In this document: positions 1 through 64,000 of the stretch, piece by piece
How the letters are laid out: every line of letters starts with the position of its first letter
Numbering within the stretch: position 1 is the stretch's first letter
Position numbers and translations under genes: made by a program
The notes under the pieces: generated by a model
The model's database searches: none
What the model was told of the DNA's origin: nothing
The model's input: the letters and a program-made list of their open reading frames with translations, nothing else
Assembly: GCA_937912005.1 (NCBI GenBank)
Contig: CALDOX010000014.1
Location: 205,186 to 269,185, forward strand
Length of the DNA stretch: 64,000 bases
Reading direction: 5' to 3'
From: an uncultured Alphaproteobacteria bacterium
Lineage (GTDB): Bacteria; Pseudomonadota; Alphaproteobacteria; CAAGCB01; CAG-977

Positions 1-7
1 AGAAATC

Positions 8-1159
8 ATGTCGGATATTCGCCGTAATAAAACGCTTTTTAAATGGGATAATTTTTTTGCCGGTCTGTGGCCGATGACGGCAGTACAGGCGATTTATTTC
101 CAAAATATCACACATTCTTATGTCGCGGCTATGTCGGTTTTTTCGGTTTGCGCTCTGTCTCAGGCTGTTTTGGAAATACCGACAGGCATTTTTTCAGATA
201 AGATCGGACGCCGGCAAACTTTAATTTTATCGGCGTCTGCAATTTTGATTTGTTTGTTGCTTTGGGCTATGGCGGGACAGTTCCTTTGCGTTCCGCTGCT
301 GTTTGTCGGGGCCGTGTTATACGGCGCCAGCGATGCGCTTATGTCGGGGACGTTGGAGGCCCTGATGTTTGAAACAATGCGGGAAATCGGAGAAGAAAAA
401 GAGTTCAAACAGATCTATGCGCGCAGCCGCGTGTATAATCAAATCGGCCTGCTGCTGAGTATTTTGATCGCTTCTGCCGTGCTTTATTTCCGGTCGATGC
501 AGTTTTTGGCATGGATGTCTGTTTTGCCGATGACCGGACAACTGGCCGTTTCTTTTTTCTACGTTAATCCGGAACGTGAACAAAAAGCTGAAAAACATAA
601 TTTCAAAAGAGCGTTTTTGTCTTTATGGAAAAATAAAAAATTGAGACGTTTCGGCGCAATCGAAATTTTGGATTCGTCTTTCGGTATGACGATCAGCCGT
701 TTTGAAGGCGTTTATTTTGAGAACCTGATCGCGGTTTGGACGGTGAATTTGGTTCTCGGATGCAAACAAGTCTCCGGTATGGCCGGTTATATGGTTGCCG
801 TCCGTTTAAAGCGGATAAAAACAATACGTCAGCTGCTTGCCGCCGTCTCGGGCAGCTTCATTTTCGAAGCGGCCGGATTACTGTTAAACAGGATCGGAAC
901 GCCGTTTGTTATGGCTTTTTCTTATTTTTTCAGCGCAATAGCGGAAACATCCAAAACCGAATTGTTGCAAAGCGAATATTCTTCGGCAGAAAGAGCGACG
1001 ATGGGATCCGTATTGTCTTTGATCACGGCTGTTTCTCAAGCATTTTTTTGTGCTTTAACCGGATTTTGGGCGGATTGTTTCGGTGTGCGCGTTGCGTTGG
1101 GATGTGTGGTCGTTGCTCGTTTGACGGTTGTTTTCATGTGTTGTGAAAAAAGAGTTTGA
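8..1159 (+). CDS. MFS-family transporter
   Basis: 383-aa ORF with about 12 predicted hydrophobic helices and an MFS-like loop motif (GIFSDKIGRR). Confidence 0.6.
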   Translation: MSDIRRNKTLFKWDNFFAGLWPMTAVQAIYFQNITHSYVAAMSVFSVCALSQAVLEIPTGIFSDKIGRRQTLILSASAILICLLLWAMAGQFLCVPLLFVGAVLYGASDALMSGTLEALMFETMREIGEEKEFKQIYARSRVYNQIGLLLSILIASAVLYFRSMQFLAWMSVLPMTGQLAVSFFYVNPEREQKAEKHNFKRAFLSLWKNKKLRRFGAIEILDSSFGMTISRFEGVYFENLIAVWTVNLVLGCKQVSGMAGYMVAVRLKRIKTIRQLLAAVSGSFIFEAAGLLLNRIGTPFVMAFSYFFSAIAETSKTELLQSEYSSAERATMGSVLSLITAVSQAFFCALTGFWADCFGVRVALGCVVVARLTVVFMCCEKRV

Positions 1160-1235
1160 TTTTTGTTGATTTTTTTGTCCACTTTTTGTACGATACTTCT
1201 AAATGGTTTCCATACAAGATGAAGGAGAACGGGAA

Positions 1236-1997
1236 ATGGTTGCTGAATATGAATTGGTTCATGCCAAACGCGAACGCAAAAAAGGCAAGGGGAAAAACAA
1301 AGGACAGCACCAGCAACAGAATCATCAGCCGGACAGTCAGCAGGGAGCCGCGCGGTTTTCTTTTGACACAATTCACGGATTGAAACTGACGGAAGTTGAA
1401 TATAAGGTGCCGCCCAGTGCGGAACGCAAAGCTAAGCGCGCCGAATTTCAAGGTGCTAATGGGGAAGAAGGTGTCCGTTCAAAGTTTTTGAAAATGTTGG
1501 CGAACGAACATGCGCAGGAATTGAAGGATCTGTTGGGAATGACGGATGCCGATATTGCTCGTATGGCGGAAGGGAAATCCGTAAACGGCTATAACGTGCA
1601 TCACAAACTGCCGATTCATGGCGGCGGCAAAAACGAATTTTCCAACTTCATTTTGACGCCGTTGTATCCGCATGATCAATGGCATCATGACGTTTTGGAC
1701 AAACAGATTCAGGGAATCGGCGAAGGCCAGTCCCGCAAAGTGTTGCTGCCGTATTCGGACGATATGATTTACGATCCGAAGAAATACGGCTTTACCAGAA
1801 ACAACGAACAGGTTATGCCGAATTATCGTTCCCGCGTCAATGCGAACAACTATCCTAAAATTTACAAACCGGAACATGTTGCAGATGCGGCGGCCCGCAA
1901 ACGTGAATTGGATCATTTTGCTCCGGCGCCGAAAAACGACGGAGGCAAAAAAACGGTTGTTGCCAATTTGGCAAAGCAGCGTCAGATGGATCGTTAA
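1236..1997 (+). CDS. HNH/AHH-like nuclease domain protein with Lys/Gln-rich N-terminus
   Basis: Start chosen at ATG 1236 because an AGGAG RBS lies 10 nt upstream. Motif NVHHKLPIHGGGKNEFSNFILTPLYPHDQWHH matches the HH..P..GG..N...H..H pattern of HNH/AHH-type nucleases. Region is AT-rich. Confidence 0.45.
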   Translation: MVAEYELVHAKRERKKGKGKNKGQHQQQNHQPDSQQGAARFSFDTIHGLKLTEVEYKVPPSAERKAKRAEFQGANGEEGVRSKFLKMLANEHAQELKDLLGMTDADIARMAEGKSVNGYNVHHKLPIHGGGKNEFSNFILTPLYPHDQWHHDVLDKQIQGIGEGQSRKVLLPYSDDMIYDPKKYGFTRNNEQVMPNYRSRVNANNYPKIYKPEHVADAAARKRELDHFAPAPKNDGGKKTVVANLAKQRQMDR

Positions 1998-2002
1998 TTT
2001 AA

Positions 2003-2027
2003 AAGGCCTCCGTTCGGAGGCCTTTTT
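2003..2027. terminator. bidirectional rho-independent terminator hairpin (ggcctccg-ttcg-gaggcc followed by T run)
   Basis: GC stem plus T tract between the convergent genes ending at 1997 and 2037. Confidence 0.6.
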
Positions 2028-2036
2028 GATGAAGCT

Positions 2037-2561
2037 TTAAAACAGAGGCATCGTATTTTTATAATAAATGACATTCAGATTTTCTTCCGGCTCGATCGGT
2101 TCATAGCAATGAGCCATTACGTCAAACGTGTTTTCATTGATTTCCAAAGCGCTGCTGTCGGTCGCCGTTCTGTTTAAAACGCGCTTTTTGGCTGTTTCCA
2201 TATCACATTCGATCTGATGAAAAAGCAATGAATCGCAGAACCGTCCGGCTCGTTCAACGGCGGCCTGACGGCTTTTTTTGGACCAAAAGCCGCGGTCGAA
2301 AATAACGCTGGTGCCGATTGAAACAATGCGTTCTCCCAATCTCCATGTAAATTCGGAAACTTTATCATGAGCCTGGCGGAATTGCTCTTCCGGCAAATTG
2401 CGGCCGAATAATTCGCGCATAAATTCGTCGTCGTTTAAAATAACCGCATTATATTGCAGGGCTAATTTACGCGCGACGGTTGATTTCCCGAATCCCATAT
2501 AGCCGCAAAGAAAGTGTACTGTAGGCATAGTTGTATTCCATAAATAAAAATTTATGAGCAT
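2037..2561 (-). CDS. P-loop NTPase / kinase-fold ATP-binding protein (AAA_33 or zeta-toxin-like)
   Basis: Walker A motif GYMGFGKST near the N-terminus; small 174-aa protein. Confidence 0.5.
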   Translation of the reverse strand: MLINFYLWNTTMPTVHFLCGYMGFGKSTVARKLALQYNAVILNDDEFMRELFGRNLPEEQFRQAHDKVSEFTWRLGERIVSIGTSVIFDRGFWSKKSRQAAVERAGRFCDSLLFHQIECDMETAKKRVLNRTATDSSALEINENTFDVMAHCYEPIEPEENLNVIYYKNTMPLF

Positions 2562-2606
2562 ATTTTTGCAGAATTTAAGACTTTTTGTAAACCTGAAAGG
2601 AGAATT

Positions 2607-3212
2607 TTAACAAAAAAAGGATTTTAATTTGAAAAGAAAATAAACCGTTTTAGGAAAAGCTGCATAAGCACAATTATAAATAAGATTTAATGAACGGATT
2701 GTTTCGGGGGTCAGCCAACCGTCATAACCGTTGTAGTCTTTTTTCAGTTTCATGCATGTAAATTTTTTCCCGTTCGGGAAATAAGATAAGACCGGTTCTT
2801 TGAATGTTTTCCCGTCTTTATTCAGTACGCGCATGATGTTGATTCTTTTCAATTTTTTATCATCATCAAATTTAAAATGAATCAAAACGGTTTTGTTTGT
2901 GCAGTGTTTTAATTCTTCGTTCGGAACGGTTGTTTTCTGTGTTTTAACTTCCACGCGTTTTTTGTCTTTGAAACCGTCGAATCCCTTTTGATTTGGCTTT
3001 TTAGCCAGTTCGACGCCGAAAATATCGCGGGAAAGCATTTCGCCGATACTGCCCGTTATCATACTGCCGTCAAGGGAAAGATATATTTTTCGTCCGGAAG
3101 CGTCTTTTTCGATTTTCTTTTGGAAGCGTTTTGCTTTTTGTTCCATTTTCCACAGAAAACGCAAGGCTCGGATCGCTTTTAATTCATTCATGCGTTTTTT
3201 CCTGCCGGGCAA
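2607..3212 (-). CDS. hypothetical protein (AT-rich, lysine-rich)
   Basis: ORF only; no recognisable motif; adjacent to tRNA-Met. Confidence 0.3.
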   Translation of the reverse strand: MPGRKKRMNELKAIRALRFLWKMEQKAKRFQKKIEKDASGRKIYLSLDGSMITGSIGEMLSRDIFGVELAKKPNQKGFDGFKDKKRVEVKTQKTTVPNEELKHCTNKTVLIHFKFDDDKKLKRINIMRVLNKDGKTFKEPVLSYFPNGKKFTCMKLKKDYNGYDGWLTPETIRSLNLIYNCAYAAFPKTVYFLFKLKSFFC

Positions 3213-3258
3213 AGGGACAATAAAAAAGCCTCGCGATAAAAATTCCGCAAGGCTGTAA

Positions 3259-3335
3259 TGGTAGCGGAGGGGGGACTCGAACCCTCGACACGCGGATTAT
3301 GATTCCGCTGCTCTAACCAACTGAGCTACTCCGCC
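3259..3335 (-). tRNA. tRNA with CAT anticodon (elongator Met or Ile-lysidine type)
   Basis: Cloverleaf GGCGGAG acceptor, anticodon loop ATCATAA, T-loop TTCGAGT, CCA end; lacks the initiator-type anticodon stem. Confidence 0.85.
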
Positions 3336-3351
3336 ATCGGACGAAAAACTT

Positions 3352-4083
3352 TTATCTTTTTTTCATGGAACTGTCAACACGTTTCTTTGTTTTTGTGGCT
3401 TTTTTCACGGGTTCCGGCAAGTTATTTAAAGAATCCAACCGCTTTTCGACAGCTTTTAGCTGTGCCTTTAATTCTTCTACCGTCTTTAACATAGGATCTG
3501 TTTTCTCTGCCGCATAAGCTTCGAAACACTTTTCTGCCTTTTTATCTCGACATCTGACAATTTGAGCGGGAACGCCGACGGCGGTAGCCGAATCGGGAAC
3601 ATCTTTTAAAACAACGGCATTTGATCCGATTCGCGCATCGTTGCCGATAGTGATCGGTCCCAACAGTTTGGCTCCGGCGCCGACAATGACACGGTCGCCC
3701 AAAGTCGGGTGACGTTTTCCTTGATGAATCGAAGTTCCGCCCAGCGTTACCCCATGATATAAAGTCACATCGTCACCGATTTCCGCCGTTTCGCCGATAA
3801 CAACACCGGTGGCATGATCAATGAACAGATTTTTGCCGATTCGGGCGCCCGGATGGATATCGACTCCAGTTAGAAAGCGTCCGAAAGAAGAAAGAAGCCG
3901 CGCTGTTGTAAAAAAATTTTTTTGCCAAAGAAAGTGGGCCGAACGATAAATTAAAATCGCATGAACTCCCGGATAGCAAAGGAAAACCTCGATTTTTGAA
4001 CGCGCAGCCGGATCCCGCTGCAAAACCGAAGCGGTATATTCGCGTGCTTTTGAAAATAATTCTTTTGTCAGACGCTTGAACAT
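3352..4083 (-). CDS. cysE: serine O-acetyltransferase
   Basis: Hexapeptide-repeat left-handed beta-helix ([38 protein letters not shown]) and the CysE N-terminal region. Confidence 0.8.
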
Positions 4084-4148
4084 TGTACCTTCATTTCGCT
4101 AATATAACATTCTTACTGCTTATAACCCATACTGTGCAAGGTTTCAAT

Positions 4149-4841
4149 ATGCCCGAAGTTATTTTTAACGGTCCTGAAGGACGATTGGAAGGACGTTATC
4201 AACCCGCAAACAATGAAGAAGCTCCTTTGGCGCTGATTCTGCATCCGCATCCGCAGATGCCGAACGGTTCAATGAACAATCGGGTTACTTATGCTTTGTT
4301 TCAGACATTCAGCGCTTTGGGATTTTCCGTACTGCGTTTTAATTTTCGCGGCGTGGGGCGGTCTCAGGGAACGTATGATGACGGTTCGGGGGAATTAGGC
4401 GATGCGGCTGCGGCTTTGGATTGGCTGCAAATGATGAACCGCAACGCTAAAACATGTTGGATCGCGGGCTATTCTTTCGGGGCGTGGATAGGTATGCAGC
4501 TGCTGATGCGTCGTCCGGAAATTTCAGGGTTTATTTCTGTCGCTCCTCCGGCCAATTCAAAGGATTTTTCTTTTTTGGCGCCGTGCCCGGCTTCAGGTCT
4601 GATTATTCATGGCGGGGAAGACGCTTTAATTCCCGAAGCTTCCGTTTCTGCTTTGGCGGACAAGCTGTCGGGACAGCGCAACGTTCATGTGCGTTATACG
4701 ATGTTTCCGCATACGGGACATGACTTTGATAATCATTTAAAAGAGCTGAGCTTGACCGTACATGATTATGTAACGGATATTATGACCAGAAAGCACAAGA
4801 AATCCTCCAGAGGCAGAGGAAGCAAAAAAGTTCTTTCTTAA
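4149..4841 (+). CDS. alpha/beta-fold hydrolase
   Basis: GxSxG nucleophile elbow (GYSFGAW); internal start MPEV chosen over the extended ORF. Confidence 0.6.
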   Translation: MPEVIFNGPEGRLEGRYQPANNEEAPLALILHPHPQMPNGSMNNRVTYALFQTFSALGFSVLRFNFRGVGRSQGTYDDGSGELGDAAAALDWLQMMNRNAKTCWIAGYSFGAWIGMQLLMRRPEISGFISVAPPANSKDFSFLAPCPASGLIIHGGEDALIPEASVSALADKLSGQRNVHVRYTMFPHTGHDFDNHLKELSLTVHDYVTDIMTRKHKKSSRGRGSKKVLS

Positions 4842-4844
4842 AAA

Positions 4845-4872
4845 AAGCGCCCCGAAGAAAGGGCGCTTTTTA
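4845..4872. terminator. bidirectional terminator hairpin (agcgccc-gaagaaa-gggcgct then T run)
   Basis: Stem-loop plus T tract between convergent genes. Confidence 0.6.
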
Positions 4873-4885
4873 ACTGAGAAAAATT

Positions 4886-5518
4886 CTATTTCCGCGAAGG
4901 AATATCTCCGGGGCGGCGTTTTTTTCTGGGGTCTTTAAACTTGAATAACGTGTTGTCCAAGGAGATATTCGTTTCCATATTATCCAGAGTGACTAAAGTC
5001 GAAATTTGTTGGGCATCAATGACTTTCCATTGACGCAGGCTGAGCGGATTATCTTTAAAAATCAATATGATTTTTCCGGCGGAAGGCAAACTTTTTTTAA
5101 TAACGGAAACAGTAATAATTCCCGGTTCGGTTGTCATGTCGGTAATGGTGACATCTTCGGTTTTGAACGAAAAGTTTTCTTTCAGAATCATCGACGCCGG
5201 ATTTTCGTCCAAATCCAAATAGGTGACTTGTTCCAATTTTTTATCGTGAAAAATCAGATAGTAACCGTCTGCTATGACTTCAATCGGATGCGGCGGTTGA
5301 TATTCCAAACGCATTTTATTCGGTTTCATAACGTAAAAGTCACCTTGAGCCGTTCCGCCGTTATCGCTGATTTGATAAAATTTGCTTTTAATCGTGCGAA
5401 TGGAATTGAAATAAGTTTCGATTCTTTCGATTATCTTCTGCTGATCCGCCGTCAGCTGTTTTTCTTCCGCAAAAGCGGGAACCGTTAGAAATAACAACAA
5501 AAAAAGAATCTTAAACAT
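4886..5518 (-). CDS. lolA: outer-membrane lipoprotein carrier protein LolA-like
   Basis: Signal peptide plus LolA-like beta-barrel sequence pattern; conserved position upstream of ftsK. Confidence 0.65.
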   Translation of the reverse strand: MFKILFLLLFLTVPAFAEEKQLTADQQKIIERIETYFNSIRTIKSKFYQISDNGGTAQGDFYVMKPNKMRLEYQPPHPIEVIADGYYLIFHDKKLEQVTYLDLDENPASMILKENFSFKTEDVTITDMTTEPGIITVSVIKKSLPSAGKIILIFKDNPLSLRQWKVIDAQQISTLVTLDNMETNISLDNTLFKFKDPRKKRRPGDIPSRK

Positions 5519-5557
5519 CGCTTTTCCCGAATTGTTTTTCTTGTGACTGTAGCAGGT

Positions 5558-7885
5558 TTAACGGTTGTCGGGTACTAAAATTTCACGCTTGCCGGCATGA
5601 TTCGGAGCGGAAATAACACCCTGCGCTTCCATTTGGTCGATCAGATCGGCAGCACGGTTATAACCGATGCGCAGTTGGCGCTGAATATAACTGGTCGATA
5701 CTTTCCTGTCGCGCAGAATGATGGCGACGGCTTGATCGTACAGACTGGCATCCGCACCGCCGTCGGAAGCAAATCCTGTCCCCGCTTCTGTTTCAGGCGG
5801 TTCTTCCGTGACGGACTGTTCGTATTCGGGAACGCCCTGCAGCCGCAAATGTGCCGTGACCGCTTCGACTTCCGCATCGCTGACAAACGGGCCATGCAAG
5901 CGGACGGGACGTTGTCCTTGTGCCAGATAAAGCATATCGCCGCGTCCCAAAAGCTGTTCAGCCCCCTGTTCGCCCAAAATTGTCCGGCTGTCGATTTTTG
6001 TTGTCAGTCGAAAGCTGATGCGTTCGGGGAAGTTTGATTTGATCGTGCCGGTGATAACGTCAACGGACGGCCGTTGCGTCGCTAAAATCAGATGAATGCC
6101 GGCAGCGCGGGCTTTTTGCGCAATTCGCTGTACGGCAGTCTCGATTTCTTTGCCCGCCGTGATCATCAAATCGGCCATTTCATCGACAATGACAACAATA
6201 TACGGGAACGGCTTTAAGTCCAACGGCTGTTCTTCATAAATCGGCTCTCCGTTTTCATAGCCGGTCAGAACGGTTCGGGTTTTGGGCGCTTTGCTGTTAA
6301 GCAGTTCAGCCACTTTTTTATTGTAGCCGTCAATGTTGCGCACGCCTAATTCGCTCATTTGGCTGTAGCGCTGGTCCATTTCCCGAACGGCCCAATTTAA
6401 GGCAAGAACGGCTTTTTTCGGGTCGGTCACCACAGGGGTTAATAAGTGCGGAATACCGTTATAAACGGATAATTCCAACATTTTCGGGTCAACCATGATC
6501 AACCGCACCTGAGCGGGGGTTAAGCGATAGACCAAAGAAAGAATCATTGTGTTGATCGCGACGGATTTTCCTGATCCGGTCGTTCCGGCAACCAACAAGT
6601 GAGGCATTTTGGCCAAGTCCGCAAAAGTCGGTTTGCCGCCGATATCTTTTCCAAGCGCCAATAGGAGCGGTTTGTCAGAGTTTTTAAAATCGTCGCAGGA
6701 AACAAGCTCTTTCAGGTAAACGTCGGCTCGTTTTTCATTCGGCATTTCGATTCCGATAACGCTTTGCCCCGGAATGACGGCAATACGGACGGATAAAGCA
6801 CTCATAGAGCGGGCGATGTCGTCAGCCAAATTGATAACGCGGGTTGTTTTAATTCCCGGCGCCGGTTCCAGTTCAAACAAGGTGACGACGGGACCGGGAC
6901 GGACATTGACGATTTCGCCTTTAACGCCATATTCTTCCAAAACGTTTTCCAGCTGACGGGCGCGTTTTTCCAGATAATCACGGGAAACAGCCGCTTCTTT
7001 GTCGATTTTGGGCTTTGCCAACAGGTCAAGCTTGGGCAGATGGAATTGTTTGACGTATTCGCGTTGTTCTTTGATGGATTTTAAAGGTGAAGGTTTTGCC
7101 AGCTGTTTTTTCGCCGGAGCGGGAGGCGCGGGAAGCGGTGCTTGCTGCTGCTGTTCGCCTAAATTTAATTCGCCTTGTTCGGCAAATAAACTTTCCGGCA
7201 GTTCATCGTTTTGTTCTGCCTTTTCTTCTTCGGCAGGAGGCGGAGTGTTTTTGATTTTTTTCCAGAAGAATAAAATTAGGGATTGAATCAGACGCCCTGT
7301 TCCTGCGATCCAGCGTTTAACCAAATAGAATGGAATTCCCAAAGTCGCGGCCAATCCGAAAACGGAAACGACGAAGACAATCGGGATAATCGCATATTCC
7401 AGATAAGAAAGATAAGCCGTTTTTAAAAAATGTTTCAAAAGTGAATAGAAAACAGGCATAACGGCGCCGCTGAAACCGGCTTGAACGGGCGGAAAGGAAA
7501 CTTCCGGCAAAGCGGAAAATAAAACCAGCAGCAACAGTAAAGTCGGAATAAAGCACAATATGCGCAAAATTTGGAATTTGTGCCATTTTAAACGAATGAT
7601 CAAAATTCCCCATGCGACCAATGCAACGGGGAATAAAATGGCTCCCAATCCGAAATACTGCCAAAGCAGATCGGCCCAAATCGCGCCGACCGTTCCCATC
7701 AGATTCGTTGCCGTTTCGCCGGTAGCTGTATTGAAAGACGGGTCTGCCGGATTGTATGTTGCCAAAGCGACAGTCAGCAGTAAACCGGCGCAGACAAACA
7801 ACAAGCCGAAAAAACGTATGGTCAGTCGGCGGAAAAACAGTTTTAAAGCGGCAGGTAAGAACGAATGGTTTTCAGAATTTGTCAT
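5558..7885 (-). CDS. ftsK: DNA translocase FtsK
   Basis: N-terminal membrane helices, Pro/Gln-rich linker, RecA-like motor with Walker A GTTGSGKS, C-terminal gamma (winged-helix) domain. Confidence 0.9.
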   Translation of the reverse strand: MTNSENHSFLPAALKLFFRRLTIRFFGLLFVCAGLLLTVALATYNPADPSFNTATGETATNLMGTVGAIWADLLWQYFGLGAILFPVALVAWGILIIRLKWHKFQILRILCFIPTLLLLLVLFSALPEVSFPPVQAGFSGAVMPVFYSLLKHFLKTAYLSYLEYAIIPIVFVVSVFGLAATLGIPFYLVKRWIAGTGRLIQSLILFFWKKIKNTPPPAEEEKAEQNDELPESLFAEQGELNLGEQQQQAPLPAPPAPAKKQLAKPSPLKSIKEQREYVKQFHLPKLDLLAKPKIDKEAAVSRDYLEKRARQLENVLEEYGVKGEIVNVRPGPVVTLFELEPAPGIKTTRVINLADDIARSMSALSVRIAVIPGQSVIGIEMPNEKRADVYLKELVSCDDFKNSDKPLLLALGKDIGGKPTFADLAKMPHLLVAGTTGSGKSVAINTMILSLVYRLTPAQVRLIMVDPKMLELSVYNGIPHLLTPVVTDPKKAVLALNWAVREMDQRYSQMSELGVRNIDGYNKKVAELLNSKAPKTRTVLTGYENGEPIYEEQPLDLKPFPYIVVIVDEMADLMITAGKEIETAVQRIAQKARAAGIHLILATQRPSVDVITGTIKSNFPERISFRLTTKIDSRTILGEQGAEQLLGRGDMLYLAQGQRPVRLHGPFVSDAEVEAVTAHLRLQGVPEYEQSVTEEPPETEAGTGFASDGGADASLYDQAVAIILRDRKVSTSYIQRQLRIGYNRAADLIDQMEAQGVISAPNHAGKREILVPDNR

Positions 7886-7951
7886 AATTGTTCCGAAGAT
7901 CCGAGAGTCAAAGGATTCTTTATGTTATGACATTAAAAAGTAAAGGTTCGT

Positions 7952-8590
7952 TTAATTTATCCGTCCGTCGGAATTCATATCCAGCAATAAAAGCAGGGTG
8001 TCATAGAATTTCTGCAGCTGCGCGCATTCCAATAAAGCTTGTTTTTCCGCCGGCGCAAAGGGCAGCAGCATCGCTAAAGTCATCAGAATTTGATCCTGCG
8101 GCATCTGGCGCAACATATCCGAAGTCAAATCGATTTTGTTCGAATAAGCGTAAAAGTCCACTTTATCGAACAATTCCTTTTTATTAAATTTGAAATCGGT
8201 CAGATTAAAATCTTCGACGAAGGGCGAAAAATCAATGCTCGCATCCCGATAAATGCCGTTGTGATCTGTTTCTTTGATCACGTTAAAACGAGAAATGCCG
8301 GTTAAAGTAATCAAAAGAGTATCGCCCGATTCCGTAAAACTGGAAATCCGTCCCGCGCATCCGGTTTTGTATAAGGAAGGAACTTTCATCGACATATCCT
8401 GTTCCATCGGCTGAACCATACCGATAATGCGCGAAGAAGCCAAGGCGTTGAACACCAATCGGATATAACGCATTTCATAAATGCGCAGATTGACTTTTGT
8501 TTCGGGAAACAAGAAAATTCCGGAAAAAGGCAGAATGGGAACATTAGCCGGCAGTTCAACCATGGTTACATCAAAAATACTGTCGCTCAT
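7952..8590 (-). CDS. LON N-terminal substrate-binding domain protein
   Basis: LON-N domain pattern (LPILPFSGIFLFP...). Confidence 0.65.
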   Translation of the reverse strand: MSDSIFDVTMVELPANVPILPFSGIFLFPETKVNLRIYEMRYIRLVFNALASSRIIGMVQPMEQDMSMKVPSLYKTGCAGRISSFTESGDTLLITLTGISRFNVIKETDHNGIYRDASIDFSPFVEDFNLTDFKFNKKELFDKVDFYAYSNKIDLTSDMLRQMPQDQILMTLAMLLPFAPAEKQALLECAQLQKFYDTLLLLLDMNSDGRIN

Positions 8591-8601
8591 CGATACCGCC
8601 T

Positions 8602-9510
8602 TTACGAGAATAATAAAGAAGAAAGTTTCCGTCGTCCGGCAACCGTAATCGGATTCATCTGACCCAGCGCGGCAAAGATTTTAAAGAGTTGCTGTCTGGC
8701 AGCATCGTTGTTCCATTCACGATCCTTTTCAATGACGGCGATCAGCTGATCAATGGCTTGTTCCGGCTGATTGGCGGCAAACAGGGCGCAGGCATAATCG
8801 AAACGGGCCTGCAAATCGTCGGGATTCTGTTCAACTTTTTTTGCCAAAGAATCGGGAGAGGGAGCGTTTTTGGCTTCTAAGGCAAGCTTTAACGCTGTTT
8901 TTGCGGCATCCAGATCAGGGCTTTTAACGGAGGAGTCTAATCCGTCCGCCAGATCCTGAGCGGCATCCAGTTGTCCCAATTGAACAAAACACCGAATCAT
9001 ACCGGCAAAAGCGGCCGGATTAGTTTCATCTTTTTCCAAAACGGCGGCGTAAGTCTCCAATGCTTCCTGAGGCTGTTTGTTGTTCAGCTTTTCCGTCGCG
9101 TCCTTGAGCATTTCATCCAAAGACAGCGCCGCTTTTCCGATCAGCGCCTGCATAACGGCTTTTAATTGAGACTCGGGGATTGCGCCGGCAAAGCCGTCCG
9201 CTAAACCGCCTTTAGCAAAAATCATTGTTGTCGGAACACTTTGTATCCCCAGCTGCATTGCTAAAGGCTGCGCTTCGCCGATGTCAAATTTAACCAACGC
9301 CGCTTTGCCGTTGGCTAATCGAACGTATTTTTCCAACAAGGCGGCAAATTGATCGCATGCCGGATTGTTCGGCATCGCGAAGTAAGCCAGAACCACCCTG
9401 TTTTTAGAATCATCAACAACATCCGTTTTGAAAGACTGCATCGTTCCGTTTTTAACAGGAGTGTCCTGAGCGGCGGAAAGAGAGTTGACATCTTCAAAAT
9501 TCAAAGACAT
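8602..9510 (-). CDS. thioredoxin-domain / TPR co-chaperone (YbbN/CnoX-like)
   Basis: Thioredoxin-like N-terminal region plus TPR-like helical repeats; start MSLNFEDV preceded by a GGGAGG RBS. Confidence 0.65.
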   Translation of the reverse strand: MSLNFEDVNSLSAAQDTPVKNGTMQSFKTDVVDDSKNRVVLAYFAMPNNPACDQFAALLEKYVRLANGKAALVKFDIGEAQPLAMQLGIQSVPTTMIFAKGGLADGFAGAIPESQLKAVMQALIGKAALSLDEMLKDATEKLNNKQPQEALETYAAVLEKDETNPAAFAGMIRCFVQLGQLDAAQDLADGLDSSVKSPDLDAAKTALKLALEAKNAPSPDSLAKKVEQNPDDLQARFDYACALFAANQPEQAIDQLIAVIEKDREWNNDAARQQLFKIFAALGQMNPITVAGRRKLSSLLFS

Positions 9511-9690
9511 AAGGCCTCCCGTAACAAGAAAACAAACGCCGTTATCATATATGAAAAAAGCTTCGATTAAAACGGTAAATAAGAATATTTCCCCCTGTAA
9601 CAACGGATATGAAAAAAAATTCTTTAAAATGAAAAAATTCTGTTGCAAAAGAATTTTCTGTCGTTATAATCCTCCTCTGTAAATAGGAGC

Positions 9691-9765
9691 GCGGGTGTAG
9701 CTCAGGGGTAGAGCGCAACCTTGCCAAGGTTGATGTCGAGGGTTCAAATCCCTTCGCCCGCTCCA
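9691..9765 (+). tRNA. tRNA-Gly(GCC)
   Basis: GCGGGTG acceptor, anticodon loop CTTGCCAAG, T-loop GGTTCAAATCC, CCA end. Confidence 0.9.
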
Positions 9766-9811
9766 ATAAATTTTCAAGGGGGGAGGGAAAATACTCCTCT
9801 TTTTTTTATTT

Positions 9812-10645
9812 TCAGAATTTTCCGATATCGAGAAAAGACGACTGCAGTGCGATGTATTCGTCCCGGGTCAGACAATCCGGTTTGCTTTTCTTGGCTTCCG
9901 CGTAAAGCTGCTGAAAATCTTCACGCGTCATCCGATAAGTTGTGTCTTCCTCTTTTTCTTCGGCCAACATCATTTGTTGCTGCTTCAGTTCGTAATCAAC
10001 GTATTCATCTGCGGCAACACAGCCGTCATTGTTTTTATCCATGCGGTAAAAATCTTCTCCGGCGATCGCGGCGCCGGTGTTTTTTATAAAATTCTGCGCC
10101 ATTTCATCGCTGTTCATTGATTTCATTCTGTTTGACAGATCATCCAGTTTCTTCATAGCCTCATCCAGTTTTTTCATACTGTCTTCAAGCGGAGGCATGT
10201 CTTTAAAATCAATGACGCCGTCACCGTTTATGTCTTTCTTTTTAAATTCCAGTTTTATTATCATGCCGCTGAATTTTTTTGCGAACGCTTCCGTCTCCGT
10301 TTTGTTCAAAAGGTGATCGTGATCAATATCTGACTCGTTGAACATTTTTTCGGCTTCCCCGGCCGTTTCCTTTTTTTCTTTTTCGGTCAAATAGGAAAGA
10401 GCTTCCAATCCTTTGATCATTTCTTTGATTTCCGTGTCGGAAATATATCCGTCACTGTTAATGTCCAGCAAAGACAGACGATCCCGCAAATTTTCCTGAA
10501 AATCCCTGTTTGTTTCCAAACGGGCCCGCAGCATCTCTTCGGTGAGACTGAAAATGTCCGTATCCGGTTCGTTTCCGGCGGGAGAGGCATAAGCGTTCTG
10601 TCCGTTAAAAAAAATCAAATATAAAAGAAAAAACAACACCTTCAT
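9812..10645 (-). CDS. secreted EF-hand calcium-binding protein
   Basis: Signal peptide and at least three DxNxDGxI EF-hand loops (DINSDGYISDTE, DINGDGVIDFKD, DKNNDGCVAADE). Confidence 0.6.
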   Translation of the reverse strand: MKVLFFLLYLIFFNGQNAYASPAGNEPDTDIFSLTEEMLRARLETNRDFQENLRDRLSLLDINSDGYISDTEIKEMIKGLEALSYLTEKEKKETAGEAEKMFNESDIDHDHLLNKTETEAFAKKFSGMIIKLEFKKKDINGDGVIDFKDMPPLEDSMKKLDEAMKKLDDLSNRMKSMNSDEMAQNFIKNTGAAIAGEDFYRMDKNNDGCVAADEYVDYELKQQQMMLAEEKEEDTTYRMTREDFQQLYAEAKKSKPDCLTRDEYIALQSSFLDIGKF

Positions 10646-10829
10646 TTAAGCGGTTTCCTGAAAAGTTTTAATCCGGAGATATTATAGCCTTTCCGGTTAA
10701 AAAAGCAATTTTGCATACGTTTCCCGTTTGTTATTGTTTTCGCTGATATGTGATTTTCTTCTTGACTTAAAGTTTACTTTAACAAATACGATTGTTGCGG
10801 AACAGAAAAAACGGTGGGATAAAAAAATA

Positions 10830-11954
10830 ATGACGATGTGGCTTGTGATTATGTATGTAACGTTGATGATAACGGGAACAAGCCTGTTGTATTTAAGCAG
10901 ACGCGTCAGTAAATTCCGGATATTTAAGACATCGGAAGAAAAGAAAAAAAACAGATTTATGTTGGGGACTCTTACCGTTTTTTTGATTTTCGGTCTGATC
11001 GGTCTCATCCTGAATTTTATAAATGCGGTTGTGTGCGCGATTTACTTCGCATTAATTTGGCTAGTCAGCGACGTCGTGTTTTTTGTTGTTGAAAAAATAC
11101 GTCACAAACCGTTTGAAAAATATTTTGCCGGAATGTTCGCCATTGTCGCGAGTATTGCCGCGTTGTCATGCGGTTGGTATCTGAATCATAACGTTTGGCA
11201 GACAACGTATGTGATTGAAACGGATAAAAATGTAAAGGATATGAAAATCATTATGTTTGCCGATTCGCATACGGGAACGACTTTCCGGGCGGAAGGCTTT
11301 ACCAGGCATATCGCCGCGATGCAGGCGCAGAATCCGGATATGGTGATCGTTGCCGGCGATTTTGTTGATGACGATACAAATCGTGCCGATATGATCGCGA
11401 CCAGTAAAGCGTTGGGAGAAATGAAGACAACTTATGGTGTTTATTTCGTTTTCGGCAATCATGATAAGGGCTATTACGGGCCGGCTCATCGCGGTTTCAG
11501 CGGGCAGGAACTTGTCGCCGAACTGGAAAAAAACGGCGTTCATGTTTTAACGGATGAAACCGAGTTGGTGGACGATATGTTCTATGTGATCGGGCGCAGA
11601 GATTTTTCGGTTGAAAAAGAACAAGGCGGTAAGCGTAAATCAATGAGTGAGCTGGTTAAAAATCTGGATCAAAGCAAATATATGATTGTCGCGGATCATC
11701 AGCCGACCGATTATAAAAATCAGGCCGCGGCAAAGGTTGATTTGGTTTTATCCGGTCATACGCATGGCGGACAGCTTTTTCCGTTTAATTCGGTCGGAAA
11801 ATGGATAGGTGCAAATGACAGGGTGTACGGCCACGAAAAGCGCGACGACACAAACTTTATTGTGACTTCGGGATTGTCGGATTGGGCGATTAAGTTCAAA
11901 ACGGGATGCAAATCCGAATATGTGACTGTTCTTGTAAAAGCAACAAAAAAATAA
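10830..11954 (+). CDS. membrane-anchored metallophosphoesterase (calcineurin-like)
   Basis: N-terminal TM helices; motifs DSH, GDFVDDD, GNHD, GHTHGGQ. Confidence 0.7.
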   Translation: MTMWLVIMYVTLMITGTSLLYLSRRVSKFRIFKTSEEKKKNRFMLGTLTVFLIFGLIGLILNFINAVVCAIYFALIWLVSDVVFFVVEKIRHKPFEKYFAGMFAIVASIAALSCGWYLNHNVWQTTYVIETDKNVKDMKIIMFADSHTGTTFRAEGFTRHIAAMQAQNPDMVIVAGDFVDDDTNRADMIATSKALGEMKTTYGVYFVFGNHDKGYYGPAHRGFSGQELVAELEKNGVHVLTDETELVDDMFYVIGRRDFSVEKEQGGKRKSMSELVKNLDQSKYMIVADHQPTDYKNQAAAKVDLVLSGHTHGGQLFPFNSVGKWIGANDRVYGHEKRDDTNFIVTSGLSDWAIKFKTGCKSEYVTVLVKATKK

Positions 11955-11959
11955 CGTTC

Positions 11960-12721
11960 TTATTTGCGCGCTTTTTTCTTTGCTTCAGCGGCCAGAGATT
12001 TTATGGCTGTTTCCAAATCTTCGAATCGGGTGATCGTATAGTCGGGCTTTGCCGCGGCGTAGGTGTGATCTCCTTGATTTGATTTAAAGAAAACGGATTT
12101 GATGCCCATTTCATTCGCGCCGTAAATATCGCGATACAAATCATTGCCGATAAAAATGACTTCTTCCGGTTTCATATTCATTTTTTTAAGCGCTTTTTTA
12201 AATAAGCGATGATCCGGTTTGCGGTATCCGTAATCGCTTGAGACCAGCAGCGGATTGAAGAAATCCGCCAATCCGACGGCATTCAGTTCGGCTTTCGCCC
12301 ATACGGCCTGTCCATCCGAAACGGCAGCCAATTTGTATTTTTTTTGCAGCGTTTGCAAAGTTTTTTTGACGTTTGGATACAGTTGCAGCTGGAATAATGA
12401 AGCCGCTCGAAATAATTCGGCCGTAATTTCCGGCAAAAGCTTTAATTTTTTGTTTGACAGCTTTTTGGTGTAATCGGTGGCGTTTTTTTCTATGATTTCT
12501 TCAAATAAAACGACAGCGTCAAATTCCGGATGTTCTTCCTGGCTGTCCGCGCGTTGACGTTTATTGATATCGAAATATAAACGTTTCAGTTCTTCGGGGG
12601 ATATTTCAATTCCCTGATAAATTAAAAAGTGGCTGACGACGCGATATAAATCGTTTTGTTCTTCATTTGTCAAAATATCGGTTAATGTGCCGTTAATATC
12701 AAAAATCAAACCGCGTATCAT
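11960..12721 (-). CDS. HAD-superfamily hydrolase (YjjG-like nucleotidase)
   Basis: Motif I DINGTLTD; HAD fold. Confidence 0.6.
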   Translation of the reverse strand: MIRGLIFDINGTLTDILTNEEQNDLYRVVSHFLIYQGIEISPEELKRLYFDINKRQRADSQEEHPEFDAVVLFEEIIEKNATDYTKKLSNKKLKLLPEITAELFRAASLFQLQLYPNVKKTLQTLQKKYKLAAVSDGQAVWAKAELNAVGLADFFNPLLVSSDYGYRKPDHRLFKKALKKMNMKPEEVIFIGNDLYRDIYGANEMGIKSVFFKSNQGDHTYAAAKPDYTITRFEDLETAIKSLAAEAKKKARK

Positions 12722-13728
12722 ACGTTATCCTCTTGAAAACATTTTCTTGCTTCGCCGATTAACTGCAGCCGATAATCCCGATCTATCCAGAAATTTCTGG
12801 CGATGCGCAGCAAAGTCAATCCCATATAAAACGGAACACGACGAGTGACGGAATCAAAAGCATTTTCCCGATCGGGAAAATGCGTTGCGTATTCCCATAA
12901 AAAATGGCCGATAAAAGGTTCGGCGGCAAATGTGTCAGGAAAATTCATCAAAAAGAAATGTTTTAATTCTCCGGCGATGCGTCCGACATCGAAAATTCTG
13001 TCCGTGTACATGCACCGTTCCATGTCAAAGGTTTCCAATCCGTCTTCTCCGGAAAACATAAAGTTTTCGGGAGTGGCGTCCCCGTGAACAAGCACTTGAC
13101 AGTCTTCCCACATTTCCGGCCGACAGCGCCACGAATCGCACCAAATATGAAATTCGTCGGCTTCATCGTCGGAAAATAAAGGGAGACATTGATCGATTAT
13201 CTTATCCATATATTGGCAGGTTTGTGAAAAGTCAACTTGATCTTCTGTCGCGGAACGGTTGTGCAGTTCGGCAAAAAAATGGGCCAAAACGGCCAGTTTA
13301 TCAAAAAGAAGCGCATCATTGTTTTCGTTGATGGCTCTGCGGATAACACTGCTGAGCAATTCTCCTTCGCAATATTCAATGACAAGCAGTTCTCCCAAAT
13401 CGGAATTTTTTCCCAAAGGGCGGGCGACATAAAACGGTTCGCAGTCAAAACCGAGGCTGCGCACGGTTTCCAAAGCATCGTATTCTTTTTCCATTTTTTC
13501 CGCGGCATCTTCTCGATTTTCATCGCGTTCGGAATAAAAATATTTGCCGATGGCTTTAGCGCCGGTATGATTTTCCTCATATTGATAAACGACGTTTGAT
13601 CCGCTCAGTTCGTAAACGGAATAAGACGGATCATCAATAAAATCGGTTAATTGCGGCTGAATATCATATTTCAGATAGTCGTACAGCGGGTCGTCTTTTT
13701 GTAAAAGTCCAATGAAATTTTTTGCCAT
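12718..13728 (-). CDS. aminoglycoside phosphotransferase / kinase-like family protein
   Basis: Brenner motif HGDATPENF and downstream FDME. Confidence 0.5.
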   Translation of the reverse strand: MAKNFIGLLQKDDPLYDYLKYDIQPQLTDFIDDPSYSVYELSGSNVVYQYEENHTGAKAIGKYFYSERDENREDAAEKMEKEYDALETVRSLGFDCEPFYVARPLGKNSDLGELLVIEYCEGELLSSVIRRAINENNDALLFDKLAVLAHFFAELHNRSATEDQVDFSQTCQYMDKIIDQCLPLFSDDEADEFHIWCDSWRCRPEMWEDCQVLVHGDATPENFMFSGEDGLETFDMERCMYTDRIFDVGRIAGELKHFFLMNFPDTFAAEPFIGHFLWEYATHFPDRENAFDSVTRRVPFYMGLTLLRIARNFWIDRDYRLQLIGEARKCFQEDNV

Positions 13729-13842
13729 TTTTCAATCTGTTTTTAAAAGAATATCAAAGCGTTTTATTTTTGAAAGATAACACAGTTCTGCGGATAATTC
13801 TTTGAAAAAGTTATGACGTTTTTTTAATAATTGGGTGAGGGG

Positions 13843-13871
13843 AAAAACGGCGCTGTCCGCGCCGTTTTTAA
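13843..13871. terminator. terminator hairpin (acggcgc-tgtcc-gcgccgt with flanking T/A runs)
   Basis: Immediately 3' of the minus-strand transporter gene. Confidence 0.55.
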
Positions 13872-13873
13872 GT

Positions 13874-15538
13874 TTAAAACAGCATTAAAGCCAATACCTG
13901 CGCGGAAATGACGCGCAGCGCGATTGTGACCGGATAAACGGTCGCGTATCCGATGGCCGGCGCATCCGCATTGGACATATTGGCAACAAAAGTCATAATC
14001 GGCAGGCTGGTTTGGCATCCGGATAATGCGCCGCACAGGGTCAGATAGTTCATTTTTTTAACCAATCGCATAAATATGCCGACCGTTAGTAACGGCAAAG
14101 CGGAAATCGCAACGCCCAAGGCAATAAAATATAATCCTTCGGTTCTGGAGATCAGCTTGACGAAACCGGGACCGGAAGCAATTCCGACAACGGCTAAGAA
14201 CAATAAAATTCCCAAGAATTTAAACGCTTTTAAAACATGCGGCGGCGTATAGAATACGATTCTTCCCCAAGAGCCGCGGTAGGATAAAAGCATGGCGACA
14301 ATTAACGGGCCTCCGGACGTTCCAAGCTTTAACGGAATACTGACACCGGGAATATGAAAAGGAATCAAACCGACCAGAATACCGATGACCATTCCTAAAA
14401 AGAAAGGAATAAAGCGTGTGTCGTTTGCCGTTTCCTGATCATTGCCCAAATAACGGATTAACGTTTTTGTTTCTTCTTTTTTGCCGACAACGACGACCTG
14501 ATCCGCATAAGCCAATTTTAAATCAGGCGTCGGAGACAAAGAAATGCCGTTGCGGATAACACGGGAAATGACCCAATGGCGTCGGGTATCTCCCAGAATT
14601 TTTTTCAGGGGTTTACCGACACGGCGATAGTTGGTCAGCAAAAGTGTTTGACTCTGAATCTGTTTGGCGCTTTCTTCCATCAGATCCAGTTCCGGTTCAA
14701 GTCTGAACAGGAACGAAATTTCCTGAAAGATCTTTCTGGGGCCGAAAATCAAAAGAATATCGCCGATCTGCAGCTTGATATGTTCATGCGGAATGATGTA
14801 TTCGTTGCCCCGTTTCATTCGGGAAATAGTCATCGTGTAATGCATCATTTTTAAAAAGTCGCCGATTTCCAATCCGTCAAAACTGGGATTGTTGACCAGG
14901 ACATTAAATCCCTGCATATGCGGATCGTTATCAACTTTTTGTGTTTCGTACGAAGCGACTTCATCCGCAATTTTGACGCGGAAAGCGATTTTCAGCAAAG
15001 CAAAAACCAAAATTCCGCTGATAATCGAGAAAGGATAAGCGATCGCATAAGTGAAACCTGATTTTTCTATAGAGGAAGCATCCGCCCCCAATTCCGTTAA
15101 AATCTGTTGACCCGAACCTAATGCGGGCGTGCTGGTAACGGCGCCGGAATAAAGGCCGATCAGCTCCGGCAGGGAAATATGTCCGAATTTGAAAATCAGG
15201 ATGGTGATAAGCGTTCCTAATGAAACAACGGCAAAAGAAATTAAATTCAGTGTTAATCCGTTTTTGCGCAAAGAAGCGAAAATATTCGGCCCGACGGTCA
15301 ATCCCATAGAATAGATGAACAAAATCAATCCGAATTCTTTCAAAAAAGCCAGAACTTCCGGATTAAAAACGATATTTAAACGTTCCAGAACATATCCCGC
15401 CAAAAGGCCGGCAAATAAAACGCCGCCGACTCCGACGCCGATGCCTTTGAATTTTAAGCTGCCGATAAAAATACCGATGACGGAAGTAATACTGATACAT
15501 AAAATAGTTATGACCGTTAAAGACATAGCTTTCCCCAA
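13874..15538 (-). CDS. YidE/YbjL/AspT-family transporter with two TrkA-C domains
   Basis: Duplicated membrane domains flanking cytoplasmic RCK-C-like domains. Confidence 0.65.
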   Translation of the reverse strand: MGKAMSLTVITILCISITSVIGIFIGSLKFKGIGVGVGGVLFAGLLAGYVLERLNIVFNPEVLAFLKEFGLILFIYSMGLTVGPNIFASLRKNGLTLNLISFAVVSLGTLITILIFKFGHISLPELIGLYSGAVTSTPALGSGQQILTELGADASSIEKSGFTYAIAYPFSIISGILVFALLKIAFRVKIADEVASYETQKVDNDPHMQGFNVLVNNPSFDGLEIGDFLKMMHYTMTISRMKRGNEYIIPHEHIKLQIGDILLIFGPRKIFQEISFLFRLEPELDLMEESAKQIQSQTLLLTNYRRVGKPLKKILGDTRRHWVISRVIRNGISLSPTPDLKLAYADQVVVVGKKEETKTLIRYLGNDQETANDTRFIPFFLGMVIGILVGLIPFHIPGVSIPLKLGTSGGPLIVAMLLSYRGSWGRIVFYTPPHVLKAFKFLGILLFLAVVGIASGPGFVKLISRTEGLYFIALGVAISALPLLTVGIFMRLVKKMNYLTLCGALSGCQTSLPIMTFVANMSNADAPAIGYATVYPVTIALRVISAQVLALMLF

Positions 15539-15613
15539 GAAACACTTATCAAGTATTTCCTATGATAAACTTTTTTCCTAAAGAAAGTCTAAATATTTGT
15601 TTGCAAAAGAAAT

Positions 15614-16606
15614 TTAATTCTCTGTTTTAAAAGGACGAGTCATCAGCAGCTGAATGACAACATCAACTGAAGCTTCACCGTTCAGGATCTTCATTAATCC
15701 TTCGCAGATCGGCATTTCAGCCCCGGCTTTGGCGGCCCGTTCCAAGACGGCTTTCGCTGTAAAGACCCCTTCCGCGACAGAATGCTTGTCCGCTAAAATA
15801 TCGGGCAAAGATCGGCCTTTCCCCAATTCCAATCCGACGGAATAGTTCCGCGACTGTACGCTGTTGGCTGTTAAAACCAAATCCCCCAGACCGGAAAGGC
15901 CCATTAATGTCTGCGCTTGCCCCCCCAGAGCGACGGCTAAACGCGAAATTTCCGCCAATCCCCGGGTGATCAGCGCTGCGCGGGCATTATCTCCGGCTTT
16001 TTTGCCGGCCACGATGCCGGCGGCAATGGCCATAACGTTTTTAACCGCTCCGCCGATTTGGACGCTGATTATATCCGCAGAATAATAAGGCCGAAAAGTC
16101 GGGGTTCCCAATGTTTCGACCAACTCTTTTCCCAAAGTTTCATTTTGACAGGCCAACGTCAGCGCGGTCGGTTTGTTTTCGGCGGCTTCTTCGGCAAAAG
16201 TGGGGCCTGATAAAACGGCGATTTGAGCCTGAGGCAATTCTTCCGTCAGCATTTCGCTTAACAAAGCGCCGGAGCCTTGTTCTATTCCTTTGGCGCAGAT
16301 GACGGCCGGCAGTCTTTCCGGCCAGATCGGACGCAATGTGCGGCAGGCGGCGCGCAAATATTGCGCCGGAATAACCATTAAAACGGCTTCGGCATTCAAA
16401 ACGGCCTGTGTCAAATCGTTCGTCGGAATGATATTTTCGTTCAGTTCGATGTTGGGCAGGAATAAAGTGTTGCGTCTTTTGCCGCGAATATCGTCAATTA
16501 ATTCTTTTTCCCGAACCCACAGCGTGACTTTTTTATCGTTGTTCGCCGCAATGTTGGCCAAAGCCGTTCCCCACGCGCCTGCACCCAAAACGGAAATTTT
16601 ATTCAT
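15614..16606 (-). CDS. gpsA: NAD(P)H-dependent glycerol-3-phosphate dehydrogenase
   Basis: Rossmann GAGAWGTALA plus the conserved GpsA C-terminal domain. Confidence 0.9.
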   Translation of the reverse strand: MNKISVLGAGAWGTALANIAANNDKKVTLWVREKELIDDIRGKRRNTLFLPNIELNENIIPTNDLTQAVLNAEAVLMVIPAQYLRAACRTLRPIWPERLPAVICAKGIEQGSGALLSEMLTEELPQAQIAVLSGPTFAEEAAENKPTALTLACQNETLGKELVETLGTPTFRPYYSADIISVQIGGAVKNVMAIAAGIVAGKKAGDNARAALITRGLAEISRLAVALGGQAQTLMGLSGLGDLVLTANSVQSRNYSVGLELGKGRSLPDILADKHSVAEGVFTAKAVLERAAKAGAEMPICEGLMKILNGEASVDVVIQLLMTRPFKTEN

Positions 16607-16622
16607 TATTGAAATCTCCTTC

Positions 16623-17672
16623 TTATCTTTTCGCTGACGGATCCAGCGGCCAGCGCGGCCGAGGGCTGAAATCCAAAGGATCGGACATTCCTGCCAAAAA
16701 ATGTTCCATTCCCGCCCATGCGACCATAGCGCCGTTGTCCGTGCACAGATTCATCGGCGCCGCCGCAAAAGTCAGATTATACCTTTTTGCAAGATTTTCC
16801 AAGGCCTGACGCAACGCTTTGTTGGCGGCCACGCCGCCGGCGACGACCAGATGTGTCCCTTGAGGATACTGCTTTCTGAAAAGCTTGATTCCATTCTTTA
16901 GTCTGGAACACAAAGAATCTAAAACGGCTTTTTGAAAGCCGGCGCATAAATCCGCTTTATCCTGTTCGGATAACGCCGCATTTTCTATTGTTCCGTCGGG
17001 TGAAAAACTTTCAACAATATGTCTTACGGCGGTTTTTAATCCTGAAAAAGACAAATCGCATCCCGGTTTTCCGACCATCGGGCGGGGCAAATCAAACCGC
17101 ATCGGATCACCCGATAACGCGTATTGTTCTATTTTAGGGCCGCCGGGATAACTCAACCCCATCATTTTAGCCGATTTATCAAAAGCTTCCCCGGCCGCAT
17201 CGTCAACGGTCGCGCCTAATCGCTTGAATTTTCCGATTCCTTCCGCAATTAAAATCTGGCAATGGCCGCCCGAAGTCAACAGCAATAAATAAGGGAAAGG
17301 AACATCCTGCGTCAATCGAACCGTCAGAGCATGCGCTTCCAAATGGTTAACGGCGATAAACGGCAGATTATGGACGGCCGCAATCGCTTTGGCTGTCATC
17401 ACGCCGACGATAACGCCTCCGATCAAGCCGGGGCCTGCTGAAGCGGCTACGGCATCCAATTCTTTAAATCCGATTTTCGCTTTGTCCAAAGCCGTTTGTA
17501 CGATTGTTCCGATCTGCTGCAAATGCGCCCGTGCCGCTATTTCCGGAACGACACCTCCGAAAATTTCGTGTTCTGCTTGAGAAAAAACGACGGAAGACAA
17601 TAGTTCTTTTTGATCGGAAACAACAGCCGCAGCCGTTTCGTCACAACTGGATTCAATACCTAAAACACGCAT
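16623..17672 (-). CDS. tsaD: tRNA N6-adenosine threonylcarbamoyltransferase
   Basis: MRVLGIESSCDET start; Kae1/TsaD fold motifs. Confidence 0.9.
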   Translation of the reverse strand: MRVLGIESSCDETAAAVVSDQKELLSSVVFSQAEHEIFGGVVPEIAARAHLQQIGTIVQTALDKAKIGFKELDAVAASAGPGLIGGVIVGVMTAKAIAAVHNLPFIAVNHLEAHALTVRLTQDVPFPYLLLLTSGGHCQILIAEGIGKFKRLGATVDDAAGEAFDKSAKMMGLSYPGGPKIEQYALSGDPMRFDLPRPMVGKPGCDLSFSGLKTAVRHIVESFSPDGTIENAALSEQDKADLCAGFQKAVLDSLCSRLKNGIKLFRKQYPQGTHLVVAGGVAANKALRQALENLAKRYNLTFAAAPMNLCTDNGAMVAWAGMEHFLAGMSDPLDFSPRPRWPLDPSAKR

Positions 17673-17753
17673 TTCGACTCTCTGATGTAAAATTATTCTA
17701 CCCATACTCGGAAAAAATGGTAAAATCCAGTAGATTTAATCAGGGAGGCTTTT

Positions 17754-18992
17754 ATGGCAGAGGAAAAAAACGACCGGAAAGCGGAAGAAATTCAGGAAAA
17801 TTCTGTTCCTGAGGAAAGCAATACGGAAACGGCGGGAAAAGAAACAGAAGAACAAATATCGAATGAGCGGAGCTCTAAGAGCGGCGGATTCGGAAAGGTT
17901 GTTTTAATTCTTTTCGTGCTGGTTGTTGCGGGACTGGTCGGAATACCGCAGACGCGGGAAATGATTTTGGAAAAATATCGTCAGTTTTCTTCTGCTGCCG
18001 AAAACGGGACGGAAGAAGTCGTTATAGCGGAAGAACCGGTTGTTGAAGAAGTGGTGGAACCTGAAGAAATCGTCAATCGATTGGAGCAATTGGAAAATGC
18101 CCGCGAATTTGAAAACGCCGAAGTCGTTATAGCGTCGGCCGAACCGCCTCAACCGTCCGTTATGACGGATACGGCTTATGTCGCTTTGGCAAATCAACAA
18201 AAGGTGCTGTTGAGTGAAATTGAACGTTTGCGCGCTCAGTTGGATCAAGTGCGGGTAAACAGCGAACGGGAAATAAACAGGCTGAGAGAAGCATTGCCGA
18301 ATATGCGCCGGCTGGAACAACGACTGGTTCAGGAAAATATAAAAATCAATCGGTTGGAAAAAAATAAGGCGGACGCTTCCTCCGTTTTGTCTTTGATGAC
18401 GCGGATGGATGCCGCCGAACAGAAATTGCGCGTGTCCAATGTGGAAAAAGAACGGGCGGTTGCTTTATTGCTGGCCGTTTATCAACTGCGTGAAGCCGCG
18501 CTGTCCGGAAACGGTTTTTCAACGGAACAGCAATCGGCGTTGGCATTAGCAGATGCTTTTCCCAGAATCGCCGGTTATTTGCGTTCTTTGTCGGGAAACG
18601 CAGATCAGGGAATACAAACGAAAACGGCTTTATTGCGTTCTTTCGGCACTTATGCGGATCAGGCGGTTTTAGCCGAATCTCTCAGTCCTAAAACGGATTG
18701 GTTCCATAAGGCATTAAATTCTTTAAAAACATTGGTCGTTATCAGAAGAACGGACGTTATTGAAAACGATCAATCGACACAATCGGTTTTAGCTCGTGCC
18801 GGCTTAGCCGTTCGGGATGAAGACCTTGGGGAAGCCGTCTTGATTCTGAAAGATTTAAAAGGAACTGTTGCCGATACGATGCGGGAATGGGAACAAAATG
18901 CGGAACGCTATATAACGGTAAAAAAGACAATTAACGAAACAATTTCAGCGGTTTTGGGCGTTGTGTACGCTGAACAGCTGAAGGGAGAATAG
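17754..18992 (+). CDS. HemX-like / alphaproteobacterial Mic60 (mitofilin)-like protein
   Basis: Acidic N-terminus, single TM helix, long coiled coils; position between tsaD and hemY as in other alphaproteobacteria. Confidence 0.55.
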   Translation: MAEEKNDRKAEEIQENSVPEESNTETAGKETEEQISNERSSKSGGFGKVVLILFVLVVAGLVGIPQTREMILEKYRQFSSAAENGTEEVVIAEEPVVEEVVEPEEIVNRLEQLENAREFENAEVVIASAEPPQPSVMTDTAYVALANQQKVLLSEIERLRAQLDQVRVNSEREINRLREALPNMRRLEQRLVQENIKINRLEKNKADASSVLSLMTRMDAAEQKLRVSNVEKERAVALLLAVYQLREAALSGNGFSTEQQSALALADAFPRIAGYLRSLSGNADQGIQTKTALLRSFGTYADQAVLAESLSPKTDWFHKALNSLKTLVVIRRTDVIENDQSTQSVLARAGLAVRDEDLGEAVLILKDLKGTVADTMREWEQNAERYITVKKTINETISAVLGVVYAEQLKGE

Positions 18993-18995
18993 CCG

Positions 18996-20303
18996 ATGAT
19001 CAGAATTATCTGGAATGCTTTTCTGTTGGGCGTAATCGCTCTGGCGGCGGCGTGGCTTTCGAATAATCAAGGTTCCGTTCATTTGGAATGGATCGGTTAT
19101 TCCGTTCAAACTTCCGTTGCAGTCATAATCGGTCTTGTTATTGTTGTTTATTCCGTCTTCTATGCGTTTTTAGCTAAACCCTTATTGCTTGTGACGCAAA
19201 AAATATCCTATTGGACGGGGGCCGACAAACGCGCGCAAAAAATGGCAAAATCAAAAGTGGATAAGGAAGTTGATCGCTATACTCTGCTGGGAAAAGGATT
19301 AACGGCTTTGGCCGCCGGAGATATTGCTTCAGCCGAAAAGTTGGCCGGACAGATCAAAAAAGGATTTGCCGATGACGAAACAAAAATCACGGTGTTTGAA
19401 GCGCAGTTGGCAGAAGCGAAAAATAATACGATTGAAGCGATGCGTTTGTATGATGAATTGGCGGGCGTTCCGGAAACGTATCTTCTCGGAATGCGCGGCA
19501 AAGTCAGACTTTATCGATTGACGGGAAATTTGGAAAAAGCGGTTGAAGTGTGCGCTGAGCTGCTGGCCATAAAAAATCCGCCTCAATGGGTTTTGTCGGA
19601 AGCTTTTGAACTGCAAATTCATGAAAAACAATGGACGCAGGCAATAGCAACTTTGGATAAAGCTTTAAAATACAAATTGTTTGACAAACTGACGGCAAAA
19701 CGTCTGAAAGCTTCTGTTTTACTGGAACAGGCCGGCGATGTGGCGGATGAAGCCGAGAAAGAAAAATTAATTCGCGAAGCCTATGATACGGATAAAACTT
19801 TCGTGCGTGCGGCCGTGCAGACGGCTGAGCTGGATATTCGTAAAGGACAAATCAAAAAAGCGCGTCATTTGCTGCAAAAATTATGGAAAATATCTCCCAG
19901 TTGGGCGGTTTATGAAGTCTATTTGACGTTAACGGATAAGGAAACTCCGATTGAAGCAGTTAAGGACGTGGAAGAATTGATCGCGGAAAATCCCGAAGCA
20001 AAAATCAATGATTTGATTTTTGCCGACTGTTCGTTGCATGCTCGGTTGTGGGGACAGGCTAAAGCAGCTGTTTTAAAGTATTTGGAAGCCTATCCCGAAT
20101 CCAAACGAGCTTTGATGATGGCGGAAGAAATCGCCGCCTATAATCAGGATGAAAAAGCTGCGGAAGAATATCGTGCCAAAGCGGAAAAAGCGCCGGTGGA
20201 ACTGCCGTATTTCTGTGCGGTTTGCCGTACGCCGTTCGAAAAGGACCATACCACTTGTCCGGCATGTCATACGTTGGGAGCAATCCATTTGTCCGATGTG
20301 TAA
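18996..20303 (+). CDS. HemY N-terminal domain TPR protein with C-terminal Cys4 zinc ribbon
   Basis: N-terminal TM helices, TPR repeats, CxxC...CxxC at the C-terminus. Confidence 0.65.
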   Translation: MIRIIWNAFLLGVIALAAAWLSNNQGSVHLEWIGYSVQTSVAVIIGLVIVVYSVFYAFLAKPLLLVTQKISYWTGADKRAQKMAKSKVDKEVDRYTLLGKGLTALAAGDIASAEKLAGQIKKGFADDETKITVFEAQLAEAKNNTIEAMRLYDELAGVPETYLLGMRGKVRLYRLTGNLEKAVEVCAELLAIKNPPQWVLSEAFELQIHEKQWTQAIATLDKALKYKLFDKLTAKRLKASVLLEQAGDVADEAEKEKLIREAYDTDKTFVRAAVQTAELDIRKGQIKKARHLLQKLWKISPSWAVYEVYLTLTDKETPIEAVKDVEELIAENPEAKINDLIFADCSLHARLWGQAKAAVLKYLEAYPESKRALMMAEEIAAYNQDEKAAEEYRAKAEKAPVELPYFCAVCRTPFEKDHTTCPACHTLGAIHLSDV

Positions 20304-20307
20304 AAGG

Positions 20308-20331
20308 AAAGCCGCCGAAAGGCGGCTTTTT
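20308..20331 (+). terminator. rho-independent terminator
   Basis: aagccgccgaaaggcggcttttt after the hemY stop. Confidence 0.65.
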
Positions 20332-20384
20332 CATACTTATAAATCAGTTTCTTTCCGTTTATTTCAGAATAGTCCGCAATTTCT

Positions 20385-20870
20385 TCAGCTGTTCCTGACG
20401 GCTTCGATGAACGGCATAAATTCATCAAGAACCTGCCGGTAAACGTCCCGTTTAAAAGGGACGATCATTTCAACGATTTTTTCGGCCGGCATCCATTTCC
20501 ATTGGTTAAATTCGGGATCCGGTTTATCTAAGTTAATTTCATTTTCATTGCCGGTAAATTGAAAAAGGAACCATTTTTGCGTTTGACCGGCAAAAGCTTT
20601 TTTCTTTTCGCTGATAAAATGAACGCCGGCCGGAAAATCGTATGTGTACCATTTTGTGCTTTCAGCGATCAAAGTGACGGAAGAGATATTCGTTTCCTCA
20701 TATAATTCGCGCAAAGCGGCAGCATATTCATCTTCGCCTTTGTCGATGCCGCCCTGCGGCATTTGCCAGGCTTGCTTGCGGGAATCCGTTCTATGTGCCA
20801 TAAACACATCCCCGGCTGTGTTTAAAACCATTATTCCGACATTCGGGCGATACATTTTTTTAGCGTTCAT
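20385..20870 (-). CDS. rppH: RNA pyrophosphohydrolase (Nudix)
   Basis: Nudix box GGIDKGEDEYAAALRELYEETN; start overlaps the upstream gene stop (ATGA). Confidence 0.8.
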   Translation of the reverse strand: MNAKKMYRPNVGIMVLNTAGDVFMAHRTDSRKQAWQMPQGGIDKGEDEYAAALRELYEETNISSVTLIAESTKWYTYDFPAGVHFISEKKKAFAGQTQKWFLFQFTGNENEINLDKPDPEFNQWKWMPAEKIVEMIVPFKRDVYRQVLDEFMPFIEAVRNS

Positions 20871-22426
20871 TCTTTTTCCTTTTTTGACGAAGCGTAATAA
20901 GATAAAGGAACAAAGGATATTTCCGGAACCGGGTTTTGCTCTGTCGGGGCAAAAGCTTTCATCCATTCGATGACGGTTAAAAGCGTAATCGGAACGGCTT
21001 CAATTCTTAAAAAAGCGGAGCCTTTTTCCAAAGCGATTTTGCGCGTTTGTTCCAAACGGGCGCGAATGGCAGCCCGATGAAATTCGTCAGCGATATGAAC
21101 GTCGGGCCGCAAGGCTTTTTTAAAAATCGGCATACGCGGATTATCCGTGCCGTCTATATAAATCAGGCCTCTTTGAATTATTTCATCAAAAAAGGGTTTC
21201 ATCTGAGATCCCGAATATGAAAAATTTTCATTGGCGGCGGCGGTTAAGCCGATAAAAGCGACGTTTTGTCCCAAAACTTTGCGCAGCCGTTTCCTGTTTT
21301 CCTGTTCCGGCAGCCCCGATACCAAACCCAACGGTCCCGGATCCGTTTCCGGAAAAGCGCCTTGCTGCATCGGCAGATCAAGCAAAGTTTCATGACCTGC
21401 TTTGCGGGCATCGGCGATATAAGTTTTCAGTTTATCCGTATAAGGGCTGAAAGATAAGGAAATAACATCGGGTAAAGTGGCTATGGCCGCCTGGGTCGTG
21501 TTGTCCCGTTTGCCCAGACCGGAAAATAAAATGGCAATATAAGGCGAAGCCGGCGGGATGCTGTGTTGTTTGCCGTAGGCTGAAAAAGCGGTTCGGCCCT
21601 CACTTTCAATCGGAAGCATGCCATAACGCGTTTCTTCCAACAGTTCGGGCAAAGGTTCGATAATATGCAATGGAATGGCATTCTGCGAGATACTTTTTTT
21701 GATTAAAGAAAAGTCCGGCAGAGAGGCCATTAAATCGGTTTGAATTAAATCCGGCGGCGGCAGCTCCGATTTTAGAGATGACAAATGCAAAGAGGACTTT
21801 TCTTCCTTTTTGGGATAGACCTTTTGAGAAAGAGAAGATTTTTGGGAAGGTTCCGTACTTTTTTCTTCTTTCGGAAGGGCTGAATCTTTCGACGCAATAT
21901 TGTTTGCAGCGACAGCTTTTTTCTTTTCCTTTTCCAGCCGTTCTTTGTTCAAAGCTTCAATTTCTTCCAGCTTTTTTTGATCCGCCAGATCTTTTTCCTG
22001 CTGCAGTTTTTGCAGCTCCGGTGTTTCGGGTAAAACGGAAACATCTGTTAATTCCGGCGCCTCAGCGGAGTTTTTTACAATTTCTCTTAACAGTTCCGCC
22101 GTTTGTTCTATATTTTCCCGTTCTTTTTCCAGCTGTTTAATCAGGTGCGAATTTTCTTCGGCCGCAGACGCTTGTTCCGCGGGAACGGTTTGTTTTTCCG
22201 GCGGCTGAGGATTTATCAGCGTTTCATTCGGAAATGTTTGGTTTGCTCTGACCAGATAATAAGTCGTCTGAATGGTGGGATCTTTTATAAAGTCAATATA
22301 AAAGCCGCTGATCATACATAAAAAAGAAGCCGCCGCCAGAAACGCGACAATCCGAAACGTCCGCCGTTTGTCCGAAAGGGTTTCTTTTGTGGAAAAAGGA
22401 GAAGCTTTTTTGTTGAAAAGCGGCAT
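20867..22426 (-). CDS. divergent polysaccharide deacetylase family protein (YibQ-like)
   Basis: N-terminal TM, Pro/Lys/Glu-rich linker, C-terminal YibQ-like domain; conserved neighbourhood with ctpA and envC. Confidence 0.6.
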   Translation of the reverse strand: MPLFNKKASPFSTKETLSDKRRTFRIVAFLAAASFLCMISGFYIDFIKDPTIQTTYYLVRANQTFPNETLINPQPPEKQTVPAEQASAAEENSHLIKQLEKERENIEQTAELLREIVKNSAEAPELTDVSVLPETPELQKLQQEKDLADQKKLEEIEALNKERLEKEKKKAVAANNIASKDSALPKEEKSTEPSQKSSLSQKVYPKKEEKSSLHLSSLKSELPPPDLIQTDLMASLPDFSLIKKSISQNAIPLHIIEPLPELLEETRYGMLPIESEGRTAFSAYGKQHSIPPASPYIAILFSGLGKRDNTTQAAIATLPDVISLSFSPYTDKLKTYIADARKAGHETLLDLPMQQGAFPETDPGPLGLVSGLPEQENRKRLRKVLGQNVAFIGLTAAANENFSYSGSQMKPFFDEIIQRGLIYIDGTDNPRMPIFKKALRPDVHIADEFHRAAIRARLEQTRKIALEKGSAFLRIEAVPITLLTVIEWMKAFAPTEQNPVPEISFVPLSYYASSKKEKE

Positions 22427-22431
22427 TTTTT

Positions 22432-23811
22432 TTACCTTGATTGATAAATTCCCATTGCTTTGACGATATCAATGGCCCGATCCAGCTGATAATCTTCCTT
22501 TTTCTGTTCTTCTTTGGGCTTTTCATCGAACGGATCCGGTTCTTTTTCAGTTTTATTTTTAACTTTTTTATCCTTTTTAAGTTTTTTATCTTTTCCGGTT
22601 TTATTTTTGGAATTGTTCGTTTTATCTTCGTCCTGTTTTGCTAAAGCATTCGGAAGCGTAGCTTCGGCGAAGTCATCGGAACGCAAAGCGTAATATTCGA
22701 CATGACCGGGCGGGATTTCAATGTCCGGTTCTATACCTTTCGCTTGAATGGAACGACCGGAGGGCGTGTAATAACGGGCCGTTGTCAAACGAATTGCGCC
22801 GAATCCGGTGACGGGAATAACGGTTTGAACCGAGCCTTTGCCGAAAGAACGCATGCCGACAATAACCGCACGTTTATGATCCTGTAAAGCGCCGGAAACG
22901 ATTTCCGCGGCAGAGGCGGAACCTTCGTTAATCAAAACGACAATCGGTTTGTTTTTGGTAATGTCGCCTTTGGTCGCGTTATAACGCTGCATTTCTTCGG
23001 TGCGGCGGGGGCGGGTGGATACGATTTCTCCTTCGTTTAAAAACAAATCGGCGACGGAAACGGCCTGATCCAACAGCCCGCCCGGATTATTGCGCAAGTC
23101 AAGAACATAACCGGACAAGTCTTCGGGATTTTCTTTTTGAATTTTTTCAATCGCTTTTTTGACATCGTCCGTTGTCGTTTCGCTGAAAGAGGAAATCCGA
23201 ATATAGCCGACGGAGGGATCTTTTTCTTCCGTTTTGACGGAACGGATTTTAATGTTGTCGCGCATGATCGTAACGTCAAACGGTTCTTTGTTTTTCCTGC
23301 GAATTGTCAGTTTGACTTTTGTTTTAACGGGGCCGCGCATTTTTTCAACGGCTTGCGTCAGCGTTTCGCCTAAAACGGTTGTGCCGTCAATGTGCGTGAT
23401 ATAGTCGCCGGCCTGAATGCCCGCTTTAAACGCCGGCGTGTCGTCAATCGGAGAAATAACTTTGATCCAGCTGTTGTCCATCGTGACTTCTATGCCCAAC
23501 CCGCCGAATTCGCCTTTGGTTTGTTCGCGCATATCTTTAAAGGTATCGGCATCCAGATAGGAAGAATGCGGGTCTAAAGAAGAAAGCATTCCGTTGATTG
23601 CGTATTCGATCAATTTGTCTTCCGATACTTCTTCCACATAATCGGTCCTGGCGCGTTTCAGTGTTTCACTGAAAATATTCAGGTATTTATAAACGGAAGT
23701 CGTTTCTTCAGCTTTATTTTCCGTTTTTTTCGTTTTTTCTTTGGCAAAAGCTGTTCCGGAACAGAAAAAAGCCAATAACATCATTGAAACAGTCAAATTG
23801 AAACGTTTCAT
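22432..23811 (-). CDS. ctpA: carboxy-terminal processing protease (S41)
   Basis: Signal peptide, PDZ domain, S41 catalytic region, Lys-rich C-terminal tail. Confidence 0.85.
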   Translation of the reverse strand: MKRFNLTVSMMLLAFFCSGTAFAKEKTKKTENKAEETTSVYKYLNIFSETLKRARTDYVEEVSEDKLIEYAINGMLSSLDPHSSYLDADTFKDMREQTKGEFGGLGIEVTMDNSWIKVISPIDDTPAFKAGIQAGDYITHIDGTTVLGETLTQAVEKMRGPVKTKVKLTIRRKNKEPFDVTIMRDNIKIRSVKTEEKDPSVGYIRISSFSETTTDDVKKAIEKIQKENPEDLSGYVLDLRNNPGGLLDQAVSVADLFLNEGEIVSTRPRRTEEMQRYNATKGDITKNKPIVVLINEGSASAAEIVSGALQDHKRAVIVGMRSFGKGSVQTVIPVTGFGAIRLTTARYYTPSGRSIQAKGIEPDIEIPPGHVEYYALRSDDFAEATLPNALAKQDEDKTNNSKNKTGKDKKLKKDKKVKNKTEKEPDPFDEKPKEEQKKEDYQLDRAIDIVKAMGIYQSR

Positions 23812-23824
23812 ATTCTTTTCCTTT

Positions 23825-25000
23825 TTATCCTTTGTTGCCTTGAGCCAACCAACCGGCAGGATTGATCGGCTGTCCGTTCTTCCTTAACTCAATATACAAC
23901 GTTGGTTTTGTTTCCGCTACCATTATTCCGACGGGTTCGCCCGCTAATAAGGATTGACCGACGGAAGTATCCAATCTTCCGATACCGGCCAGCAATGTAT
24001 GATATCCGTCCCCGTGTTCGATAATCACCAGCTGACCGTAGCCGCGGAAAGGTCCCGCGAACAAAACCGTTCCGTCATAGGGTGAAATGACTTGCGCATT
24101 GGCGCGGGTGGCAATCATAATGCCTTTGGAAGTAATGCCGGTTTCCGTTAATTCACCGAATTTTTTTATGACATTTCCCTTGACGGGATAAGGAATGTGT
24201 CCTTTAGCCGACATAAAAGCGCCCGTAGGAATTTCCTGCTTTTTGCTGACGGCGGCGCGTTTGCGGCTGTCCGCCTCTAATTTTGCCAGCAATTCTTTCA
24301 AGTCGCCCGCTTGTTTCGCCAGATTTTCAGCGCGGTCTTTCGCGCGCGTGCTTTCGCTGGCAAAGGCGGTTTGCAGCTGTGATTTTTTTTCTATCAGCTT
24401 GTTCATGTCCCGCCGCTTATCATCCAGCCGTTTGGCCATTGTTTTGATTTGGGCGTATTGTGCGCGAATCGCGGTTGTCAGACTGGCAATGCGGTTCAAA
24501 TCTTTGCGCAGTCCTTCGGTCGAATATTCCAGACGGGGAACGGCTTCGCGCAGCAAAAGAGCGCTTCTCAGCGTGTCTTGCGGCGCCAAAGGCTGTGCCA
24601 GTAAAGCTTCCGTCGGTTTGAAGGCTAAAGACTGCAAAGCGGCCAAAACGTGCATGCGTTGGGCTTTGCGAATATCCAGCCGCTTTTTCATCACCCCTTG
24701 TTGCGCTTCAAATTCGGCCAACTTTTGTTCCAGCCGACTCAGACTTTCTTCCTGTTCCTGAATAGATCCCGCTGCCGCAACCATTTTCTTTCGCACGTCC
24801 AGAATTTCCTTTTGGACGCTTTGGGCTTTTTCGCGCAGTTTCTGATGTTCTTTTTTTGCCTGCTCGATCTGGCTGGTGACGCGGGACAGTTCGCTTTTTG
24901 CCGAATCGGGATTTTCCAATGCGGCAAACGAAAAGGACGCCGAACAAAGCCCCGTCAAAAAGACAAGGCAAAGCAGTCCGGTCGTCCTTTTCAAAGCCAT
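23825..25000 (-). CDS. murein hydrolase activator EnvC-like (coiled-coil plus M23/LytM domain)
   Basis: Signal peptide, long coiled coil, C-terminal M23 domain. Confidence 0.8.
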   Translation of the reverse strand: MALKRTTGLLCLVFLTGLCSASFSFAALENPDSAKSELSRVTSQIEQAKKEHQKLREKAQSVQKEILDVRKKMVAAAGSIQEQEESLSRLEQKLAEFEAQQGVMKKRLDIRKAQRMHVLAALQSLAFKPTEALLAQPLAPQDTLRSALLLREAVPRLEYSTEGLRKDLNRIASLTTAIRAQYAQIKTMAKRLDDKRRDMNKLIEKKSQLQTAFASESTRAKDRAENLAKQAGDLKELLAKLEADSRKRAAVSKKQEIPTGAFMSAKGHIPYPVKGNVIKKFGELTETGITSKGIMIATRANAQVISPYDGTVLFAGPFRGYGQLVIIEHGDGYHTLLAGIGRLDTSVGQSLLAGEPVGIMVAETKPTLYIELRKNGQPINPAGWLAQGNKG

Positions 25001-25003
25001 TCT

Positions 25004-26551
25004 TTACTTTACCAGCAGAGATTTACCCGTCATTTCCGCCGGCTGTTCAATGCCCAGCAGCTGCAGCAGCGTCGGCGCCAAATCCGCCAGACGTCCGCCT
25101 TCGCGCAGTTTGTAACCGTTCTGATCGTTGAACAAAACGACGGGGACTTCAAACGTCGTGTGCGCCGTGTAGGGGGCGCCAGTTTTTTCGTCCTTCATCA
25201 ATTCGCAGTTGCCGTGATCTGCCGTGATCAGCATCACGCCGCCGACTTTCTTCATCGCTTCCTCCAAACGGCCGAGGCACTTGTCCACCGCCTGTGTCGC
25301 TTTGATCGCGGCGTCCAGAATGCCGGTGTGGCCGACCATGTCGCCGTTTGCGAAGTTGACGACGATAACGTCGAATTTTTCCTTTTCGATCGCGTCAACC
25401 AGCGCGTCGCAGACTTCAAACGCGCTCATTTCCGGCTTCAGATCGTAAGTCGCGACTTTCGGGGACGGGATTAAAATCCGGTCTTCGCCCTTGAACAGGC
25501 GTTCTTCGCCGCCGTTGAAGAAGAAAGTAACGTGTGCGTATTTTTCCGTTTCGGCGATACGCAGCTGCGTCAAACCCGCTTTGGAAACGACTTCGCCGAA
25601 GATGTTGCTCAGCTGTTCGGGCGGGAAGATCGGTTTGACAAAGCGGTCGTGGTCAACCGAGTACTGCGTCATACCGACGACAGCGGCAAATTTGACCGTT
25701 TTCGCGCGGGCGAACTTGTCAAACGGCGTATCGGCCAGAGCGTACATAATCTCACGGGCGCGGTCGGAACGGAAGTTCGCGAACAAAATGGCGTCACCGT
25801 CGTTCATGCCTTTGTAGTCACCGATAACGGCGGGAACGACAAATTCATCATAAACTTTCTGATCGTAAGAGGCCTGAATCGCGGCTTCGGCGGTCGGCTG
25901 GGCGACGCCTTTGCCCGACATCAGCGCGTTGAAAGCCAGTTCGATACGATCCCAACGGTTGTCTCGATCCATCGCGTAATAGCGGCCGGAAACCGTGCCG
26001 ATATGAACATTGTTCATCGCTTTGATTTTGGATTCAAAGTCCCTGACGTAACCCAAAGCGGAATCGGGCGGCACGTCGCGGCCGTCCAGAAAAGCGTGAA
26101 CGGTGACGGGAATGCCGGCTTCGCTGACGATTTTCGCCAATCCGACGATGTGGTTCATATGAGAATGAACGCCGCCGGGGCTCATCAAGCCCATCAGGTG
26201 GCAGGTGCCTTTGGAATCCTTCAGGGCTTTGATTAAATTTTCAACTGCGGGACGGTGCGCCAGAGAGCCGTCTTCCACCGCTTGGTCGATTTTCGGCAGA
26301 TCCTGCATGACAACGCGGCCGGCGCCGATGTTCATATGGCCGACTTCGGAATTGCCCATCTGACCTTTCGGCAGACCGACATCCAGACCGGACGTGGCGA
26401 TCAGCGTGTTCGGATAATCAGCGACCAGCTTGTGCCAGTTCGGCGTTTCGCCCAATTCGATGGCGTTGTCGTTTTTGTTTTCGCGGTGTCCCCAACCGTC
26501 CAGAATGCACAGCATAACGGGACGCGGTCTTTTCGTTTCTTCCATAATCAT
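25004..26551 (-). CDS. gpmI: 2,3-bisphosphoglycerate-independent phosphoglycerate mutase
   Basis: Conserved iPGM metalloenzyme motifs over the full length; start MIMEETKRP. Confidence 0.9.
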   Translation of the reverse strand: MIMEETKRPRPVMLCILDGWGHRENKNDNAIELGETPNWHKLVADYPNTLIATSGLDVGLPKGQMGNSEVGHMNIGAGRVVMQDLPKIDQAVEDGSLAHRPAVENLIKALKDSKGTCHLMGLMSPGGVHSHMNHIVGLAKIVSEAGIPVTVHAFLDGRDVPPDSALGYVRDFESKIKAMNNVHIGTVSGRYYAMDRDNRWDRIELAFNALMSGKGVAQPTAEAAIQASYDQKVYDEFVVPAVIGDYKGMNDGDAILFANFRSDRAREIMYALADTPFDKFARAKTVKFAAVVGMTQYSVDHDRFVKPIFPPEQLSNIFGEVVSKAGLTQLRIAETEKYAHVTFFFNGGEERLFKGEDRILIPSPKVATYDLKPEMSAFEVCDALVDAIEKEKFDVIVVNFANGDMVGHTGILDAAIKATQAVDKCLGRLEEAMKKVGGVMLITADHGNCELMKDEKTGAPYTAHTTFEVPVVLFNDQNGYKLREGGRLADLAPTLLQLLGIEQPAEMTGKSLLVK

Positions 26552-26675
26552 TGCCTTTCTTTCAAACATCAAAATTTTGCGGTTACTATAATACAAAACT
26601 TTGCGTTTGACACTCTGAAAAATGGGAGAGGACGATTTTATTTGAGAATAATCGTCTTTAAATTTTTGCTGTTTT

Positions 26676-28217
26676 CTAGAAAGACAAAAAGCCGAAAACG
26701 GAATAAACCAAAAAAGACAACAGGGAGAAAAAAACAACCGAACAGGTAAGGAATTTTCTTATAAGTCCGTTTCGTTCATCCGCGGTCAGGTTGTTCTGGA
26801 CATACTGAATCACAAGCAGGCAGCAACAGGGGAAAACAAGAACGATGTACCGGAACGAACAGGCGCTCCAGATCGGATTCCTGATGCAAAAATAAATAAG
26901 AGCCGCCAAGCTTGCGGTGATGACGGACCGACAACATAAGACCATATCGTTTTTTTTGTCAACTTTGAAGAAGACAAAACAAAAGAAAACAAACAAAATC
27001 TGCGCCGTAGCAAAAAGCAAAACGCATAAATCAAAACCGATTGTGGATTTGATGGAGGCGCCCAATTTGAATAAAGGAATTTCTGAAAATAAAGAATCTT
27101 TTATCAACGCGATCCAAAAATTATATTCGGGAAGAATTTCCGGATATAAAGAACCTCTGAGAATAAACGGCATGGAAACAGGATAGAAAATAAGCCCGAA
27201 CCTTTCCGGCAACGAATGGAATCCGACATACTGGGGTCTGTTGGCGAAAGTCGTATCCGCGATGTGCAGAAACGGATCATATCCCGATAGCCAGAACGGC
27301 ATTGTGTCAAGCATTGCAAGGCGCCGATAGTGGTTTGCGAACATATTCAATTCATTCCACCGTATCATGATATAAAGCGGCCAGATTGAAAAAAGCGTCA
27401 AATAAACACACGAAAAAAGGACAATGTCTTTTAAAGCATCTTCTTGTTTTATCCGTTCCGTTGAAACGGAAGCGTTATAAAATAAAAGCATTCCGATGAA
27501 AAGCATAATGGAGCTTACTTTTGTCATACCGGCAAAACCTAAAAATACGGCGGACAGAATAAGATCGGATTTTTTTTTGCTTTGCAGATAACGCATAAAG
27601 TAAAAAAAGGATAAAAGTGATAGAAAAATGCTTAGAGGATCGTTGTTTAACGCTCCTGACAAATAAATAAAAGCCGGGAAAAAACTGCAAAATAAGGCGG
27701 CAAGAATGCGAACATTATCGACTTTTATCCATGGACGAAGACACAGATAAGAAACGATGCAGCTGCCGCCGGCATATAAAAAGCTCAGATATTGTAAATT
27801 TTCATATCCGGAGAATACGGACAAAAAAATCGCAGAAATTAAATGATGAAGCGGAGGGTGATAAATCGGCAGATTCGGGTTTTGATGAAAAAACGGAAAC
27901 GTATGATGTGTCAGAATATAATAAATATATTCAAAATGTCCTCTTTCCCCGTCATTGGCAAAATTACCGGTATCATGCTGTCGGATCCAATAGGGGGTGT
28001 AGGCGATATAAAACAGTTTGAGGGCTAATCCCAATAAAAAGATCAGGTAAATAACAACGGCGGTATCGCGGCGACGGTAAAAAACATATCCCGATATCGT
28101 ATATAAAAGTGATACGCCTAAAAATACGTTTTGCGCGTTTTTGGGAGAGAAATGATTCGTGAACGCCATAAAAATCAACGGAATGCAAAGCAAGAAAAAT
28201 AAAGAAGAACGTTTCAT
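26676..28217 (-). CDS. GT-C-fold membrane glycosyltransferase (family 39/83-like)
   Basis: About 12 TM helices; ArnT/PMT-like topology; region strongly AT-rich. Confidence 0.45.
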   Translation of the reverse strand: MKRSSLFFLLCIPLIFMAFTNHFSPKNAQNVFLGVSLLYTISGYVFYRRRDTAVVIYLIFLLGLALKLFYIAYTPYWIRQHDTGNFANDGERGHFEYIYYILTHHTFPFFHQNPNLPIYHPPLHHLISAIFLSVFSGYENLQYLSFLYAGGSCIVSYLCLRPWIKVDNVRILAALFCSFFPAFIYLSGALNNDPLSIFLSLLSFFYFMRYLQSKKKSDLILSAVFLGFAGMTKVSSIMLFIGMLLFYNASVSTERIKQEDALKDIVLFSCVYLTLFSIWPLYIMIRWNELNMFANHYRRLAMLDTMPFWLSGYDPFLHIADTTFANRPQYVGFHSLPERFGLIFYPVSMPFILRGSLYPEILPEYNFWIALIKDSLFSEIPLFKLGASIKSTIGFDLCVLLFATAQILFVFFCFVFFKVDKKNDMVLCCRSVITASLAALIYFCIRNPIWSACSFRYIVLVFPCCCLLVIQYVQNNLTADERNGLIRKFLTCSVVFFSLLSFLVYSVFGFLSF

Positions 28218-28227
28218 TAAAAATTTC

Positions 28228-28752
28228 CTATTCTGTCGCCCGTTCCCAAACGACGTCTATTTTAACCAAACCGGCTTTTTTTAACGGTAGGGTGTGACTG
28301 AACGAATTATCATACCATACGGTTTTAGGCGTATCCAATGTTTCGGAATCGTCTATTTTTAAAGAGGTATAAGTTACTTTCGGATTTAATTTTCGTCCCA
28401 TTGAATCTTCTGTGTCCGAACCGCTCAGATGAATGACGATTTCACATGGTTCAAAAACATGAAGATCAAAATGAGCGGTTTTTTTATCGGATTCAAATAT
28501 GGTTCCGTATTTTGTTTTAGCTTTTTCTCTGGGCAGCCAGAACAACGGTTCCTCTTTAGGGACATAAGCGCCGCGATTATGAACTAAATATATCTTAAAA
28601 GCGTTTTCGTTTTTTTTATCGGATTCAAGAAAAATTCTTGCCCACGGGCGGCAGCGATCATGATAAACGGCATGCCCGATCATAAATAGGGACAATACAA
28701 TAAAAACCGTTGCCCATACAGGCAGCTTTGATAAAAGTTTTGATCCGAACAT
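28228..28752 (-). CDS. membrane-anchored hypothetical protein
   Basis: N-terminal TM helix; co-oriented with the GT-C gene in the AT-rich islet. Confidence 0.3.
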   Translation of the reverse strand: MFGSKLLSKLPVWATVFIVLSLFMIGHAVYHDRCRPWARIFLESDKKNENAFKIYLVHNRGAYVPKEEPLFWLPREKAKTKYGTIFESDKKTAHFDLHVFEPCEIVIHLSGSDTEDSMGRKLNPKVTYTSLKIDDSETLDTPKTVWYDNSFSHTLPLKKAGLVKIDVVWERATE

Positions 28753-28845
28753 CGCGCAATCCTCTGAATGCGAACAGGATAAGCCGAAAAAAGTTTACAG
28801 GAGAGCGAAAAAGAACGCAATCTTTTGATAGCTCTTCTGTTTGTT

Positions 28846-29304
28846 TTACGCCCGATGATACGGATGCCCGTCAAGAATGGTTCGTGCGCGGTAGATTTGT
28901 TCCGCCAGCATCACGCGCGCCAGAAAATGCGGCCACGTCATTTCCCCGAACGCCATTAAATAATCCGCCCGTTTGCGCAATTCGTCCGTGTGGCCGTCCG
29001 CGCCGCCGATCATAAAAACGATCGCCGATGTCCCTTCGTCCTGCCAGCCGCCCAGTTTCTTCGCAAACGCTTCCGATCCTGTCTGTCTGCCCCGTTCGTC
29101 CAGAACAACGACTTTCGCGCCGTCCGGCACGGCGGACAGCAACATTTCGGATTCCCGTTTTTTGCGTTCGGCGGAGGAGCCGGATTTCTTGTCTTCAAAT
29201 TCGCGGATAACGACATTCCAGCGCGTCTGCTTGACATAACGCGCCAGAAGGTCTGCTTCGGCTCCCGCCTTTAAATGCCCGATGCAGGCGATGACGATGT
29301 CCAT
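28846..29304 (-). CDS. rlmH: 23S rRNA (pseudouridine1915-N3)-methyltransferase
   Basis: SPOUT fold, MDIVIACIGHLK start, conserved position after rsfS. Confidence 0.8.
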   Translation of the reverse strand: MDIVIACIGHLKAGAEADLLARYVKQTRWNVVIREFEDKKSGSSAERKKRESEMLLSAVPDGAKVVVLDERGRQTGSEAFAKKLGGWQDEGTSAIVFMIGGADGHTDELRKRADYLMAFGEMTWPHFLARVMLAEQIYRARTILDGHPYHRA

Positions 29305-29897
29305 TATTTTGTCGCACGGCGCGGGGTTTCTTCGCCCCACAGTTCTTCGATGCAGTACAGTTCGCGCGTTTCGGGGTGGAAAACGTGAACGATTACATCC
29401 GCAGCATCGACAATCACCCAATCGCCGACGTCTTCGCCTTCAAGCGAAGCGGGAACGCCCGTCTTTTTCAAACGCAGCTGCACCTGTTCCGCCAAAGCAG
29501 AAACGTGGCGCGGCGCGCGGCCGCTGGCGATGACCAGATAATCGGCAAGGGCCGCCTTGCCGGTCAGGTTGATGACGACAACGTCTTCTGCTTTGCCGTT
29601 TTCAAGCGTTTTGACGATCAGATCGACAAGCTTTTTCGTTTCGGCATTTTCTTTTGTTTTTGTGGCCTTTTTCAAAAGCTTTTCGTTTTTCGCCTGTGCC
29701 TTTAAGATCTTTTTGACCGTCTTTTTAACGGTTTTCTTGATTTCCTTTTTGGTCGCCTTTTCCGTTTTATCAGCTTTCACCGCCTTTTTCGCAGCGGGTT
29801 TGACGGCTTTTTCCGCCGTCTTTTTCACCGTCGTTTTCGCGGAAGCCTTTTTTACGGCTTTTTTTTCTGTTGTTTTTTCTGTTTTCTTTACGGGCAT
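29304..29897 (-). CDS. rsfS: ribosomal silencing factor RsfS with ~85-aa lysine-rich N-terminal extension
   Basis: C-terminal Iojap/RsfS core (KLVDLIVKTLENGKAEDVVVINL...); N-terminus KKTxKK repeats. Confidence 0.7.
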   Translation of the reverse strand: MPVKKTEKTTEKKAVKKASAKTTVKKTAEKAVKPAAKKAVKADKTEKATKKEIKKTVKKTVKKILKAQAKNEKLLKKATKTKENAETKKLVDLIVKTLENGKAEDVVVINLTGKAALADYLVIASGRAPRHVSALAEQVQLRLKKTGVPASLEGEDVGDWVIVDAADVIVHVFHPETRELYCIEELWGEETPRRATK

Positions 29898-30499
29898 TCT
29901 TCTTCTCCTGTTTGAAATAAACCTTTGTTACGGATTTCCGTCGATGATGCCGGATGTTTGCGTATCGGCAAAAACACCCATGCAGGCGGTTTGCAGAAAG
30001 CTAAATCGAAAGCGTCTTTCGGGTCTTTGCGATACAATTGGTAAAGCCTTGCGGTTTTGCCATGAAGAGCTTTTAAAGCGTAATGTTTTCGCGCGAATAC
30101 AGCTATCGGGACGGAGTGCATAATTGACCGCCAGCGGTACCATTGATGGAATTGCAATAAATTATCCGCCCCCATCAGCCAGACAAAATTGATGTCCGGA
30201 TATAATTCTTTCAGCTTTGTCAGTGTGTCTATCGTGTAATGCGTGCCGATTTTATATTCCAGATCGGAAACTATGATATGAGGGTGGTTTGCGACCTCCT
30301 GTGCCGTTTCAAGCCGCCGTTCGTAAGACGCCATATCTTTGGATTGTTTTAACGGATTCAAAGGCGATACCAGCCACCAGATTTCATCCAACCCGAGCAG
30401 TTTCAACGCTTGCAAGCTGATGTATCTGTGACCGTTGTGGGCGGGATTGAAAGATCCGCCGAGCAGTCCGACTGTTTTACGGACGAATCTGACCTGCAC
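29888..30499 (-). CDS. nadD: nicotinate-nucleotide adenylyltransferase
   Basis: [15 protein letters not shown]-type motif. Confidence 0.8.
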
Positions 30500-31724
30500 C
30501 GCGCACCTGATATTTGAAAGTGGTTAATTGTTCCAGACCGATCGGGCCTCTGGCGTGCAGACGGCCGGTGGCGATCCCGATTTCCGCGCCCATGCCGAAT
30601 TCGCCGCCGTCGCAGAATTGCGTCGAAGCGTTGTGCATGACAACCGCGCTGTCAACTTCGTTCAGGAATTTTGCCGCTGCCGCATCGTCTTGCGTCAAAA
30701 TGGATTCCGTGTGATGAGAACTGTGCCGCGCGATATGGTCAATCGCTTCGTCAATGCCGGAAACGACGCGTACGGAAACGATCGGCGCCAGATATTCGGT
30801 GTCCCAGTCTTCGTCGACGGCGGGAACGACGCGCGAATCCAAAGCCTGCGTTTTTTCGTCTCCCCTGACTTCGCAGCCTTTGGCAATCAGATCGTCTATA
30901 ACCGCCGGCAGAATCGTTTTTGAAACAGCATCGTCGCATAAAATCGTTTCGGTCGAATTGCATGTTCCCGTTCGGCGCAGTTTTGCGTTCAGAACGACTT
31001 TGCGGCTCAGTTCCTTATCCGCCGCCGTGTGAATGTAAGTGTGGCAAATGCCGTTCAAATGCTTGAACAGCGGGATTTTGCTTTCATCGGTAATGCGTTG
31101 TATCAAAGACTTTCCGCCGCGGGGAACGATGACGTCAATGTATTCGTCCAATTTCAGCATTTCGCCGACGGCGGCGCGGTCGGTCGTCGGGACGGATTGG
31201 ATGCAGTCCTGCGGCAGTCCGGCCTGTTTCAGACCTTCGTGAAGCAACTCGGCGATTTTTGCTGAAGAATGAAAACTGTCGGATCCGCCGCGCAGAATGA
31301 CGGCGTTGCCCGATTTAAAGCATAAAGCGCCGGCATCGGCGGTAACGTTCGGACGACTTTCGTAAATGACGCCGATAACCCCCAGAGGAACGGCGACGCG
31401 TGTGATGACCAATCCGTTCGGACGCGTCCATTCCGCCAGTTTGCGGCCGACGGGGTCAGGCAGGGCGGCAATATCGTCCAAACCTTTGGCAATTCCTTCA
31501 ATGCGTTCCGGCGTCAACAGCAGGCGGTCGCGCATCGCGGCGGACGTTTCGGGCGATAAAGCGTCCATATCGGCTTTGTTTGCCGCCAGTATTTCATCAG
31601 CGTGTTCGCGAATCAGCCTTGCCGCAGCTTTCAGCGCCGCATCCTTTTGTTCGCGCGTTGCGCTTGCCAGAATACGGGCGGCCGCTTTGGCCTTTTGTCC
31701 CATGGAACGCATCAGTTCTTTCAT
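30477..31724 (-). CDS. proA: gamma-glutamyl phosphate reductase
   Basis: Aldehyde dehydrogenase fold with ProA signature residues; forms an operon with proB. Confidence 0.9.
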
Positions 31725-31726
31725 TG

Positions 31727-33974
<2,248 letters not shown>

Positions 33975-34229
33975 TTATTCCGTAACAACAGAAACATAAA
34001 CTCTGTCATCGGCTTTGCGTGTAAAGGCGACACGGCCTTCCGCTGTGGCAAAAATCGTGTGATCACGGCCCAAACCGACATTTTCACCGGTGCGATATCT
34101 GGTTCCGCGTTGACGGACAATGATATTGCCCGGAATAACCGCCTGACCGCCGGATTTTTTCAAACCCAAACGTTTGCTTTCGGAATCGCGTCCGTTTCTG
34201 GTGCTGCCGCCTGCTTTCTTATGAGCCAT
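33975..34229 (-). CDS. rpmA: 50S ribosomal protein L27
   Basis: [16 protein letters not shown] signature. Confidence 0.95.
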
Positions 34230-34259
34230 AGTAAATCTCCTTACCTTTGAAAAATTTAA

Positions 34260-34559
34260 CTATTCAGCGATATCCGTGATCTTGACGATCGAGATATACT
34301 GACGATGACCGTTTTTACGGCGATAGCCCTGACGACGTTTTTTCTTGAAAACGATAACCGTATCGTCACGGGTCTGCTTGACGACTTTAGCGGAAACTTT
34401 GGCACCGGCAACCGTCGGCGTGCCGATTTTTTCATCTAAAGCAAGCACATTGTCAAATGTCACAGTGGAGCCGACTTCCGCGTTGAGCTTTTCAACTACG
34501 ATTACATCGTCTTTTGCGACCTTATATTGCTTGCCGCCTGTCTTAATAACTGCGAACAT
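34260..34559 (-). CDS. rplU: 50S ribosomal protein L21
   Basis: [14 protein letters not shown] signature. Confidence 0.95.
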
Positions 34560-34675
34560 TTCATCACCATCTTAGAAAATCTATACCGAAAGCGGAATCG
34601 CTTCCGCTTTAAAGAGAGCTTTTTATAGCCAGAAATTTAAGGATTTGTCAACAGGATATTTGCTTTTTTCCATAT

Positions 34676-35587
34676 TTATTTTCTGTCGGGATGGATTTGC
34701 AGGGCAAATTTTTGAGCCAAACGGGAAAACGGCAAAGATTGTACCCAGACTTTACCGGGGCCGCGCAATATAGCAAAAAACACACCTGAACCGCCAAAAA
34801 CCTGCGATTTCAGATTGCCTGTGGACTGAATGTCAAAATAAACGGAAGGCTGAAAAGCGACCAAACAACCGACATCTACCTGTATGACTTCATATTGATC
34901 CAACTCAATTTCTGCAATGGATCCGCCGGCATGAATGAAAACGACTCCGTTTCCTGTCAGCCGCTGCATAATAAAACCGCCGCCGCCGAACAGAGCGGTC
35001 AGAATCTTTTTCTGAAAATAAATGCCGATTTCAACATCGGATTGAGCACATAAAAAGCTGTCCTTTTGACAAATGATTTCTCCGCCGAAACTGCTTAGAG
35101 AAACGGGAATGATTTTTCCGGGATACGGAGCGGAAAAAGCAACTCGGGCGCTTTTCCGATCGGATTCGTTTGAAAAAACGGAAAGAAAAGCCCTTTCGCC
35201 GGATAAAACGCGTTTCCCAGCCCCCATCATACGGCCGAGAAAACCTTTATTCTTATTGCCGCTGAGCTGTGCTTCCAACGTAACGTCATTGTCTTTGTAA
35301 ATCATGGATCCCGGTTCGGCAATTACGGATTCCTGTGGAGCGAGGTCAATTTCAACATATTGCATATCATCCCCATGGACTTGGAACGACAAGCCGGAAT
35401 CAAAGTAAGCCGTTGTCGGCGGGGGAATGTCCGAAACAGCGTTTAAAACAGAAAATTTATTTGCAGGCATCCAACCGGCCATTCCTTCACGCCAAACCAA
35501 GCTGTTTTGATGCTGATGAATAAAATCAATCGTTTCTTCTGTAGAGAATGGGCCATATTGGCGTGTGTTGAATAAACAATACCACAT
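34676..35587 (-). CDS. TIGR00266/AIM24-like protein with N-terminal DUF4339-like (GYF-like) domain
   Basis: N-terminal W...GW motif domain; C-terminal AIM24-like Gly-rich beta region. Confidence 0.5.
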   Translation of the reverse strand: MWYCLFNTRQYGPFSTEETIDFIHQHQNSLVWREGMAGWMPANKFSVLNAVSDIPPPTTAYFDSGLSFQVHGDDMQYVEIDLAPQESVIAEPGSMIYKDNDVTLEAQLSGNKNKGFLGRMMGAGKRVLSGERAFLSVFSNESDRKSARVAFSAPYPGKIIPVSLSSFGGEIICQKDSFLCAQSDVEIGIYFQKKILTALFGGGGFIMQRLTGNGVVFIHAGGSIAEIELDQYEVIQVDVGCLVAFQPSVYFDIQSTGNLKSQVFGGSGVFFAILRGPGKVWVQSLPFSRLAQKFALQIHPDRK

Positions 35588-35611
35588 CGAAAGAGAGCTC
35601 CTTTTATTGTT

Positions 35612-36835
35612 TTAATATTTCCGCAACAGCGTCGTGCCGACACGTCTGTTGCGGGGATTTCTGGCGATCAAATGCTCGATATAACGTCCCTGGAACAAAG
35701 TGATGTTATATTGTTTTGCAATTTTAAGAGCCTCTTCGTCATCAATGCGGCAGAGAATGGCTCTGTTGGATCCGATGTTTAACAGTTGATCGGTCAGCTC
35801 CGGGTCTTCTTTTAGGGCAAGCGGCAAATCAGAAGACCACGCCAGCTTTAAATAGTCTGCGGCCAGTCTTTCTCTGTCGATAAATTTCAAAGTATTCAGC
35901 GTCACGCCGTCGATACAAATCTTATATCCCAGATTTTGCGCATAATCCCGAGCCATAAGATAGGATTTTAAGTCGCTGAAAATGTCAATCGGCTGCAGTT
36001 CCAATACGATCGTATTTTTAAAATTGGATAGAATATTGTTGTCAAAATCCCGAAATTCTTCCGAAAGAATGGTTGATATATTCAGATTTAAGGAAAAAGA
36101 TTGACGAAAAGCTCCGTCATCATGCCGCGATACGCTGTTTAAAACGCGCTTGTCCAACGTTTCCGTTAAATCTTGAAACAGCCATGGCGTAGCGGTTAAG
36201 GAAACGCCGGGAAGAATGGATTCGCCTAAATCTGTAATGGAAACAAATACTTCTTCAAACAAAGGCTGAGGATACGCTTCATCAAAAACGATGCAAACGG
36301 ATTGGCGGCGCATCATATTTGAAAAGTCGGTATTCAGCAAAGCTTTTGAAACGCGCGCCAACATTTCCGGCGTGAACAGTTTTTCGTTTTTATCAAAGAC
36401 CAGCGGCGCAACGAATTTTTTGCGTTCTTTTTTTTCTTGAACCGCTCGGGAAGGACCTTTGCCGATTCTTGAAATTTCGTGTTTCAGTGCGTCCGCTTCC
36501 AGTGGCAGTTTATAGCGTCTTTCCAGCAATTGATCCGCTTTTGACGTTTGGGGATCATTTGAAAAATGAAGCCACGCGCGCATTAAAGCAGCTTTGATGA
36601 AATTTTCGTTGAGTTTAGGATTATAAACGATAAAAATATCGTCGTTTTTTAAACAAAAAGCTTGTCCGTTCAATTCCAGCGTTTCATAAAAGCCTCGCAG
36701 AATCGTCGTAAGAATGCCGTCATCGCGCAAAGCTTCTTCAATCAGGGATATTTTCAGCTGCAGAACCGTTGCTTCTTTATTCGAGGATAAAAAAGAGAAT
36801 AAATAACTGCGGAGTTTTTCTTCCTGATTAATCAT
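35612..36835 (-). CDS. degenerate EAL-like domain protein (paralog A)
   Basis: C-terminal half shows an EAL-like skeleton lacking catalytic residues (NLNISTIL..., IDGV..., ...EEALKIAKQYNITLFQGRYI); paralog of the next gene. Confidence 0.4.
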   Translation of the reverse strand: MINQEEKLRSYLFSFLSSNKEATVLQLKISLIEEALRDDGILTTILRGFYETLELNGQAFCLKNDDIFIVYNPKLNENFIKAALMRAWLHFSNDPQTSKADQLLERRYKLPLEADALKHEISRIGKGPSRAVQEKKERKKFVAPLVFDKNEKLFTPEMLARVSKALLNTDFSNMMRRQSVCIVFDEAYPQPLFEEVFVSITDLGESILPGVSLTATPWLFQDLTETLDKRVLNSVSRHDDGAFRQSFSLNLNISTILSEEFRDFDNNILSNFKNTIVLELQPIDIFSDLKSYLMARDYAQNLGYKICIDGVTLNTLKFIDRERLAADYLKLAWSSDLPLALKEDPELTDQLLNIGSNRAILCRIDDEEALKIAKQYNITLFQGRYIEHLIARNPRNRRVGTTLLRKY

Positions 36836-38112
36836 ACGCTTTTTTTCCTTTTATATTCGATCGGCAAATCGAGATTGGCGGGCATCAGACATCCGGCGCG
36901 TTGGGCGCCGGCAATGCCGGCTTTTCTGGAAACGCATTGCTCTTTTGTGCAGTTTTTCTTGTTCGGGCAGCTTTTTCTGATTTTAGCCGCCGTTAAAGCG
37001 TCAATGAAATAACCTTGAAAACGGGTGATTTTGTGCATTAAAGCCCAGGCTAAAGCCATTTCGTCTTCACATCTCATTAAAATCAGGCGGTCGGGATCTA
37101 TTCCTTTAAGCTTTTCCGTCAGCTTTGCGGATTCGCCTTCTTTCGTTAAAGCAGGAGACCAGTTCAGCTTCATTAAATCGGAATCCAGTATTTTCATATC
37201 CATAAATTCAAATGAAATAGGATGTAACCCGTCGATTAAAATTTGATGTCCCGCTTCATGCAATAAATCCCGAGCAACAATATAATTTTTAGTGTTTTGT
37301 ATAATATCCATCAGTTGTACTTCAACGATGACAGACATGTTTTCGGGCATTTCGGCTAAGAATTGTTCAAATGCCGGCGTAAAGATAGTGGCTATATTCA
37401 AGTTTAAAGAAATGTTTTTCGGCGTATGAGCGAATAATTCTTTAAAGATGCCCAACATTCTTTTATCCAGCGTTTCACTCAGATGTTGGAAAAGCCACCT
37501 GTTCGATAAAACGTTCACATCCGGCGCAATCGCTTTTTTCAGGTCTGCCATTGAAGTGAAATATTCCAAAAACAAGGAGGATAATTTTCCTTGAGGCGTG
37601 ATTTGAATTGCTTCCTGTCGCCGGATAATTTTTAAAATGTTAAATCCCTGTATATTGCGCAAAATAGCGTCCAAATGTTCGGGCGCTAGAGGGATTTCTT
37701 TTCGCTTTGTTTGCTGTGATTGATAAAAATCCGATTCGCATTTTTTTGCGTAGTCCATTATTAGATCAAAATCTCTGCCGAGAGGAACAGCTTTAACGAA
37801 ATCTCCGGGATGCGCGGCAGCAAAAGAATCAGATTGAAAAATACGGCGAATTGAAGCGGCGGCTTCATTAATCATTTGAGGCAAAATATTTTGTCCGACA
37901 ACAACAATATCATTGTTGGATAAAACAAACAAACTAGACTGCGACTTGATAACCATATCATTCAAGGCGGTCAGTGTCATTTTAACCTGATTTTGAGATC
38001 TGTTCGCCGGATTTAAAGCGGATAATCTGACCAGCAAAGCCGTGCATCCCGCTTTCATATGCTCAATGCGCTTGAGCATATCAATCAATTGCTGTTCTGC
38101 CGCCGTAGCCAC
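36832..38112 (-). CDS. degenerate EAL-like domain protein (paralog B) with Cys-rich C-terminus
   Basis: Same architecture as 35612-36835 (NLNIATIF, IDGLHP, CEDEMALAWALMHKITRFQGYFI); 4-nt start/stop overlap with paralog A. Confidence 0.4.
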   Translation of the reverse strand: MATAAEQQLIDMLKRIEHMKAGCTALLVRLSALNPANRSQNQVKMTLTALNDMVIKSQSSLFVLSNNDIVVVGQNILPQMINEAAASIRRIFQSDSFAAAHPGDFVKAVPLGRDFDLIMDYAKKCESDFYQSQQTKRKEIPLAPEHLDAILRNIQGFNILKIIRRQEAIQITPQGKLSSLFLEYFTSMADLKKAIAPDVNVLSNRWLFQHLSETLDKRMLGIFKELFAHTPKNISLNLNIATIFTPAFEQFLAEMPENMSVIVEVQLMDIIQNTKNYIVARDLLHEAGHQILIDGLHPISFEFMDMKILDSDLMKLNWSPALTKEGESAKLTEKLKGIDPDRLILMRCEDEMALAWALMHKITRFQGYFIDALTAAKIRKSCPNKKNCTKEQCVSRKAGIAGAQRAGCLMPANLDLPIEYKRKKSV

Positions 38113-38150
38113 AGTTAAAAAAATCCTTTCTGTATTTTTTTAAAGATTCT

Positions 38151-39272
38151 CTATTTCAGGTATAAATGAACTTCCGTTGTTTTAACGGAAGCGTTGCTCG
38201 TTTTTGAAGAATAAATGCGGCCGGCCGGTAATCCCATGGCCAATAAAGATTCCCGAACTGCCTCCGCGTTTTTGACGGCTTCCGTAACGGCGGAAACGGT
38301 GTCGGACGGACTGACGGCTACGATCTCAAACTTTGTGCTCGGACGTTTGTCCAAAGCGGCCTTAACCGCTTTGTATAAAGCTTGTTCATAGTCAATTTTG
38401 CTTTTGTCAAAACGGATAACCATTAAAGGCCGGCGTCCTGTTAAATCGGCGTTTGGCAAATCGACCGCCGAAGAGATATACGCTGGCATGGACGGCTGTA
38501 AAGCTGCGGCTGAAGTCTGCTGCCGGGTGTTGGCGGAAAGTGTGCCGTATTGGATATCTGTGCTTAATCCGTTGATGTTTTGACTTTCCGAGTTGAAATA
38601 CTGTTGCTGACGGGTAATTTGTAAAGATAAATCCGAGCTTAAACGGTTTGAAGAAACGATTGTTTGATTGGCTTCATCTTCCAGCATTCTGAGGTTTTCG
38701 TGATCGATTTCCAGCGCGCCGGGAATTAAAAACGTTTCGCGGATTGTTTCCAGCAGAGCATCCAATTCATTTTTAGTTCTGATGGTTTCGCTGGATAATT
38801 TTGCCGTTTCAGCCATATTTTTATCCGATCCTGTCAACAAAGCGGAAGCTTGTTTCCACATTTCCGTCAGTTCGGGATTGCCCGGTGTCGTTCCGTTCTG
38901 CAAACGGGCGCGTATACGGGCGACATATTCATAATAACGGCTCGATTCTTCCATACTTTTTGTTTTTAATTCGCGGAAGGTATCCGTGTCTTTTTTGATG
39001 TTTTTCTGAATTTGGCGCAGCTTTGTTTCAATCGCGGCGACCTTTTTGCTGACTTCCGAAACGATTTGAGTGTTGGAAGCATATCCGGAAGGAGCTGTAA
39101 TTTCTTTGCGGATATCGACGTTCTTTTCGGCGGAGGACGTTTGTTCCGTTTTAGGGGCCTCCATTGAAAAATCATCGTCATAATAATTGTCCGCCGACTG
39201 ATCGGAAGATGAAATGCAGCCGGTGAGGGTCAGGAAGACGACGGCTAAAGAGAGGTGTTTCAGAATAGACAT
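38151..39272 (-). CDS. coiled-coil lipoprotein with possible OmpA-like C-terminal domain
   Basis: Signal peptide with lipobox LTGC, coiled coils, weak OmpA-C-like tail. Confidence 0.45.
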   Translation of the reverse strand: MSILKHLSLAVVFLTLTGCISSSDQSADNYYDDDFSMEAPKTEQTSSAEKNVDIRKEITAPSGYASNTQIVSEVSKKVAAIETKLRQIQKNIKKDTDTFRELKTKSMEESSRYYEYVARIRARLQNGTTPGNPELTEMWKQASALLTGSDKNMAETAKLSSETIRTKNELDALLETIRETFLIPGALEIDHENLRMLEDEANQTIVSSNRLSSDLSLQITRQQQYFNSESQNINGLSTDIQYGTLSANTRQQTSAAALQPSMPAYISSAVDLPNADLTGRRPLMVIRFDKSKIDYEQALYKAVKAALDKRPSTKFEIVAVSPSDTVSAVTEAVKNAEAVRESLLAMGLPAGRIYSSKTSNASVKTTEVHLYLK

Positions 39273-39473
39273 GTTTTTGAATACCTTAAAATGTTTAAGA
39301 AAACTGCGCAATTTTCCATACCGTGTTTTATGGATATAAAAAACGGCATCCTCTAGAATGTACCGAGAAATAGCACTTTTGCAAGAAATTTTATCATAAA
39401 TATAAATTTGTTGCATTTTTATAAAAAAAGTCTTGCAAGAAGTTTATGGCAGAGGTATATAGAACTTGCTTAT

Positions 39474-39550
39474 GCGCCCATAGCTCAACTGGATAGAGCA
39501 TCTGACTACGGATCAGAAGGCTGAGAGTTCGAATCTTTCTGGGCGCGCCA
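39474..39550 (+). tRNA. tRNA-Arg(ACG)
   Basis: GCGCCCA acceptor, anticodon loop CTACGGA (ACG), T-loop GTTCGAATC, CCA end. Confidence 0.9.
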
Positions 39551-39553
39551 ATC

Positions 39554-39581
39554 AAAACCCGCAGAATACTGCGGGTTTTTT
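39554..39581 (+). terminator. rho-independent terminator after tRNA-Arg
   Basis: aaaacccgcag-aatact-gcgggtttttt. Confidence 0.7.
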
Positions 39582-39616
39582 GTTGTCCAGAGAAATGACA
39601 GCTCTTCATAAAAATC

Positions 39617-39660
39617 GGTTTTTCTAACATTTTTCTAACAAAAAAATTTTTTCTAACATT
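39617..39660. repeat. three direct repeats of TTTCTAACA (candidate recombinase arm-type site or iteron)
   Basis: tttctaaca at 39621, 39632 and 39650, just inside the island junction. Confidence 0.4.
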
Positions 39661-39879
39661 CGAGAATAAGAAAATTTAAGCTCAAAACGCATCTTTTCTG
39701 ACCTCGGAATAAGGGAAAAATCGGAAATATCGGAAAAATTGTTCCGACAATCCAACATTTCTGCGTCTTTTTTCAGAGTCGTTCTTCGGGAAAAATATGG
39801 AAAAATGGGAAATATTGTTCAGGCATAAAGAAAAGGCGCATCCGAACGGACACGCCTTTGTCTGTTTTTGAAACCGGTT

Positions 39880-40053
39880 TTAGTTCAATGCGTCTTTCAA
39901 ACCTTTACCCGCTTTGAATTTCGGCTGTTTGGAAGCAGGGATTTTAATCGTTTCGCCTGTACGCGGATTGCGACCTTCCGTCGCTTTTTCAGAATCAACT
40001 TTCGTCAAACCGGTGTTCTTCGCGATTTCAGCCACTAATTCTGCTTTGTTCAT
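39880..40053 (-). CDS. HU-family DNA-binding protein remnant (internal deletion, 57 aa)
   Basis: [18 protein letters not shown]...[31 protein letters not shown] matches the HU N- and C-terminal segments but lacks ~33 central residues; AGGAG RBS present. Confidence 0.55.
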
Positions 40054-40089
40054 AATGCAACTCCTTAAAAATATAAACAGAAGCACAGA

Positions 40090-40434
40090 TTATCCCGTTT
40101 CAAGCCCTTTCGCAAAGTCTTTTCGTGTTTCCACGTCAAAAATATCCTGAAACGCTATCTTGGTTTTAACGACCGTCAGCGTTTGGAACGTAAGGTCAAT
40201 ATCAGTAATCATACCCGTCTTTGTGATGTAAGCGTCCTTGTCGTAATACGTTACGGAAACAAGGTCGTGTCGCCGAAGGCTCTTTAACTTTTCGGACAAG
40301 GCTTCCGTTTCATCTTCGGACAGTTCTTTTTTCGGTTCCGAAACGCGCTGTTTTTCCAATATCATTTGGTAATACTCGGTCAAAGCGTTGAATGGCAGAA
40401 ATTGACGGGCGCGTTCCTCTTTACTCGCCGCCAT
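40090..40434 (-). CDS. YolD-like protein (UmuD-analogue accessory of Y-family polymerases)
   Basis: Size (~114 aa) and sequence pattern of the YolD-like family; start overlaps the polymerase stop (ATGGCGGCGAGTAA). Confidence 0.55.
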   Translation of the reverse strand: MAASKEERARQFLPFNALTEYYQMILEKQRVSEPKKELSEDETEALSEKLKSLRRHDLVSVTYYDKDAYITKTGMITDIDLTFQTLTVVKTKIAFQDIFDVETRKDFAKGLETG

Positions 40435-41689
40435 TGTGTCCTCCGATCAACTTGTTTCGCACACGCGCCGTCGCTTTGTCCGTATAACTCATTCCTCGAA
40501 GCAAAGCGTTTTTCCCGAATTTTTGCTTGATCGCCAAGACAGCCTCTTGCATTTTCCTCTCTTTCTCGTCTTCTCCCTTTTTGGAAAACAAATCCGGCTG
40601 TAATGCCGCGTGATCTTCGTCAACAATGTTCAGAAAACAGATGGACAGTTTGCGAATGGGGGCTGTCCGGCGCGTCGTTCGGCGATAAATGCTTTCAAAC
40701 TCTTTGACGAGCTTATCATAAGAGGACGTCTGTTCGGACAGCCGCTCCGAGCCGCCGGTTGACGGCGCAACATCGCGGGATTATCCGACCCCCAGAGAGA
40801 TGCCGGAAGCGACCATATGCTTTTCAATCAGTTCGAGGGAAAGCATATCGACCATTTCTTTCAGGCAAATCAAAGCGTCTTCAAACGTGTAATCGGAAAA
40901 CAGGATTTGACTGTTCGATAAGGAGTTCGTCTTGGATTTATAAGCGTGAATATCCCTGATTTCGCAAGGCTCCCGCCCGTGCGCGTGGTCGATCAGAAAC
41001 TCCGCATTGATGCCGAACTCTTTATACAAAAGCCGTTCGTCGCAATGGGCGACGCCGTAAAGATCGTAAATTCCGTATTTTTCCAATCGGAAGGCTATTC
41101 CTCTCCCGATATTCCAAATATCCGTTATCGGACGGTGATGCCACAGCGTCTGCTCAAACGCTGGAATATCCAAATATCCGATATGGTCGGGAATGTGCTT
41201 AGCCGTTATATCCAAAGCGACTTTCGCCAGAAAAAGGTTCGTTCCGATTCCCGCCGTCGCGCAGATTCCGGTTCGCTCCATTACGGCGTTCATCAGCATT
41301 ACAGCCATTTCTTTCGGCGTTTTATGATAAATGTGCAGATAATTGGTCGCGTCAATGAACACTTCGTCAATCGAATACGGGTGAATGTCGTCCGGGGCGA
41401 CAAAGTTCAGATAAGTGCCGTAAATGTCCGCGGACACTTCCATATACCGTTTCATACGAGGCAGAGCTGTAATGTATCGGACGTTTTTCGGAATTTCAAA
41501 AATGCGGCAACGGTTATGTATTCCCAAATCTTTCATCGCCGGAGTGATCGCCAGACAGATTCCGCCGCGTCCCCGCGCGGGATCGGCAACGACAAGGTTC
41601 GTCTTAAACGGATCAAGACCGCGTTCCACGCATTCCACGGACGCGTAAAAAGATTTCAGGTCGATACACAAATAAGTCTTGTCCGGCAT
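40421..41689 (-). pseudogene. Y-family DNA polymerase (UmuC/UvrX-like) interrupted by one in-frame TAA at 40781-40783
   Basis: N-terminal 302 aa carry Y-family palm/finger motifs (LCIDLKSFYASVE, FIDATN). The same frame continues past the TAA to the characteristic C-terminus KQKFGKNALLRGMSYTDKATARVRNKLIGGHN. Confidence 0.7.
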
Positions 41690-41735
41690 ATTTTCCTCCG
41701 AATCTGACGGTATCAGATTCGTCGGTCAGAAACAA

Positions 41736-41750
41736 GAACAAAAAGAGAAC
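41736..41750. promoter_or_regulatory. alphaproteobacterial LexA box GAAC-N7-GAAC upstream of the polymerase-yolD operon
   Basis: gaacaaaaagagaac about 47 bp upstream of the polymerase start codon on the minus strand. Confidence 0.45.
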
Positions 41751-41775
41751 AATTGTATTTTAAGCCTTGATTTTC

Positions 41776-42002
41776 TCTTGATTGTCAATTCCCTCCGCCT
41801 AACGGAAGAAAAACGGTTTCCCCGACTTTCGCTCCAGTGTCGTTGCAAGCCGAGGGCGATACCCCTCCGTTTTTCTTGGAATGACAATCGCTTTCTTCTC
41901 TCCGACGAAGCACCTCGAAAGGGTTTCAGGCGCGATGCCAAAAACCCTTTAACAAGTGCTTTTTACAGAGAAGGAGCTTTCAATATGACTGATAAATTCG
42001 AC
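41776..42002 (+). repeat. structured leader repeat copy 1 (long imperfect hairpin 41778-41889, second hairpin 41918-41950, RBS, first 6 codons of ardC)
   Basis: About 90% identical to 45482-45706; arms TTGATTGTCAATTCC / GGAATGACAATCG; aaagggttt...aaaccctt hairpin. Confidence 0.7.
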
Positions 42003-42857
42003 ATCATCGAAACCGTTTCAAATACCATCATCGAACGCTTGGAAAACTTTTCCGGCGAATGGGAAAAGCCGTTCATTTCCTCTTTTGCCCGGAACATCAC
42101 GACCAAAAAGGCTTATCGCGGCATCAACATTCTGATTTTGAACTTTGCCGCTTTGTTCAACGGTTTTTCCTCGTCCGTTTGGGGAACTTATCGCCAATGG
42201 CAGGATAAAGGCTATCAGGTCAAGAAAGGCTCAAAGGCGACGACCATCGTTTTCTGGAAGCCGCTTTCGTATAAATGCGAAGTCGAAAACACCGAAACAG
42301 GCGACATCGAAGAAGTCGAAAATCAGGCTTTTGTCGCCCGTGCTTATTCCGTGTTTAACGGTTCGCAAGTCGAGGGATTCGGCGAAGACATCGAAAAAAC
42401 CGAATTTAGCGTTGAAAAGGACGTGATGGCGTTCTTTGAAAACACGGACATCACATATTTTTACGGCGCGACTTTGGCAGGCTACGACCCGAAAAACAAT
42501 GTTGTCTTAATGCCGGAAAGAAAAGACTTCAAAACGGAAACCGGCTTCGTTTCGACTTTGGCGCACGAAACAATCCACGCGACCGGACACAAGAACCGCT
42601 TAAACCGGGATATGAAAGGCCGTTTCGGAAATGAATCCTACGCCTTTGAGGAACTGATCGCCGACATCGGCGCGGGATTTGTCGCCGGATATTTGGGTTA
42701 TGACTACCAATTCAGCAAAAACAACCTTGCCTACTTAAAGTCGTGGCTCAAGGTTTTGAAGAACGACAAAAAGGCGATTTTCAAAGCCTGCTCCGAAGCG
42801 CAAAAGGCTTTTGACTATCTGCTGACATTCCAGGAAATCGGACGGGAAGCGGCTTGA
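41985..42857 (+). CDS. ardC: ArdC-like antirestriction protein (N-terminal ssDNA-binding domain plus zincin-like metalloprotease)
   Basis: N-domain pattern WGTYRQWQDKGYQVKKGSKATTIVFWKP; HExxH motif HETIHATGH; AGGAG RBS; internal start at MTDKFD. Confidence 0.7.
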   Translation: MTDKFDIIETVSNTIIERLENFSGEWEKPFISSFARNITTKKAYRGINILILNFAALFNGFSSSVWGTYRQWQDKGYQVKKGSKATTIVFWKPLSYKCEVENTETGDIEEVENQAFVARAYSVFNGSQVEGFGEDIEKTEFSVEKDVMAFFENTDITYFYGATLAGYDPKNNVVLMPERKDFKTETGFVSTLAHETIHATGHKNRLNRDMKGRFGNESYAFEELIADIGAGFVAGYLGYDYQFSKNNLAYLKSWLKVLKNDKKAIFKACSEAQKAFDYLLTFQEIGREAA

Positions 42858-42887
42858 CCGCTTCCCTCAAAAAGAGGAGAAAGGACA

Positions 42888-43049
42888 ATGAAGATTGCAT
42901 TTTTCAGACTGACGGTTTACGGCGCGAACGGATACGAAAAAGAACATTTCGACTTTGACAGCAAGGCCGCCCAACTGTCGAAATTTTACGAACTGATCGC
43001 GCAGGGATACAAGCGCGACGATTTGGAAAAAACGACCTATTATTTCTAA
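42888..43049 (+). CDS. small hypothetical protein (53 aa) co-transcribed with ardC
   Basis: Strong RBS (aggagaaagg); followed by a perfect 9-bp stem hairpin at 43053-43079. Confidence 0.3.
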   Translation: MKIAFFRLTVYGANGYEKEHFDFDSKAAQLSKFYELIAQGYKRDDLEKTTYYF

Positions 43050-43310
43050 AAAATCGGGCGGAGGTTTCCGCCGCCCGATCCGTTCGCCCAACCACTCCAC
43101 AACACAGTTGCGCCCGAACGGATATATAAGAATATTTTAACAACAAACAAACTATTAAATAGAGATTTTTTCTATAACTATAAAGGGATTGTTTTTCGGG
43201 AAAATGTAACATCTAATTTTTTTAGCTTCTAAATGCGAATACGACTAAAAAAACGATTATTTTTAGAAATATAATATTATTTATTTAATATATATATGCT
43301 GTTTGAAAAA

Positions 43311-44078
43311 TTATAATACATATCTCGACACAGCACTGTTATATATAGAGCGCATTTCTGTAAAAACATTGTCGATAAACACTAGAACAGATACGTTTAT
43401 AAAAAAATTACTCTTATTTTTGTGCGATAAAACATCCAAAGATGGGAAATAAGGATGATGAACAACATTATGAGCTTTTTCGTTTCGTATTTTTATAACA
43501 TTTTCGTAAATTTTTTTTATATCAAGCTCATTCTTTTTTTTGCCAGCGTTTTCCATATATTTCCCATACCAAGAAGCCATATGTTTATTTTTTTCTTTTT
43601 TTTGTTTGAAAAAATCATACATATACATCGTCATAAACGTTCTTTTAAACTCTTTAAACGCTATATTGTTTACAGAAAGAAATTTTGCTTTTGAAAACAT
43701 CTTATATATATTAAAGCATGTTTTTATAAACTCTTCTTTTTTATTCCATATATCTTTCGTATCTTTCTCGTTCTTTATTTTTTCTATTACATCTTTTTGT
43801 ATTGAATATACATTATTGATTGCTTCTGACGAAGAAGATAACTTTTTTGATCCATGGATTATATTATATCGCACGTCTGGAAATTCTGTTCCGATCTCCC
43901 ATAATATGTTATCGATCTTTTGCTCCAATGTTCCAGTCATTTTTAATAAAAGAGATGTTAAAATATAATCATTTAAAGGGTATGTTGATATACTATAATT
44001 AGCATTATTTGACAACAATAAATATTCCGTCAAAAACACATCAATGCGTGTATCCATTATATTCTTTGAATGAATCAT
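43311..44078 (-). CDS. hypothetical protein with C-terminal R-x4-H motif (candidate HEPN / Abi_2-like RNase)
   Basis: IRNEKAHNVVHH near the C-terminus; start ATG overlaps the stop of the upstream DUF262 gene (ATGA); very AT-rich. Confidence 0.3.
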   Translation of the reverse strand: MIHSKNIMDTRIDVFLTEYLLLSNNANYSISTYPLNDYILTSLLLKMTGTLEQKIDNILWEIGTEFPDVRYNIIHGSKKLSSSSEAINNVYSIQKDVIEKIKNEKDTKDIWNKKEEFIKTCFNIYKMFSKAKFLSVNNIAFKEFKRTFMTMYMYDFFKQKKEKNKHMASWYGKYMENAGKKKNELDIKKIYENVIKIRNEKAHNVVHHPYFPSLDVLSHKNKSNFFINVSVLVFIDNVFTEMRSIYNSAVSRYVL

Positions 44079-45346
44079 CTTAAAAGCTTCCCATATATTT
44101 CTATTGAATCTCGAAGTCTCTCACGGATTGGACCTATTTTCCCAACAGATTTTGTGTCTTGAACAGAAGAACTTTTAGATGCAATTTTTTCTGATAATTT
44201 TTGAATACGATCATCGTCTAGATTAACATCTTTCTCTTTAAAGACAGACCAAAACAATAAGCCAAATATGTAGTAATCGGCTTCTGTTATTGTTTTAAAA
44301 TGAAGATCTCTTTTTATTTTTTTTAATAAACTACAAAACGGTGTCATACGTTTTATAAAATCATTTTTAAATTCACAAAAAAGATTCTTTCCTACATAAC
44401 GAGGATCCGCTTCATTAACAACATAACTAACATACGCTGATATGTATGCTTCAAAAGGTTTTAATTTTGAGCCATACCCCACAGCAACACGAAGCGTCAC
44501 AGGAACGGTATCTTTTATTAATTCAGATGCTTGGGCTGTAAACGCCAAGAAACGAGCAAAATCTATTTTTGAATTACCAATTTTTGCATCTGCTAATTCT
44601 GCAGGTTGGAAGAAATCTTTTCGTCCTGGATTTAGCCAATATAACGCCGCACGATTTTCCTCATTGGTTAAAGGAGTTCTTGATGATAGCGAGTTTATAC
44701 TTCTAAATATACGAGAAAAAAGAATCTTTTCATTGTCTGCTTTTCCTGAATTTTCTATTATGTATGAAAAACCGAGATAACAATTCTTTAAAAAAGAACT
44801 ATCAAAATCTATTTTTTTAAATTTTTCTATTAATTCGGCATCAACATCTGATGCCGTTAAGTCTGAAATCTTGATGTATTTTCCTGTTTCTAATAAATTT
44901 CGTTTTAGTTTTTCAATATTTTCTTCTTCTTCAAATTTTTGCTGTATTCGAGAGAAAGTCCACTCATAATAAGCGTTAACATCTTCCTCTTGTGTTGTAT
45001 CTTCTTCATTGTAATCTTCACTATACGCGAGATTTTCTATTTTTGGAGCAGGCTTAGGCCATATTCCCAAATAAGTTAACAAAATGGAACTTAATCTTTG
45101 TTGCCCATCCAATATATAATTAACCTTTTTCTCATTCTCTGTATTTGAGGATATTAAAACAGGAGGGACAAAGGACCCTTCTTTAATATCTATCATCAGT
45201 TGCAAAGCCATAGAAGGTTGCCAAACAAAATACCTTTGGTATGGTGGAATAACAATATCCTTATTAAGGATCATACTTATCCAATGCCAAAGAGAATACT
45301 CTCCATAATAAACTGTAAACTTATTCAAGATAAGAGCTCCTCCCAA
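44075..45346 (-). CDS. DUF262 (ParB/GmrS-like NTP-binding) domain protein lacking the DUF1524 HNH half
   Basis: Hallmarks VIPPYQRYFVW and ILDGQQRLSSIL; no H..N..N His-Me motif in the C-terminal half. Confidence 0.6.
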   Translation of the reverse strand: MGGALILNKFTVYYGEYSLWHWISMILNKDIVIPPYQRYFVWQPSMALQLMIDIKEGSFVPPVLISSNTENEKKVNYILDGQQRLSSILLTYLGIWPKPAPKIENLAYSEDYNEEDTTQEEDVNAYYEWTFSRIQQKFEEEENIEKLKRNLLETGKYIKISDLTASDVDAELIEKFKKIDFDSSFLKNCYLGFSYIIENSGKADNEKILFSRIFRSINSLSSRTPLTNEENRAALYWLNPGRKDFFQPAELADAKIGNSKIDFARFLAFTAQASELIKDTVPVTLRVAVGYGSKLKPFEAYISAYVSYVVNEADPRYVGKNLFCEFKNDFIKRMTPFCSLLKKIKRDLHFKTITEADYYIFGLLFWSVFKEKDVNLDDDRIQKLSEKIASKSSSVQDTKSVGKIGPIRERLRDSIEIYGKLLR

Positions 45347-45481
45347 TATACCTTATTATATCCTATTCGCTACATTTCATTTTTCAACAAAAATTTTTTC
45401 TCAAAAAAAATAGATTCTTAATGTATGCAACTTATTCGGGAATATTCTGCATATATGTCATTTTTTACCCTTCCCCTTACG

Positions 45482-45706
45482 TCTTGATTGTCAATTCCCT
45501 GCCGCCTGACGGAAAAAAACGGTTTCCCCGACTTTCGCTCCGGTGTCGCTGTAAGACGGGTGATACCCCTCCGTTTTTCTTGGAATGACAATCGCTTTCT
45601 TCTCTCCGACGAAGCACCTCGAAAGGGTTTCAGGCGCGATGCCAAAAACCCTTTAACAAGTGCTTTTTACAGAGAAGGAACTTTCAAAATGACTGATAAA
45701 TTCGAC
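45482..45706 (+). repeat. structured leader repeat copy 2 (same hairpins, RBS and first 6 codons)
   Basis: About 90% identical to 41776-42002. Confidence 0.7.
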
Positions 45707-46102
45707 CAAGCCTTAAACGAAATGGAAACGACGCTTAAACCGTTTATGCCGGCCAAGCAGGCTCAAACCCTCATCGAAAACTTGCACCGTTCCGAAGAAG
45801 CCGAAGCGTTCGCGGACATCATTCTGAATCTTGCCGAGCGTATTAAAGCGATGCCGCAAGTCTATGAAACGGACGGACAAGGCAAAAACGCTTTGGCTCA
45901 ACTGCACTATTTTGTCGGTTCTTATGATGCCTACATCGTCGAAAAAGACACCGCCGAAAAGCAAATTCAGGCGTTCGGTTGGGCAAGTTTCGGATACGGT
46001 TTCGAGGCCGGATACATCTCCGTTGACGAACTTTTAGAGCTTGCGGAATTGGATTTATTTTTCACGCCTTGCCCCGTCGGACAGGCTATCAGGGAGGATT
46101 GA
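45689..46102 (+). CDS. DUF2958-like protein (conjugative leading-region family)
   Basis: Pattern LHYFVGSYDAYIVE...FGWASFGYGFEAGYISVDEL...LDLFFTP. Confidence 0.55.
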   Translation: MTDKFDQALNEMETTLKPFMPAKQAQTLIENLHRSEEAEAFADIILNLAERIKAMPQVYETDGQGKNALAQLHYFVGSYDAYIVEKDTAEKQIQAFGWASFGYGFEAGYISVDELLELAELDLFFTPCPVGQAIRED

Positions 46103-46105
46103 ACA

Positions 46106-46378
46106 ATGCTGTATTGGGATTTAATCGAGGAGTTTTTACCCGACTTTGAAGAACGCGCTGACGTAAAGTTTGACACTTCCCTGTTTAACTTCATACACGG
46201 CGGGGACGTTCCGGAAGAGGACTTGCCCGCATTGAAGACTTTGGCAAAAAGCGGTTGTCTTTCGGAAGTGTTCTTTGCGATGGAAAAGCACTTGCTCAAC
46301 GAAGCGTTCGAGGCTTACTTTGAAACAAAAATCGTCCCTAAAATCTATTACAAACAGAAAGAATACGGCTCCGAATAG
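46106..46378 (+). CDS. hypothetical protein (90 aa)
   Basis: ORF immediately after the DUF2958 gene; acidic. Confidence 0.3.
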   Translation: MLYWDLIEEFLPDFEERADVKFDTSLFNFIHGGDVPEEDLPALKTLAKSGCLSEVFFAMEKHLLNEAFEAYFETKIVPKIYYKQKEYGSE

Positions 46379-46445
46379 AGCCGTATTCCCCGAAAAAAAA
46401 TCGGTCGCCGCACGCGCGGCGACACCGTTTGAATAGCCTACAACA

Positions 46446-46600
46446 AAGGGCGGTTGGGCGGGCGCGGTCAGATTTAGGGCTGATTTGAGGTGTTTTAAGG
46501 CTGATTCGCAAGGGATTGATTCTCTTGAGGGCTACTTTTTTGCAGGATAGCCTTTTCGTCCGACGAAAAGAGCGAAAAAAGCCCCGCCAACCCGCCCTTG
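46446..46600. other. candidate oriT: GC-rich inverted repeat pair flanking GGCTGATT-type direct repeats, upstream of mobC
   Basis: gggcggttgggcggg (46448-46462) versus cccgccaacccgccc (46582-46596); internal repeats agggctgatttgagg / aaggctgattcgcaaggg. Confidence 0.4.
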
Positions 46601-46644
46601 AAATCGCCCTCAAACAGCTGTAAAATTTCTTCCGTCACACACGC

Positions 46645-47016
46645 TTGAACGACTTTATTGCGAGGCTAAAAATGCCAATGTTGCGTAAATCGTTCAGAAT
46701 AGAAAAAGAAATTTGGGACGCGCTTGTCGCCGAAAAACAATGTCCGTCCCGCCTGATCCGGTTGTTCATTCTTGCGGGGATTCATCAGATGAAGATCCCG
46801 CACTATGACGAAATCCTCCTGCTGACAAAGCTCGAAGAACAAGCCCGAAAGGTCGGCGTCAACACCAATCAAGCTGTCCGCGCTTTGAACACGACGTTGA
46901 TAAAAAAGCAATCTCTTGAAGAAAAAACTTTACGGGATTTACAGCAGGCTTGCAGAGAACTTCACGCGCTCCGAGAAAAAATCAACAGACTTTTGGCGGC
47001 GTATTATGGCGAATAA
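46645..47016 (+). CDS. mobC: MobC-family relaxosome accessory protein
   Basis: vGvNtNQavRaLN motif (VGVNTNQAVRALN); stop overlaps the relaxase start. Confidence 0.6.
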   Translation: MNDFIARLKMPMLRKSFRIEKEIWDALVAEKQCPSRLIRLFILAGIHQMKIPHYDEILLLTKLEEQARKVGVNTNQAVRALNTTLIKKQSLEEKTLRDLQQACRELHALREKINRLLAAYYGE

Positions 47017-47737
47017 ACGGAACTGGTTAGACGAACATATCCGGGGTATATACGTCAAACAGCAACGCTTTCCGGTTCACTATTCCCCTCCGGCAAGACA
47101 GAGGGCGACACTTTCTTTCAAAGTGCCGCCGCCGGAAGCTATGGTTAAAGTCGCTTTCTATGTCAAATCACTGCAAGGGGCGAAGAACATCGCTCATTAT
47201 ATCGCTCACGGTTCGGAGGGAATGGAAAAAGACGCCCGTGTTTATGACGACGAACGGCGACTGATCCCGACCGAGAAACTGAACGAAACGATAGACGCTT
47301 ATGATCTGGAACAGCGGCGGAAGAACGGGAACGCGATGGTTCACCTGATCGTATCTTTTCCCAAAAGAATGAACGTCAGCGAGGACGAAGCATACCGGTT
47401 TATTGAGCGGTATATGGAACCTTTCGCGGAAAGAGGGTATCGGTATTTATACGCCGTTCACACACATCAATCGGCAACGCACGGACACATTTTGTTGAAA
47501 ATGTCGAACGGACGGGAGCGGCTGAAACTCAAAAAGCCGCAACTTCAAATGCTCCGGCAACATCAGGTCGAAGTCGCCAAAGAGTTCGGTTGGGAGATGC
47601 AGGCGACACGTTTTCAGGACAGAGATTTCTCTCTGACGCAGATGGTTATTCCGCGCAAGCACAAAACGATCCGGCAGCTTCGCGAACTTCACGAACGGAG
47701 AAGATCGGTGGAACAAACGGAGGAACGGGAAAGGTAA
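47006..47737 (+). CDS. MobA/VirD2-type relaxase (relaxase domain only, 243 aa)
   Basis: Histidine triad VHTHQSATHGHIL; N-terminal region AHYIAHGSEG; internal start MANKRNW coupled to mobC. Confidence 0.6.
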   Translation: MANKRNWLDEHIRGIYVKQQRFPVHYSPPARQRATLSFKVPPPEAMVKVAFYVKSLQGAKNIAHYIAHGSEGMEKDARVYDDERRLIPTEKLNETIDAYDLEQRRKNGNAMVHLIVSFPKRMNVSEDEAYRFIERYMEPFAERGYRYLYAVHTHQSATHGHILLKMSNGRERLKLKKPQLQMLRQHQVEVAKEFGWEMQATRFQDRDFSLTQMVIPRKHKTIRQLRELHERRRSVEQTEERER

Positions 47738-47805
47738 AAACGACTTGGCTTTTTGATAAAAATAATCACAATTTGTTGTATGTTAAAAAATGTATTTATT
47801 GGTCA

Positions 47806-47831
47806 AGCAGGGAATTATCCCTGCTTTTTTT
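47806..47831 (+). terminator. terminator/attenuator-like hairpin upstream of the tail-fibre gene
   Basis: agcaggg-aattat-ccctgc followed by a T7 run. Confidence 0.5.
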
Positions 47832-47844
47832 ATTTGAGGTAAAA

Positions 47845-49506
47845 ATGACGGTAAGTACAACAACAAACAAAGTTGTTTATATCGGGAACGGAATTGCAAC
47901 TACATTTGCAATCCCGTTTCCTTTTTTGGAAAGGGAGCATTTAAAGGTCAGACAACTTTTAAACAACGTGCAGACGGAAAGGACGGATTGGACGGTTTCG
48001 GGCGGGAATATGGTTTTTGCGACGGCTCCGGCGGATGATGCGCAAATCGTGATTATGCGCGAAGTGCCGTTGACGCAGGAAACTGACTATCGGGAAAACG
48101 AGGTTTTGCCGGCTGAAACGCTTGAACGCAATTTCGACAAGCTGACAATGCAGATTCAACAGCTGAAAGAGCAGGCGGAACGGGCGGTAACGGTGGACTT
48201 ATTTTCAGCTTCTGATCCATCTGTATTAGTAGATAAAATTGAAAAACTTTACCGTATCAAAGACGAGATAGTTGTTGCGGCTCAAAACATCTCATCGTTG
48301 ACGACAGTTTCGGACGATATTTCTTCTATTCATACCGCGGCTACTCACATATCTGCTATTACTGATGCGATAAATCAAGCAACACAAGCCTCCAGCAGTG
48401 CCAATAAAGCCCGAATCTGGGCAGAAGGAACGGATGAGGAAATCGTGTCTGTCAATGGAATCCATTCCGCAAAAAGATGGGCAGAAATTATGGATACGAC
48501 GGAATTTAACAAAACGTACACAGCAAGCCGTGTTTTGTCTGTTCCACAAAACATAAAAATTTCTCTGACGGCAGGAGTTGTAAAACTAACTGCAGGAAGT
48601 GTCGTTTATGATGGGAACGGTAACAATATGAGGCTTCAGCAAGACCTTTCTTTAAACGGTGGATTTCAAGGAAAAGGACTGCTGGTTGTTTCAAAGACGG
48701 GTCATTTGTGGGAAATGGATTTAACACATGTCTTTTCCCAAACAACAGAACCGGCGGCTCCGTATCTTTGGTATAATCCGAACACCAAGATAACAAGATT
48801 TAACGATAATTTGGGAACGGTCGGCGAAGTATATTTGCCATGCGCGCAAGTTGTCTATTTGGGCTCGTCTTATGTTCAGATAGATCGAGTATTCAACGGA
48901 ATCGGTTGTATTGCTTCAACCGTATTTGTTTTGCCTCATATCAAAGGACAGGCCTTACAATCAATCAGTTCGGACGGTACTTGTTCTAATACGATATGGG
49001 AAACAAGTGGTGTTCAGACAGTCGCAGTAAATAATACGCTTCATCTTGTTGTTGATGCGAACGGGATGCTGAATACGAAAAGCACTTTTAATGTTTTTTC
49101 CGATATTGGTTTCACAGACTTAGGAATAGTCGTTGTCAGCGGAGGATCGATTGTTTCGATGCCGAGCAGAAGTATAGATACAATCAATACATATCCAACC
49201 TCTGAACTGGCCAAAATGGGAATGCCCGGAAGCAAAAGGCTTATTGTAGTAACAGGTGCTTCTTTCGCAACCTACATCGCCCCAGCAAACAGATTTTTTA
49301 CAATTTCCGGAACAGTTGAGGTGAATAGTTTTGCCTTTGTGGATATTGAGAACCTCTCAACTTTTATCAAAGATTCCGATCATTCTTATACGTTAGGCTC
49401 AACTATATCCGCCTATATTCCGGCAAAAGCGGGAGAAAGCGTCCAAATCGCTTACGGACAAACTACACCAGTTGTTTCATTTATCTACGCAGAAGGAGAA
49501 GAATAA
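47845..49506 (+). CDS. phage tail-fibre protein with T7 gp17-type N-terminal (tail-attachment) domain
   Basis: N-terminus KVVYIGNGIATTFAIPFPFLEREHLKV...DYRE resembles T7 gp17 (VLTYQLDGSNRDFNIPFEYL...DYRF); Ala/Ser-rich shaft repeats; beta-rich C-terminus; GAGG RBS. Confidence 0.6.
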   Translation: MTVSTTTNKVVYIGNGIATTFAIPFPFLEREHLKVRQLLNNVQTERTDWTVSGGNMVFATAPADDAQIVIMREVPLTQETDYRENEVLPAETLERNFDKLTMQIQQLKEQAERAVTVDLFSASDPSVLVDKIEKLYRIKDEIVVAAQNISSLTTVSDDISSIHTAATHISAITDAINQATQASSSANKARIWAEGTDEEIVSVNGIHSAKRWAEIMDTTEFNKTYTASRVLSVPQNIKISLTAGVVKLTAGSVVYDGNGNNMRLQQDLSLNGGFQGKGLLVVSKTGHLWEMDLTHVFSQTTEPAAPYLWYNPNTKITRFNDNLGTVGEVYLPCAQVVYLGSSYVQIDRVFNGIGCIASTVFVLPHIKGQALQSISSDGTCSNTIWETSGVQTVAVNNTLHLVVDANGMLNTKSTFNVFSDIGFTDLGIVVVSGGSIVSMPSRSIDTINTYPTSELAKMGMPGSKRLIVVTGASFATYIAPANRFFTISGTVEVNSFAFVDIENLSTFIKDSDHSYTLGSTISAYIPAKAGESVQIAYGQTTPVVSFIYAEGEE

Positions 49507-49895
49507 TGTATAAAGGCCATCAGAACGGAAAATTAAAGTTCATTTGGAATGAAAAAGAAAAACAACCGTCTTTGATAAATTTGGAAAAAGTGGAAATAGA
49601 CAATGAACATACCATCAACGATTATGTTCAATACCACAAAGAGTTTATTCTAAAAACGGATTATCCTGTTCCTGTGGAAAACGAAAACATTCGTCAGAAA
49701 CGCCAAGAGCATTTTGTTTCAGAAACGGATCCTTTGAAGTTTGATATGGATGAACTCCGTGTTCGTTATGAGCAAGAAGCAGATGAACAAAAGAAAACAG
49801 AATTTTTAAAAAAGATAGGTCTGTTGCGGGAAGAATGGTTGATTAAAAAAGATCGAATTCGTGAGGAGTTTCCTTTTATAGAAAACAAACCTTAA
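49506..49895 (+). CDS. hypothetical protein (possible tail-fibre assembly/chaperone); overlaps the fibre stop (TAATG)
   Basis: Translational coupling to the fibre gene. Confidence 0.3.
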   Translation: MYKGHQNGKLKFIWNEKEKQPSLINLEKVEIDNEHTINDYVQYHKEFILKTDYPVPVENENIRQKRQEHFVSETDPLKFDMDELRVRYEQEADEQKKTEFLKKIGLLREEWLIKKDRIREEFPFIENKP

Positions 49896-49922
49896 CGATA
49901 ATAGAATCAACGGTTAAATATT

Positions 49923-49957
49923 TAGCCGACAGCACTGATAATTCGTGCTGTCGGCTA
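49923..49957. terminator. bidirectional terminator hairpin
   Basis: tagccgacagcac-tgataattc-gtgctgtcggcta followed by a T run. Confidence 0.6.
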
Positions 49958-50012
49958 TGATTTTTAATATATAAGGATTCAACGAAAAACTTTTTTATAA
50001 AATGGTTATCTT

Positions 50013-51047
50013 TTATTGATTTTTTCTAAATTTGGCTTTCATGATGATTTTATACATTTTTTTCTTTTTTGATATTCTCTTTTTCAGCTTCCCAAAAGAA
50101 ATCATTTTTAAAAATGAGTAAAAAATGTATTTTAAGAAGACTGCTTTTTTTTGCTTAATGAAATCATACTCTTTTGAATACGTTTTTTTTAATTCTTCAC
50201 AAAGAGGCTTATTACAGTCAATTTTTTGAATAAATGTCATCAATGTGAACAAAAACGTATCTTCTTCATCGCATAAAAAAAAACGTTGTTTTTCTTTCAG
50301 AAAACGAAGATAAGCCAGTCCGCATTTTTCAAACCATTCTTCGGTTTTCATCATGCCTGTCCAAATGCCACCTTTATTCCGGCGATAAACAGCCATCACA
50401 TCCGGCAGGAACGCTATTTTCCCTGTTTGTGCGTGCAGTAAATGCAGAAACCAGTCTGCCGGTAAAATCCCGCTCGGAATCGAATCCAAAGAATCTTGAT
50501 GAAAGCGCCATCTGTAAACAACAGAGTTTGTTTGAATGAAATTATGATCCAACAAATCTTTTAGTGATAATTCTGTTTTATATAAGCGATATTTATCTTC
50601 CGGAAAAATTTCATCCGGTAAAGAAGCGTCGTTATAATGAACTGTTACAGGATGAAAGCAAACAGAAAAATCAGGGTGAGCATCTAAAAAATCGACTTGT
50701 TTTTGCAATTTTAAAGGATCTGTCCAATAATCATCACCCTCACATAAAGCGACATATTGACCGCGAATCATCGGAAAAAGAATGTCTTTGCCGATTTCTT
50801 TCTTCCCCCATTGATTTTCTGTCTGATAGACACAGCGGAATAAGTGAGGATACTTGCCTTCATATTCTCGAATAATGTTCGCCGTTTTATCTGTCGAAGC
50901 GTCGTCGTTAATTAAAACTTCAAACGGGAAATTTGCCTTTTGCATCACGAAACCATTCAAACATTCGCGAATAAACGGTTCTTGATTGTATGCCAAACAA
51001 ACAATAGAGAGTTTTATATTATCGCCATTTGATTTTTTGTAAGTCAT
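50013..51047 (-). CDS. family 2 glycosyltransferase
   Basis: GT-A N-terminal domain (SIVCLAYNQEPFI, INDDASTD, DxD in CEGDDYW); AT-rich. Confidence 0.65.
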   Translation of the reverse strand: MTYKKSNGDNIKLSIVCLAYNQEPFIRECLNGFVMQKANFPFEVLINDDASTDKTANIIREYEGKYPHLFRCVYQTENQWGKKEIGKDILFPMIRGQYVALCEGDDYWTDPLKLQKQVDFLDAHPDFSVCFHPVTVHYNDASLPDEIFPEDKYRLYKTELSLKDLLDHNFIQTNSVVYRWRFHQDSLDSIPSGILPADWFLHLLHAQTGKIAFLPDVMAVYRRNKGGIWTGMMKTEEWFEKCGLAYLRFLKEKQRFFLCDEEDTFLFTLMTFIQKIDCNKPLCEELKKTYSKEYDFIKQKKAVFLKYIFYSFLKMISFGKLKKRISKKKKMYKIIMKAKFRKNQ

Positions 51048-51076
51048 AATTAAATTTTCCTAAATTCATACATTCT

Positions 51077-52765
51077 TTATCCCCATTGCTTTTTTATCCA
51101 ATTAAATAAATCGTTTTCCCGTTCTTTAATAGTAACTTTATTCCAACCTTTTTTCTTAATTAAATCAGAAACCTCACGTTCAATAAATAAATCTCTATAT
51201 GCGTCTTTTTTCTCATCCGGTTTTTTATCTTGAAGAGAGCTATTCTTAGAGGCTTCTAAGATCAAAAGATTACCCAATCGATGTTTATAGATTTTATCAT
51301 TTTTTTCTGCATCAAAAGAATCCACGCAGTGTTCTGTATCTGCTTTTGGGAAAATATGCTCAATAGTATCTTTTACAGGAGAAGTTAAAATTGCATTCCA
51401 AGTTTTTTTCTGTATTTGCTTTGTTTTCCGCGCTTTTTCAGCTAAATATAATTCTCGTTTATAAAATAAGTATTTTAATTCTTCATCCCAAGTTTCATAT
51501 AAATTTGATTTTTTTAAAAACTTAATAGCTTGTTCAATATTACAATCTTCAGAAAGTTTCTGTATTTGTTTTATAGCATCTTTGTATTTAATTACTCCTT
51601 TAATGATATTCCGTCCAATGACAATAAAATCACCTACTTTAAAACGAGCATCTTTCTGTTCAAGGCCATAAATTTTAAACGTTGATTTCTCCCATTCCGC
51701 AATCAATTCTTCCTTTTGATCATGAGTATAATTGGACAACCAAATACATAAAGCTAAAAAGCGAGGCTGTTGAATACGAATTAAAAATCTAATGCTATTA
51801 TTTATTTCTAATTCTTTTAATTTAGAAATATATTTCTTTAATTCTCTTGCTATTTCTATAGCATTTGAAGATTTTCCTTCACTTTTTTTCATTAAGTATA
51901 AAACACTGTCTTCCTCTTTTAAAAAACGGCTGGTTGTATCTTTTAAAGTAGCAAGATAACGAATTGCCATTGAACCAAATTCTTTATTTTCACCTAATTC
52001 ATCATAGATAGAAGACCAAATTTTATGCATAGATTCAATTTGAGATTTTGTTGCGGTTTTTTCATAAAGAAGCCCCATCATCATACATTTTAATCTATCC
52101 AACCATTCAACGGGGAGACCGCGAAAATTAAGAACTTCAAAGGTTCTATAGACTACACTTTCATCATCAATGGTATGCAATATAAAAGAGAGTTTGTTTT
52201 TTAATAAAGCATATAAATCAAGAATCTTTGCATTATTTTTGTTTATCCATTTATCAACGAATTCTTGACATAACTGTATTGAATTTTTTAATAACCGATC
52301 TGAAAGTCTTTGAATATCGTCATCAGTATTATTAATTGTTCCTTTTCTTAGCCATTCAGAGAATATTTCATGTTTATCGTGGTTCATTTTTAAAATAGGC
52401 GTTGTGTGCTTATCTGATTTTACAAGAATCCGTCCTAATTCATTTTTATCTTCCGTATTATCCTCTAACTTTAAGTAGATTGCTTTCAATAAAATCAACA
52501 AAGTAGTGATTCTTTGTTGTCCGTCAACGATATCATAAATTGTATATTCTGTTGTGCTGCCTAAATTTTCTTTTTCTTTGTGTTTTAAACAAACCAATGT
52601 AGCCATGAAATGTTCAGAACGTTTATGCTCATAAACATTTTCTATATCAGAAAACAATGCCTTGATTTGCTTCTCTTCCCAACTATAAGCTCTTTGATAT
52701 TCTGGAATCGAAAAAAGGCGTTCATTTAACAGCTGACTTAAAGTATACAATTCCGGTTTTAACAT
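51077..52765 (-). CDS. GmrSD-family type IV restriction endonuclease (DUF262 plus DUF1524)
   Basis: N-terminal IPEYQRAYSW and VDGQQRITTL; C-terminal His-Me finger EHIFP...LGNLLILEASKNSSLQDK. Confidence 0.7.
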   Translation of the reverse strand: MLKPELYTLSQLLNERLFSIPEYQRAYSWEEKQIKALFSDIENVYEHKRSEHFMATLVCLKHKEKENLGSTTEYTIYDIVDGQQRITTLLILLKAIYLKLEDNTEDKNELGRILVKSDKHTTPILKMNHDKHEIFSEWLRKGTINNTDDDIQRLSDRLLKNSIQLCQEFVDKWINKNNAKILDLYALLKNKLSFILHTIDDESVVYRTFEVLNFRGLPVEWLDRLKCMMMGLLYEKTATKSQIESMHKIWSSIYDELGENKEFGSMAIRYLATLKDTTSRFLKEEDSVLYLMKKSEGKSSNAIEIARELKKYISKLKELEINNSIRFLIRIQQPRFLALCIWLSNYTHDQKEELIAEWEKSTFKIYGLEQKDARFKVGDFIVIGRNIIKGVIKYKDAIKQIQKLSEDCNIEQAIKFLKKSNLYETWDEELKYLFYKRELYLAEKARKTKQIQKKTWNAILTSPVKDTIEHIFPKADTEHCVDSFDAEKNDKIYKHRLGNLLILEASKNSSLQDKKPDEKKDAYRDLFIEREVSDLIKKKGWNKVTIKERENDLFNWIKKQWG

Positions 52766-52792
52766 TTTTTCCCCTTTTTTGACTGAGTTATC

Positions 52793-53710
52793 TTAACGGT
52801 TCTGTTTTTTTATGATCGTTTTCACCGCTTCGATTTCATCCGCGCAGAAACCGCTTGTATCGCTGCGAATGATGCCGTTTTCGTTCAGGAGGCACGGCAG
52901 GCTTAAAGCGGTGTCTGTATGACCGAACTCGCCGTTTAATGGGCGGGTCAGAGGGACGCATATCGTGTATCCCTGTTTGATTTCGTTGATGATGTAGGCG
53001 ATACAGCCGGCGATACCGTAATGCGTGCGCCCTTTGCCTTTGATGATGTCCGCACCCATATCGGCAATGTGTTGCGCGATGGTTTGTTTGTCCGTTTCGG
53101 TCAGTGTTTTATTATGCGTCACCAGCCACTCGGGCAACGGCTGATTTTCAACCGTAACGGAGCTCCACAAAAGAATGGAATTGGAGCCGTGTTCTCCGAC
53201 GACAAAAGCGCGGATCGATTTTTCCGCTACGCCCAAAAAGTCGCCCAATACCGAACGGAAACGAGCGGAATCCAACAGGCATCCCGTGCCGAACACGCGT
53301 CCCGTTGTTTCGTTCAATTCTTCCGCGATGATCTGTGTGATCGTATCGACGGGATTGGACACGACGATGACCAGTCCGTGCGCGTTGTTTTCTTTCAATT
53401 TAGCGGCGATATCTTTGGCAATGACAGCATTTCTTCCGATCAGATCCATGCGCGTTTCACCGACTTTCCGATTGACGCCCGCCGTAACGATGACGATATC
53501 ACTGTCCGCCGTATCAGCATAGGATCCTTGAAAAACCTTTGTCGGACTGATTTCCGCCAATCCGGGGCGAATGTCGGCGACTTCCGCTCTGACCGCTGTG
53601 TCGTTGATGTCGATCAAAGCGATTTCGTCTGCGGCTTCGACGAGCATCAGCGAATACGCTATGCTGGAACCGACATATCCCGCTCCGATGATGGAAATCT
53701 TTTTTATCAT
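52793..53710 (-). CDS. L-lactate/malate dehydrogenase family protein
   Basis: Rossmann motif ISIIGAGYVGSS; LDH/MDH core motifs. Confidence 0.7.
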   Translation of the reverse strand: MIKKISIIGAGYVGSSIAYSLMLVEAADEIALIDINDTAVRAEVADIRPGLAEISPTKVFQGSYADTADSDIVIVTAGVNRKVGETRMDLIGRNAVIAKDIAAKLKENNAHGLVIVVSNPVDTITQIIAEELNETTGRVFGTGCLLDSARFRSVLGDFLGVAEKSIRAFVVGEHGSNSILLWSSVTVENQPLPEWLVTHNKTLTETDKQTIAQHIADMGADIIKGKGRTHYGIAGCIAYIINEIKQGYTICVPLTRPLNGEFGHTDTALSLPCLLNENGIIRSDTSGFCADEIEAVKTIIKKQNR

Positions 53711-54888
53711 GACACGTTCACAATCCTTGACAGTTCTCTGATTAAATCGTGGCCGTCCCAGACGACGTCGATGTCCATCGCTTTGCCGGCGGGGACGATG
53801 CGGTCGATGCCGCGGACGTTCGCGGCGATCAGTTCTTCGCGCAATTTGACCGGATCGATGCCGAAATATGTGATCGTCTGGAATTTTTCCGTGATTACGG
53901 CGCAGAGTTCCTGAACATCATTCAGACTATGTTCAAAGAAGTATCCTCCTTTGCCGCGGTGGTTGATGATATCGGGCGTTAATACTTCGACTTCTTCGCG
54001 ATATAGCAGATTGCCGCTATGGGCGAAGTTTTGCGCGTTGGCGTTTCTAACGGCTTCGGTGCAGAACAGCGTGTACTTGTCAACGGCAACCGCGTCCTGC
54101 AAAGCGTATTTCGCTTTGGCAACCTCCAGAGCCGCGCTCCAGAACTTTTCCCGCGCATCATCGCTGCCGTTTTGCCACAGGATGATTTGCGGCGAAGAAC
54201 AGGCATTCTGATCCATTAGCCACGTGTCGTTATAGAAGTTTTCCGCCAGCCGTTTCATTTGCGCTTCATCGGCGTTCAAAACCGCTTCACCGTCGATTAT
54301 CGCCAAAGAATACCGGTCGGCGAAAGCGATATCGACACAGCGCGGGGACGCCGGACACGCTTTGACGGCGGCGATCGTCTTATCACCGCCCCAAATCATA
54401 CGGGCGTCGGCGTGTTTGCAAAATTCAGCGGTGATTTCATCGCTGCGCGGATAGCGGACGAACGCCGTTCTTTTTTCGATTTCGGGATACCCGGCCAGCA
54501 CTTTTTTCATCAAAGCACACAAGGCGTCGATCTGCGGGAAAGTCTTCGACGGCAAACGGACGACGTTCGCATTCCCCGCCAGCAGTCCGAACAGATAAGT
54601 GAACGCGAAATTCACCGGAATGTTGGACGGCGCGATATGAAAGCATAATCCGCGCCCCAGGCGTCCCGCCGTATCGCCGAACGTTTCTTTCAGCTTTTGC
54701 AGGTTCGCCTTGCGTCCCCAAAACGCCAAAGCTGACAAATCCGGATAAGCCCTTGCCAACGGGGATTTCAGAATTTCCGCCGACAGCTCCGCGATAAAAG
54801 CGCACGCCGTATCGTCATACACCCGTATCGGCGTATTGACGACATCCGCCGTTCCGATCACATACTCAACGCCGTTCAAAGGTATCAC
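53707..54888 (-). CDS. LuxC-like acyl-CoA/acyl-protein reductase
   Basis: LuxC family length and pattern; 4-nt overlap with the downstream gene. Confidence 0.55.
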   Translation of the reverse strand: MIPLNGVEYVIGTADVVNTPIRVYDDTACAFIAELSAEILKSPLARAYPDLSALAFWGRKANLQKLKETFGDTAGRLGRGLCFHIAPSNIPVNFAFTYLFGLLAGNANVVRLPSKTFPQIDALCALMKKVLAGYPEIEKRTAFVRYPRSDEITAEFCKHADARMIWGGDKTIAAVKACPASPRCVDIAFADRYSLAIIDGEAVLNADEAQMKRLAENFYNDTWLMDQNACSSPQIILWQNGSDDAREKFWSAALEVAKAKYALQDAVAVDKYTLFCTEAVRNANAQNFAHSGNLLYREEVEVLTPDIINHRGKGGYFFEHSLNDVQELCAVITEKFQTITYFGIDPVKLREELIAANVRGIDRIVPAGKAMDIDVVWDGHDLIRELSRIVNVS

Positions 54889-55942
54889 TGCACCCTCTCA
54901 ATTCAGCGCTCTTGATGCGCCCGTGGATTTTGAAATACTTGCCTTTTCTGCCGCACGGACAGTCGTCCACGCCCAGAATTTCCCCTTCGTCCTCGGTTAA
55001 GAGAACGTGCCCCGGATAGCTGACAGGAAGGACGGACAACAGCTCCATCAATCCCTTTTCGCCGATTTCCGCTTCGGAAAAGTCTTTCGAGCGACGGATG
55101 ATCACATCGGAATAATTGGAGCAATGCATATGCCCGTGTTCACATTCGACAAAGACCGAACCGAGCTGCTCCGCCATCCCGTAATAGTTATAGACTTTGA
55201 CGTTGCCCAGACGTCCTTGAACGCGGCGGTTGAATTCCAACGCGTCGACCTCCTGATCTTTCAGCTTTTTCCATCCGCCGATATGGAACAGAACGGCGTT
55301 TTGAGCGTTAAAGGAAATGTTCTTTTCCTCCAAAGCGCGCACGACAAACTGCCAAATCATATAGGTGTAGCCGAACATTAAAATCGGTTCGTTTTGATGT
55401 TCCTCGAAGAAAGCGGCGACTTTATCGACATCGATGTTCATTTCGGCGTCCAGCGCGTAAGTGCTGTTGCGGCCGAAAATCGAAAAGCCGATAATGCCCG
55501 CGCCGCGCGCCGAATACATCGACCGGTCTTTCTTGATCATTTCCGTATCAAGCAGCAACAGCGGCAGACGCTGTTTGCCGATGAACGAAGAAATGATCTC
55601 GTTCAGCGTCTTTGTCTGCGAACGCACGTTGTCCGCGTTCAAAAAGATTTTGGACACCGCCTGTCCCGATGTTCCCGAAGACGTCAGCGTCTTGGTGATT
55701 TCCTCTTTCGGAACGGAGCGCAATTCGAACTGCTTGAACAACCGGACCGGCAGGAACGGCAAATCCGCGCAAGCGTGATTTTGCGCCGCGTCAAACCTCA
55801 GCGCGTCCAATATCCGCGCGTATTCGGGGCAAGCCGCATAATGACGGCGCGTCAGGTCGTTTAAAATATCCTTCAGCGCCTCGTCTTTCTCGGCTTTGCT
55901 CAAAGAATAAGGGGCGATTTGGAACAACTCGTCAAGCGTCAT
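54866..55942 (-). CDS. LuxE-like acyl-protein synthetase
   Basis: LuxE family pattern; adjacent to the LuxC-like gene. Confidence 0.55.
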   Translation of the reverse strand: MTLDELFQIAPYSLSKAEKDEALKDILNDLTRRHYAACPEYARILDALRFDAAQNHACADLPFLPVRLFKQFELRSVPKEEITKTLTSSGTSGQAVSKIFLNADNVRSQTKTLNEIISSFIGKQRLPLLLLDTEMIKKDRSMYSARGAGIIGFSIFGRNSTYALDAEMNIDVDKVAAFFEEHQNEPILMFGYTYMIWQFVVRALEEKNISFNAQNAVLFHIGGWKKLKDQEVDALEFNRRVQGRLGNVKVYNYYGMAEQLGSVFVECEHGHMHCSNYSDVIIRRSKDFSEAEIGEKGLMELLSVLPVSYPGHVLLTEDEGEILGVDDCPCGRKGKYFKIHGRIKSAELRGCSDTFERR

Positions 55943-56528
55943 GGCTCACCTCTTTGATAAAAATATCCTGCGGGTCGGAAAACGTCGCCCCGAACGTGGC
56001 ATAGACGTTCATTACCGCCGCGTTTTGCGTGCTGACGCGCCCTTCCAGTTTTTTATACCCGCGCTCTTTGGCGATCTTGCAGGCGTTCGCATACAAAGCC
56101 ATAGCCGCTCCCGTCATACGGTACTTTTCCTCTACAGCCGCCAAATGCACGAACACCGTATCCGGCGCCGTTTCTTTCAACGCCAGAAATCCGACAGGCT
56201 GTTCTTTGAACAAAGCGACAAAGACGGTGTCCAACTCATCGACCCATTTTTTCAAAACGACGCCTGAAACATCGGTCGAACAGTCGGGTAGAACGTGAAA
56301 CCGCCGGTCATAAGCAAACGAAGCGACGGCAATACGCAAAACATCGTCCTTATATTCCGCCGTTTCGATGATCGGCAGACGGATGAACCTGTCCAGATCG
56401 ACCGCGATTTTAGACAGGCTGATCGTTGTTTTCATCGTCCGGTCGGCAAAGAAAAAGCCGTCCCGCTGCATACGGATTTCGTTGGCGGCATCGGTTGGCG
56501 CGACAATGTATCCGTCCGTTTCCGTCAT
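55932..56528 (-). CDS. GNAT-family N-acetyltransferase
   Basis: C-terminal GNAT core (VHLAAVEEKYRMTGAAMALY). Confidence 0.5.
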   Translation of the reverse strand: MTETDGYIVAPTDAANEIRMQRDGFFFADRTMKTTISLSKIAVDLDRFIRLPIIETAEYKDDVLRIAVASFAYDRRFHVLPDCSTDVSGVVLKKWVDELDTVFVALFKEQPVGFLALKETAPDTVFVHLAAVEEKYRMTGAAMALYANACKIAKERGYKKLEGRVSTQNAAVMNVYATFGATFSDPQDIFIKEVSHDA

Positions 56529-57958
56529 CGTTCATTCAGCTCCGCATAAAGGGTTTTGCCCGCGTCGTTCTTCGGGATTTCCGGCAAATACTTGACGTGG
56601 AACGCCGTAAAGTTCAGATGCGTCTTTTCCGCGACGAAAGTCTGCACTTCCTTGATTTTCGTTTCGTCGGTAACAAAGATTTTCATCGCGTCGTCAACGC
56701 CCGCGCACGCACATTCAAAATCGGGATAGTGCGCTTTGATCAGCCGTTCCGTTTCATCCAGATTCACGCGGTTGCCGAAGATTTTTAAGAACCGCTTTTT
56801 CCGTCCGACAATGGAGAAATAGCTGTCCGCGTCAAATTTCGCCATATCGCCTGTTTGCAACACGCCGCCGCGTTCGTCGCCTTTGGCAAGATCTTCGCCG
56901 CAAACGGCATAGCCCAACGTCACGTTGTCGCCCGTATAGACCAGTTCTCCGACCGTTTCTGGCGTTGTAATTTTTCCGCCGTCCGCGTCGATCAGATCAA
57001 ACCTGCCGCCGGGAATGGCGATCCCCATCGCGCCGCACTTTTCCAAAGCCTTTGACGCCGGCAGATACGCCATGCGCGCCGTTGCTTCCGCCTGTCCGTA
57101 CATCACGATAAAGCGTTTGCCTTCGCGTTCGGCGTATTCGGCGAACTTCTTGTGCAGTTCAGGCAAAATCTTTCCCCCTGCCTGCGTCATCGTGCGCAAA
57201 TCGGGCAGCTTGCGGCGGAAGAACATCAACTTGTCCAGCATCTCGTAAGTATAGGGAACGCCGCCGAAAGAGGTCGCTTTCTGTTGTGTGAAGAAGTCCC
57301 AGAACTCGCGCTGCATCAACGTCTTGCGCGTCATCAGAAGCGTTGCTCCCGCCGCCAGATGCGTGTTGATGATCGACAGGCCGTAAGTGTAATTCATCGG
57401 CAGCGTCGTGATCGCGCGTTCCGTTTCGTCGATTTCCAGATACTCGACGATCGAACGCGTGTTCGCTTTGATATTTTTATAGCTTTGACGGACGAATTTC
57501 GGCGATCCCGTCGATCCCGAAGTCGTCAGCAACAACGCCAGTTCCTCATGTAACGGATAAGCGTGTTCGTCCGCCCGCTTCAACAGCGTGTAGCCGTTCG
57601 ACGCATAGACGGCTTCGCCTTCAAACTCCGCCGTCTTATCCGTCGGCAACCAGAGGTAATCCGGCTTGTAAAGCGTTAAAAAATTATCCAACAGTTCGCG
57701 GTCGATATGCTCGTCCAGCATCAGCGGCACAATGCCGTGATTTAAAAACGACACATACCCGATCAGAGAACCGGCCGTGTTCGAGCATAAGTTGAAAACA
57801 AGACAACGGTCGGGAACGACGGCCGCCAACGCTTCCGTTTCTTCGCTCAGCCGCGCGTAGGAAAACGTTTCCCCGTCTTCCGTCACAACGGCCGTGTTGT
57901 CTTTAAACTCAAGCAAATTCCACATTGTATTTGGCAAGGATCTCTTTTCCTTTTTCAT
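56525..57958 (-). CDS. AMP-dependent synthetase/ligase (acyl-AMP/ACP ligase-like)
   Basis: AMP-binding motif TSGSTGSPK; adenylation domain length. Confidence 0.7.
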   Translation of the reverse strand: MKKEKRSLPNTMWNLLEFKDNTAVVTEDGETFSYARLSEETEALAAVVPDRCLVFNLCSNTAGSLIGYVSFLNHGIVPLMLDEHIDRELLDNFLTLYKPDYLWLPTDKTAEFEGEAVYASNGYTLLKRADEHAYPLHEELALLLTTSGSTGSPKFVRQSYKNIKANTRSIVEYLEIDETERAITTLPMNYTYGLSIINTHLAAGATLLMTRKTLMQREFWDFFTQQKATSFGGVPYTYEMLDKLMFFRRKLPDLRTMTQAGGKILPELHKKFAEYAEREGKRFIVMYGQAEATARMAYLPASKALEKCGAMGIAIPGGRFDLIDADGGKITTPETVGELVYTGDNVTLGYAVCGEDLAKGDERGGVLQTGDMAKFDADSYFSIVGRKKRFLKIFGNRVNLDETERLIKAHYPDFECACAGVDDAMKIFVTDETKIKEVQTFVAEKTHLNFTAFHVKYLPEIPKNDAGKTLYAELNER

Positions 57959-58154
57959 AGCTGTTCAAATCGACGATGTCGTCGGGTTCCAACATAATGT
58001 CGAACGCTTCCTCGATCTGCGCGACCAAGCCCATGTGCCCGACGGAATCCCAAGCGTCGATCGCCTGAAACTTCAAGCCTTTCGCCGTGTCCGCATCGAT
58101 GTCGAATGCCTGACAAAAGGCATTCGTGTATTTTTCCTCGTTTGTCATTTGCAT
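57909..58154 (-). CDS. acyl carrier protein
   Basis: Phosphopantetheine attachment motif DAWDSVGHMGLV. Confidence 0.7.
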   Translation of the reverse strand: MQMTNEEKYTNAFCQAFDIDADTAKGLKFQAIDAWDSVGHMGLVAQIEEAFDIMLEPDDIVDLNSYEKGKEILAKYNVEFA

Positions 58155-59122
58155 AACTCCTCGTAAGTCTTTTGAATTTTTAAAGCGATTTGATCCGCCG
58201 TCAGACCGGCCTGTTCCAACAGGTACGGATAACTTGCCGCGTGGGGATAGTCCCCCGAAACGCCGATGATCAGGTGAGGGGGCTTATTCCTTTCCAAAGC
58301 CAGAGCTTCGGCAACCGCGCCGCCAATCCCGCCGTAAACGCTGTGTTCCTCGACGGTAACGATCAGTTTCGCCGAACAGGCGGCTTTGACCGCCTCCACA
58401 TCCAGCGGCTTGATCGTGTGCATATCGACGACTTTGACCGACAAGCCGTTTTCCGCGAGCTTTTCCGCCGCTTTCAAAGAATTGTAAACCATCGTTCCCG
58501 TCGCGATGACGGCAATATCCGTTCCCTCGCGCAACGTGATCGCCTTGCCGATTTCAAAATCAAAGTCTTCCTTGTAAACGACGGGAATATTATTGGGGCC
58601 GCCGATCCGCATATATGTCGGCTGTTGATTTTCAGCCATAGCCATCATCATTTTGACCGTTTGCGTCGCATCACACGGGGAAAGGACGGTTATATTCGGG
58701 AACGTTCTGTATAGGGCAATATCATGCAACCCCAAATGTGTCGGACCGCATTCTCCTTGCGTCAGTCCTGTAAAAATACCGACAAGTTTGACATTGCTTT
58801 TCATATATGCCATGGCGACATGAGCCTGATCTGCACAGCGCATCGAAGCAAAAGCCGCCTGAAACGCCAGAAAAGGAACAAATCCTTCGCTTGCCAGACC
58901 GGCGGCGACATTGATGGCATTTTGCTCGGAAATCCCCATGTTGAAATAACGGTCGGGATATTGTTTTTCAAACCGCCCTAAACCGATCAATGCGGCTTGA
59001 TCCGCCGTCATGGCAATGATTTTTTCATTTTCGCCCGCCAGATCGAAAACGGTTTTTCCGAAAGTGCCGCGTTGTCCCAATAACGCCCAAGACCGAATAT
59101 TCGCTGGAGAAAATTTAATCAT
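58145..59122 (-). CDS. transketolase, C-terminal (pyrimidine-binding) subunit
   Basis: Split transketolase family pattern (GISEQNAINVAAGLA...). Confidence 0.75.
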   Translation of the reverse strand: MIKFSPANIRSWALLGQRGTFGKTVFDLAGENEKIIAMTADQAALIGLGRFEKQYPDRYFNMGISEQNAINVAAGLASEGFVPFLAFQAAFASMRCADQAHVAMAYMKSNVKLVGIFTGLTQGECGPTHLGLHDIALYRTFPNITVLSPCDATQTVKMMMAMAENQQPTYMRIGGPNNIPVVYKEDFDFEIGKAITLREGTDIAVIATGTMVYNSLKAAEKLAENGLSVKVVDMHTIKPLDVEAVKAACSAKLIVTVEEHSVYGGIGGAVAEALALERNKPPHLIIGVSGDYPHAASYPYLLEQAGLTADQIALKIQKTYEELCK

Positions 59123-59930
59123 CTTCCTGCTCCTTCATCGCCTGTTCGTATTGCTGCTGTGTCAGCGGATGGACGTGCCATTCCGGATTGTTTTCGATAA
59201 AGGAAACCCCTTTGCCTTTTATTGTTTGCGCCATGATTGCGACGGGCTTTTCGCTATGATGGGCAAAAGCAGTCAGAAGACTTTCCACATTGTGACCATC
59301 AGCTTGAACGGTATCGAAACCGAACGCTTGCCAACGTTTTGTCAGATCGTCTTTGTTCACGATGTCTTTTGTCGGCGCGTCAAGTTGCAATTTGTTTTCA
59401 TCAACAATGACAGTAATGTTGTTCAGTTTATGATGGGAAACAAACGAAGCCGCTTCCCATATCGAACCTTCGTCACATTCTCCGTCACCAATGACGACAT
59501 AGATATGCGCAGGATTGTTTTTTCTTTTGAACGCCAGAGCGATACCCGCCGCCAAGGAAAGTCCTTGCCCCAAAGAACCGGAGGAAAACTCTATACCACA
59601 GCGCGGATTTTTACACGGATGAGTCCAGAACGGTCCGCCGTCATGTTTGAACGTTGAAAGCTCTTCATCGGTTATAAAGCCGGCTTCTTTAAGCGTTGCG
59701 TAAAGAGCAATGGCTCCATGCCCTTTGCTTAAGATAAATCGGTCGCGTGTTTCGCTGTCTTTTGTTTCAGGAGAAACATTCATCACCCCTAAATATAAAG
59801 TCGCCAGAATTTCCGGCAAAGACAATCCGCCGCCGATATGTGCGCCATATGCTCCAGCGTGATAAGTCATATCTATGATGTTCCGCCTGATATGAATTGC
59901 CGCTTTTGTTATTTCTTCAACGCGGTTCAT
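59115..59930 (-). CDS. transketolase, N-terminal (TPP-binding) subunit
   Basis: GHGAIALYATL and GDG TPP-binding motifs. Confidence 0.75.
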   Translation of the reverse strand: MNRVEEITKAAIHIRRNIIDMTYHAGAYGAHIGGGLSLPEILATLYLGVMNVSPETKDSETRDRFILSKGHGAIALYATLKEAGFITDEELSTFKHDGGPFWTHPCKNPRCGIEFSSGSLGQGLSLAAGIALAFKRKNNPAHIYVVIGDGECDEGSIWEAASFVSHHKLNNITVIVDENKLQLDAPTKDIVNKDDLTKRWQAFGFDTVQADGHNVESLLTAFAHHSEKPVAIMAQTIKGKGVSFIENNPEWHVHPLTQQQYEQAMKEQEDD

Positions 59931-60667
59931 GCCTGTCCCCCATCAGCCCGAATAACCGTTCCATTCACGAATGAAGACAAATCACTTGCTAAAAATAAAG
60001 CAATATCAGCGATTTCAGATGGCTTCCCTTTTCGCTTTAACGCAGAAGATGCTATCATTCGTTCTTCCACAAAATCTTTTACAGATGCTCCCATTTCTGT
60101 ATCGATCAGTCCCGGAGCAATCGCATTGACACGAATATTGTAACTTCCCAGTTCCGCCGCCAACGTCTTTGTCCACGCTGCAACAGCCGCTTTAGATGTA
60201 CCATAAGCCGAATTTCCAGCAGGAAGATCTATTCCCGAAACAGACGCAAAATTGATGATGCTTCCCGCTTTTTGACGACACATCTTTCGCAAAATCAATT
60301 GCGTAATTTCCATTTGAGAAAAGAAGTTAATTTCGAAAATTTCCCTGATTTGCGTAACAGGTGTTCGTAGAAAACTGACACCATGACCGATTCCGGCACA
60401 GTTGATTAAAACATCTATCGGGGATTTTCCCAAAACGAACGGCTTTAATGCCGCTCGAATAGTTTCGGTATCCGTCATTTCAAAATAAACAGGTGTTATT
60501 TTAACATTATATCGGGAAGAAAGATCATTTAGTAACTGAATAAAACCGTTCGTTTCTTTTCTGGCATGAGCTATAACATTAGCTCTGTTCACCGCAAATG
60601 TCTCCAACAAAGCTTTTCCGATACCGCGGTTTGTTCCCGTAATTAAAGCTGTTCTCCCTTTAAGCAT
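59927..60667 (-). CDS. short-chain dehydrogenase/reductase (FabG-like)
   Basis: TGTNRGIGKAL Rossmann motif; YxxxK (YGTSKAA). Confidence 0.8.
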   Translation of the reverse strand: MLKGRTALITGTNRGIGKALLETFAVNRANVIAHARKETNGFIQLLNDLSSRYNVKITPVYFEMTDTETIRAALKPFVLGKSPIDVLINCAGIGHGVSFLRTPVTQIREIFEINFFSQMEITQLILRKMCRQKAGSIINFASVSGIDLPAGNSAYGTSKAAVAAWTKTLAAELGSYNIRVNAIAPGLIDTEMGASVKDFVEERMIASSALKRKGKPSEIADIALFLASDLSSFVNGTVIRADGGQA

Positions 60668-61442
60668 AGATTTTATCCTTATCTAATATTACACAACTAT
60701 TATCAAAAGATAATAAACTATTTTTCTTTAACTTATTGAAAACATCCGCTTCTTTTTTTAAATTTGATATAATTCGATTAACATTTTTCTTATTATCATC
60801 CCAATATGGACCAATATGCTCCTCAAGAAATTTATCTATATATTCCCAAGTAATTTTTCCACCAGAAATCTTAACTACTTGTGTCAAGTCGCTTATATAT
60901 TTTTCATAAAACTTTTCTTTTGAGCTGGAAGTTCCCCAAAAAGCGCAAATATTATCAACAGGAACACTTTCGATGTCGATCACAACTTCTTTTTGAGTAT
61001 TCCCAAATCTCCCTATGCCCTTGCTATATTCTTTTATATTTTTTTTATGTTTCTCGCATGCCTTAATAAAAGCCGCGTCACTGTACAACGATTCAATGTT
61101 TAATATAATGTTACTACAATTTGTTATTTTTATTATGTAATTTATTCCAATATTAGGATGTAATGGAATTCCTTCTTTATAAAAACTTTTGGCAACCGTA
61201 TAATCTGTTGTCCAACTTGTAACTCCGAATAAAATTTTCTGCTTTAAAAAAGCATCAAAAATTGAACGTTCTTTCACATGATTTCTGAAATCGGTTATTC
61301 TATAACATGGCTTATCACATTTTTTCAAATGATCGTCTATCGGAAAACTCCTTAATTTTTGCGCTAGTTCATCTCTTTTTTCACGCATTCCATGAGCTTG
61401 CCAATCATTTACAGTTTGAATAAAATCTAACGTGTATTCCAT
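60660..61442 (-). CDS. hypothetical protein (strongly AT-rich insert within the cluster)
   Basis: ORF only; composition differs from the flanking genes. Confidence 0.3.
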   Translation of the reverse strand: MEYTLDFIQTVNDWQAHGMREKRDELAQKLRSFPIDDHLKKCDKPCYRITDFRNHVKERSIFDAFLKQKILFGVTSWTTDYTVAKSFYKEGIPLHPNIGINYIIKITNCSNIILNIESLYSDAAFIKACEKHKKNIKEYSKGIGRFGNTQKEVVIDIESVPVDNICAFWGTSSSKEKFYEKYISDLTQVVKISGGKITWEYIDKFLEEHIGPYWDDNKKNVNRIISNLKKEADVFNKLKKNSLLSFDNSCVILDKDKIYA

Positions 61443-61460
61443 TTCTTTATCCTTATTTTC

Positions 61461-62597
61461 TTAATCGCAACTTTTCCAATAATCGATCCAGTATTTGATT
61501 CGTTCCTGTCGATTCATTTTTCCAGCGGGCGTTTTATATAAACGAATGCCTCCGCAATACATTTTTTCAAAATCAAGAACGGCAAACCCCCATGACAGAC
61601 CGACGCCAAATGTCGCCAGACAAACATTCTTTTCGCTTTTTTCTTTCAGATGACGGCATAAATCCATCGCGACGGCGACGTTTCCGCAGTTTCCATACTG
61701 TGAAAACGTTTCCGTAGAAAATTTATCTTTCGGCAATCCCGCATACATGGCAACCGTCCGGACAATCTGTTTGTTCGCCTGATGAAAAGCGAAGAAATCA
61801 ATATCATCCTTTGTTTTTCCAGCGTAATCCAAAACAGCGGCGATACCTTTCGGTCCGACATCTGTGGTGAACTTGAATACATCAAGTCCTTTCATAATCT
61901 CGTCCCACAAATGCCACACATTCCCGCGGTCATCGGTTTCTTCAATATCGATAATGTCTTTTCTTATCGGTAAAGCCCAACCACCGGCGGGGGCGATAAT
62001 TTTATCCCAATCCTTGCCACGTGTGCCAGTATAAAACCATGACGGTTTTTCTTCATCCGTGTATTCCAGAAGAGTTGCCGTTCCCGCATCGCCGAACAAC
62101 ATATTAGAGTTGCGGTTTCTTCTATCGGAATGAATACTGGCGATTTCTCCGGAAAGCAAAAGAACTTTCTTTGCCGCGCCACTTGCAATCAGCGAATGGG
62201 CCAACCATAAACTATGGACATACGCCGAACACGCCAATCCCGTCATATCGAAGCAGGAGCAGTTTTCACTTAACCCCAAAATTCCCTGAAGAATACACGC
62301 TGAAGCCGGATATTTGTAATCCAATGATGTGGATACCATGATCACAGCATCGATCGTGTCTTTGTCGACATTCAAAGCGTCAATCAAGTCGCGCGCGGCG
62401 GCTTCACACAAATCGCAATTCGTCGTGCGGTCGTCGGCAACGTGGCGTGTTCCCAATCCCAGAATTTTTTTGTTGCGTTCCAACAGCTTCGGATCGTTGT
62501 TGAAAAATTCGATTTCATCGTCGATGTTGATGAAATTTTCCGGAACAACCGCCGTTATACCGCTGATTTTGACGTGATTGAATTGACTGAATCCCAT
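61461..62597 (-). CDS. FabH-like 3-oxoacyl-ACP synthase III family protein
   Basis: KASIII fold with active-site Cys region (FDMTGLACSAY), HQANKQI, and a C-terminal tail shared with the next KASIII; start MGFSQFN with AGGGA RBS. Confidence 0.7.
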   Translation of the reverse strand: MGFSQFNHVKISGITAVVPENFINIDDEIEFFNNDPKLLERNKKILGLGTRHVADDRTTNCDLCEAAARDLIDALNVDKDTIDAVIMVSTSLDYKYPASACILQGILGLSENCSCFDMTGLACSAYVHSLWLAHSLIASGAAKKVLLLSGEIASIHSDRRNRNSNMLFGDAGTATLLEYTDEEKPSWFYTGTRGKDWDKIIAPAGGWALPIRKDIIDIEETDDRGNVWHLWDEIMKGLDVFKFTTDVGPKGIAAVLDYAGKTKDDIDFFAFHQANKQIVRTVAMYAGLPKDKFSTETFSQYGNCGNVAVAMDLCRHLKEKSEKNVCLATFGVGLSWGFAVLDFEKMYCGGIRLYKTPAGKMNRQERIKYWIDYWKSCD

Positions 62598-62607
62598 TGT
62601 TTCCCTT

Positions 62608-63351
62608 TTAATACGTTCCGCAATCCAATATATAATTCTGCCCTGTAATCCATTTTGATTTATCGGAGAGTAAGAAAACAATCATATTGGCTATATCTTC
62701 CGGCTTTCCAAAGCCGAAAGGGTATTTTTGAGACATTTCCTGATAATAATCGGAAGAACCGTCCCCCAACATTGGAGTAGCTATCATTGAGGGGGATACC
62801 GTATTAACACGAATTTGCTGAGACGAAAGTTCCCGAGCAATCGCTTTCATAGAAGCCGATAAAGCGGCTTTGCTACCTGCATAAGCTATTTGTCCTTTTT
62901 CTGCAATATTCGCTGCGATAGAGGCTATAGCAACCACAGCAGAACCTTTACCATTGTTAACTCGCCGATCTGCGAACCCTTTTGCCAGAAAAACAGCTGA
63001 AAAATAATTTACATCAAACGTCTGTTTAATTGCATCAATGTCCATTGATTGTAACGAAAGCAAAGTCCCTATTCCCGCGCAACAAGCCATACCCTGAAAT
63101 TTGCCGTATTTGTCTTTCAACGATTTGATCCACGCGGGCAAACCTTCAATATCTTCCGTTAAATCTTTTTGTTCTAAAAAAATGTTTTCGGGATATTTTG
63201 CCTTGGCTTTCATTCCCTCAAGCCGTTCTTGGCTGCGGCCGATACCGATGACTGTTGCCCTCAATTCATTCAATAACAAGGCCACGGCTTCGCCAATCCC
63301 TGACGAAGCCCCCGTAACGATAAAACGTTGTTCCGGTGTAAATGAAATCAT
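62608..63351 (-). CDS. short-chain dehydrogenase/reductase
   Basis: TGASSGIGEAV motif; YAGSKAA. Confidence 0.8.
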   Translation of the reverse strand: MISFTPEQRFIVTGASSGIGEAVALLLNELRATVIGIGRSQERLEGMKAKAKYPENIFLEQKDLTEDIEGLPAWIKSLKDKYGKFQGMACCAGIGTLLSLQSMDIDAIKQTFDVNYFSAVFLAKGFADRRVNNGKGSAVVAIASIAANIAEKGQIAYAGSKAALSASMKAIARELSSQQIRVNTVSPSMIATPMLGDGSSDYYQEMSQKYPFGFGKPEDIANMIVFLLSDKSKWITGQNYILDCGTY

Positions 63352-63353
63352 TT

Positions 63354-63572
63354 TTAAAGTCCCGCCTTTTTAGCAATATCGCCGATTGTTTTCATTTCCT
63401 TGTAATCTTTCATTGTCGTTTTGACGCCGAAAGACTTTTCCAAAAACGCCATCGTCGCCATCACGGACAAGGAATCCCATTCGTCCAAATCATTCAGAAC
63501 GGTATCCATGGACAGGTCTTCCTCCGTTTGCAAAACGTCCTGCATTTGAGTTAAAAACTCTTCGTTTGTCAT
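63354..63572 (-). CDS. acyl carrier protein
   Basis: LDEWDSLSVMATM phosphopantetheine attachment motif. Confidence 0.7.
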   Translation of the reverse strand: MTNEEFLTQMQDVLQTEEDLSMDTVLNDLDEWDSLSVMATMAFLEKSFGVKTTMKDYKEMKTIGDIAKKAGL

Positions 63573-64000
63573 TCTTCTTCTCCTTTAAAGTAGTTGATCC
63601 AGTATTGAATTTGTTGTTCGCGCGTCGGCTTATCCTTCGGGGAAATATACGATGATATTCCGCCGTTATACATTCCGGACAAATCAAGCGCCGCTCCGCT
63701 CCATGACAACCCGACACCAAAGGCGCATAAAATTACGTTTTTCAACGGCTTTGTCTGGTCGCATAAGACCGTTACGACCGAATTGGTCGAGTTGTTCGCA
63801 TATTTTGAAAAAACGTCAACGGGGGCTTTTTCAGGCGGAACGCCTGCTTTGGAAACAATGTTTTCGACGATCTGTTTGTTTGCCTGATGAATGGCGAATA
63901 AATCAATGTCGTCCGCCATCCAGTTTGCCGCTTTCATTGTATCGTTCAGCAACGCGGGCGCAACATCCATCGTAAAATTAAAGACGTCTTCTCCTTTTAA
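63569..64000 (-). CDS. FabH-like KASIII family protein (C-terminal part; gene continues beyond window)
   Basis: C-terminal half paralogous to 61461-62597 (FAIHQANKQIV, GVGLSW, conserved YW tail). Confidence 0.6.
   Translation of the reverse strand, partial: LKGEDVFNFTMDVAPALLNDTMKAANWMADDIDLFAIHQANKQIVENIVSKAGVPPEKAPVDVFSKYANNSTNSVVTVLCDQTKPLKNVILCAFGVGLSWSGAALDLSGMYNGGISSYISPKDKPTREQQIQYWINYFKGEEE

Follow-up and report, generated by a model that had tools for sequence, protein, structure and literature searches.

Integrative mobilizable elements (IMEs) and decayed integrative conjugative elements (ICEs) have been described at tRNA genes, and IMEs by definition carry genes for excising and integrating themselves (PMC5704250). 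The element described here lies in a 64,000-nt stretch of DNA from an uncultured alphaproteobacterium (the window). It resembles those elements in its insertion at a tRNA 3′ end, in having oriT, mobC and relaxase with no mating apparatus, in its defence and adaptive cargo and in its modular exchange with related ICEs (PMC5704250). However, it has no integrase in the window, and it differs from a CIME in retaining a relaxase and in having no attR that could be found. At tRNA-Arg(ACG), positions 39551 to about 49956 are likely to form the backbone of an ICE/IME-family member that is non-autonomous and has partly decayed. The family is endemic among uncultured Alphaproteobacteria of the gut and rumen, whose metagenome-assembled genomes are labeled Alphaproteobacteria, Rhodospirillales or 'Acetobacter sp. 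CAG:977'. The relaxase belongs to a 90%-identity cluster of 229 members. As a further difference, relatives of its family are all but missing from 72,556 plasmids, where just one weak match was obtained. The features are given below in window coordinates.

39474-39550, plus strand: tRNA-Arg(ACG) (ARAGORN; Rfam tRNA, 66 bits)
39551-39879, plus strand: element end region resembling an attL arm (motif comparison with relatives)
39554-39579: terminator hairpin in the end region
39622-39658: three TTCTAACA repeats in the end region
39707-39814: iterated GGAAA-rich motifs in the end region
39880-40056, minus strand: HU-family gene with a 33-codon in-frame deletion (PF00216 in two pieces)
40090-40434, minus strand: YolD-like protein (PF08863, E 1e-9)
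40424-41689, minus strand: Y-family (ImpB/MucB/UmuC-type) polymerase gene with a nonsense codon (PF00817)
41776-42002, plus strand: structured leader, copy 1, reaching into the first six ardC codons (direct repeat)
41985-42857, plus strand: ArdC anti-restriction protein (PF08401 and PF18818)
43133-45480, minus strand: AT-rich defence-like cassette in a variable slot (PF03235, weak PADLOC matches, GC 30%)
43311-44078, minus strand: 255-aa partner protein in the cassette (R-x4-H HEPN-like motif, by eye)
44075-45346, minus strand: DUF262/GmrSD_N-only protein in the cassette (PF03235)
45482-45706, plus strand: structured leader, copy 2, reaching into the first codons of the 137-aa gene
45689-46102, plus strand: conserved leading-region gene, 137 aa (phrog_5203, 1.3e-19)
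46106-46378, plus strand: conserved leading-region gene, 90 aa (conserved pairing with the 137-aa gene)
46379-46644: oriT region (five-relative alignment, inverted repeats, promoter scan)
46404-46423: invariant inverted repeat in oriT
46542-46551, minus strand: predicted nick core GCTATCCTG/C (the slash marks the nick)
46552-46570: inverted repeat adjoining the predicted nick core
46598-46626: mobC promoter TTGAAA-17-TAAAAT (promoter scan)
46672-47016, plus strand: mobC, relaxosome accessory gene, 114 aa (PF19514, E 1.9e-7)
47006-47737, plus strand: relaxase, short class, 243 aa (PF03432)
47848-49506, plus strand: podovirus-type tail fibre (phrog_1640, 5.5e-34)
49506-49956, plus strand: 129-aa ORF, then a bidirectional terminator hairpin (49924-49956)
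50013-51047, minus strand: GT2 glycosyltransferase, first gene of a convergent glycan cluster (PF00535)
51077-52765, minus strand: full-length GmrSD-type (DUF262 + DUF1524) type IV restriction enzyme (PF03235, PF07510)
52793-64000, minus strand: glycan/acyl-modification cluster, running off the window (Pfam)

The first-pass annotation had read 39551-52765 as an integrated mobilizable element. The oriT-like inverted repeat, MobC (MobC_2) and PF03432 relaxase that it named were all present, as were both domains of ArdC (Pfam), an anti-restriction gene on the leading side of oriT, and the HU deletion and polymerase stop codon that it took for decay. Its defence-like operon was recovered as an AT-rich two-gene unit encoding a GmrSD_N/DUF262 protein and the 255-aa partner. 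The tail fibre also held, with an N-terminal domain matching phrog_1640 and the anchor domains of T7, Kp7 and Carin-1. The label 'DUF2958' was dropped, as the 137-aa protein had no such Pfam match even at E ≤ 1 and matched only phrog_5203. Position 52765 proved to be where an ORF stops and does not mark a boundary of the element. The reported switch in composition at the tRNA was not seen: the backbone has 47-49% GC and the core 46 ± 4.4%, and the only outliers were the DUF262 operon (30%), the 129-aa ORF (34%), GT2 (34%) and GmrSD (29%). As the backbone GC equals that of the host, composition gives no independent support for an element and is ruled out as its marker.

We placed the left junction at 39551, because the element joins straight after the CCA of tRNA-Arg(ACG). 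A comparison with related strains, suggested earlier, revealed both empty and occupied sites at this tRNA (contigs of relatives carry L numbers). In the alignment, the sequences of L008 and L002 departed from the window right after GCGCGCCAA, and those of L005, L001 and L059 continued like it. The empty sites are followed by truB and pnp in L008 and by DUF1090 and msrAB in L002 and L003; L005, L001 and L059 have the same element at the same tRNA. The element proteins of these carriers were 92-98% identical (HU aside), compared with 66-80% for flanking core genes (66-74% in L005). Between species, the backbone DNA shows 94% identity, against about 75% for the core DNA; therefore, the backbone moved recently. 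Integration at the tRNA was thereby upheld, as that of an element of conjugative ancestry lying exactly at the tRNA 3′ end. The T-arm of the tRNA is host-specific (GAGAGTTCGAATCTTTC in the window, GGGGATTCGAATTCTCC in L005) and element DNA is common from the base after CCA. Therefore, the att core is at most about 12 nt, and the 23-mer from the tRNA 3′ end, put forward earlier as the core, was rejected.

In the 64 kb, TTCTAACA was confined to the end region, and a second TCTAACA motif cluster was not found. The pair TCTAACA-N4-TCTAACA occurs at the same post-tRNA position in L001, L005, L016 and L059, and also in L017, a full conjugative element at tRNA-Arg(TCT) with a type IV secretion system and shared end motifs. 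L042 has GGGTAACA pairs at both ends of its element. By analogy, the TCTAACA repeats of the end region may be arm sites for an integrase or Xis.

The first-pass annotation had seen neither an integrase nor a right-hand att repeat and had pointed downstream; within the window, we found neither. About 65 window ORFs scanned with Pfam or NCBIfam included no recombinase, and tblastn of two family integrases and a resolvase on the window gave nothing real at E ≤ 10, the lone resolvase match (E 5.3, 22798-23031) being due to chance. With up to three mismatches allowed, the 23-mer matched only itself in the window, and matches to shorter att cores were no commoner there than by chance. There was also no secretion system or coupling protein in the window. 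With no right end found, the 'element' has only one defined side.

The inverted repeat of oriT and GCAGGATAGC persist in relatives with relaxase identities as low as 43%. In L042, the relative with a 43%-identical relaxase, GCAGGATA and a hairpin also lie upstream of mobC. The predicted nick core fits the RP4/Ti consensus, YATCCTG/Y, although the motif is a 7-mer and several chance occurrences are expected in 64 kb. In such origins, about 8-9 nt separate nic from the inverted repeat on its 5′ side. Homologous mobC gene calls were also of 114 aa. Relaxases of the family form a short class (243-250 aa) and a long class (about 345 aa), both of them natural. In their alignment, Y67, H115, H154, H156, H161 and H163 were invariant, and the window relaxase is apparently intact.

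Between the tRNA and the leading region, the HU deletion lies between CCTTC(C/G)GTCGC repeats, as aligning it with its 90-aa counterparts in L005 and L001 showed; the window gene is probably a pseudogene. The YolD-like protein (L005 copy, 92% identical) is the partner of the Y-family polymerase. The polymerase gene has one in-frame stop, at codon 303 (40781-40783; Y303 to stop against the L005 translation), and its L005 counterpart is intact with 422 aa. This codon inactivates the window gene, and two genes of the module are thus dead in the window copy.

ArdC comprises an ssDNA-binding N domain and a zincin metallopeptidase with HETIH, and is 98.6% identical to that of L005 and 82% to that of the L017 ICE. 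The two structured leaders, of about 230 nt and 95-98% identical to each other, flank the variable defence slot. L005 lacks the AT-rich cassette; in the same slot, L017 has SduA_C, L019 has DUF2726/DUF559 and L061 has a 204-aa SWIM-like gene. L059 has one hybrid leader and neither ardC nor the cassette. The 137-aa and 90-aa proteins matched no Pfam family, and their genes are kept as a pair beside oriT in L005, L017, L019, L059 and L061.

To the right of the relaxase, the tail fibre is built of an N-terminal tail-anchor domain, a coiled-coil shaft and a beta-rich C-terminal part. The N-domain of Dpo31 in the PDB matches it. Foldseek with an AlphaFold model (pLDDT 70.7) suggested that only the N-terminal part resembles the N-domains of the T7, Kp7, Kp9 and Carin-1 fibres. 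Homology to the fibres of L005 and L062-66 ends at 48198-48205, and the family has 116 clusters. The 129-aa ORF stands at the position of the Phage_tail_APC genes of L005, L062-66 and L024. Because no similarity to these was detectable, its suggested role as a tail-fibre assembly chaperone comes from position only.

The fibre module and the glycan cluster are back to back with one shared terminator between them. In L024, a homologous glycan cluster ends at a tail fibre of the same family with its chaperone. The arrangement of relaxase, tail fibre and glycan cluster recurs in other contigs. The cluster genes are LDH-like, LuxC, LuxE, GNAT, AMP-ligase, a split transketolase, SDRs and FabH-like. 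GT2 and GmrSD, earlier taken as cargo, are both present. However, in L025, a 60%-identical GT2 lies directly beside the LDH-like gene, and this gene order places GT2 in the adjoining glycan cluster, not in the mobile-element backbone. As L025 has no GmrSD there, the GmrSD of the window (PADLOC HEC-06 at 7e-49) is a separate insertion between GT2 and the LDH-like gene.

How far the element extends can be read in different ways. It is possible, although somewhat doubtful, that the window cuts a complete copy of one large integrative mobilizable island, running from the tRNA through the fibre and the whole glycan cluster, with the integrase and attR (a repeat of CTGGGCGCGCCA) beyond position 64000. 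The glycan cluster was missing after tRNA-Arg in all 16 related genomes, and the gap between the fibre module and the glycan gene next to it is only 85-120 nt (window, L005, L062, L024), which, with the bidirectional terminator, leaves no room for att and arm sites. Among L062-66, identity stays at 99% from the relaxase onward, across glycan genes for at least 11 kb, and the left flanks hold different core genes. In L042, an IME that carries a relaxase, a resolvase, a restriction-modification system and a tyrosine integrase, the integrase sits at the far end, distal to mobC. However, the integrase of L062-66 lies left of oriT and not far right, the clusters of L023-25 may not be mobile, and glycan loci vary in many bacteria without being on elements; the view itself stops at 64000. 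An edge at about 49956, with the glycan cluster as ordinary chromosome, would instead follow from a small, fixed remnant of an IME or ICE whose right part, with secretion system, integrase and attR, was deleted. The two pseudogenes in the backbone, the lack of attR and of arm motifs at the right, and the differing right flanks in L008 and L002, which make the tRNA-Arg a synteny breakpoint, are consistent with this. So is the full-length relative L017, with a relaxase 59-60% identical and the order ArdC, SduA, 137 aa, 90 aa, MobC, relaxase, coupling protein and VirB11/10/9/8, in which the secretion system occupies the place of the fibre. We consider such a remnant unlikely, since chance adjacency does not explain a fibre beside glycan genes repeated in L005, L062-66 and L024, and the high backbone identity points to recent movement. 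The integrase-less layout with the same relaxase-fibre junction is also found in a second species, L005, which is hard to explain by independent decay and suggests either a larger island with an integrase further right or an integrase-free route of spread.

A piecemeal origin, in which a prophage remnant (the tail fibre), a mobilisation module and defence genes, functionally unrelated, accumulated at a tRNA hot spot, seems improbable. In its favour, elements often land at tRNA genes, a different element occupies this same tRNA in L014, a terminator parts the relaxase from the fibre gene and no other phage gene is present. However, at least three lineages share the relaxase-fibre junction, with its 110-nt spacer, at 88% DNA identity, and no tRNA-end repeat was found between the fibre, mobilisation and defence modules. 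That these are native chromosomal genes with no mobile history is hardly credible. Backbone GC would agree with it, but it is already contradicted by the empty sites in relatives and by element identity far above flank identity; relaxase, oriT and ArdC are also present. The close apposition of fibre and glycan genes in several unrelated contigs favours an island that continues past 64000 over one ending at about 49.95 kb.

The backbone runs outward from the tRNA as TCTAACA end region, HU-YolD-polymerase module, leading region (ardC, swappable defence cassette, 137-aa and 90-aa genes), oriT, mobC and relaxase. The relaxase would nick the minus strand at ATCCTG/C (46543/46542), and the nicked strand would leave 5′ first toward lower coordinates, so that the 90-aa gene, the 137-aa gene and ardC would enter the recipient first, in an orientation in which the transferred strand could serve as template. 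This leading-region logic agrees with published work (PMC11541004). Because a type IV secretion system, a coupling protein and an integrase are all missing from the window, transfer would need outside help, presumably from a co-resident conjugative relative such as an L017-type ICE, and excision would depend on an integrase that acts in trans or has its gene beyond the window. Rightward, the relaxase is joined to the podovirus-type tail-fibre module abutting the glycan cluster. As this arrangement recurs elsewhere, the island probably does not end at 52765.

The leading region resembles published anti-defence islands in that anti-restriction and small genes lie beside oriT on the predicted first-entry side, templated by the transferred strand, with a umuC-like polymerase nearby (PMC11541004). 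A long structured sequence repeated upstream of two leading genes also recalls Frpo/ssi repeats (compare PMC11541004). The leader folds with z-scores of −5.3 (DNA, minus strand) and −5.6 (RNA, plus strand), and shows compensatory changes in 9 of 62 pairs, compared with 0-3 in slid controls. In contrast to Frpo islands, no −35/−10 pair could be placed in the hairpins by promoter scan and inspection. The G-U pairs make the sense strand the likelier one to fold, which would hide the Shine-Dalgarno sequence, so an mRNA leader may be present rather than an Frpo-type promoter. The window also differs from Frpo islands in having a defence cassette inside the leading region, on the opposite strand, and in being an integrated element of an uncultured lineage.

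The relaxosome resembles those of MOBP/MOBQ systems (RP4 TraI, Ti VirD2, RSF1010 MobA) in the PF03432 domain with its histidine cluster and conserved tyrosine, in the core 9 nt 3′ of an inverted repeat, in a strand that puts the relaxase gene last and in mobC upstream of the relaxase. It differs in that the relaxase has only 243 aa and a modest Pfam match (E 1e-11), the likeness being drawn by Pfam and not by MOB-specific profiles. Homology to L062-64 is near 100% right of the predicted nick core and about 70% left of it. Integration at a resident oriT, as catalysed by TrwC of R388 (PMC3264647), would explain such exchange to the left with a constant right side. TrwC differs in belonging to the MOBF class and using two catalytic tyrosines. 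Such integration would be a candidate cause by analogy only, and ordinary homologous recombination where a conserved block ends accounts for the data equally well.

In Rhodobacter capsulatus, the RcGTA head-spike gene is rcc01080 and the capsule-receptor genes are rcc01081-86 (PMC10218006). The former specifies the receptor-binding fibre on a phage-like particle and the latter make the capsule to which it binds, the adjacency in R. capsulatus being read from locus-tag numbering only. The window resembles this alphaproteobacterial case in its tail-fibre gene beside a glycan cluster. RcGTA is siphovirus-like, whereas the fibre of the window has a podovirus (T7-type) anchor domain in a lineage with no known particle genes, and in the window a relaxase and oriT are linked to the fibre as well.

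Ordinary chromosomal genes (ftsK, obg, proB, proA, pgm, tsaD, gpsA and others) fill the left 39 kb of the window, which is followed by one tRNA gene:

39474-39550, tRNA-Arg(ACG)

When the lipoprotein gene adjoining this tRNA gene (38151-39272) was used as a query, 16 loci were retrieved, and tRNA-Arg(ACG) was in the same position in all 16. Fifteen are from uncultured gut or rumen Alphaproteobacteria (labelled Alphaproteobacteria, Rhodospirillales, Rhodospirillaceae or 'Acetobacter sp. CAG:977') and one is from a bin titled Limosilactobacillus gorillae. The relatives compared were metagenomic contigs throughout, many of them short. The comparison with relatives that the first-pass annotation had suggested revealed both empty and occupied sites. 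In the closest relative (L008), truB and pnp directly follow the tRNA gene; in two others (L002 and L003), DUF1090 and msrAB do so. In a different species (L005), the same tRNA gene is followed by HU, YolD, polymerase, ArdC, 137-aa, 90-aa, MobC, relaxase and fibre genes, in the same order as in the window. Apart from HU, which carries a deletion in the window, the element proteins of these two species are 92-98% identical, compared with 66-74% for three flanking core proteins; for DNA, the identity is 94% in the element and 75% in the flank. The site is also occupied in L001 and L059, and the flanks across relatives are 66-80% identical. Presence and absence at one site, with identity above that of the flanks, is the polymorphism expected of an integrative mobilizable element (IME). 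As judged from these sequence comparisons, the segment after tRNA-Arg is an inserted element. A switch in base composition at the tRNA gene, also claimed in the first-pass annotation, was not observed: the backbone has 47-49% GC and the core 46 ± 4.4%, and AT-richness is limited to four inserts.

The left junction is exact, as the DNA common to the window and L005 starts at the base after CCA. Since the T-arm of the tRNA differs between them in step with the host, the att core can be at most about 12 nt. The sequence TTCTAACA occurs three times in the first 330 nt after the tRNA gene and nowhere else in the window, and pairs of it were found at the same place in four related loci (L001, L005, L016 and L059). 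No second TCTAACA cluster was found in the 64-kb window. The right att repeat, which could not be located in the first pass, was also not found by us: with cores of 23 nt or shorter, the window has no copy of the tRNA 3′ end beyond chance. None of the related loci has such a repeat either, so there is no evidence of tandem accretion. The right end may lie beyond the window, where a complete large island would be expected to have an integrase and, behind the glycan cluster, a direct copy of CTGGGCGCGCCA or of the TCTAACA pairs.

Other DNA that is or may be mobile was also seen. A different element occupies the same tRNA-Arg in L014 (1-9732). This one shares the leader type and has an ArdC (52% identical), together with an NPPY methyltransferase, a mid-element tyrosine integrase, AlpA-like and cI/cro-like genes and a primase, and TTAAACG repeats take the place of the window's TCTAACA. 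A T2SSE-type ATPase of 321 aa (L002:7234-8199; also in L003, L004, L005 and L007) is 97-100% identical across species with 66-80% core identity; variably placed relative to tRNA-Arg, it is probably part of another mobile element. tRNA-Met(CAT) (3259-3335) has two neighbours at 2037-3212 of the window, one AAA_33/zeta-toxin-like and the other a DUF6998 gene, which may form a small islet.

Most of the genes named in the first-pass annotation were recovered. Short direct repeats flank an in-frame deletion of 33 codons in HU, YolD was found, and the Y-family polymerase is interrupted by one nonsense codon at position 303 (the gene of L005 is intact, 422 aa). MobC, a PF03432 relaxase, a tail fibre, GT2 and a full GmrSD are also present, as is an AT-rich, defence-like operon. 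The label DUF2958 (PF11171) had to be abandoned, as the 137-aa protein (45689-46102) has no match to that Pfam model at E ≤ 1; nor does it have a PDB relative. A decayed mobilizable element at a tRNA gene, as first stated, would be an ordinary event.

The reported lack of a recombinase was confirmed among about 65 ORFs scanned across the window and by tblastn, in which the integrases of L042 and L014 and a resolvase, used as queries, found no integrase or resolvase in the 64 kb. No ORF of 39551-64000 belongs to a VirB/Trb or T4CP family, and the complete mating apparatus of an ICE is therefore lacking from this part of the window. The other requirement of an ICE, a relaxase with a cognate oriT, appears to be present: the relaxase keeps its catalytic residues (the conserved tyrosine and histidines), and an inverted repeat with a putative nick-like core lies upstream of mobC. 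IMEs encode their own integration and excision (PMC5704250). Within the 64-kb window, we found neither an integrase or recombinase of the element's own nor an attL and attR sharing a core repeat. A CIME no longer carries genes for integration and transfer and has kept both att sites; here, mobC, the relaxase and oriT are kept and attR was not found. Under the published definition (PMC5704250), the window copy is neither an IME nor a CIME. It seems to have the DNA-processing needs of a mobilizable element and is without the means for a mating channel, integration and excision. Put most cautiously, the stretch from 39551 to about 49956 derives from a local ICE/IME family, is non-autonomous and has partly decayed. 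The island likely continues to the right, because the junction of fibre and glycan genes recurs elsewhere. Two species have this layout without an integrase, which speaks against simple independent decay. It is possible that integrase-less versions spread through a distant integrase, an integrase acting in trans or joining at a resident oriT, the last of which has been shown for TrwC (PMC3264647). A megablast of the whole segment against plasmids gave no match, and exact-protein look-ups gave none for the three core flank proteins and the 90-aa protein.

A family of such elements can be defined through the relaxase, which is confined to these gut and rumen Alphaproteobacteria and has one marginal match among 72,556 plasmids. 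The 90%-identity cluster of the window relaxase has 229 members. Relaxase MBR4127389 and fibre MBR4127388 come from one related MAG. A relaxase 59-60% identical to it belongs to a full conjugative element (L017), inserted at tRNA-Arg(TCT) with the same TCTAACA pair, whose gene order is ArdC, Shedu-type gene, 137 aa, 90 aa, MobC, relaxase, coupling protein (T4CP), VirB11, VirB10, VirB9 and VirB8. No integrase of the family was found through the secretion-system operon within the fetched 20 kb, and the ICE extends further. Another relative (L042) is a small IME, with MobC, relaxase, resolvase, a restriction-modification system, a tyrosine integrase at the far end, and GGGTAACA pairs at both ends. 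The relaxases fall into two classes, short (243-250 aa) and long (about 345 aa), both natural. Just after its 342-aa relaxase, L017 has a second, partial one (11091-11471). It matches the C-terminal half of the short window relaxase at 79% identity and looks like a trace of recombination between the two classes. Thus, a family of conjugative and mobilizable elements is defined in an abundant, uncultured gut and rumen lineage, with a relaxase almost absent from plasmid databases.

Within the element, two copies of a 230-nt sequence lie at 41776-42002 and 45482-45706; the former extends over six codons at the start of ardC and the latter over six at the start of the 137-aa gene. Because the repeat extends into both reading frames, ArdC and the unrelated 137-aa protein share their first six residues, MTDKFD (encoded at 41985-42002 and 45689-45706). 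Folding of the leader gives two long hairpins (z about -5.3 to -5.6). In a set of nine copies, taken from the window and five loci, 94.5% of cells pair, and nine pairs have compensatory changes, compared with 0-3 in shifted controls. No Rfam family matches the leader.

We regard an mRNA leader as the somewhat better bet for its function, because the Shine-Dalgarno sequence is buried in the second hairpin, and because a count showed more G-U pairs in the sense orientation. A single-strand promoter like Frpo is a less probable reading. The Frpo/ssi promoter is a long hairpin with -35 and -10 boxes, and the window leader has a strong, conserved two-domain structure, but a scan and manual inspection revealed no acceptable -35/-10 pair of a sigma-70 promoter in or before it, either in double-stranded DNA or in either hairpin arm. 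A minus-strand TTGACA in the lower stem is without a usable -10.

Between the two leader copies lie ardC and a variable cassette.

Contents of the cassette slot
Window: DUF262 operon
L005 (same tRNA gene, different species): nothing
L017 (conjugative relative): Shedu-type gene
L061 (relative): SWIM-like gene

In L019, another relative, DUF2726/DUF559 precedes the leader, and the contig begins there. L059 has one hybrid leader and no ardC, which is the product that would be expected from recombination between two leader copies. ArdC has both of its domains, the ssDNA-binding ArdcN domain (PF08401 at 1.1e-32) and the zincin metallopeptidase domain (PF18818 at 2.1e-37), and HETIH as its HExxH motif, as an anti-restriction protein of this kind should. 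In the operon of the window, the protein of 44075-45346 has the N-domain (DUF262) alone, not the two domains of GmrSD. Its 255-aa partner (43311-44078), which has no profile match in Pfam, PADLOC or PHROGs, has an R-x4-H motif (IRNEKAH) resembling that of HEPN nucleases. The whole is a compact natural leading region: a structured leader, present in duplicate, encloses a slot that exchanges DUF262/HEPN-like, Shedu-like, DUF2726/DUF559 or SWIM-like cassettes, or is empty.

The 266-nt spacer before mobC, conserved even in L017, contains the following features:

46404-46423, invariant inverted repeat of oriT
46542-51, nick-like core GCAGGATAGC, then a 9-bp inverted repeat at 46552-70
46598-46626, mobC promoter, TTGAAA-17-TAAAAT

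Read on the minus strand, the order is inverted repeat, 9 nt ending ATCCTG, then C. We take ATCCTG|C to be an RP4/Ti-type nick core in its usual position and predict the nick there, between G46543 and C46542. In L042, too, this core lies upstream of mobC, there with a different hairpin. We rejected an R388-like nick (T/ATAGCC) behind the first inverted repeat, as its sequence is not conserved in L019 or L017. No Rfam family matches the oriT. If the minus strand is transferred, the leading region would run from 46540 downward. The ardC, 137-aa and 90-aa genes are on the plus strand, left of the predicted core. The reported orientation of leading-region anti-defence genes is that with the transferred strand as template (PMC11541004). 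Given the predicted nick strand, the genes of the window are thus near oriT, on the first-entering side and in the template orientation.

Homology to the window also breaks at or close to the predicted nick site in L062-65, which are among the five contigs with the order relaxase, fibre and glycan genes (L062-66). Between the window and L062-64, identity is near 100% right of the core and about 70% left of it; in L065, the break is 10 nt further right, inside the inverted repeat. Left of oriT in L062-L066, the integrase, a 233-aa gene and AbiEii are all oriented for a transferred-strand template. mobC is partly deleted in L063-L066 (the equivalents of 46648-46717 and/or 46841-46872 are missing), and the relaxase is intact. 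In L001 (1-252), homology to the window ends exactly after the core. Transfer was rejected as the cause of this stop, because the sequence beyond resembles, by eye, the 3′ end of an IS110-family-like transposase gene; an insertion sequence may lie at or beside the nick site of L001.

Right of the relaxase (47006-47737) lies the tail fibre gene (47848-49506). Homology between the window and L005 stops inside it, at 48198; such genes are the usual place of receptor-domain swapping. By profile and fold matches, its N-domain is a podovirus tail anchor, of the kind that docks on the adaptor-nozzle of T7-like tails: PF03906 scored just below the cutoff (22.4 vs 25.2 bits), phrog_1640 matched at 5.5e-34 and Dpo31 in the PDB at 8e-8, and Foldseek gave probability 1.0 to the N-domains of Carin-1, Kp7, LME-1 and T7 gp17. 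For the C-terminal domain, no fold match was significant; TNF/C1q-like jelly rolls were matched weakly. The fibre family comprises 116 clusters. A 129-aa ORF agrees by position alone with a tail-fibre assembly chaperone; it has no Pfam match, Phage_tail_APC (PF16778) included, and no BLASTP similarity to the chaperones of L005 or L062.

A homologue of the fibre, 84% identical in the N-domain, was found in L062-66. These five contigs always have relaxase, fibre, Phage_tail_APC chaperone and a convergent polysaccharide cluster, with a tyrosine integrase left of the relaxase. Among them, identity is 99% over a stretch that begins at the relaxase and takes in at least 11 kb of glycan genes. The core genes on their left flanks are different, and so are their integrases. 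L024, retrieved by the LDH-like gene alone, has a cluster homologous to that of the window, convergent with a chaperone and a fibre of the same family. In each case, 85-120 nt with one hairpin separate the fibre module from the glycan cluster. A 60% homologue of GT2 is directly beside the LDH-like gene in L025, without GmrSD between them; thus, GT2 is a gene of the glycan cluster and GmrSD an insertion into it. GmrSD (51077-52765) has PF03235 and PF07510 in one protein, as expected of the type IV enzyme, and matches PADLOC HEC-06 at 7e-49. Further right, two FabH-like paralogues (61461-62681 and 63569-63970) share a 49-nt repeat (61761-61809 and 63866-63914, 86% identical), with two SDR genes nearby, which suggests local duplication.

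The recurring order of relaxase, fibre, chaperone and glycan genes hints that the receptor-binding protein of a particle is genetically linked to the surface sugar that it may recognise, on DNA mobile by conjugation; the break in homology at the predicted nick site is part of the same observation. A joint reading, which is speculative and which we consider rather doubtful as a whole, is that oriT, mobC, relaxase and the podovirus-type N-half of the fibre would be a conserved 'handle' bordering the lineage's hypervariable surface-glycan locus. The receptor-binding half of the fibre, the chaperone and the glycan genes would change together as one cassette, so that a phage-like particle (gene-transfer-agent-like, a tailocin or a helper podovirus) would match the sugar coat specified by the same island. 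Left of the nick site, whole modules would be swapped, either the ICE leading region with its tRNA end or various integrases, perhaps by relaxase-mediated joining at a resident oriT, which would explain the spread of integrase-less versions between species. If real, the link between receptor-binding protein and surface sugar would bear on how surface-glycan diversity, the host range of phages and gene transfer agents, and conjugation are coupled in gut bacteria. In the literature, we found no paper joining relaxase, tail fibre and glycan locus. A loose precedent for the link between the receptor-binding half of a fibre and a glycan locus is the spike/capsule locus of RcGTA, in which the locus tag of the head-spike gene, rcc01080, is next to those of the capsule genes rcc01081-86 (PMC10218006).

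Follow-up and report, generated by a model that had tools for sequence, protein, structure and literature searches.

To our knowledge, single-strand promoters for zygotic anti-defence expression have been characterised only in the enterobacterial IncF and IncI plasmids, in which new classes of them were reportedly recognised only in 2025. In F, Frpo1 and Frpo2 are 92% identical, lie about 5 kb apart and each drive a leading operon from ssDNA (PMC9849209). Non-homologous hairpins, of class 2 and class 3, are carried by pESBL and F, class 2 being a similar pair that precedes klcA and ardA (Wen et al. 2025, PMC12672017). Leading-region islands of anti-defence genes have been described with oriT and a umuC-like operon as their boundaries (PMC11541004). 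Here we describe a non-coding leader present twice in a 64,000-nt stretch of DNA from an uncultured alphaproteobacterium (the window, hereafter, is the whole of that stretch). It is a conserved cassette of the cis-regulatory kind, associated with the two operons of one such island that have the transferred strand as their template. Because of this genomic context, the best supported reading is that it represents a new class of single-strand-active promoter and leader for anti-defence genes, to which we would give slightly less than an even chance.

A leader duplicated ahead of two genes

The leader repeat lies at 41776-42002 (copy A) and 45482-45706 (copy B), where the original prediction had placed it, and the copies share 94.7% gapped identity over 228 columns by blastn, about 95% where ~90% had been given. 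Identity is 98% in the 3' 149 nt (41854-42002 versus 45558-45706) and 82%, gap-free, in the 5' 77 nt. As delimited by repeat alignments, the non-coding part of copy A (41776-41984, plus strand) stands 5' of ardC and is conserved in 39 loci, and that of copy B (45482-45688, plus strand) stands 5' of a DUF2958-related gene. The repeat then runs through the start codons (41985 for ardC, 45689 for the second gene) and ends, on the plus strand, with the first six codons of each (41985-42002 and 45689-45706), and both proteins open with MTDKFD, a shared start that had been foreseen and that the repeat alignment confirms.

ardC (41985-42857, plus strand) encodes a 290-aa protein with an ArdC N-terminal domain and a zincin metallopeptidase domain; its predicted identity is upheld by Pfam (ArdcN and MPTase-PolyVal), and it falls in a PHROG anti-restriction family. 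The second gene (45689-46102, plus strand; phrog_5203) is followed by a gene for a 90-aa protein (46106-46378, plus strand). Its 137-aa product, which had been labelled DUF2958, matches no Pfam model, even at E<=10; a profile search with its family, however, returned many relatives, ~48% identical, that carry PF11171/DUF2958, and the label is acceptable at the superfamily level though not by a direct Pfam match. The AlphaFold model of the protein has a mean pLDDT of 64. In L009, L041 and L045, relatives of the 137-aa protein (~44-48% identity) are found in phage-like early regions, with SNF2 helicase, RadC or terminase modules as neighbours and with the leader absent. Since relatives sit in such regions, an early host-takeover or anti-defence role is suggested for the 137-aa family.

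The search for further copies, by protein-guided look-ups and two pattern scans, brought the number of leaders to 46, of which 36 are distinct; the 39 loci that hold them stem without exception from gut metagenomes and from uncultured Alphaproteobacteria of the gut or rumen. Every one of the 46 lies directly 5' of ardC or of the 137-aa DUF2958-related gene, and none in any other position. Over all fetched DNA, nhmmer profiles of the two hairpins of the leader, D1 and D2 (see below), revealed no further copy other than a lone remnant of the first half of D1 in L012 (2034-2088; E = 7.6e-7), ~1.7 kb upstream of the ardC leader. The leader has no match in Rfam at the gathering score and chance-level hits only (E>3) at a relaxed E-value; none among the 72,556 plasmids of PLSDB, F (NC_002483) included (blastn, word size 11); and none in a phage collection (blastn) or in the viral contigs of IMG/VR (pattern scan).

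The two-copy layout is kept in all elements, and the DNA from ardC to the second copy differs in nearly every one. In the window this stretch holds a GmrSD_N/DUF262 gene and a gene for a 255-aa protein (43311-45346, minus strand; Pfam), a strand that is not readable from the transferred strand. The slot (window 42858-45481) was compared in L001, L002, L004, L020, L024, L030 and L036; it is empty in L002 and contains elsewhere the DUF262/GmrSD_N gene with the 255-aa gene, an AAA_14/DUF4143 gene, or unrelated genes for products of 250, 311, 335, 399 and 923 aa, on either strand. The divergence of each leader from a leftward operon, part of the original prediction, holds within the window but is not kept in related elements. 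The leaders do not group by downstream gene and the two copies of L036 are 100% identical, a pattern from which it follows that the copies evolve in concert. This pattern and the variable cargo are also what is expected of a recombination module, that is, of direct repeats that mediate the exchange or deletion of cargo, or stem from repeated gene conversion, and play no regulatory role. We regard this as very improbable: it leaves unexplained the hairpins, the compensatory changes, the pairing of the Shine-Dalgarno (SD) sequence and the conservation of D2 above neutral, all described below, and ardC, which homologous recombination between the direct repeats would remove, is kept in all elements.

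Candidate oriT and the bounds of the island

IncP/VirD2-type relaxases nick after ATCCTG. A candidate oriT core is found at 46542-46570 on the minus strand, which reads 5'-CTTTTCGTCGGACGAAAAG (inverted repeat, 46570-46552)-GCTATCCTG/C, the slash marking the predicted nick between 46543 and 46542. The layout is that of a 9-bp inverted repeat, a 9-nt spacer and, as a nick motif of IncP/VirD2 type, CTATCCTG/C; related elements conserve it, and in them the inverted repeat shows a compensatory change from TTTTCG...CGAAAA to TTTTTG...CAAAAA. Nine bases, CTATCCTGC, are those of the RP4/IncP nick region; the RP4 oriT sequence, CTTCACCTATCCTGCCC, has a 100% match in IncP plasmids. On the IncP strand that bears the nick motif, traJ and traI are on the 5' side and transcribed away from oriT, and the other side is the leading one. 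The polarity relative to the relaxase genes is alike in the window, where a mobC-like gene (46645-47016) and a MOBP-like relaxase gene (46916-47737), together spanning 46645-47737 on the plus strand and assigned by Pfam, point away from oriT on the lagging side. The relaxase also matches NCBIfam MobP1, below the curated cut-off.

Because the IncP-type motif sits on the minus strand, the minus strand is in all probability the one transferred, with the nick site read from the motif only. The relaxase side would thus enter a recipient last, and the 90-aa gene, the DUF2958-related gene, leader B, the cargo, ardC and leader A would enter first. The plus-strand genes of the island have the transferred strand as their template and are directed towards oriT. 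Within 46916-49895, the relaxase ORF is overlapped at its end by an ORF of 638 aa that matches no family, and the relaxase region is arranged otherwise in L002 and L004. Just past the mobile region, at 51077-52765, are a full-length GmrSD (DUF262 + DUF1524) restriction gene and a glycosyltransferase gene; this GmrSD is a second DUF262-family gene, less than 6 kb from that of the island.

The distal boundary (40090-41749, minus strand) comprises yolD (40090-40434) and a Y-family polymerase gene (40781-41689), both assigned by Pfam, and a GAAC-N7-GAAC box (41735-41749), which we take to be the alphaproteobacterial form of the SOS box; an HU gene is likewise found on the minus strand on this side of copy A. 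This box is conserved in L002, L016, L028 and L012 and is found, together with the palindrome GAATCTGAcggtaTCAGATTC (41700-41722), between leader A and the start of the polymerase gene. The polymerase ORF is of 302 aa in the window and of 422 aa in the syntenic L002, and may be truncated or frameshifted in the former. A tRNA-Arg gene (39474-39550) adjoins the start of the island; an integrase and a repeat of the 3' end of this tRNA gene were looked for and not found.

Both leader-borne genes are thus located within a leading-region anti-defence island that extends from oriT to umuC/yolD and whose anti-defence genes are templated by the transferred strand. Islands of this kind (Samuel et al. 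2024, PMC11541004) have the same oriT and umuC-like bounds, anti-defence genes likewise templated by the transferred strand, and candidate single-strand promoters inside; the island of the window differs in being very small, with two such operons and a variable slot for defence-type cargo on the other strand. In F, ssb, psiB and the anti-restriction gene also point towards oriT, as the leading genes of the window do. A close likeness is to the class 1 elements, Frpo1/Frpo2 of F and ssi1-3 of ColIb-P9/pESBL. These too are non-coding and nearly identical to one another, are separated by a few kb of the leading region, and each precede an operon that is directed towards oriT and has the transferred strand as its template, with very stable hairpins in that strand and establishment or anti-defence functions downstream. 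In our reading, a small mobilizable element of gut Alphaproteobacteria would carry the leader as a cis-acting expression cassette of its leading-region anti-defence island, a view that we hold tentatively and, on balance, not quite at the midpoint between doubt and belief.

Two hairpins, one of which holds the ribosome-binding site

In copy A, D1 (41780-41889, plus strand) is a long, branched hairpin of 110 nt, found by folding and supported by four compensatory pairs, and D2 (41890-41977, plus strand) is an 88-nt hairpin with two internal loops, found by folding and near-invariant in sequence; in copy B, D1 spans 45483-45593, D2 45594-45681 and the SD 45675-45680. The arms TTGATTGTCAATTCC and GGAATGACAATCG pair as had been proposed, and they make up the base of the branched D1; the second hairpin of the original prediction, aaagggttt...aaaccctt, does exist, but as the tip of the larger D2. 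Folded as RNA and as ssDNA, both strands of the leaders are more stable than shuffled sequence throughout (z -3.4 to -4.7; 0 shuffles as stable), in keeping with the structured leader that had been proposed. As ssDNA, the transferred (minus) strand reaches -44.9 and -39.2 kcal/mol (z -4.5 and -3.4) and, in a sliding DNA-fold scan, leader A is the most stable 230-nt stretch of the minus strand between 38 and 49 kb, comparable to the oriT region. Of the two strands, it is the minus strand that gives the better fold in 28 of 30 distinct copies, which is weak evidence, the copies being related; moreover, the counts of wobble pairs and of A.C mismatches are balanced between the strands and favour neither.

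Minus-strand hairpins that are among the most stable of the leading region could also serve as signals for the initiation or processing of single strands, priming complementary-strand synthesis in an ssi/sso-like manner or stalling it, with their position relative to genes being secondary. Frpo-type elements have been reported to prime synthesis, and ssp2 of F to act as a roadblock to it. Every copy of the leader, however, is at a fixed distance from an SD and a start codon, the repeat enters the coding sequence, and priming from this position would convert only the short segment between leader and oriT; a role of this kind is, in our estimation, improbable.

The covariation that a conserved structure should leave is found in D1 but not in D2. 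Four compensatory pairs (A-U to C-G, U-A to C-G, G-C to C-G and C-G to U-A) are distributed over four helices of D1, three of them following a single split, that between two clades; identity within this narrow family is at least 81%, and the covariation thus comes from few independent events. Overall, pairing holds in 99% of cells, versus ~45-55% when the partners are slid. The helices of D2 have no two-sided changes among the collected copies, because the D2 sequence is nearly invariant and hence uninformative in this respect. Between the window and L020, identity amounts to 73% in D1, 94% in D2, 80% over the nucleotides of ardC and 58% at the 4-fold degenerate sites of ardC. Since D2 is at 94% where the 4-fold sites of ardC are at 58%, the primary sequence of D2, loops included, is by this measure evidently under strong constraint.

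The inverted termini of D1 might suggest a MITE with terminal inverted repeats, and the leader also contains minus-strand ORFs of 71 and 75 aa and an ATG, at 41881, that opens an ORF of 23 codons. Neither a mobile nor a coding origin of the sequence retains any appreciable probability, and the two are refuted together: indels of 1, 2, 4 and 6 nt between the copies break all frames, and profile searches show no dispersed copies, just the two fixed positions and the half-D1 remnant. The same indels fall inside the small opposite-strand ORFs, which had rightly been set down as artefacts. The ORF that starts at 41881 (41881-41952, reading MTIAFFSPTKHLERVSGAMPKTL up to its stop) runs from the 3' arm of D1 across the anti-SD arm of D2; its ATG is conserved (GTG in two copies), but 1-nt indels where D1 meets D2 leave its frame unconserved.

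In the sense RNA of both copies, D2 buries the SD. Its basal helix is formed by the 5' arm CTTTCTTCTCT and the SD region AGAGAAGGAG (41967-41976), so that the ribosome-binding site is paired within a conserved helix; the invariant G.U pairs of this anti-SD helix are A.C mismatches on the minus strand. In a transcript with the entire D2 the SD is locked at -41 kcal/mol, and in one that starts inside D2 it is largely free. These features bring in the main rival to a single-strand promoter, an ordinary mRNA 5' leader that acts in translational control. According to this alternative, which we consider rather unlikely, the sense RNA is made from a conventional or activator-dependent promoter, and D2 sequesters the ribosome-binding sites as a joint translational switch for both genes. 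Opening of D2 would fall to ribosomes that cross the anti-SD arm or to a factor acting in trans, be it a protein, a small RNA or processing of the RNase III type, and D1 would serve for stabilisation or as a platform for binding. An mRNA leader accounts for the SD within a -41 kcal/mol hairpin, for the invariant G.U pairs and for a repeat that includes the SD and runs past the start codon through the first codons; moreover, the loops of D2 are as invariant as its stems, which suggests a bound factor. It is less easily reconciled with the lack of an Rfam match and of covariation in D2, with a minus strand that is the better folder in nearly all copies, and with a candidate alternative pairing and an upstream ORF that are not conserved. 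The leaders of plasmid genes that sequester the SD (for example the traJ leader, controlled by FinP, or those of repA/repZ) are alike in that the ribosome-binding site is enclosed in a long hairpin, which must open for translation. In the leaders of the window, in contrast, we found neither an antisense promoter nor a conserved leader peptide or alternative pairing, and one leader serves two unrelated genes. Two further devices of RNA-based control were considered and rejected: a terminator/antiterminator formed by the G-run and the C-runs of D1 has a stem of only 3-5 pairs and is not conserved, and clade 2 has lost the pairing between the anti-SD arm and GAAGAAA of D1.

Promoter signals and a possible route of expression

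No sigma-70-like promoter was found on either strand inside the leaders of clade 1, the clade of the window, nor within 150 nt upstream in 20 of 30 distinct flanks. The upstream flanks are mutually unrelated, and some of them end in terminators: hairpins like those of intrinsic terminators lie directly 5' of the leader in L004 (3810-3833) and L011 (1528-1555), where they would insulate the leader from upstream transcription. Unrelated flanks and the lack of a conserved promoter upstream of or inside the clade-1 copies both argue against an ordinary mRNA leader. For clade 2 the situation is different. Its leaders (for example L004, 3933-3941) have on the plus strand an extended -10-like element, TGGGATAAT, in the 3' arm of D1 and just upstream of D2, as an mRNA leader would have it; judged from its sequence, TGGGATAAT could be an ordinary extended -10 promoter that puts D2 at the 5' end of the mRNA. 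The element is absent from clade 1, and the same place on the folded minus strand reads as a TTGACA box. A structured regulatory 5' UTR, the alternative offered with the original prediction, fits the burial of the SD and the conserved G.U pairs equally well, but a clade-1 promoter that would place it in a transcript was not found. Two other candidate promoters were rejected, namely a GG-N10-GC of sigma-54 type within the D1 3' arm, which does not rise above chance and whose -12 element is poor, and an antisense promoter near the start codon, with 3/6 matches at best in the -35 hexamer.

On the minus strand, an invariant TTGACA is present near the base of the D1 stem (41788-41783 in copy A, 45494-45489 in copy B), flanked by stem pairs that covary. 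No -35/-10 pair was found within one stem of the leader. The sole -10-like hexamer is TAAAAA, in the 5' arm of D2 of the transferred strand, half of which lies in an internal loop and which is without the conserved final T. If D1 and D2 stack, the spacer between TTGACA and TAAAAA is of 15-16 nt and spans the helix junction. Frpo2 of F also reaches just 8/12 in the same promoter scan. The class 2 hairpins of pESBL and F are another close counterpart: they too are a similar pair before two different anti-restriction genes and are not homologues of Frpo, and in F a -10-like hexamer is at an internal loop. The F hairpin, however, has both TTGCAT and TAAGAT on one arm of one stem, whereas the leader has only a clear -35; and the start sites of F were mapped by 5'RACE, whereas that of the leader is predicted from sequence.

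For the single-strand promoter that we favour, the following course of events may be envisaged. A nick at oriT near 46542 would send the minus strand into the recipient, 5' end first, carrying the two leaders and the genes between oriT and leader A in the order given above. On the single strand, each leader would fold into the adjacent hairpins D2 and D1, which together would make a promoter specific for single strands, and ardC and the DUF2958-related operon would be transcribed ahead of complementary-strand synthesis. The common SD and first codons would give both genes an equal start of translation. In a full-length sense RNA, produced for instance by read-through of dsDNA, D2 would lock the ribosome-binding site, and the genes would be silent once the element is established. 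The most speculative step is that RNA polymerase may combine the TTGACA that lies at the foot of D1 with TAAAAA, which is unpaired in part within the stacked helix of D2. A start near 41916-41920, which depends on a weak hexamer without its final T and on an unproven geometry, would yield a transcript without the anti-SD arm and hence translatable. Nicking at 46542, activity on ssDNA and the start site are those parts of the model that we infer. In its most specific form, as a single-strand promoter with a translational gate, the model has a -35 in one hairpin beside a partly melted -10 in its neighbour, a start inside D2 and later dsDNA transcripts that are not translated; this version is doubtful, and should be held as unlikely. 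If correct, the anti-defence genes would be on only in the minutes after entry, by means of two independent locks. In any event, the single-strand promoter and the mRNA leader are not mutually exclusive.

The Frpo-like character first proposed for the leader thus draws on its context: the oriT, the template strand, the bounds of the island, the conservation, the covariation of D1 and, in most copies, the absence of a conventional promoter upstream. It does not extend to homology with Frpo or ssi elements or to a -35/-10 pair in one stem. The differences from class 1 are several. The leader has no sequence similarity to Frpo or ssi; it consists of two adjacent hairpins of ~110 and 88 nt, in place of one of ~330 nt; it is without the promoter pair in one stem; one of its hairpins holds the ribosome-binding site, and the repeat continues into the coding sequence; and it belongs to a small MOBP-like mobilizable element of a gut alphaproteobacterium. 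If the single-strand promoter reading is true, the leader would form a new class within a kind of element already known, and would do so in a new group of hosts; an element of uncultured gut Alphaproteobacteria that shares this genomic logic without homology would make the strategy a general one. It would also hint at how the control of transcription and of translation combine to confine expression to the entry phase. The leader would then be a compact, testable module of ~210 nt. It also flags a small island whose variable slot for cargo may be mined for new defence and anti-defence genes.

What the first reader, a model, noticed from the sequence alone, without database searches (positions are those of the whole stretch)
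43311..45346. AT-rich two-gene operon (DUF262 protein plus R-x4-H/HEPN-like protein) inside the anti-restriction region of the mobile element: candidate undescribed defence/abortive-infection module
The two genes are translationally coupled by an ATGA overlap. The first (423 aa) carries the ParB/GmrS-like DUF262 hallmarks (IPPYQRYFVW, DGQQRL) but lacks the DUF1524 His-Me nuclease half that completes classical GmrSD enzymes. The second (255 aa) has a C-terminal IRNEKAHNVVHH segment that fits the HEPN Rx4-6H RNase signature in its Abi_2 (AbiD/F)-like RNxxAH form. The pair sits in a roughly 2.3 kb islet much more AT-rich than its surroundings, flanked on both sides by anti-restriction-type genes (ArdC, DUF2958) that carry the same structured leader. 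The element also carries a complete GmrSD elsewhere. A DUF262 NTP-sensing module paired with a HEPN effector is not a named system I recognise; it looks like a split or re-wired type IV / Abi system carried as cargo.
Basis: partly seen in the sequence, partly recalled or inferred. Interest (0 to 1): 0.75.

Follow-up and report, generated by a model that had tools for sequence, protein, structure and literature searches.

The report
DUF262 sensor plus HEPN nuclease defence pair
This is a real, conserved two-gene module, a ParB-like DUF262 NTPase gene coupled to a divergent HEPN ribonuclease-type gene. It sits in a slot that holds Shedu or Gabija anti-phage systems in sister elements, so it is very probably an anti-phage system, but its design matches the already validated PD-T4-2 system.

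Summary
Two minus-strand genes overlap by ATGA inside a 2.36-kb islet of 29% GC, against 48% in the flanks.

- **Gene A** is a DUF262/GmrSD_N protein with no DUF1524 domain. Its likely length is 417 aa, not 423.
- **Gene B** (255 aa) matches no curated family. An exhaustive search found about 250 relatives. Among 109 aligned members, R198 is invariant and H203 is present in 108. An N-terminal GxxEQK motif is also conserved.
- **Pairing:** all 28 loci with a complete A-family gene have a B-family gene directly downstream. None of 117 generic DUF262 loci do. The two proteins co-diverge (Mantel r = 0.76).
- **Location:** the pair fills a cargo slot bracketed by two copies of a ~230-nt structured leader. 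The same slot holds Shedu, or Shedu plus Gabija, in sister contigs.

The design is not unnamed. DUF262 plus HEPN is PD-T4-2 (Vassallo 2022), and ParB-HEPN operons were noted in 2013. This pair fails the PD-T4-2 models, so I rate it a new variant of a known kind, of moderate interest.

The parts
44075..45328 (-). Gene A: DUF262/ParB-like NTPase followed by a C-terminal helical domain. Likely 417 aa; the mechanical ORF runs to an upstream in-frame TTG at 45346 (423 aa). Predicted sensor subunit.
   Evidence: - Pfam GmrSD_N E 4.8e-21 over residues 25-236, no DUF1524.
- Motifs QRxxxW, DGQQR and FxxxN are conserved in 69-70 of 70 homologs.
- AF2 model pLDDT 88.6.
- The 417-aa form is the public gene call.
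43311..44078 (-). Gene B: 255-aa all-helical protein of a divergent HEPN family (RNxxAHN motif at residues 198-204, GxxEQK at 49-54). Predicted RNase effector.
   Evidence: - No direct Pfam, PADLOC or NCBIfam hit.
- 252 representatives at E<=1e-3 by exhaustive phmmer.
- Motif conservation counts.
- Family members hit Abi_2 (7 of 78), HEPN_MAE_28990 (3) and HEPN_RiboL-PSP (2), and PADLOC AbiD (28 of 109).
- AF2 model pLDDT 84, pTM 0.85.
44075..44078 (-). ATGA stop/start overlap that couples translation of gene A and gene B.
   Evidence: Read directly from the sequence. Homologous pairs also overlap or abut.
45337..45387 (-). Upstream region of gene A: Shine-Dalgarno GGGAGGAG (45344-45337) and a sigma-70-like site TTGAAA-16-TAGGAT (45387-45360).
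   Evidence: Sequence and consensus scan. The number of promoter-like sites is no higher than in shuffled sequence, so this is only a plausible own promoter.
43047..43072 (-). Intrinsic-terminator-like hairpin plus T-run downstream of gene B. It lies in the shared backbone, just after the convergent ArdC/53-aa unit.
   Evidence: Consensus scan. Count not above the shuffle expectation.
43125..45481 (.). The AT-rich cargo slot (2,357 bp, 29.1% GC) that contains only the two genes and their control regions.
   Evidence: GC values. Sequence shared with sister contig L093 ends at about 43124, and leader copy 2 starts at 45482.
41776..42002 (+). Leader repeat copy 1, upstream of and running into the ArdC start codon.
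   Evidence: Direct repeat, 98% identity over 149 nt and 82% over 77 nt. ssDNA fold -42.7 kcal/mol, z -4.4. Two hairpins with 3 compensatory pairs.
45482..45706 (+). Leader repeat copy 2, upstream of and running into the 138-aa ORF. It marks the right edge of the cargo slot.
41985..42857 (+). ArdC-type anti-restriction gene (backbone, left of the slot).
   Evidence: Pfam ArdcN 7e-33 and MPTase-PolyVal 1e-37.
45686..46102 (+). 138-aa backbone gene to the right of the slot.
   Evidence: No Pfam hit at E<=1 apart from noise.

Best explanation
The pair is a self-contained two-gene anti-phage module, built on the same sensor-plus-effector plan as PD-T4-2, and carried as horizontally acquired cargo in a defence hotspot of a small integrated mobilizable element.

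**Gene A, the sensor/switch.** It is a ParB/sulfiredoxin-fold DUF262 NTPase followed by a helical domain. That helical domain is probably analogous to the DNA-binding 'ParBDB' or middle domain of NsnA, SspE and GmrSD. In SspE, GmrSD and BrxU, this module binds NTP and DNA, and NTP hydrolysis switches on a nuclease in the same polypeptide. Here no nuclease is fused.

**Gene B, the effector.** It is translationally coupled to gene A and is a divergent HEPN domain protein. Its Rx4H dyad (R198, H203) is predicted to form a metal-independent endoribonuclease site, probably in a dimer.

**Proposed sequence of events.** A and B form a complex in which B is held inactive. When A meets phage DNA or an infection cue, its NTP-dependent conformational change releases or activates B. 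B then cuts host and phage RNA, which stops phage growth, probably by abortive infection.

**Shown.**
- Domain identities and motif conservation.
- Strict gene pairing and co-divergence.
- Foreign base composition.
- Occupation of a slot that holds Shedu or Gabija in sister elements.

**Inferred.**
- Physical A-B interaction.
- RNase activity and its target.
- The trigger.
- The abortive outcome.
For: 1. **Gene A is a canonical DUF262.** Pfam hit. Motifs I-III are conserved in 69-70 of 70 homologs. The fold matches BrxU, SspE and DndI. No DUF1524 was found in it or in any of the 120 listed homologs.
2. **Gene B family conserves the HEPN dyad.** R198 is in 109/109, H203 in 108/109, N199 in 105, A202 in 108 and N204 in 106. 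G49, Q53 and K54 are in 109/109.
3. **Weak links to HEPN families.** Abi_2 in 7/78 members (best 7e-5), MAE_28990 in 3, RiboL-PSP in 2. PADLOC AbiD in 28/109 (best 2.6e-6) and PD-T4-2_B in 1.
5. **Pairing.** 28 of 28 loci with a complete A-family gene have a B-family gene directly downstream on the same strand, against 0 of 117 generic DUF262 loci. This holds across Spirochaetota, Bacteroidota, Bacillota, Fusobacteriota and Pseudomonadota. Further pairs appear. Mantel r = 0.76, with 0 of 2000 permutations as high.
6. **Hotspot.** Between the same two leader copies, sister contigs carry Shedu (SduA 2.5e-102) or Shedu plus Gabija (GajA 8e-208, GajB 3e-196).
7. **Other contexts.** Tn7-like cargo next to an MmeI-type enzyme in Moraxella, two Dam-family methylases in F. 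nucleatum, and IS/Shedu-fragment/T5orf172 neighbours.
8. **Precedent.** PD-T4-2 ('DUF262, HEPN') protects E. coli against T4, both natively and when cloned (PMC9519451). DUF262 plus ParBDB has been proposed as the sensor with RNase effectors in Menshen (PMC12065111).
Against: - The window's gene B has no significant hit to any HEPN model, nor does the family consensus sequence.
- Foldseek against the PDB found nothing.
- hhalign against two PD-T4-2-like partners put both motifs in register but was not significant (E 0.04-0.06).
- No experiment exists for this family.
- The trigger, the target, the A-B interaction and the abortive-versus-direct outcome are all inferred by analogy.
- Some family members sit alone among housekeeping genes.
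- No homolog was found in the phage or plasmid record collections.
Confidence: 0.65

Rival explanations
1. Toxin-antitoxin or addiction module. B is a HEPN toxin and A is its protein antitoxin. The main role is to stabilise the mobile island, not to defend against phage.
For: - The two genes are tightly coupled and co-diverge.
- The pair sits on a decaying mobile island.
- Some members are isolated in chromosomes, one of them next to a PhdYeFM antitoxin gene.
Against: - The upstream partner is a large, motif-perfect NTPase with a DNA-binding-type domain. That is far more than a neutraliser needs.
- The slot is used by Shedu and Gabija, not by TA pairs, in sister elements.
- The related design PD-T4-2 defends against phage (PMC9519451).
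- TA-like behaviour and abortive defence are not mutually exclusive.
Confidence: 0.12
2. Restriction-like DNA-targeting system. The DUF262 protein itself, through its ParB-fold or its conserved C-terminal acidic residues, nicks or cuts foreign (possibly modified) DNA. The HEPN protein is an accessory second prong against transcripts, as Anantharaman et al. proposed for R-M-linked HEPN genes.
For: - ParB-fold proteins are treated as DNases in PMC3710099.
- D262 and E299 are invariant, and D357 and R410 are in 69 of 70, in the C-terminal half of A.
- Methylase genes lie next to the pair in F. nucleatum, and an MmeI-type enzyme lies next to it in Moraxella.
Against: - No nuclease fold was found for the C-terminal half.
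- In the characterised DUF262 enzymes, the DUF262 part is the NTPase/sensor and DUF1524 does the cutting (PMC10952713, PMC12065111).
- The window islet holds no methylase.
Confidence: 0.13
3. Gene B is not a HEPN RNase but a helical adaptor or regulator with a chance-like RNxxAH motif. The pair has a non-defence role such as DNA segregation or regulation of the element.
For: - No significant HEPN profile hit for the window protein or the family consensus.
- Foldseek found nothing.
Against: - Near-invariance of R, H and the flanking N/A/N in 109 diverse sequences is not chance.
- The sporadic profile hits go to HEPN families first: Abi_2 tops the Pfam tally, and AbiD is the only PADLOC model hit by more than one member.
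- The same two motifs occur in the small partners of PD-T4-2_A-type DUF262 genes.
- Defence-hotspot location.
Confidence: 0.07

Closest known systems
PD-T4-2 (Vassallo et al. 2022, E. coli ECOR65)
   Same: A two-gene operon in which a DUF262 protein without DUF1524 is followed by a HEPN protein with an Rx4H motif. It is validated as anti-phage against T4 (PMC9519451). Its mechanism is still described as largely uncharacterised (PMC12065111).
   Different: - PD-T4-2 spans about 1.5 kb, with an A model of 363 positions and a B of roughly 165 aa that matches RiboL-PSP and MAE_28990 by HHpred.
- Here A is 417 aa. It matches PD-T4-2_A only over residues 26-89 (E 2.5e-3), whereas true relatives such as L037 score 6e-60 over the full length.
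- Here B is 255 aa, carries a long helical insert, and does not match PD-T4-2_B.
ParB-HEPN gene neighbourhoods of Anantharaman et al. 2013
   Same: The paper lists Abi2/AbiD/AbiF-type HEPN genes next to a ParB + HNH protein in Victivallis and Fusobacterium. It also lists RiboL-PSP and MAE_28990 HEPN genes in operons with ParB. F. nucleatum carries a member of exactly this pair family.
   Different: That was a computational note only, with no family definition, name or test. I could not confirm that their Fusobacterium example is the same gene pair.
Abi_2 / AbiD / AbiF lactococcal abortive-infection HEPN proteins (PF07751)
   Same: The same RNxxAH form of the HEPN motif. It is the most frequent weak profile hit of B-family members.
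   Different: By my recollection, not checked here, AbiD and AbiF act as single genes. The window protein and the family consensus do not reach any threshold against Abi_2. Here the protein is strictly tied to a DUF262 partner.
GmrSD / BrxU / SspE type IV-like enzymes
   Same: The N-terminal DUF262 NTPase with DGQQR, and the closest solved folds. A genuine full-length GmrSD (HEC-06-like, 7e-49) lies 6 kb away in the same island.
   Different: No DUF1524 His-Me nuclease domain. The effector is a separate HEPN protein, so the predicted target is RNA rather than DNA.
Menshen (NsnABC)
   Same: A DUF262 plus C-terminal helical domain as the proposed DNA sensor, with RNase-type effectors (PMC12065111). 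A-family members hit the NsnA model weakly (best 3e-15).
   Different: No NsnB ABC-ATPase gene and no inPIN-effector NsnC. This is a two-gene system, not a three-gene one.

Membership tests
PD-T4-2 | Two-gene operon: a DUF262 protein lacking DUF1524, followed by a HEPN protein | tested here: met
   The design is the same as in PMC9519451 Table S1.
PD-T4-2 | The A subunit matches the PD-T4-2_A profile over its full length | tested here: not met
   For the window gene A, E is 2.5e-3 and only residues 26-89 match. The family best is 5e-12. L037 and L028 score 6e-60 and 5e-54 over the full length.
PD-T4-2 | The B subunit matches the PD-T4-2_B profile (small RiboL-PSP/MAE_28990-type HEPN of roughly 165 aa) | tested here: not met
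   No hit for the window gene B. One of 109 family members hits, at E 0.0044. B is 255 aa.
PD-T4-2 | Protects against phage | not testable with these tools
   Needs cloning and phage challenge.
HEPN superfamily | Conserved Rx4-6H motif | tested here: met
   R198 in 109/109 and H203 in 108/109, spaced as Rx4H, with flanking N199, A202 and N204 each in 105 or more of 109. All 20 distinct pairs carry R[NH]xxAHN.
HEPN superfamily | All-alpha HEPN helical-bundle fold | tested here: inconclusive
HEPN superfamily | Significant profile match to a curated HEPN family | tested here: inconclusive
   None for the window protein or the family consensus. Sub-threshold hits of some members go to Abi_2, MAE_28990, RiboL-PSP and AbiD.
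HEPN superfamily | Metal-independent endoribonuclease activity | not testable with these tools
   Needs biochemistry.
Abi_2 (AbiD/AbiF, PF07751) | Match to PF07751 at its gathering score | tested here: not met
   No hit for the window protein at E<=1. Seven of 78 members hit, best 7.2e-5.
DUF262 / GmrSD_N (PF03235) | Profile match above the gathering score, plus motifs QRxxxW, DGxQR and FxxxN | tested here: met
   76.2 bits against a cutoff of 33.2. Motifs are conserved in 69-70 of 70 homologs. Fold hits to BrxU and SspE.
GmrSD type IV restriction enzyme | C-terminal DUF1524 (GmrSD_C) His-Me nuclease domain | tested here: not met
   No GmrSD_C hit. None in the 120 listed homologs. No His-Me fold hit. 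The neighbouring gene at 51077-52765 does have it.
Menshen (NsnABC) | An NsnB ABC-ATPase gene and an NsnC effector gene after the DUF262 gene | tested here: not met
   The slot holds only the two genes. Partners in 28 loci are the B family, not ATPases.
HEPN-MNT type II/VII toxin-antitoxin | An adjacent minimal nucleotidyltransferase (MNT) antitoxin | tested here: not met
   The partner is DUF262. There is no MNT gene in the islet.

The most novel reading that the evidence does not exclude
The pair founds a distinct, widespread and so far unnamed DUF262-HEPN defence family, separate from PD-T4-2. In it a ParB-like NTP switch licenses a trans-acting, enlarged HEPN RNase. Here the pair marks a previously undescribed defence-cargo exchange site, bracketed by repeated structured leaders inside the anti-restriction region of a mobilizable element, where Shedu, Gabija and orphan genes are swapped in and out.
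Probability: 0.45. Interest if true: 0.55.

Novelty: new variant of a known kind. Interest (0 to 1): 0.4.

Why it matters
- **A likely blind spot in detection models.** The PADLOC v2.0.0 models, including PD-T4-2_A and PD-T4-2_B, miss this family, and gene B has no Pfam or NCBIfam family. If it is active, this would be a second lineage of DUF262 sensor plus HEPN effector systems. The family spans at least five bacterial phyla, including human-associated Fusobacterium, Streptococcus, Neisseria, Prevotella and Treponema.
- **A tractable case for an open mechanism.** How a ParB-fold NTPase without its own nuclease passes a signal to a separate RNase is still unknown for PD-T4-2.
- **The hotspot.** Defence cargo sits on the opposite strand, between two leader-bearing anti-restriction-type genes. 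This shows offence and defence genes interleaved in one small element, and offers a ready source of further candidates: the 335-aa and 101-aa orphan genes found in the same slot.

Tried and rejected
- **Direct family scans of gene B.** Pfam, PADLOC and NCBIfam gave nothing.
- **Word-indexed homolog search with gene B.** Only the 98%-identical cluster was found. The exhaustive search was needed.
- **Profile search with the B alignment.** It returned only family members, none with a Pfam annotation.
- **PDB sequence search with the B profile.** Noise only.
- **Foldseek against the PDB with the B model.** No match at E<=0.001.
- **AFDB50 library.** Not available.
- **Family consensus and six diverse members against Pfam.** No significant HEPN hit; the only HEPN match was RiboL-PSP at E 0.36 for the F. 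nucleatum member.
- **hhalign of the B family against PD-T4-2-like partners from L037 and L028.** Both motifs fall in register, but E is 0.04-0.06 and the probability about 1%, so this counts only as a hint.
- **Metagenome scan with the L037 partner.** One fragment only; an unproductive use of that cap.
- **Fetching pNP40 (AbiE/AbiF) as a reference.** The accession is not in the collection.
- **tblastn in the phage and plasmid records.** No match for gene A; one partial Fusobacterium chromosome-like record for a B homolog.
- **Rfam on the window and on the leader.** Only three tRNAs.
- **DUF2958 for the 138-aa neighbour.** No Pfam support.
- **GmrSD, Menshen and HEPN-MNT membership.** Considered and rejected; see the membership table.
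Full report
**1. What is there**

On the minus strand the window has two ORFs, 44075..45346 and 43311..44078. The junction reads ...AAG CTT TTA AGA TGA with ATG ATT CAT... starting inside it. The stop codon of the first gene and the start codon of the second therefore share ATGA.

The mechanical 423-aa ORF begins at a TTG that overlaps a GGGAGGAG Shine-Dalgarno sequence. A second in-frame TTG at 45328 lies 8 nt after that sequence. It gives MNKFTVYYGEYSL..., which matches the N-termini of homologs and is the 417-aa form found in public gene calls. I take gene A as 44075-45328.

A sigma-70-like site lies just upstream, and a terminator-like hairpin lies about 240 nt downstream of gene B. Neither count exceeds what shuffled sequence gives.

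The stretch 43125-45481 is 29.1% GC, against 47.6% and 48.4% in the flanks. It is the lowest-GC 2.36-kb stretch in the whole 64 kb.

**2. Gene A**

Pfam gives GmrSD_N/DUF262 at E 4.8e-21 over residues 25-236, and no GmrSD_C/DUF1524.

A search found 667 homologs. The best 120 are full-length proteins of about 390-460 aa that carry only PF03235. In an alignment of 70 of them, the three DUF262 motifs are essentially invariant:
- QRxxxW (Q37, R38, W42)
- DGQQR (residues 80-84)
- FxxxN (F214, N218)

Several charged residues in the C-terminal half are also conserved: D262 and E299 in all 70 sequences, D357 and R410 in 69.

PADLOC models match only through the generic DUF262 core. These include SspE, HEC-05/06, Orf5, NsnA and PD-T4-2_A.

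**3. Gene B**

The window protein has no hit in Pfam, PADLOC or NCBIfam. The word-indexed search found only a 98%-identical cluster.

The exhaustive HMMER search found 252 cluster representatives at E<=1e-3, nearly all 230-310 aa.

In 109 aligned members:
- R198 is in 109, N199 in 105, A202 in 108, H203 in 108 and N204 in 106. This gives R-N-x-x-A-H-N, an Rx4H HEPN signature.
- G49, Q53 and K54 are in 109 and E52 in 108, forming an N-terminal helix motif, MTGxxEQK.
- D236 is in 109.

When each member is scanned alone, the most frequent Pfam hit is Abi_2 (7 of 78, best 7e-5). HEPN_MAE_28990 (3) and HEPN_RiboL-PSP (2) are also hit, with unrelated families of similar count in between. In PADLOC, 28 of 109 hit AbiD (best 2.6e-6) and one hits PD-T4-2_B.

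- the HEPN toxins 8xdj, 5yep and 7ae2, and the HEPN domain protein 4nqf
- the AbiA HEPN, Csm6 and sacsin HEPN

The top hit, however, is a designed helical filament. Foldseek found nothing. The family consensus sequence does not hit any HEPN model.

My reading is that this is a divergent HEPN family. The support is strong from the motif and moderate from fold and profiles.

**4. Are the two genes a unit?**

I built HMMs of both families and searched six-frame ORFs of every locus fetched.
- All 24 genome and metagenome loci with a complete A-family gene (score above 170 bits) have a B-family gene immediately downstream on the same strand, overlapping or within a few bases.
- None of 67 loci with other kinds of DUF262 protein has a B-family gene.
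- In IMG/VR contigs the figures are 4 of 4 and 0 of 50.
- Four further look-ups showed the same pair.

The hosts named in the records span several phyla: Treponema, Pedobacter, Ferruginibacter, Fluviicola, Prevotella, Streptococcus australis, Saccharospirillum, Neisseria flavescens, Fusobacterium nucleatum and Moraxella osloensis.

Across 20 distinct pairs, the identity matrices of A and B correlate (Mantel r = 0.76; 0 of 2000 permutations as high). Every B has R[NH]xxAHN and GxxEQ.

**5. Where it sits**

The contig is from an uncultured bacterium. Near-identical copies of its FtsK and ArdC proteins are labelled 'MAG: Alphaproteobacteria bacterium'.

Chromosomal genes end at a tRNA (39474-39547): Obg, AIM24 and EAL proteins. 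They resume at lactate/malate dehydrogenase (52793). Between them lies a decayed island of about 13 kb containing, in order:
- an HU remnant, YolD, and a truncated Y-family polymerase
- ArdC
- the pair
- a 138-aa and a 90-aa gene
- MobC and a relaxase nuclease domain
- a T7-tail-fibre-like ORF
- a glycosyltransferase
- a full-length GmrSD

A direct repeat of about 227 nt lies at 41776-42002 and 45482-45706. It precedes, and runs into the first codons of, ArdC and the 138-aa gene. It folds into two long hairpins (ssDNA z = -4.4; 3 compensatory pairs among 7 copies). It has no Rfam match.

**6. A defence hotspot**

Contigs from other samples encode the same or a near-identical ArdC and have the same backbone. 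Between leader copy 1/ArdC/53-aa ORF and leader copy 2 they carry different genes on the opposite strand:
- L095 has Shedu (SduA 2.5e-102).
- L096 has Shedu plus Gabija (GajA 8e-208, GajB 3e-196).
- L093 has a 335-aa orphan with a weak nucleoside-deoxyribosyltransferase-like C-terminus.
- L094 and L097 have a 101-aa orphan.
- The window and L009-L012 have the DUF262-HEPN pair.

Sequence shared with L093 ends at about 43124, and identity resumes at leader 2. That delimits the slot at 43125-45481, which is exactly the AT-rich islet.

Sharing a slot with two established defence systems is the strongest contextual evidence that the pair is a defence system. Elsewhere the pair lies in Tn7-like cargo beside an MmeI-type enzyme (Moraxella), next to two Dam-family methylases (F. 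nucleatum), and beside IS, Shedu-fragment and T5orf172 genes. It also occurs alone among housekeeping genes.

**7. How it probably works**

In SspE, GmrSD and BrxU, the DUF262 domain binds and hydrolyses NTP and senses DNA. The NTPase cycle activates the fused DUF1524 nuclease (PMC10952713; PMC12065111).

Here the nuclease domain is missing, and a translationally coupled HEPN protein takes its place. The most economical model has three steps:
1. A, made of the DUF262 domain plus a helical DNA-binding-type domain, is the sensor and switch.
2. B is a HEPN endoribonuclease held inactive in an A-B complex.
3. Phage DNA or another infection cue drives an NTP-dependent change in A that frees or activates B. 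RNA cleavage then stops the infection, probably abortively.

Only the domain assignments, the pairing and the context are shown. The complex, the trigger, the RNA target and the outcome are inferred.

The rivals are set out in their own section with the tests that would separate them: an addiction module, a DNA-cutting role for A with B as an accessory, and a non-HEPN B.

**8. Comparison with what is known**

The design is not new.
- PD-T4-2 is listed as 'DUF262, HEPN'. It spans about 1.5 kb and was validated against T4 both when cloned and by deletion in ECOR65. Its B subunit matches RiboL-PSP and MAE_28990 HEPN by HHpred (PMC9519451).
- Anantharaman et al. 2013 recorded ParB-HEPN operons for three HEPN families, including Abi2/AbiD/AbiF next to a ParB + HNH protein in Fusobacterium (PMC3710099).

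The window pair is not a PD-T4-2 member by the available models.
- PD-T4-2_A matches only residues 26-89 (E 2.5e-3). Real relatives, L037 and L028, score 6e-60 and 5e-54 over the full length.
- PD-T4-2_B does not match at all, and B is about 90 aa longer.

The small partners of those PD-T4-2_A-type genes carry the same two motifs: CG[ST]LE[QR]... and R-x4-H. hhalign places them in register with the B family, without significance. This hints at a common origin.

The pair is also not GmrSD (no DUF1524), not Menshen (no NsnB or NsnC) and not HEPN-MNT.

**9. Verdict**

I classify the pair as a new variant of a known kind. It is a distinct, phylogenetically broad DUF262-HEPN family that has no Pfam or NCBIfam family for its effector and is missed by the PADLOC models used here.

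Interest is moderate, at 0.4. A specialist would not be surprised by the architecture. The family, and especially the leader-bracketed hotspot, are useful leads.

Noticed in passing
window 41776-42002 and 45482-45706; also L009, L010, L093-L096: A conserved leader of about 230 nt precedes ArdC and the 138-aa gene and includes their first codons. It forms two long hairpins (ssDNA fold z -4.4; 3 compensatory pairs among 7 copies) and has no Rfam match. It could be a single-strand promoter of a transferred strand or a 5'-UTR RNA. I did not resolve which.
   Followed up: partly
window 43125-45481; L095:7156-8574, L096:1421-6759, L093:1177-2184, L094:7141-7446: The slot between the two leader copies is a variable cargo site. 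In sister contigs it holds Shedu, Shedu plus Gabija, a 335-aa orphan with a weak nucleoside 2-deoxyribosyltransferase-like C-terminus, or a 101-aa orphan. The two orphans are untested defence candidates.
   Followed up: partly
window 51077-52765 (-) and 50013-51047 (-): A full-length GmrSD (GmrSD_N + GmrSD_C; PADLOC HEC-06 7e-49 over the full length) is also AT-rich at 29.2% GC. It sits next to a family-2 glycosyltransferase (34% GC) at the far end of the island. This looks like a second foreign defence cargo.
   Followed up: partly
window 39474-41689: The island's left end, next to a tRNA, looks decayed. There is an HU-like remnant (39880-40086). YolD (40090-40434) looks intact at 114 aa, the same length as in sister contig L095. 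The Y-family polymerase gene is cut to 302 aa plus fragments, against 422 aa in sister contigs L094 and L095.
   Followed up: partly
window 46916-47737 and 47590-49506 (+): The relaxase ORF is short (273 aa, nuclease domain only). It overlaps the start of a 638-aa ORF with weak similarity to the N-terminal domain of the phage T7 tail fibre, an odd neighbour for a mobilisation module.
   Followed up: no
Any resemblance rests on short motifs only.
   Followed up: yes
L037:1611-3196, L028:2914-4487, L088:3165-4910: Other short DUF262 genes also pair with small Rx4H proteins. The L037 and L028 genes are PD-T4-2_A/NsnA-type, and their partners (162 and 167 aa) do not hit the PADLOC PD-T4-2_B model. 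In L088 a 325-aa Csm6-like HEPN protein lies upstream of the DUF262 gene. Current models may therefore under-detect DUF262-HEPN pairing.
   Followed up: partly
L155/L156 (Moraxella osloensis), 1-9918: The pair lies in Tn7-like transposon cargo (TniQ/TnsD, TnsE), after a ResIII/DEAD helicase and a T5orf172 gene. In L156, but not L155, an MmeI-type restriction-modification enzyme also lies between TnsE and the helicase. This is a compact defence island on a transposon.
   Followed up: no

Follow-up and report, generated by a model that had tools for sequence, protein, structure and literature searches.

Among described systems, those closest to the locus analyzed here are the tetronate genes of Vibrio cholerae O1 (rfbK-O / wbeK-O, VC0248-VC0252), located in an amino-sugar O-antigen locus, where VC0248-0252 adjoin perosamine and ABC-transport genes and the ligase gene wbeL is needed for the O1 antigen (PMC3441752). 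They give rise to a short hydroxyacyl group, which is attached to the amino sugar in N-linkage. RfbN has a LuxE domain (PMC4772473), and LuxE domains have been tied to tetronate synthesis (PMC4772473, citing Morona 1995; PMC3441752). Flagellin glycosylation islands of Aeromonas group II and Enterobacteriaceae carry genes for an ACP, a FabG-type SDR, an AMP-dependent synthetase, LuxE and LuxC, placed among pseudaminic acid (Pse) genes (PMC7874193, PMC4875605). Aeromonas islands with the set ACP-FabG-ligase-LuxE-LuxC-GT2, the conserved family-2 glycosyltransferase (GT2) of Fgi-1 being placed after LuxC, have been linked to a Pse derivative (376.14 Da) and to an unassigned moiety of 102 Da (PMC7874193). 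The calculated masses of Pse(Ac)(dihydroxybutanoyl), 376.148, and of C4H6O3, 102.032, match these values, which is to be read as arithmetic coincidence while the structures are unsolved. Finally, flagellin Pse of Treponema denticola carries a 2-methoxy-4,5,6-trihydroxyhexanoyl group at N7 (PMC13439194).

The window, i.e. the whole stretch of 64,000 nucleotides (64 kb) that was analyzed, most likely comes from an uncultured gut or rumen alphaproteobacterium, and the interval 52793-60667 is most likely the core of a glycan-tailoring operon. The initial annotation had described this interval as a cluster of co-oriented, overlapping genes, and ORF ends and Pfam matches agree with that description (for the ACP, a profile). 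Nine minus-strand genes were confirmed, with ORF ends exactly as listed before and with overlaps of 4-50 nt between neighbors:

52793-53710, minus strand: LDH-superfamily (LDH/MDH-like) dehydrogenase with malate-type Arg102 (Pfam Ldh_1_N/C, 2.5e-35)
53707-54888, minus strand: LuxC-like acyl-thioester reductase (Pfam LuxC, 8e-29)
54866-55942, minus strand: LuxE-like acyl-protein synthetase (Pfam LuxE, 1.1e-56)
55932-56528, minus strand: GNAT acyltransferase (Pfam Acetyltransf_1, 3.7e-10)
56525-57958, minus strand: adenylate-forming ligase (Pfam AMP-binding, 1.2e-38)
57909-58154, minus strand: ACP2, dedicated carrier protein (81-aa ORF; orthologue profile vs PDB)
58145-59122, minus strand: transketolase-like C-terminal subunit, Pyr and C-domain (Pfam Transket_pyr, Transketolase_C)
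59115-59930, minus strand: transketolase-like N-terminal, ThDP-binding subunit, TK-N (Pfam Transketolase_N, 1.2e-37)
59927-60667, minus strand: SDR2, FabG-like reductase of the core (Pfam adh_short_C2, 1e-50)

The genes are thus as given earlier, but the unit is larger than these bounds, reaching from GT2 at 50013 to beyond the window end at 64000, and it also holds a second module, KASIII-ACP-SDR-KASIII, upstream of the core:

50013-51047, minus strand: GT2, last gene of the operon (Pfam Glycos_transf_2, 5e-20)
51077-52765, minus strand: GmrSD / HEC-06-type type IV restriction gene, 29 % GC (Pfam GmrSD_N, GmrSD_C; PADLOC HEC-06, 7e-49)
60660-61442, minus strand: orphan 260-aa ORF, 29 % GC, inserted in the operon
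61461-62681, minus strand: KASIII-b, FabH-like (NCBIfam KASIII PRK12880, 2e-73; intact Cys-His-Asn triad)
62608-63351, minus strand: SDR1, FabG-like ketoreductase of the upstream module (Pfam adh_short_C2, 7e-45)
63354-63572, minus strand: ACP1, carrier of the upstream module (weak NCBIfam ACP matches, E = 1.5e-5)
63569-64000, minus strand: KASIII-a, FabH-like, C-terminal part, running off the window end (Pfam ACP_syn_III_C, 2e-19)

The triad His and Asn of KASIII-a lie within the window, and its full-length orthologues have Cys-His-Asn; ACP1 orthologues conserve the WDSLS serine motif, and the one in L001 carries PF00550. The true start of KASIII-b is likely the ATG at 62597. The likely product of the upstream module is a further acyl group, a 3-hydroxyacyl one. 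The orphan ORF is unmatched in Pfam, NCBIfam and PADLOC and is absent from the related loci L001-L003, L005 and L087, synteny breaking at this point. The GmrSD gene, missing in L001-L003 and L087, is a defense gene inserted inside the operon and outside the pathway. Expression could be affected by these two foreign low-GC insertions. Relaxase, ArdC and tRNA-Arg island genes adjoin the operon, and a mobile element abuts its end.

The higher GC content reported earlier holds for 52.8-59.9 kb, to which the high-GC stretch (46-54 %, GC3 0.45-0.68) is confined, but not for SDR2 (41 %, below the window mean of 44.9 %) or for the upstream genes of the same operon, which are at or below that mean. Likewise, separate acquisition holds for a part of the cluster only: ACP2 to LuxC are 88-98 % identical to L001, whereas the identity of TK-N is only 49 %. 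Judging by these identities, the ACP2-LuxC sub-block is one that recombines within the operon.

The ACP2 ORF has no Pfam match; the profile of its orthologues, compared with PDB, matched only acyl/peptidyl carrier proteins (best 2LML, 8e-7), and the serine of the invariant WDS motif is aligned with theirs. The true start is likely the ATG at 58148, yielding 79 aa. The ligase is proposed to load an acid onto ACP2. Its top solved relative is oxalate-CoA ligase (6.7e-22), and malonyl-CoA synthetase (3.6e-18) stands lower, amid firefly luciferases and feruloyl-CoA synthetase. The LuxE-like protein aligns over its full length with LuxE (7xc6_E), its GGWKK motif and C-terminal RGCSD cysteine are invariant across all complete orthologues, and the latter corresponds to the Cys364 motif of LuxE (PMC9157457). 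The LuxC-like profile A1 matches LuxC 7xc6_A (4e-19), the invariant DQNAC cysteine being aligned with LuxC DQQAC. Hence, as in the LuxCDE fatty-acid reductase (PMC9157457), the adenylation residues and C-terminal acyl-cysteine of LuxE and the catalytic cysteine of LuxC are present, and the acyl-cysteines are retained in both proteins. However, identity to LuxE and LuxC is low (E = 2e-12, and 4e-19 by profile only), the N-terminus is about 90 residues shorter than in bioluminescence LuxC, and, unlike LuxCDE, the window is without LuxD or luciferase and the context is that of glycan genes. The presence of two independent carboxyl-activating systems argues for a dicarboxylic acid as the substrate, and the oxalate and malonate enzymes among the solved relatives of the ligase are a further hint at it.

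The split transketolase-like enzyme shares with E. coli TktA the ThDP-binding motif, the Glu that activates the cofactor, and the histidines holding the donor C1 hydroxyl. In particular, TK-N keeps equivalents of H26, H66, H100, D155, N185 and H261, and the C-terminal subunit keeps E411 and H473. Unlike in TktA and ordinary split transketolases, the phosphate-binding residues (S385, H461, R520) and D469, the acceptor residue, are substituted (S385 by Ala, H461 by Phe, D469 by Cys, R520 by Asn). All four are replaced in every module-linked copy, while L029 and L066, split transketolases of the generic kind, retain H461, D469 and R520. The module enzyme is therefore not the pentose-phosphate one; by residue comparison, its substrate pocket is remodeled, with the sugar-phosphate pocket absent. 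Ketol-transfer residues are present and the pocket for the sugar phosphate and the alpha-hydroxyl is not, which fits a non-phosphorylated acceptor without alpha-OH.

The substrate loop of the dehydrogenase (AGVNRKVGETR) has Arg102 where L-LDHs have Gln. This residue is the classic switch of specificity from LDH to MDH; yet 1Y6J, the closest solved LDH-family structure, has Arg at the same position and was deposited as an L-LDH. In two Melainabacteria loci, L008 and L016, the gene after LuxC encodes a homologue that shares this Arg, and the dehydrogenase belongs to the module only there and in the window. It is thus an accessory gene, and malate is a hint rather than a constant of the module. 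The best NCBIfam matches of GNAT, though weak, are dTDP-4-amino-4,6-dideoxygalactose acyltransferases WecD/RffC, and this protein is proposed to N-acylate the sugar. The window, L001-L005, L007, L015, L086 and L087 have GNAT in this place, while about half of the loci lack it in the module and often have an MBL-fold protein instead. SDR2, proposed to reduce a ketone, or an aldehyde, adjoins TK-N in most related loci with the full module and is absent in L010, L012 and L019. In L001-L003 the gene right after LuxC is a GT2 orthologue (63 % identity).

At least 20 loci, from several phyla, share the gene order, which puts it far beyond chance. The order SDR-TKN-TKC-ACP-(MBL)-ligase-(GNAT)-LuxE-LuxC is observed in Alphaproteobacteria, Melainabacteria, Roseburia/Lachnospiraceae (Clostridia), Bacteroides sp. 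GM023 and other taxa, and three loci, including that of the methanogen Methanogenium marinum, have the same genes with the two halves in opposite order. In L005 and L087, PseB, PseC, a CMP-transferase and NeuB come immediately after LuxC, the LuxE of L087 being 98 % identical to that of the window; the core also occurs beside PseF among nonulosonic-acid genes. The neighbors in L086 are a Wzm/Wzt-type ABC exporter, a nucleotidyltransferase, a 4,6-dehydratase and DegT (an NDP-amino-deoxyhexose locus), a layout like that of V. cholerae O1, and L001-L003, L005 and L087 have the same neighbors as the flagellin glycosylation islands. In a Pfam census of 136 co-oriented neighbor genes the most common were DegT aminotransferases (11), MBL-fold proteins (9) and GT2 (8), with PseB-type enzymes (4), CMP-transferases (4) and NeuB (2) also present. 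In the 64 kb of the window no sugar-nucleotide or NulO genes are visible, and no flagellar or maf genes are shown. The module, widespread in relatives, is set there among glycan genes and not as core metabolism; since it adjoins amino-sugar/nonulosonic-acid genes, GT2s or an ABC exporter, it is assigned to glycan tailoring, not to lipid or core metabolism. This context supports the earlier proposal of an accessory, non-housekeeping acyl-carrier pathway for amino-sugar decoration analogous to Vibrio tetronate.

With V. cholerae O1 the core shares a dedicated ACP, an AMP-forming ligase of ~470 aa, LuxE/LuxC-type functions and a reductase, a likeness to the Wbe proteins in described functions and layout. 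Here, unlike there, LuxE and LuxC are separate proteins, an SDR stands in place of RfbM (reportedly identified by Morona in 1995 as an iron alcohol dehydrogenase), and the split transketolase-like enzyme, GNAT and the malate-type dehydrogenase are additional. The flagellin glycosylation islands, too, were described without a transketolase.

By analogy, the general function is rather likely to be hydroxyacyl decoration of an amino sugar via ACP and LuxE/LuxC: a short polyhydroxylated acyl group would be built on the dedicated ACP and N-linked to an amino sugar or nonulosonic acid of a surface glycan, the acceptor in this genome being extrapolated from relatives. The individual steps are predicted from homology and gene order. 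The Arg102 dehydrogenase would convert oxaloacetate to L-malate, and the ligase would bind one carboxyl of this hydroxy-dicarboxylic acid as a thioester to ACP2. The LuxE-like protein would adenylate the other, distal carboxyl, its C-terminal Cys handing the acyl group to the Cys of the LuxC-like protein, which would reduce it to the aldehyde; the residues needed for this acyl transfer and reduction are present in the window proteins. The transketolase-like ThDP enzyme would add a two-carbon ketol unit to the aldehyde, and SDR2 would reduce the new ketone, yielding 2,4,5,6-tetrahydroxyhexanoyl (3-deoxyhexonoyl)-ACP. GNAT would then N-acylate the sugar, and the terminal GT2 would act on the decorated glycan. 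With the ketol addition omitted, the same logic would lead to the 2,4-dihydroxybutanoyl ("tetronate") of V. cholerae O1.

Malate as the exact substrate and 2,4,5,6-tetrahydroxyhexanoyl as the product are a tentative, rather doubtful assignment. The predicted skeleton would equal the orphan N7-acyl group of T. denticola, which is this C6 skeleton plus one methyl (calculated 450.185) on a Pse-type sugar, with the carbon/oxygen skeleton expected from malate after C2-ketol addition and reduction. The putative link is one of structures, and the T. denticola group would additionally need a methyltransferase.

The transketolase-like enzyme could instead deliver the C2 unit of a ketose, oxidized, as glycolyl-ACP for N-glycolyl sugars, with LuxE/LuxC acting elsewhere. 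Such a glycolyl-ACP route in quinocarcin and naphthyridinomycin biosynthesis was reportedly described by Peng et al. in PNAS in 2012. The split genes directly upstream of the ACP and the conserved ketol-forming histidines are consistent with it, and bacterial N-glycolyl nonulosonic acids exist (Tannerella UB4, PMC5420450). Still, we consider it unlikely, as no lipoyl/E2-like partner oxidizing dihydroxyethyl-ThDP was found by Pfam among all ORFs, and the strictly co-conserved ligase, LuxE, LuxC and SDR would be left without a role.

Slightly less probable is the lipid decoration that the initial annotation had offered as an option, i.e. a "liposugar" route putting a fatty acyl chain or a fatty aldehyde/alcohol on a glycan or membrane lipid. 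In its favor, bioluminescent bacteria use LuxC and LuxE to reduce fatty acids, the core is preceded by KASIII, ACP and FabG-like genes, and in two genome surveys "fatty acid synthesis" was the label given to the related genes, with a lipid component being suggested (PMC7874193, PMC4875605). However, no dehydratase or enoyl reductase was found in the window by Pfam, so that the operon there could not make a saturated chain; the module has the transketolase-like enzyme and the malate-type dehydrogenase; the top and several other solved relatives of the ligase are short-dicarboxylate ligases, not FadD; and V. cholerae O1, which alone among the related systems has a known product, gives a C4 dihydroxy acid (PMC3441752, PMC4772473).

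It is about as improbable that what this particular genome carries is a decaying remnant of the operon. The two low-GC insertions (GmrSD and the orphan) relative to L001 and L087, the missing Pse genes, which follow LuxC in the closest relative, the lack of NulO genes in the visible 64 kb, and the island genes and mobile element next door speak for decay, but all pathway ORFs are intact, with catalytic residues and translational overlaps kept, the sugar genes may sit upstream of the window, as in L086, and the GT2-terminated layout is common to L001-L003. A free small-molecule (secondary-metabolite) cluster with no glycan tie is very improbable, since, despite KASIII, ACP, adenylating-enzyme and reductase genes typical of natural-product clusters, every informative relative has sugar-aminotransferase, nucleotidyltransferase, nonulosonic-acid synthase, glycosyltransferase or polysaccharide ABC-exporter neighbors, and GT2 closes the window operon.

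The preferred reading, hydroxyacyl decoration of an amino sugar, places the locus in a widespread pathway family that had already been noticed, uncharacterized, in flagellin glycosylation islands (PMC7874193, PMC4875605). The novelty suggested earlier thus does not extend to the LuxC/LuxE/ACP/ligase logic; what is new is the transketolase-containing variant, the proposed role of a transketolase-like enzyme in a tetronate-type acyl pathway being previously undescribed.

The nine open reading frames of the core interval (52793-60667) lie on the minus strand with all ends as in the initial annotation, and neighbouring genes share 4-50 nt, which bears out the tight overlap described there. The assignments to an LDH/MDH-type dehydrogenase, LuxC-like and LuxE-like proteins, GNAT, AMP-forming ligase, the N- and C-terminal subunits of a split transketolase (TK-N and TK-C) and an SDR (SDR2) are all supported by Pfam and NCBIfam. 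The remaining frame (57909-58154), described as a dedicated ACP, has no match in a Pfam search; in the PDB, a profile built from 16 orthologues finds acyl and peptidyl carrier proteins and nothing else, and the invariant serine of the WDS motif is aligned in these matches. The description as an ACP (ACP2 below) thus holds. The transcription unit of the core genes runs on upstream (rightward in window coordinates), and the operon comprises two acyl-building modules and a glycosyltransferase. The genes on both sides of the core interval are:

leaving the window at 64000, minus strand: KASIII-a, Cys-His-Asn triad kept
63354-63572, minus strand: ACP1
62608-63351, minus strand: SDR1
61461-62681, minus strand: KASIII-b, Cys-His-Asn triad kept
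60660-61442, minus strand: Lys-rich orphan frame of 260 aa, 29 % GC, between KASIII-b and SDR2
51077-52765, minus strand: complete GmrSD/HEC-06-type type IV restriction gene, 29 % GC, downstream of the dehydrogenase
50013-51047, minus strand: GT2 glycosyltransferase, last gene before the strand changes

No dehydratase or enoyl reductase (FabZ/FabA and FabI/FabK domains) is encoded in the operon, the condensing and reducing set being limited to KASIII, ACP and SDRs; therefore it is not a fatty-acid synthase, and the module genes do not make up the full cycle of type II fatty-acid synthesis. The upstream KASIII-ACP-SDR-KASIII module (61461-64000, minus strand), which keeps both triads and lacks a dehydratase, is shared by the related loci L001, L005, L086 and L087, and could produce 3-hydroxybutanoyl or 3,5-dihydroxyhexanoyl-type groups. 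Loci that have it alongside the LuxC/LuxE module are confined to Alphaproteobacteria, Melainabacteria and, among metagenome contigs without classification, L001-L003 and L086. The search with the partial KASIII-a sequence returned gene fragments only, one of which led to L086, where the first KASIII is truncated (131 aa). A scan for promoters and terminators was uninformative, since the counts (33 promoter-like against 25.2 ± 5.2 in shuffled sequence, 16 terminator-like against 18.5 ± 4.2) are not clearly distinguishable from those of shuffled sequence.

Homologues of the LuxE-like protein are very numerous (at least 7992 clusters scored). The gene order SDR-TKN-TKC-ACP-(MBL)-ligase-(GNAT)-LuxE-LuxC recurs across alphaproteobacterial MAGs and Melainabacteria, and the same order is seen in Roseburia zhanii, Lachnospiraceae bacterium 3-1, Anaerovorax, Mageeibacillus, Cellulosilyticum, Bacteroides sp. 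GM023 and the archaeon Methanogenium marinum. In three loci (L017, L019 and L020, including those of Lachnospiraceae, Cellulosilyticum and Methanogenium) the ACP-ligase-LuxE-LuxC half stands ahead of the SDR/TK half. The locus of the methanogen M. marinum DSM 15558 (L019, NZ_JAKELO010000002.1) encodes ACP, ligase, LuxE, LuxC and the TK-like subunits, and genes for DegT and a CMP-transferase lie close by; this occurrence indicates cross-domain transfer of the cassette.

The module also varies in composition. Three Clostridia loci (L007, 8197-11781; L011, 6948-11774; L015, 8212-11769) carry two tandem pairs of TK-like subunits inside the module, which might correspond to two successive C2 extensions. 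About half of the loci (L005, at 11953-12738, L008-L012, L014-L016 and L086) encode an MBL-fold protein between ACP2 and the ligase; an MBL-fold gene stands upstream of ACP2 in L009 and L015, and the window has none. Most MBL-carrying loci have no GNAT within the module, while L005, L015 and L086 have both; the MBL-fold protein may be a thioesterase or transferase alternative.

The neighbours of the module are consistently amino-sugar and glycan genes. Among 136 co-oriented neighbouring genes of 16 diverse loci, the top Pfam families are DegT (11), MBL (9) and GT2 (8), followed by PseB-type (4), CMP-transferase (4) and NeuB (2). In particular, PseB, PseC, CMP-transferase and NeuB-type genes stand directly after LuxC in L087, whose LuxE is 98 % identical to that of the window; in L005 PseB, PseC and CMP-transferase follow LuxC, and then the locus ends; and in L086 a MarR regulator, a Wzm/Wzt-type ABC exporter, a nucleotidyltransferase, a 4,6-dehydratase and DegT precede the modules. 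The amino-sugar decoration context suggested from the window is thus found in these relatives; within the 64-kb window itself there are no PseB, PseC, CMP-transferase or NeuB genes, and the only glycan gene beside the module is GT2, the upstream part of the locus lying past coordinate 64000. Since even loci whose LuxE proteins are 97-98 % identical differ in gene content, a core-metabolism reading is rejected, and the cluster is accessory, as had been supposed.

The operon is a mosaic. Compared with L001, protein identity is 88-98 % from ACP2 to LuxC and falls to 49 % for TK-N, 69 % for TK-C and 56 % for SDR2, while the TK genes of the sheep-rumen alphaproteobacterial MAG L004 are 97 % identical to those of the window, the best genomic match. 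Nucleotide synteny with L087 ends exactly after LuxC and at SDR2, and sharp recombination breakpoints against L087 and L001 lie inside the operon (53720-59879). The high-GC stretch (46-54 %) covers 52.8-59.9 kb, the part from ACP2 to LuxC and the dehydrogenase gene having 48-54 %; GC3 of the shared ACP2-LuxC block is 0.64-0.68, compared to 0.33-0.45 for SDR2 and TK-N. The separate acquisition proposed in the initial annotation, given this pattern of identity and GC, therefore applies to cassettes inside the operon rather than to the entire operon.

The 29 %-GC GmrSD gene and orphan frame are insertions missing from relatives. The orphan frame has no match in Pfam, NCBIfam or PADLOC. The GmrSD gene, which the close relatives L001-L003 and L087 lack, is co-oriented within the glycan operon between the dehydrogenase and GT2, and the gaps that flank it measure just 27 and 29 nt. 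Here a defence gene lies within a locus of phage-receptor type.

Core genes (FtsK, CtpA, iPGM, ProA/ProB) occupy the window as far as tRNA-Arg(ACG) at 39474; FtsK is 86 % identical to proteins labelled 'MAG: Alphaproteobacteria bacterium'. A Bacteroides capsule locus, a reading suggested by GC content and the relaxase, is rejected because the host markers are alphaproteobacterial. In a megablast search, 52793-64000 had no counterpart among E. coli genomes and plasmids. A low-GC island (39474-49900, down to 28 % GC) lies beside the tRNA gene, adjoins the GT2 end of the operon, and probably represents an integrative mobilisable element. This layout recurs in L001-L003, with a relaxase/MobC element at the GT2 end. 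The island contains:

40781-41689: Y-family polymerase
41679-42857: ArdC/zincin anti-restriction protein
44075-45346: second GmrSD_N protein
46916-47737: MobA/VirD2 relaxase
47590-49506: 638-aa protein with a weak T7 tail-fibre N-domain

The LuxE-like protein aligns end to end with LuxE (7xc6_E), including GGWKK, at the residues of the LuxE Lys/Arg adenylation pair, and the C-terminal RGCSD, both invariant in all complete orthologues; RGCSD is the counterpart of the LuxE motif TRxxKGCxLS, which holds the acylated Cys364 (PMC9157457). The LuxC-like protein has no match in a single-sequence search of the PDB and needs a profile, with which its invariant DQNAC cysteine aligns with DQQAC of LuxC 7xc6_A (E = 4e-19). 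With the LuxE motifs and the LuxC cysteine the module resembles a LuxCDE system, but no LuxD acyltransferase or luxAB luciferase domain is found on any frame at 50013-64000, and for that reason it is not a LuxCDE system.

The TK-like enzyme keeps the equivalents of E. coli TktA residues H26, H66, H100, D155, N185 and H261 in TK-N and of E411 and H473 in TK-C, while S385, H461, D469 and R520 of TK-C are replaced in the window by A, F, C and N. Module-linked copies have non-equivalent residues at nearly all of these four positions, a few of them keeping Ser385 or Arg520; H461, D469 and R520 are all retained in L029 and L066, generic split transketolases of that alignment. Transketolase enzymology, reportedly established by Nilsson, Wikner and Schneider in the 1990s, assigns ketol transfer to the retained residues, and binding of the substrate phosphate and of the acceptor alpha-hydroxyl to the lost ones. 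Judged from its residues, the enzyme is not a canonical transketolase, as those for the sugar phosphate (S385, H461, R520) and for the acceptor C2-OH (D469) are absent.

The dehydrogenase lies outside the module core. Its catalytic His195, Asp168 and Arg171 are present (LDSARFR, GEHG), and its substrate loop AGVNRKVGETR has Arg in position 102, as do the homologues in the Melainabacteria loci L008 and L016; Gln102Arg is the classic switch from lactate to malate specificity, as reported by Wilks (1988) and Madern (2002). NCBIfam scores are below the cut-offs both for L-LDH (TIGR01771, 265 bits, cut-off 304) and for MDH (PRK06223, 211 bits, cut-off 283). A homologue with 41-42 % identity stands directly after LuxC in two Melainabacteria loci, and this recurrence argues for functional linkage. 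The top solved relative of the ligase is an oxalate-CoA ligase, with a weak score (81 bits), malonyl-CoA synthetase being lower in the list, and luciferases and feruloyl-CoA synthetase score similarly to the dicarboxylate ligases; matches of the GNAT in the PDB are weak and generic.

Among the closest known systems is the tetronate pathway of V. cholerae O1, with which the module shares a dedicated ACP, an AMP-forming ligase and LuxE/LuxC functions in one operon; the architecture of L086 (exporter, nucleotidyltransferase, dehydratase, DegT) is that of the O1 wbe region (PMC3441752). Unlike the V. cholerae set, the module has an SDR and no Fe-ADH domain of the RfbM type among its frames, LuxE and LuxC are separate rather than fused as in RfbN, and there are in addition a TK-like enzyme, a GNAT and an MDH-type dehydrogenase. 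The module would work in the same way as the tetronate pathway and as the 'FAS-like' genes of flagellin glycosylation islands. The LuxC/LuxE/ACP/ligase logic is already known and widespread, and what is new is the version containing a transketolase; no description of this version or of the remodelled active site was found in the searchable literature.

A scheme can be drawn from the domains, residues, synteny and glycan context, all directly observed. Two separate carboxyl-activating systems (ligase/ACP and LuxE/LuxC) argue for a dicarboxylic substrate with one carboxyl held and the other reduced. With L-malate, the first product would be malyl-ACP, and LuxE/LuxC would give the 4-semialdehyde; the TK-like enzyme would form a C2 ketol adduct, an acceptor with neither alpha-OH nor phosphate fitting the remodelled pocket. 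SDR2 would then reduce the ketone to 2,4,5,6-tetrahydroxyhexanoyl-ACP, and the GNAT would carry out N-acyl transfer. Omission of the TK step would give 2,4-dihydroxybutanoyl, which is the V. cholerae O1 tetronate (PMC3441752; PMC4772473, citing Morona 1995). We put forward, as a speculative and on balance rather improbable reading, a 'transketolase-extended tetronate pathway', where a ThDP enzyme without the sugar-phosphate pocket would add two carbons to the LuxC-made hydroxy-acid aldehyde, yielding a 3-deoxyhexonoyl (2,4,5,6-tetrahydroxyhexanoyl) group that N-acylates pseudaminic-type sugars, and which would be the origin of the N7 acyl group of T. denticola.

Two orphan observations in the literature are consistent with such a C4/C6 series, as consistency arguments rather than tests. 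Aeromonas piscicola AH-3 has an ACP-FabG-ligase-LuxE-LuxC-GT2 island and flagellin with a 376.14-Da Pse derivative and a 102-Da moiety (PMC7874193); the calculated masses of Pse(Ac)(dihydroxybutanoyl) and C4H6O3 are 376.148 and 102.032, respectively. The flagellin Pse of T. denticola carries 2-methoxy-4,5,6-trihydroxyhexanoyl (PMC13439194). This group equals the predicted C6 skeleton plus a methyl. The calculated mass is 450.185, against a value of reportedly 450.2.

The module recombines as a cassette within a glycan locus that is hypervariable in gut bacteria. Acyl groups on surface sugars decide phage and antibody recognition, and V. cholerae O1 that has lost the tetronate ligase has no O antigen and is resistant to phage ICP1 (PMC3441752). 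The recombining cassette, the inserted restriction gene and the adjoining mobile element fit phage-driven diversification. If the proposed pathway is true, tailoring by a transketolase-like enzyme that extends the chain would be new chemistry, and the N7 acyl group of T. denticola, needed for flagellar assembly, would gain its biosynthetic origin; the predicted product, if right, would supply the missing pathway for this orphan flagellin glycan structure. Moreover, the same decoration would be predicted in many gut Clostridia, Melainabacteria and Alphaproteobacteria, and even in a methanogen, and glycan structures would, if the product is right, become predictable from genomes for thousands of uncultured organisms.
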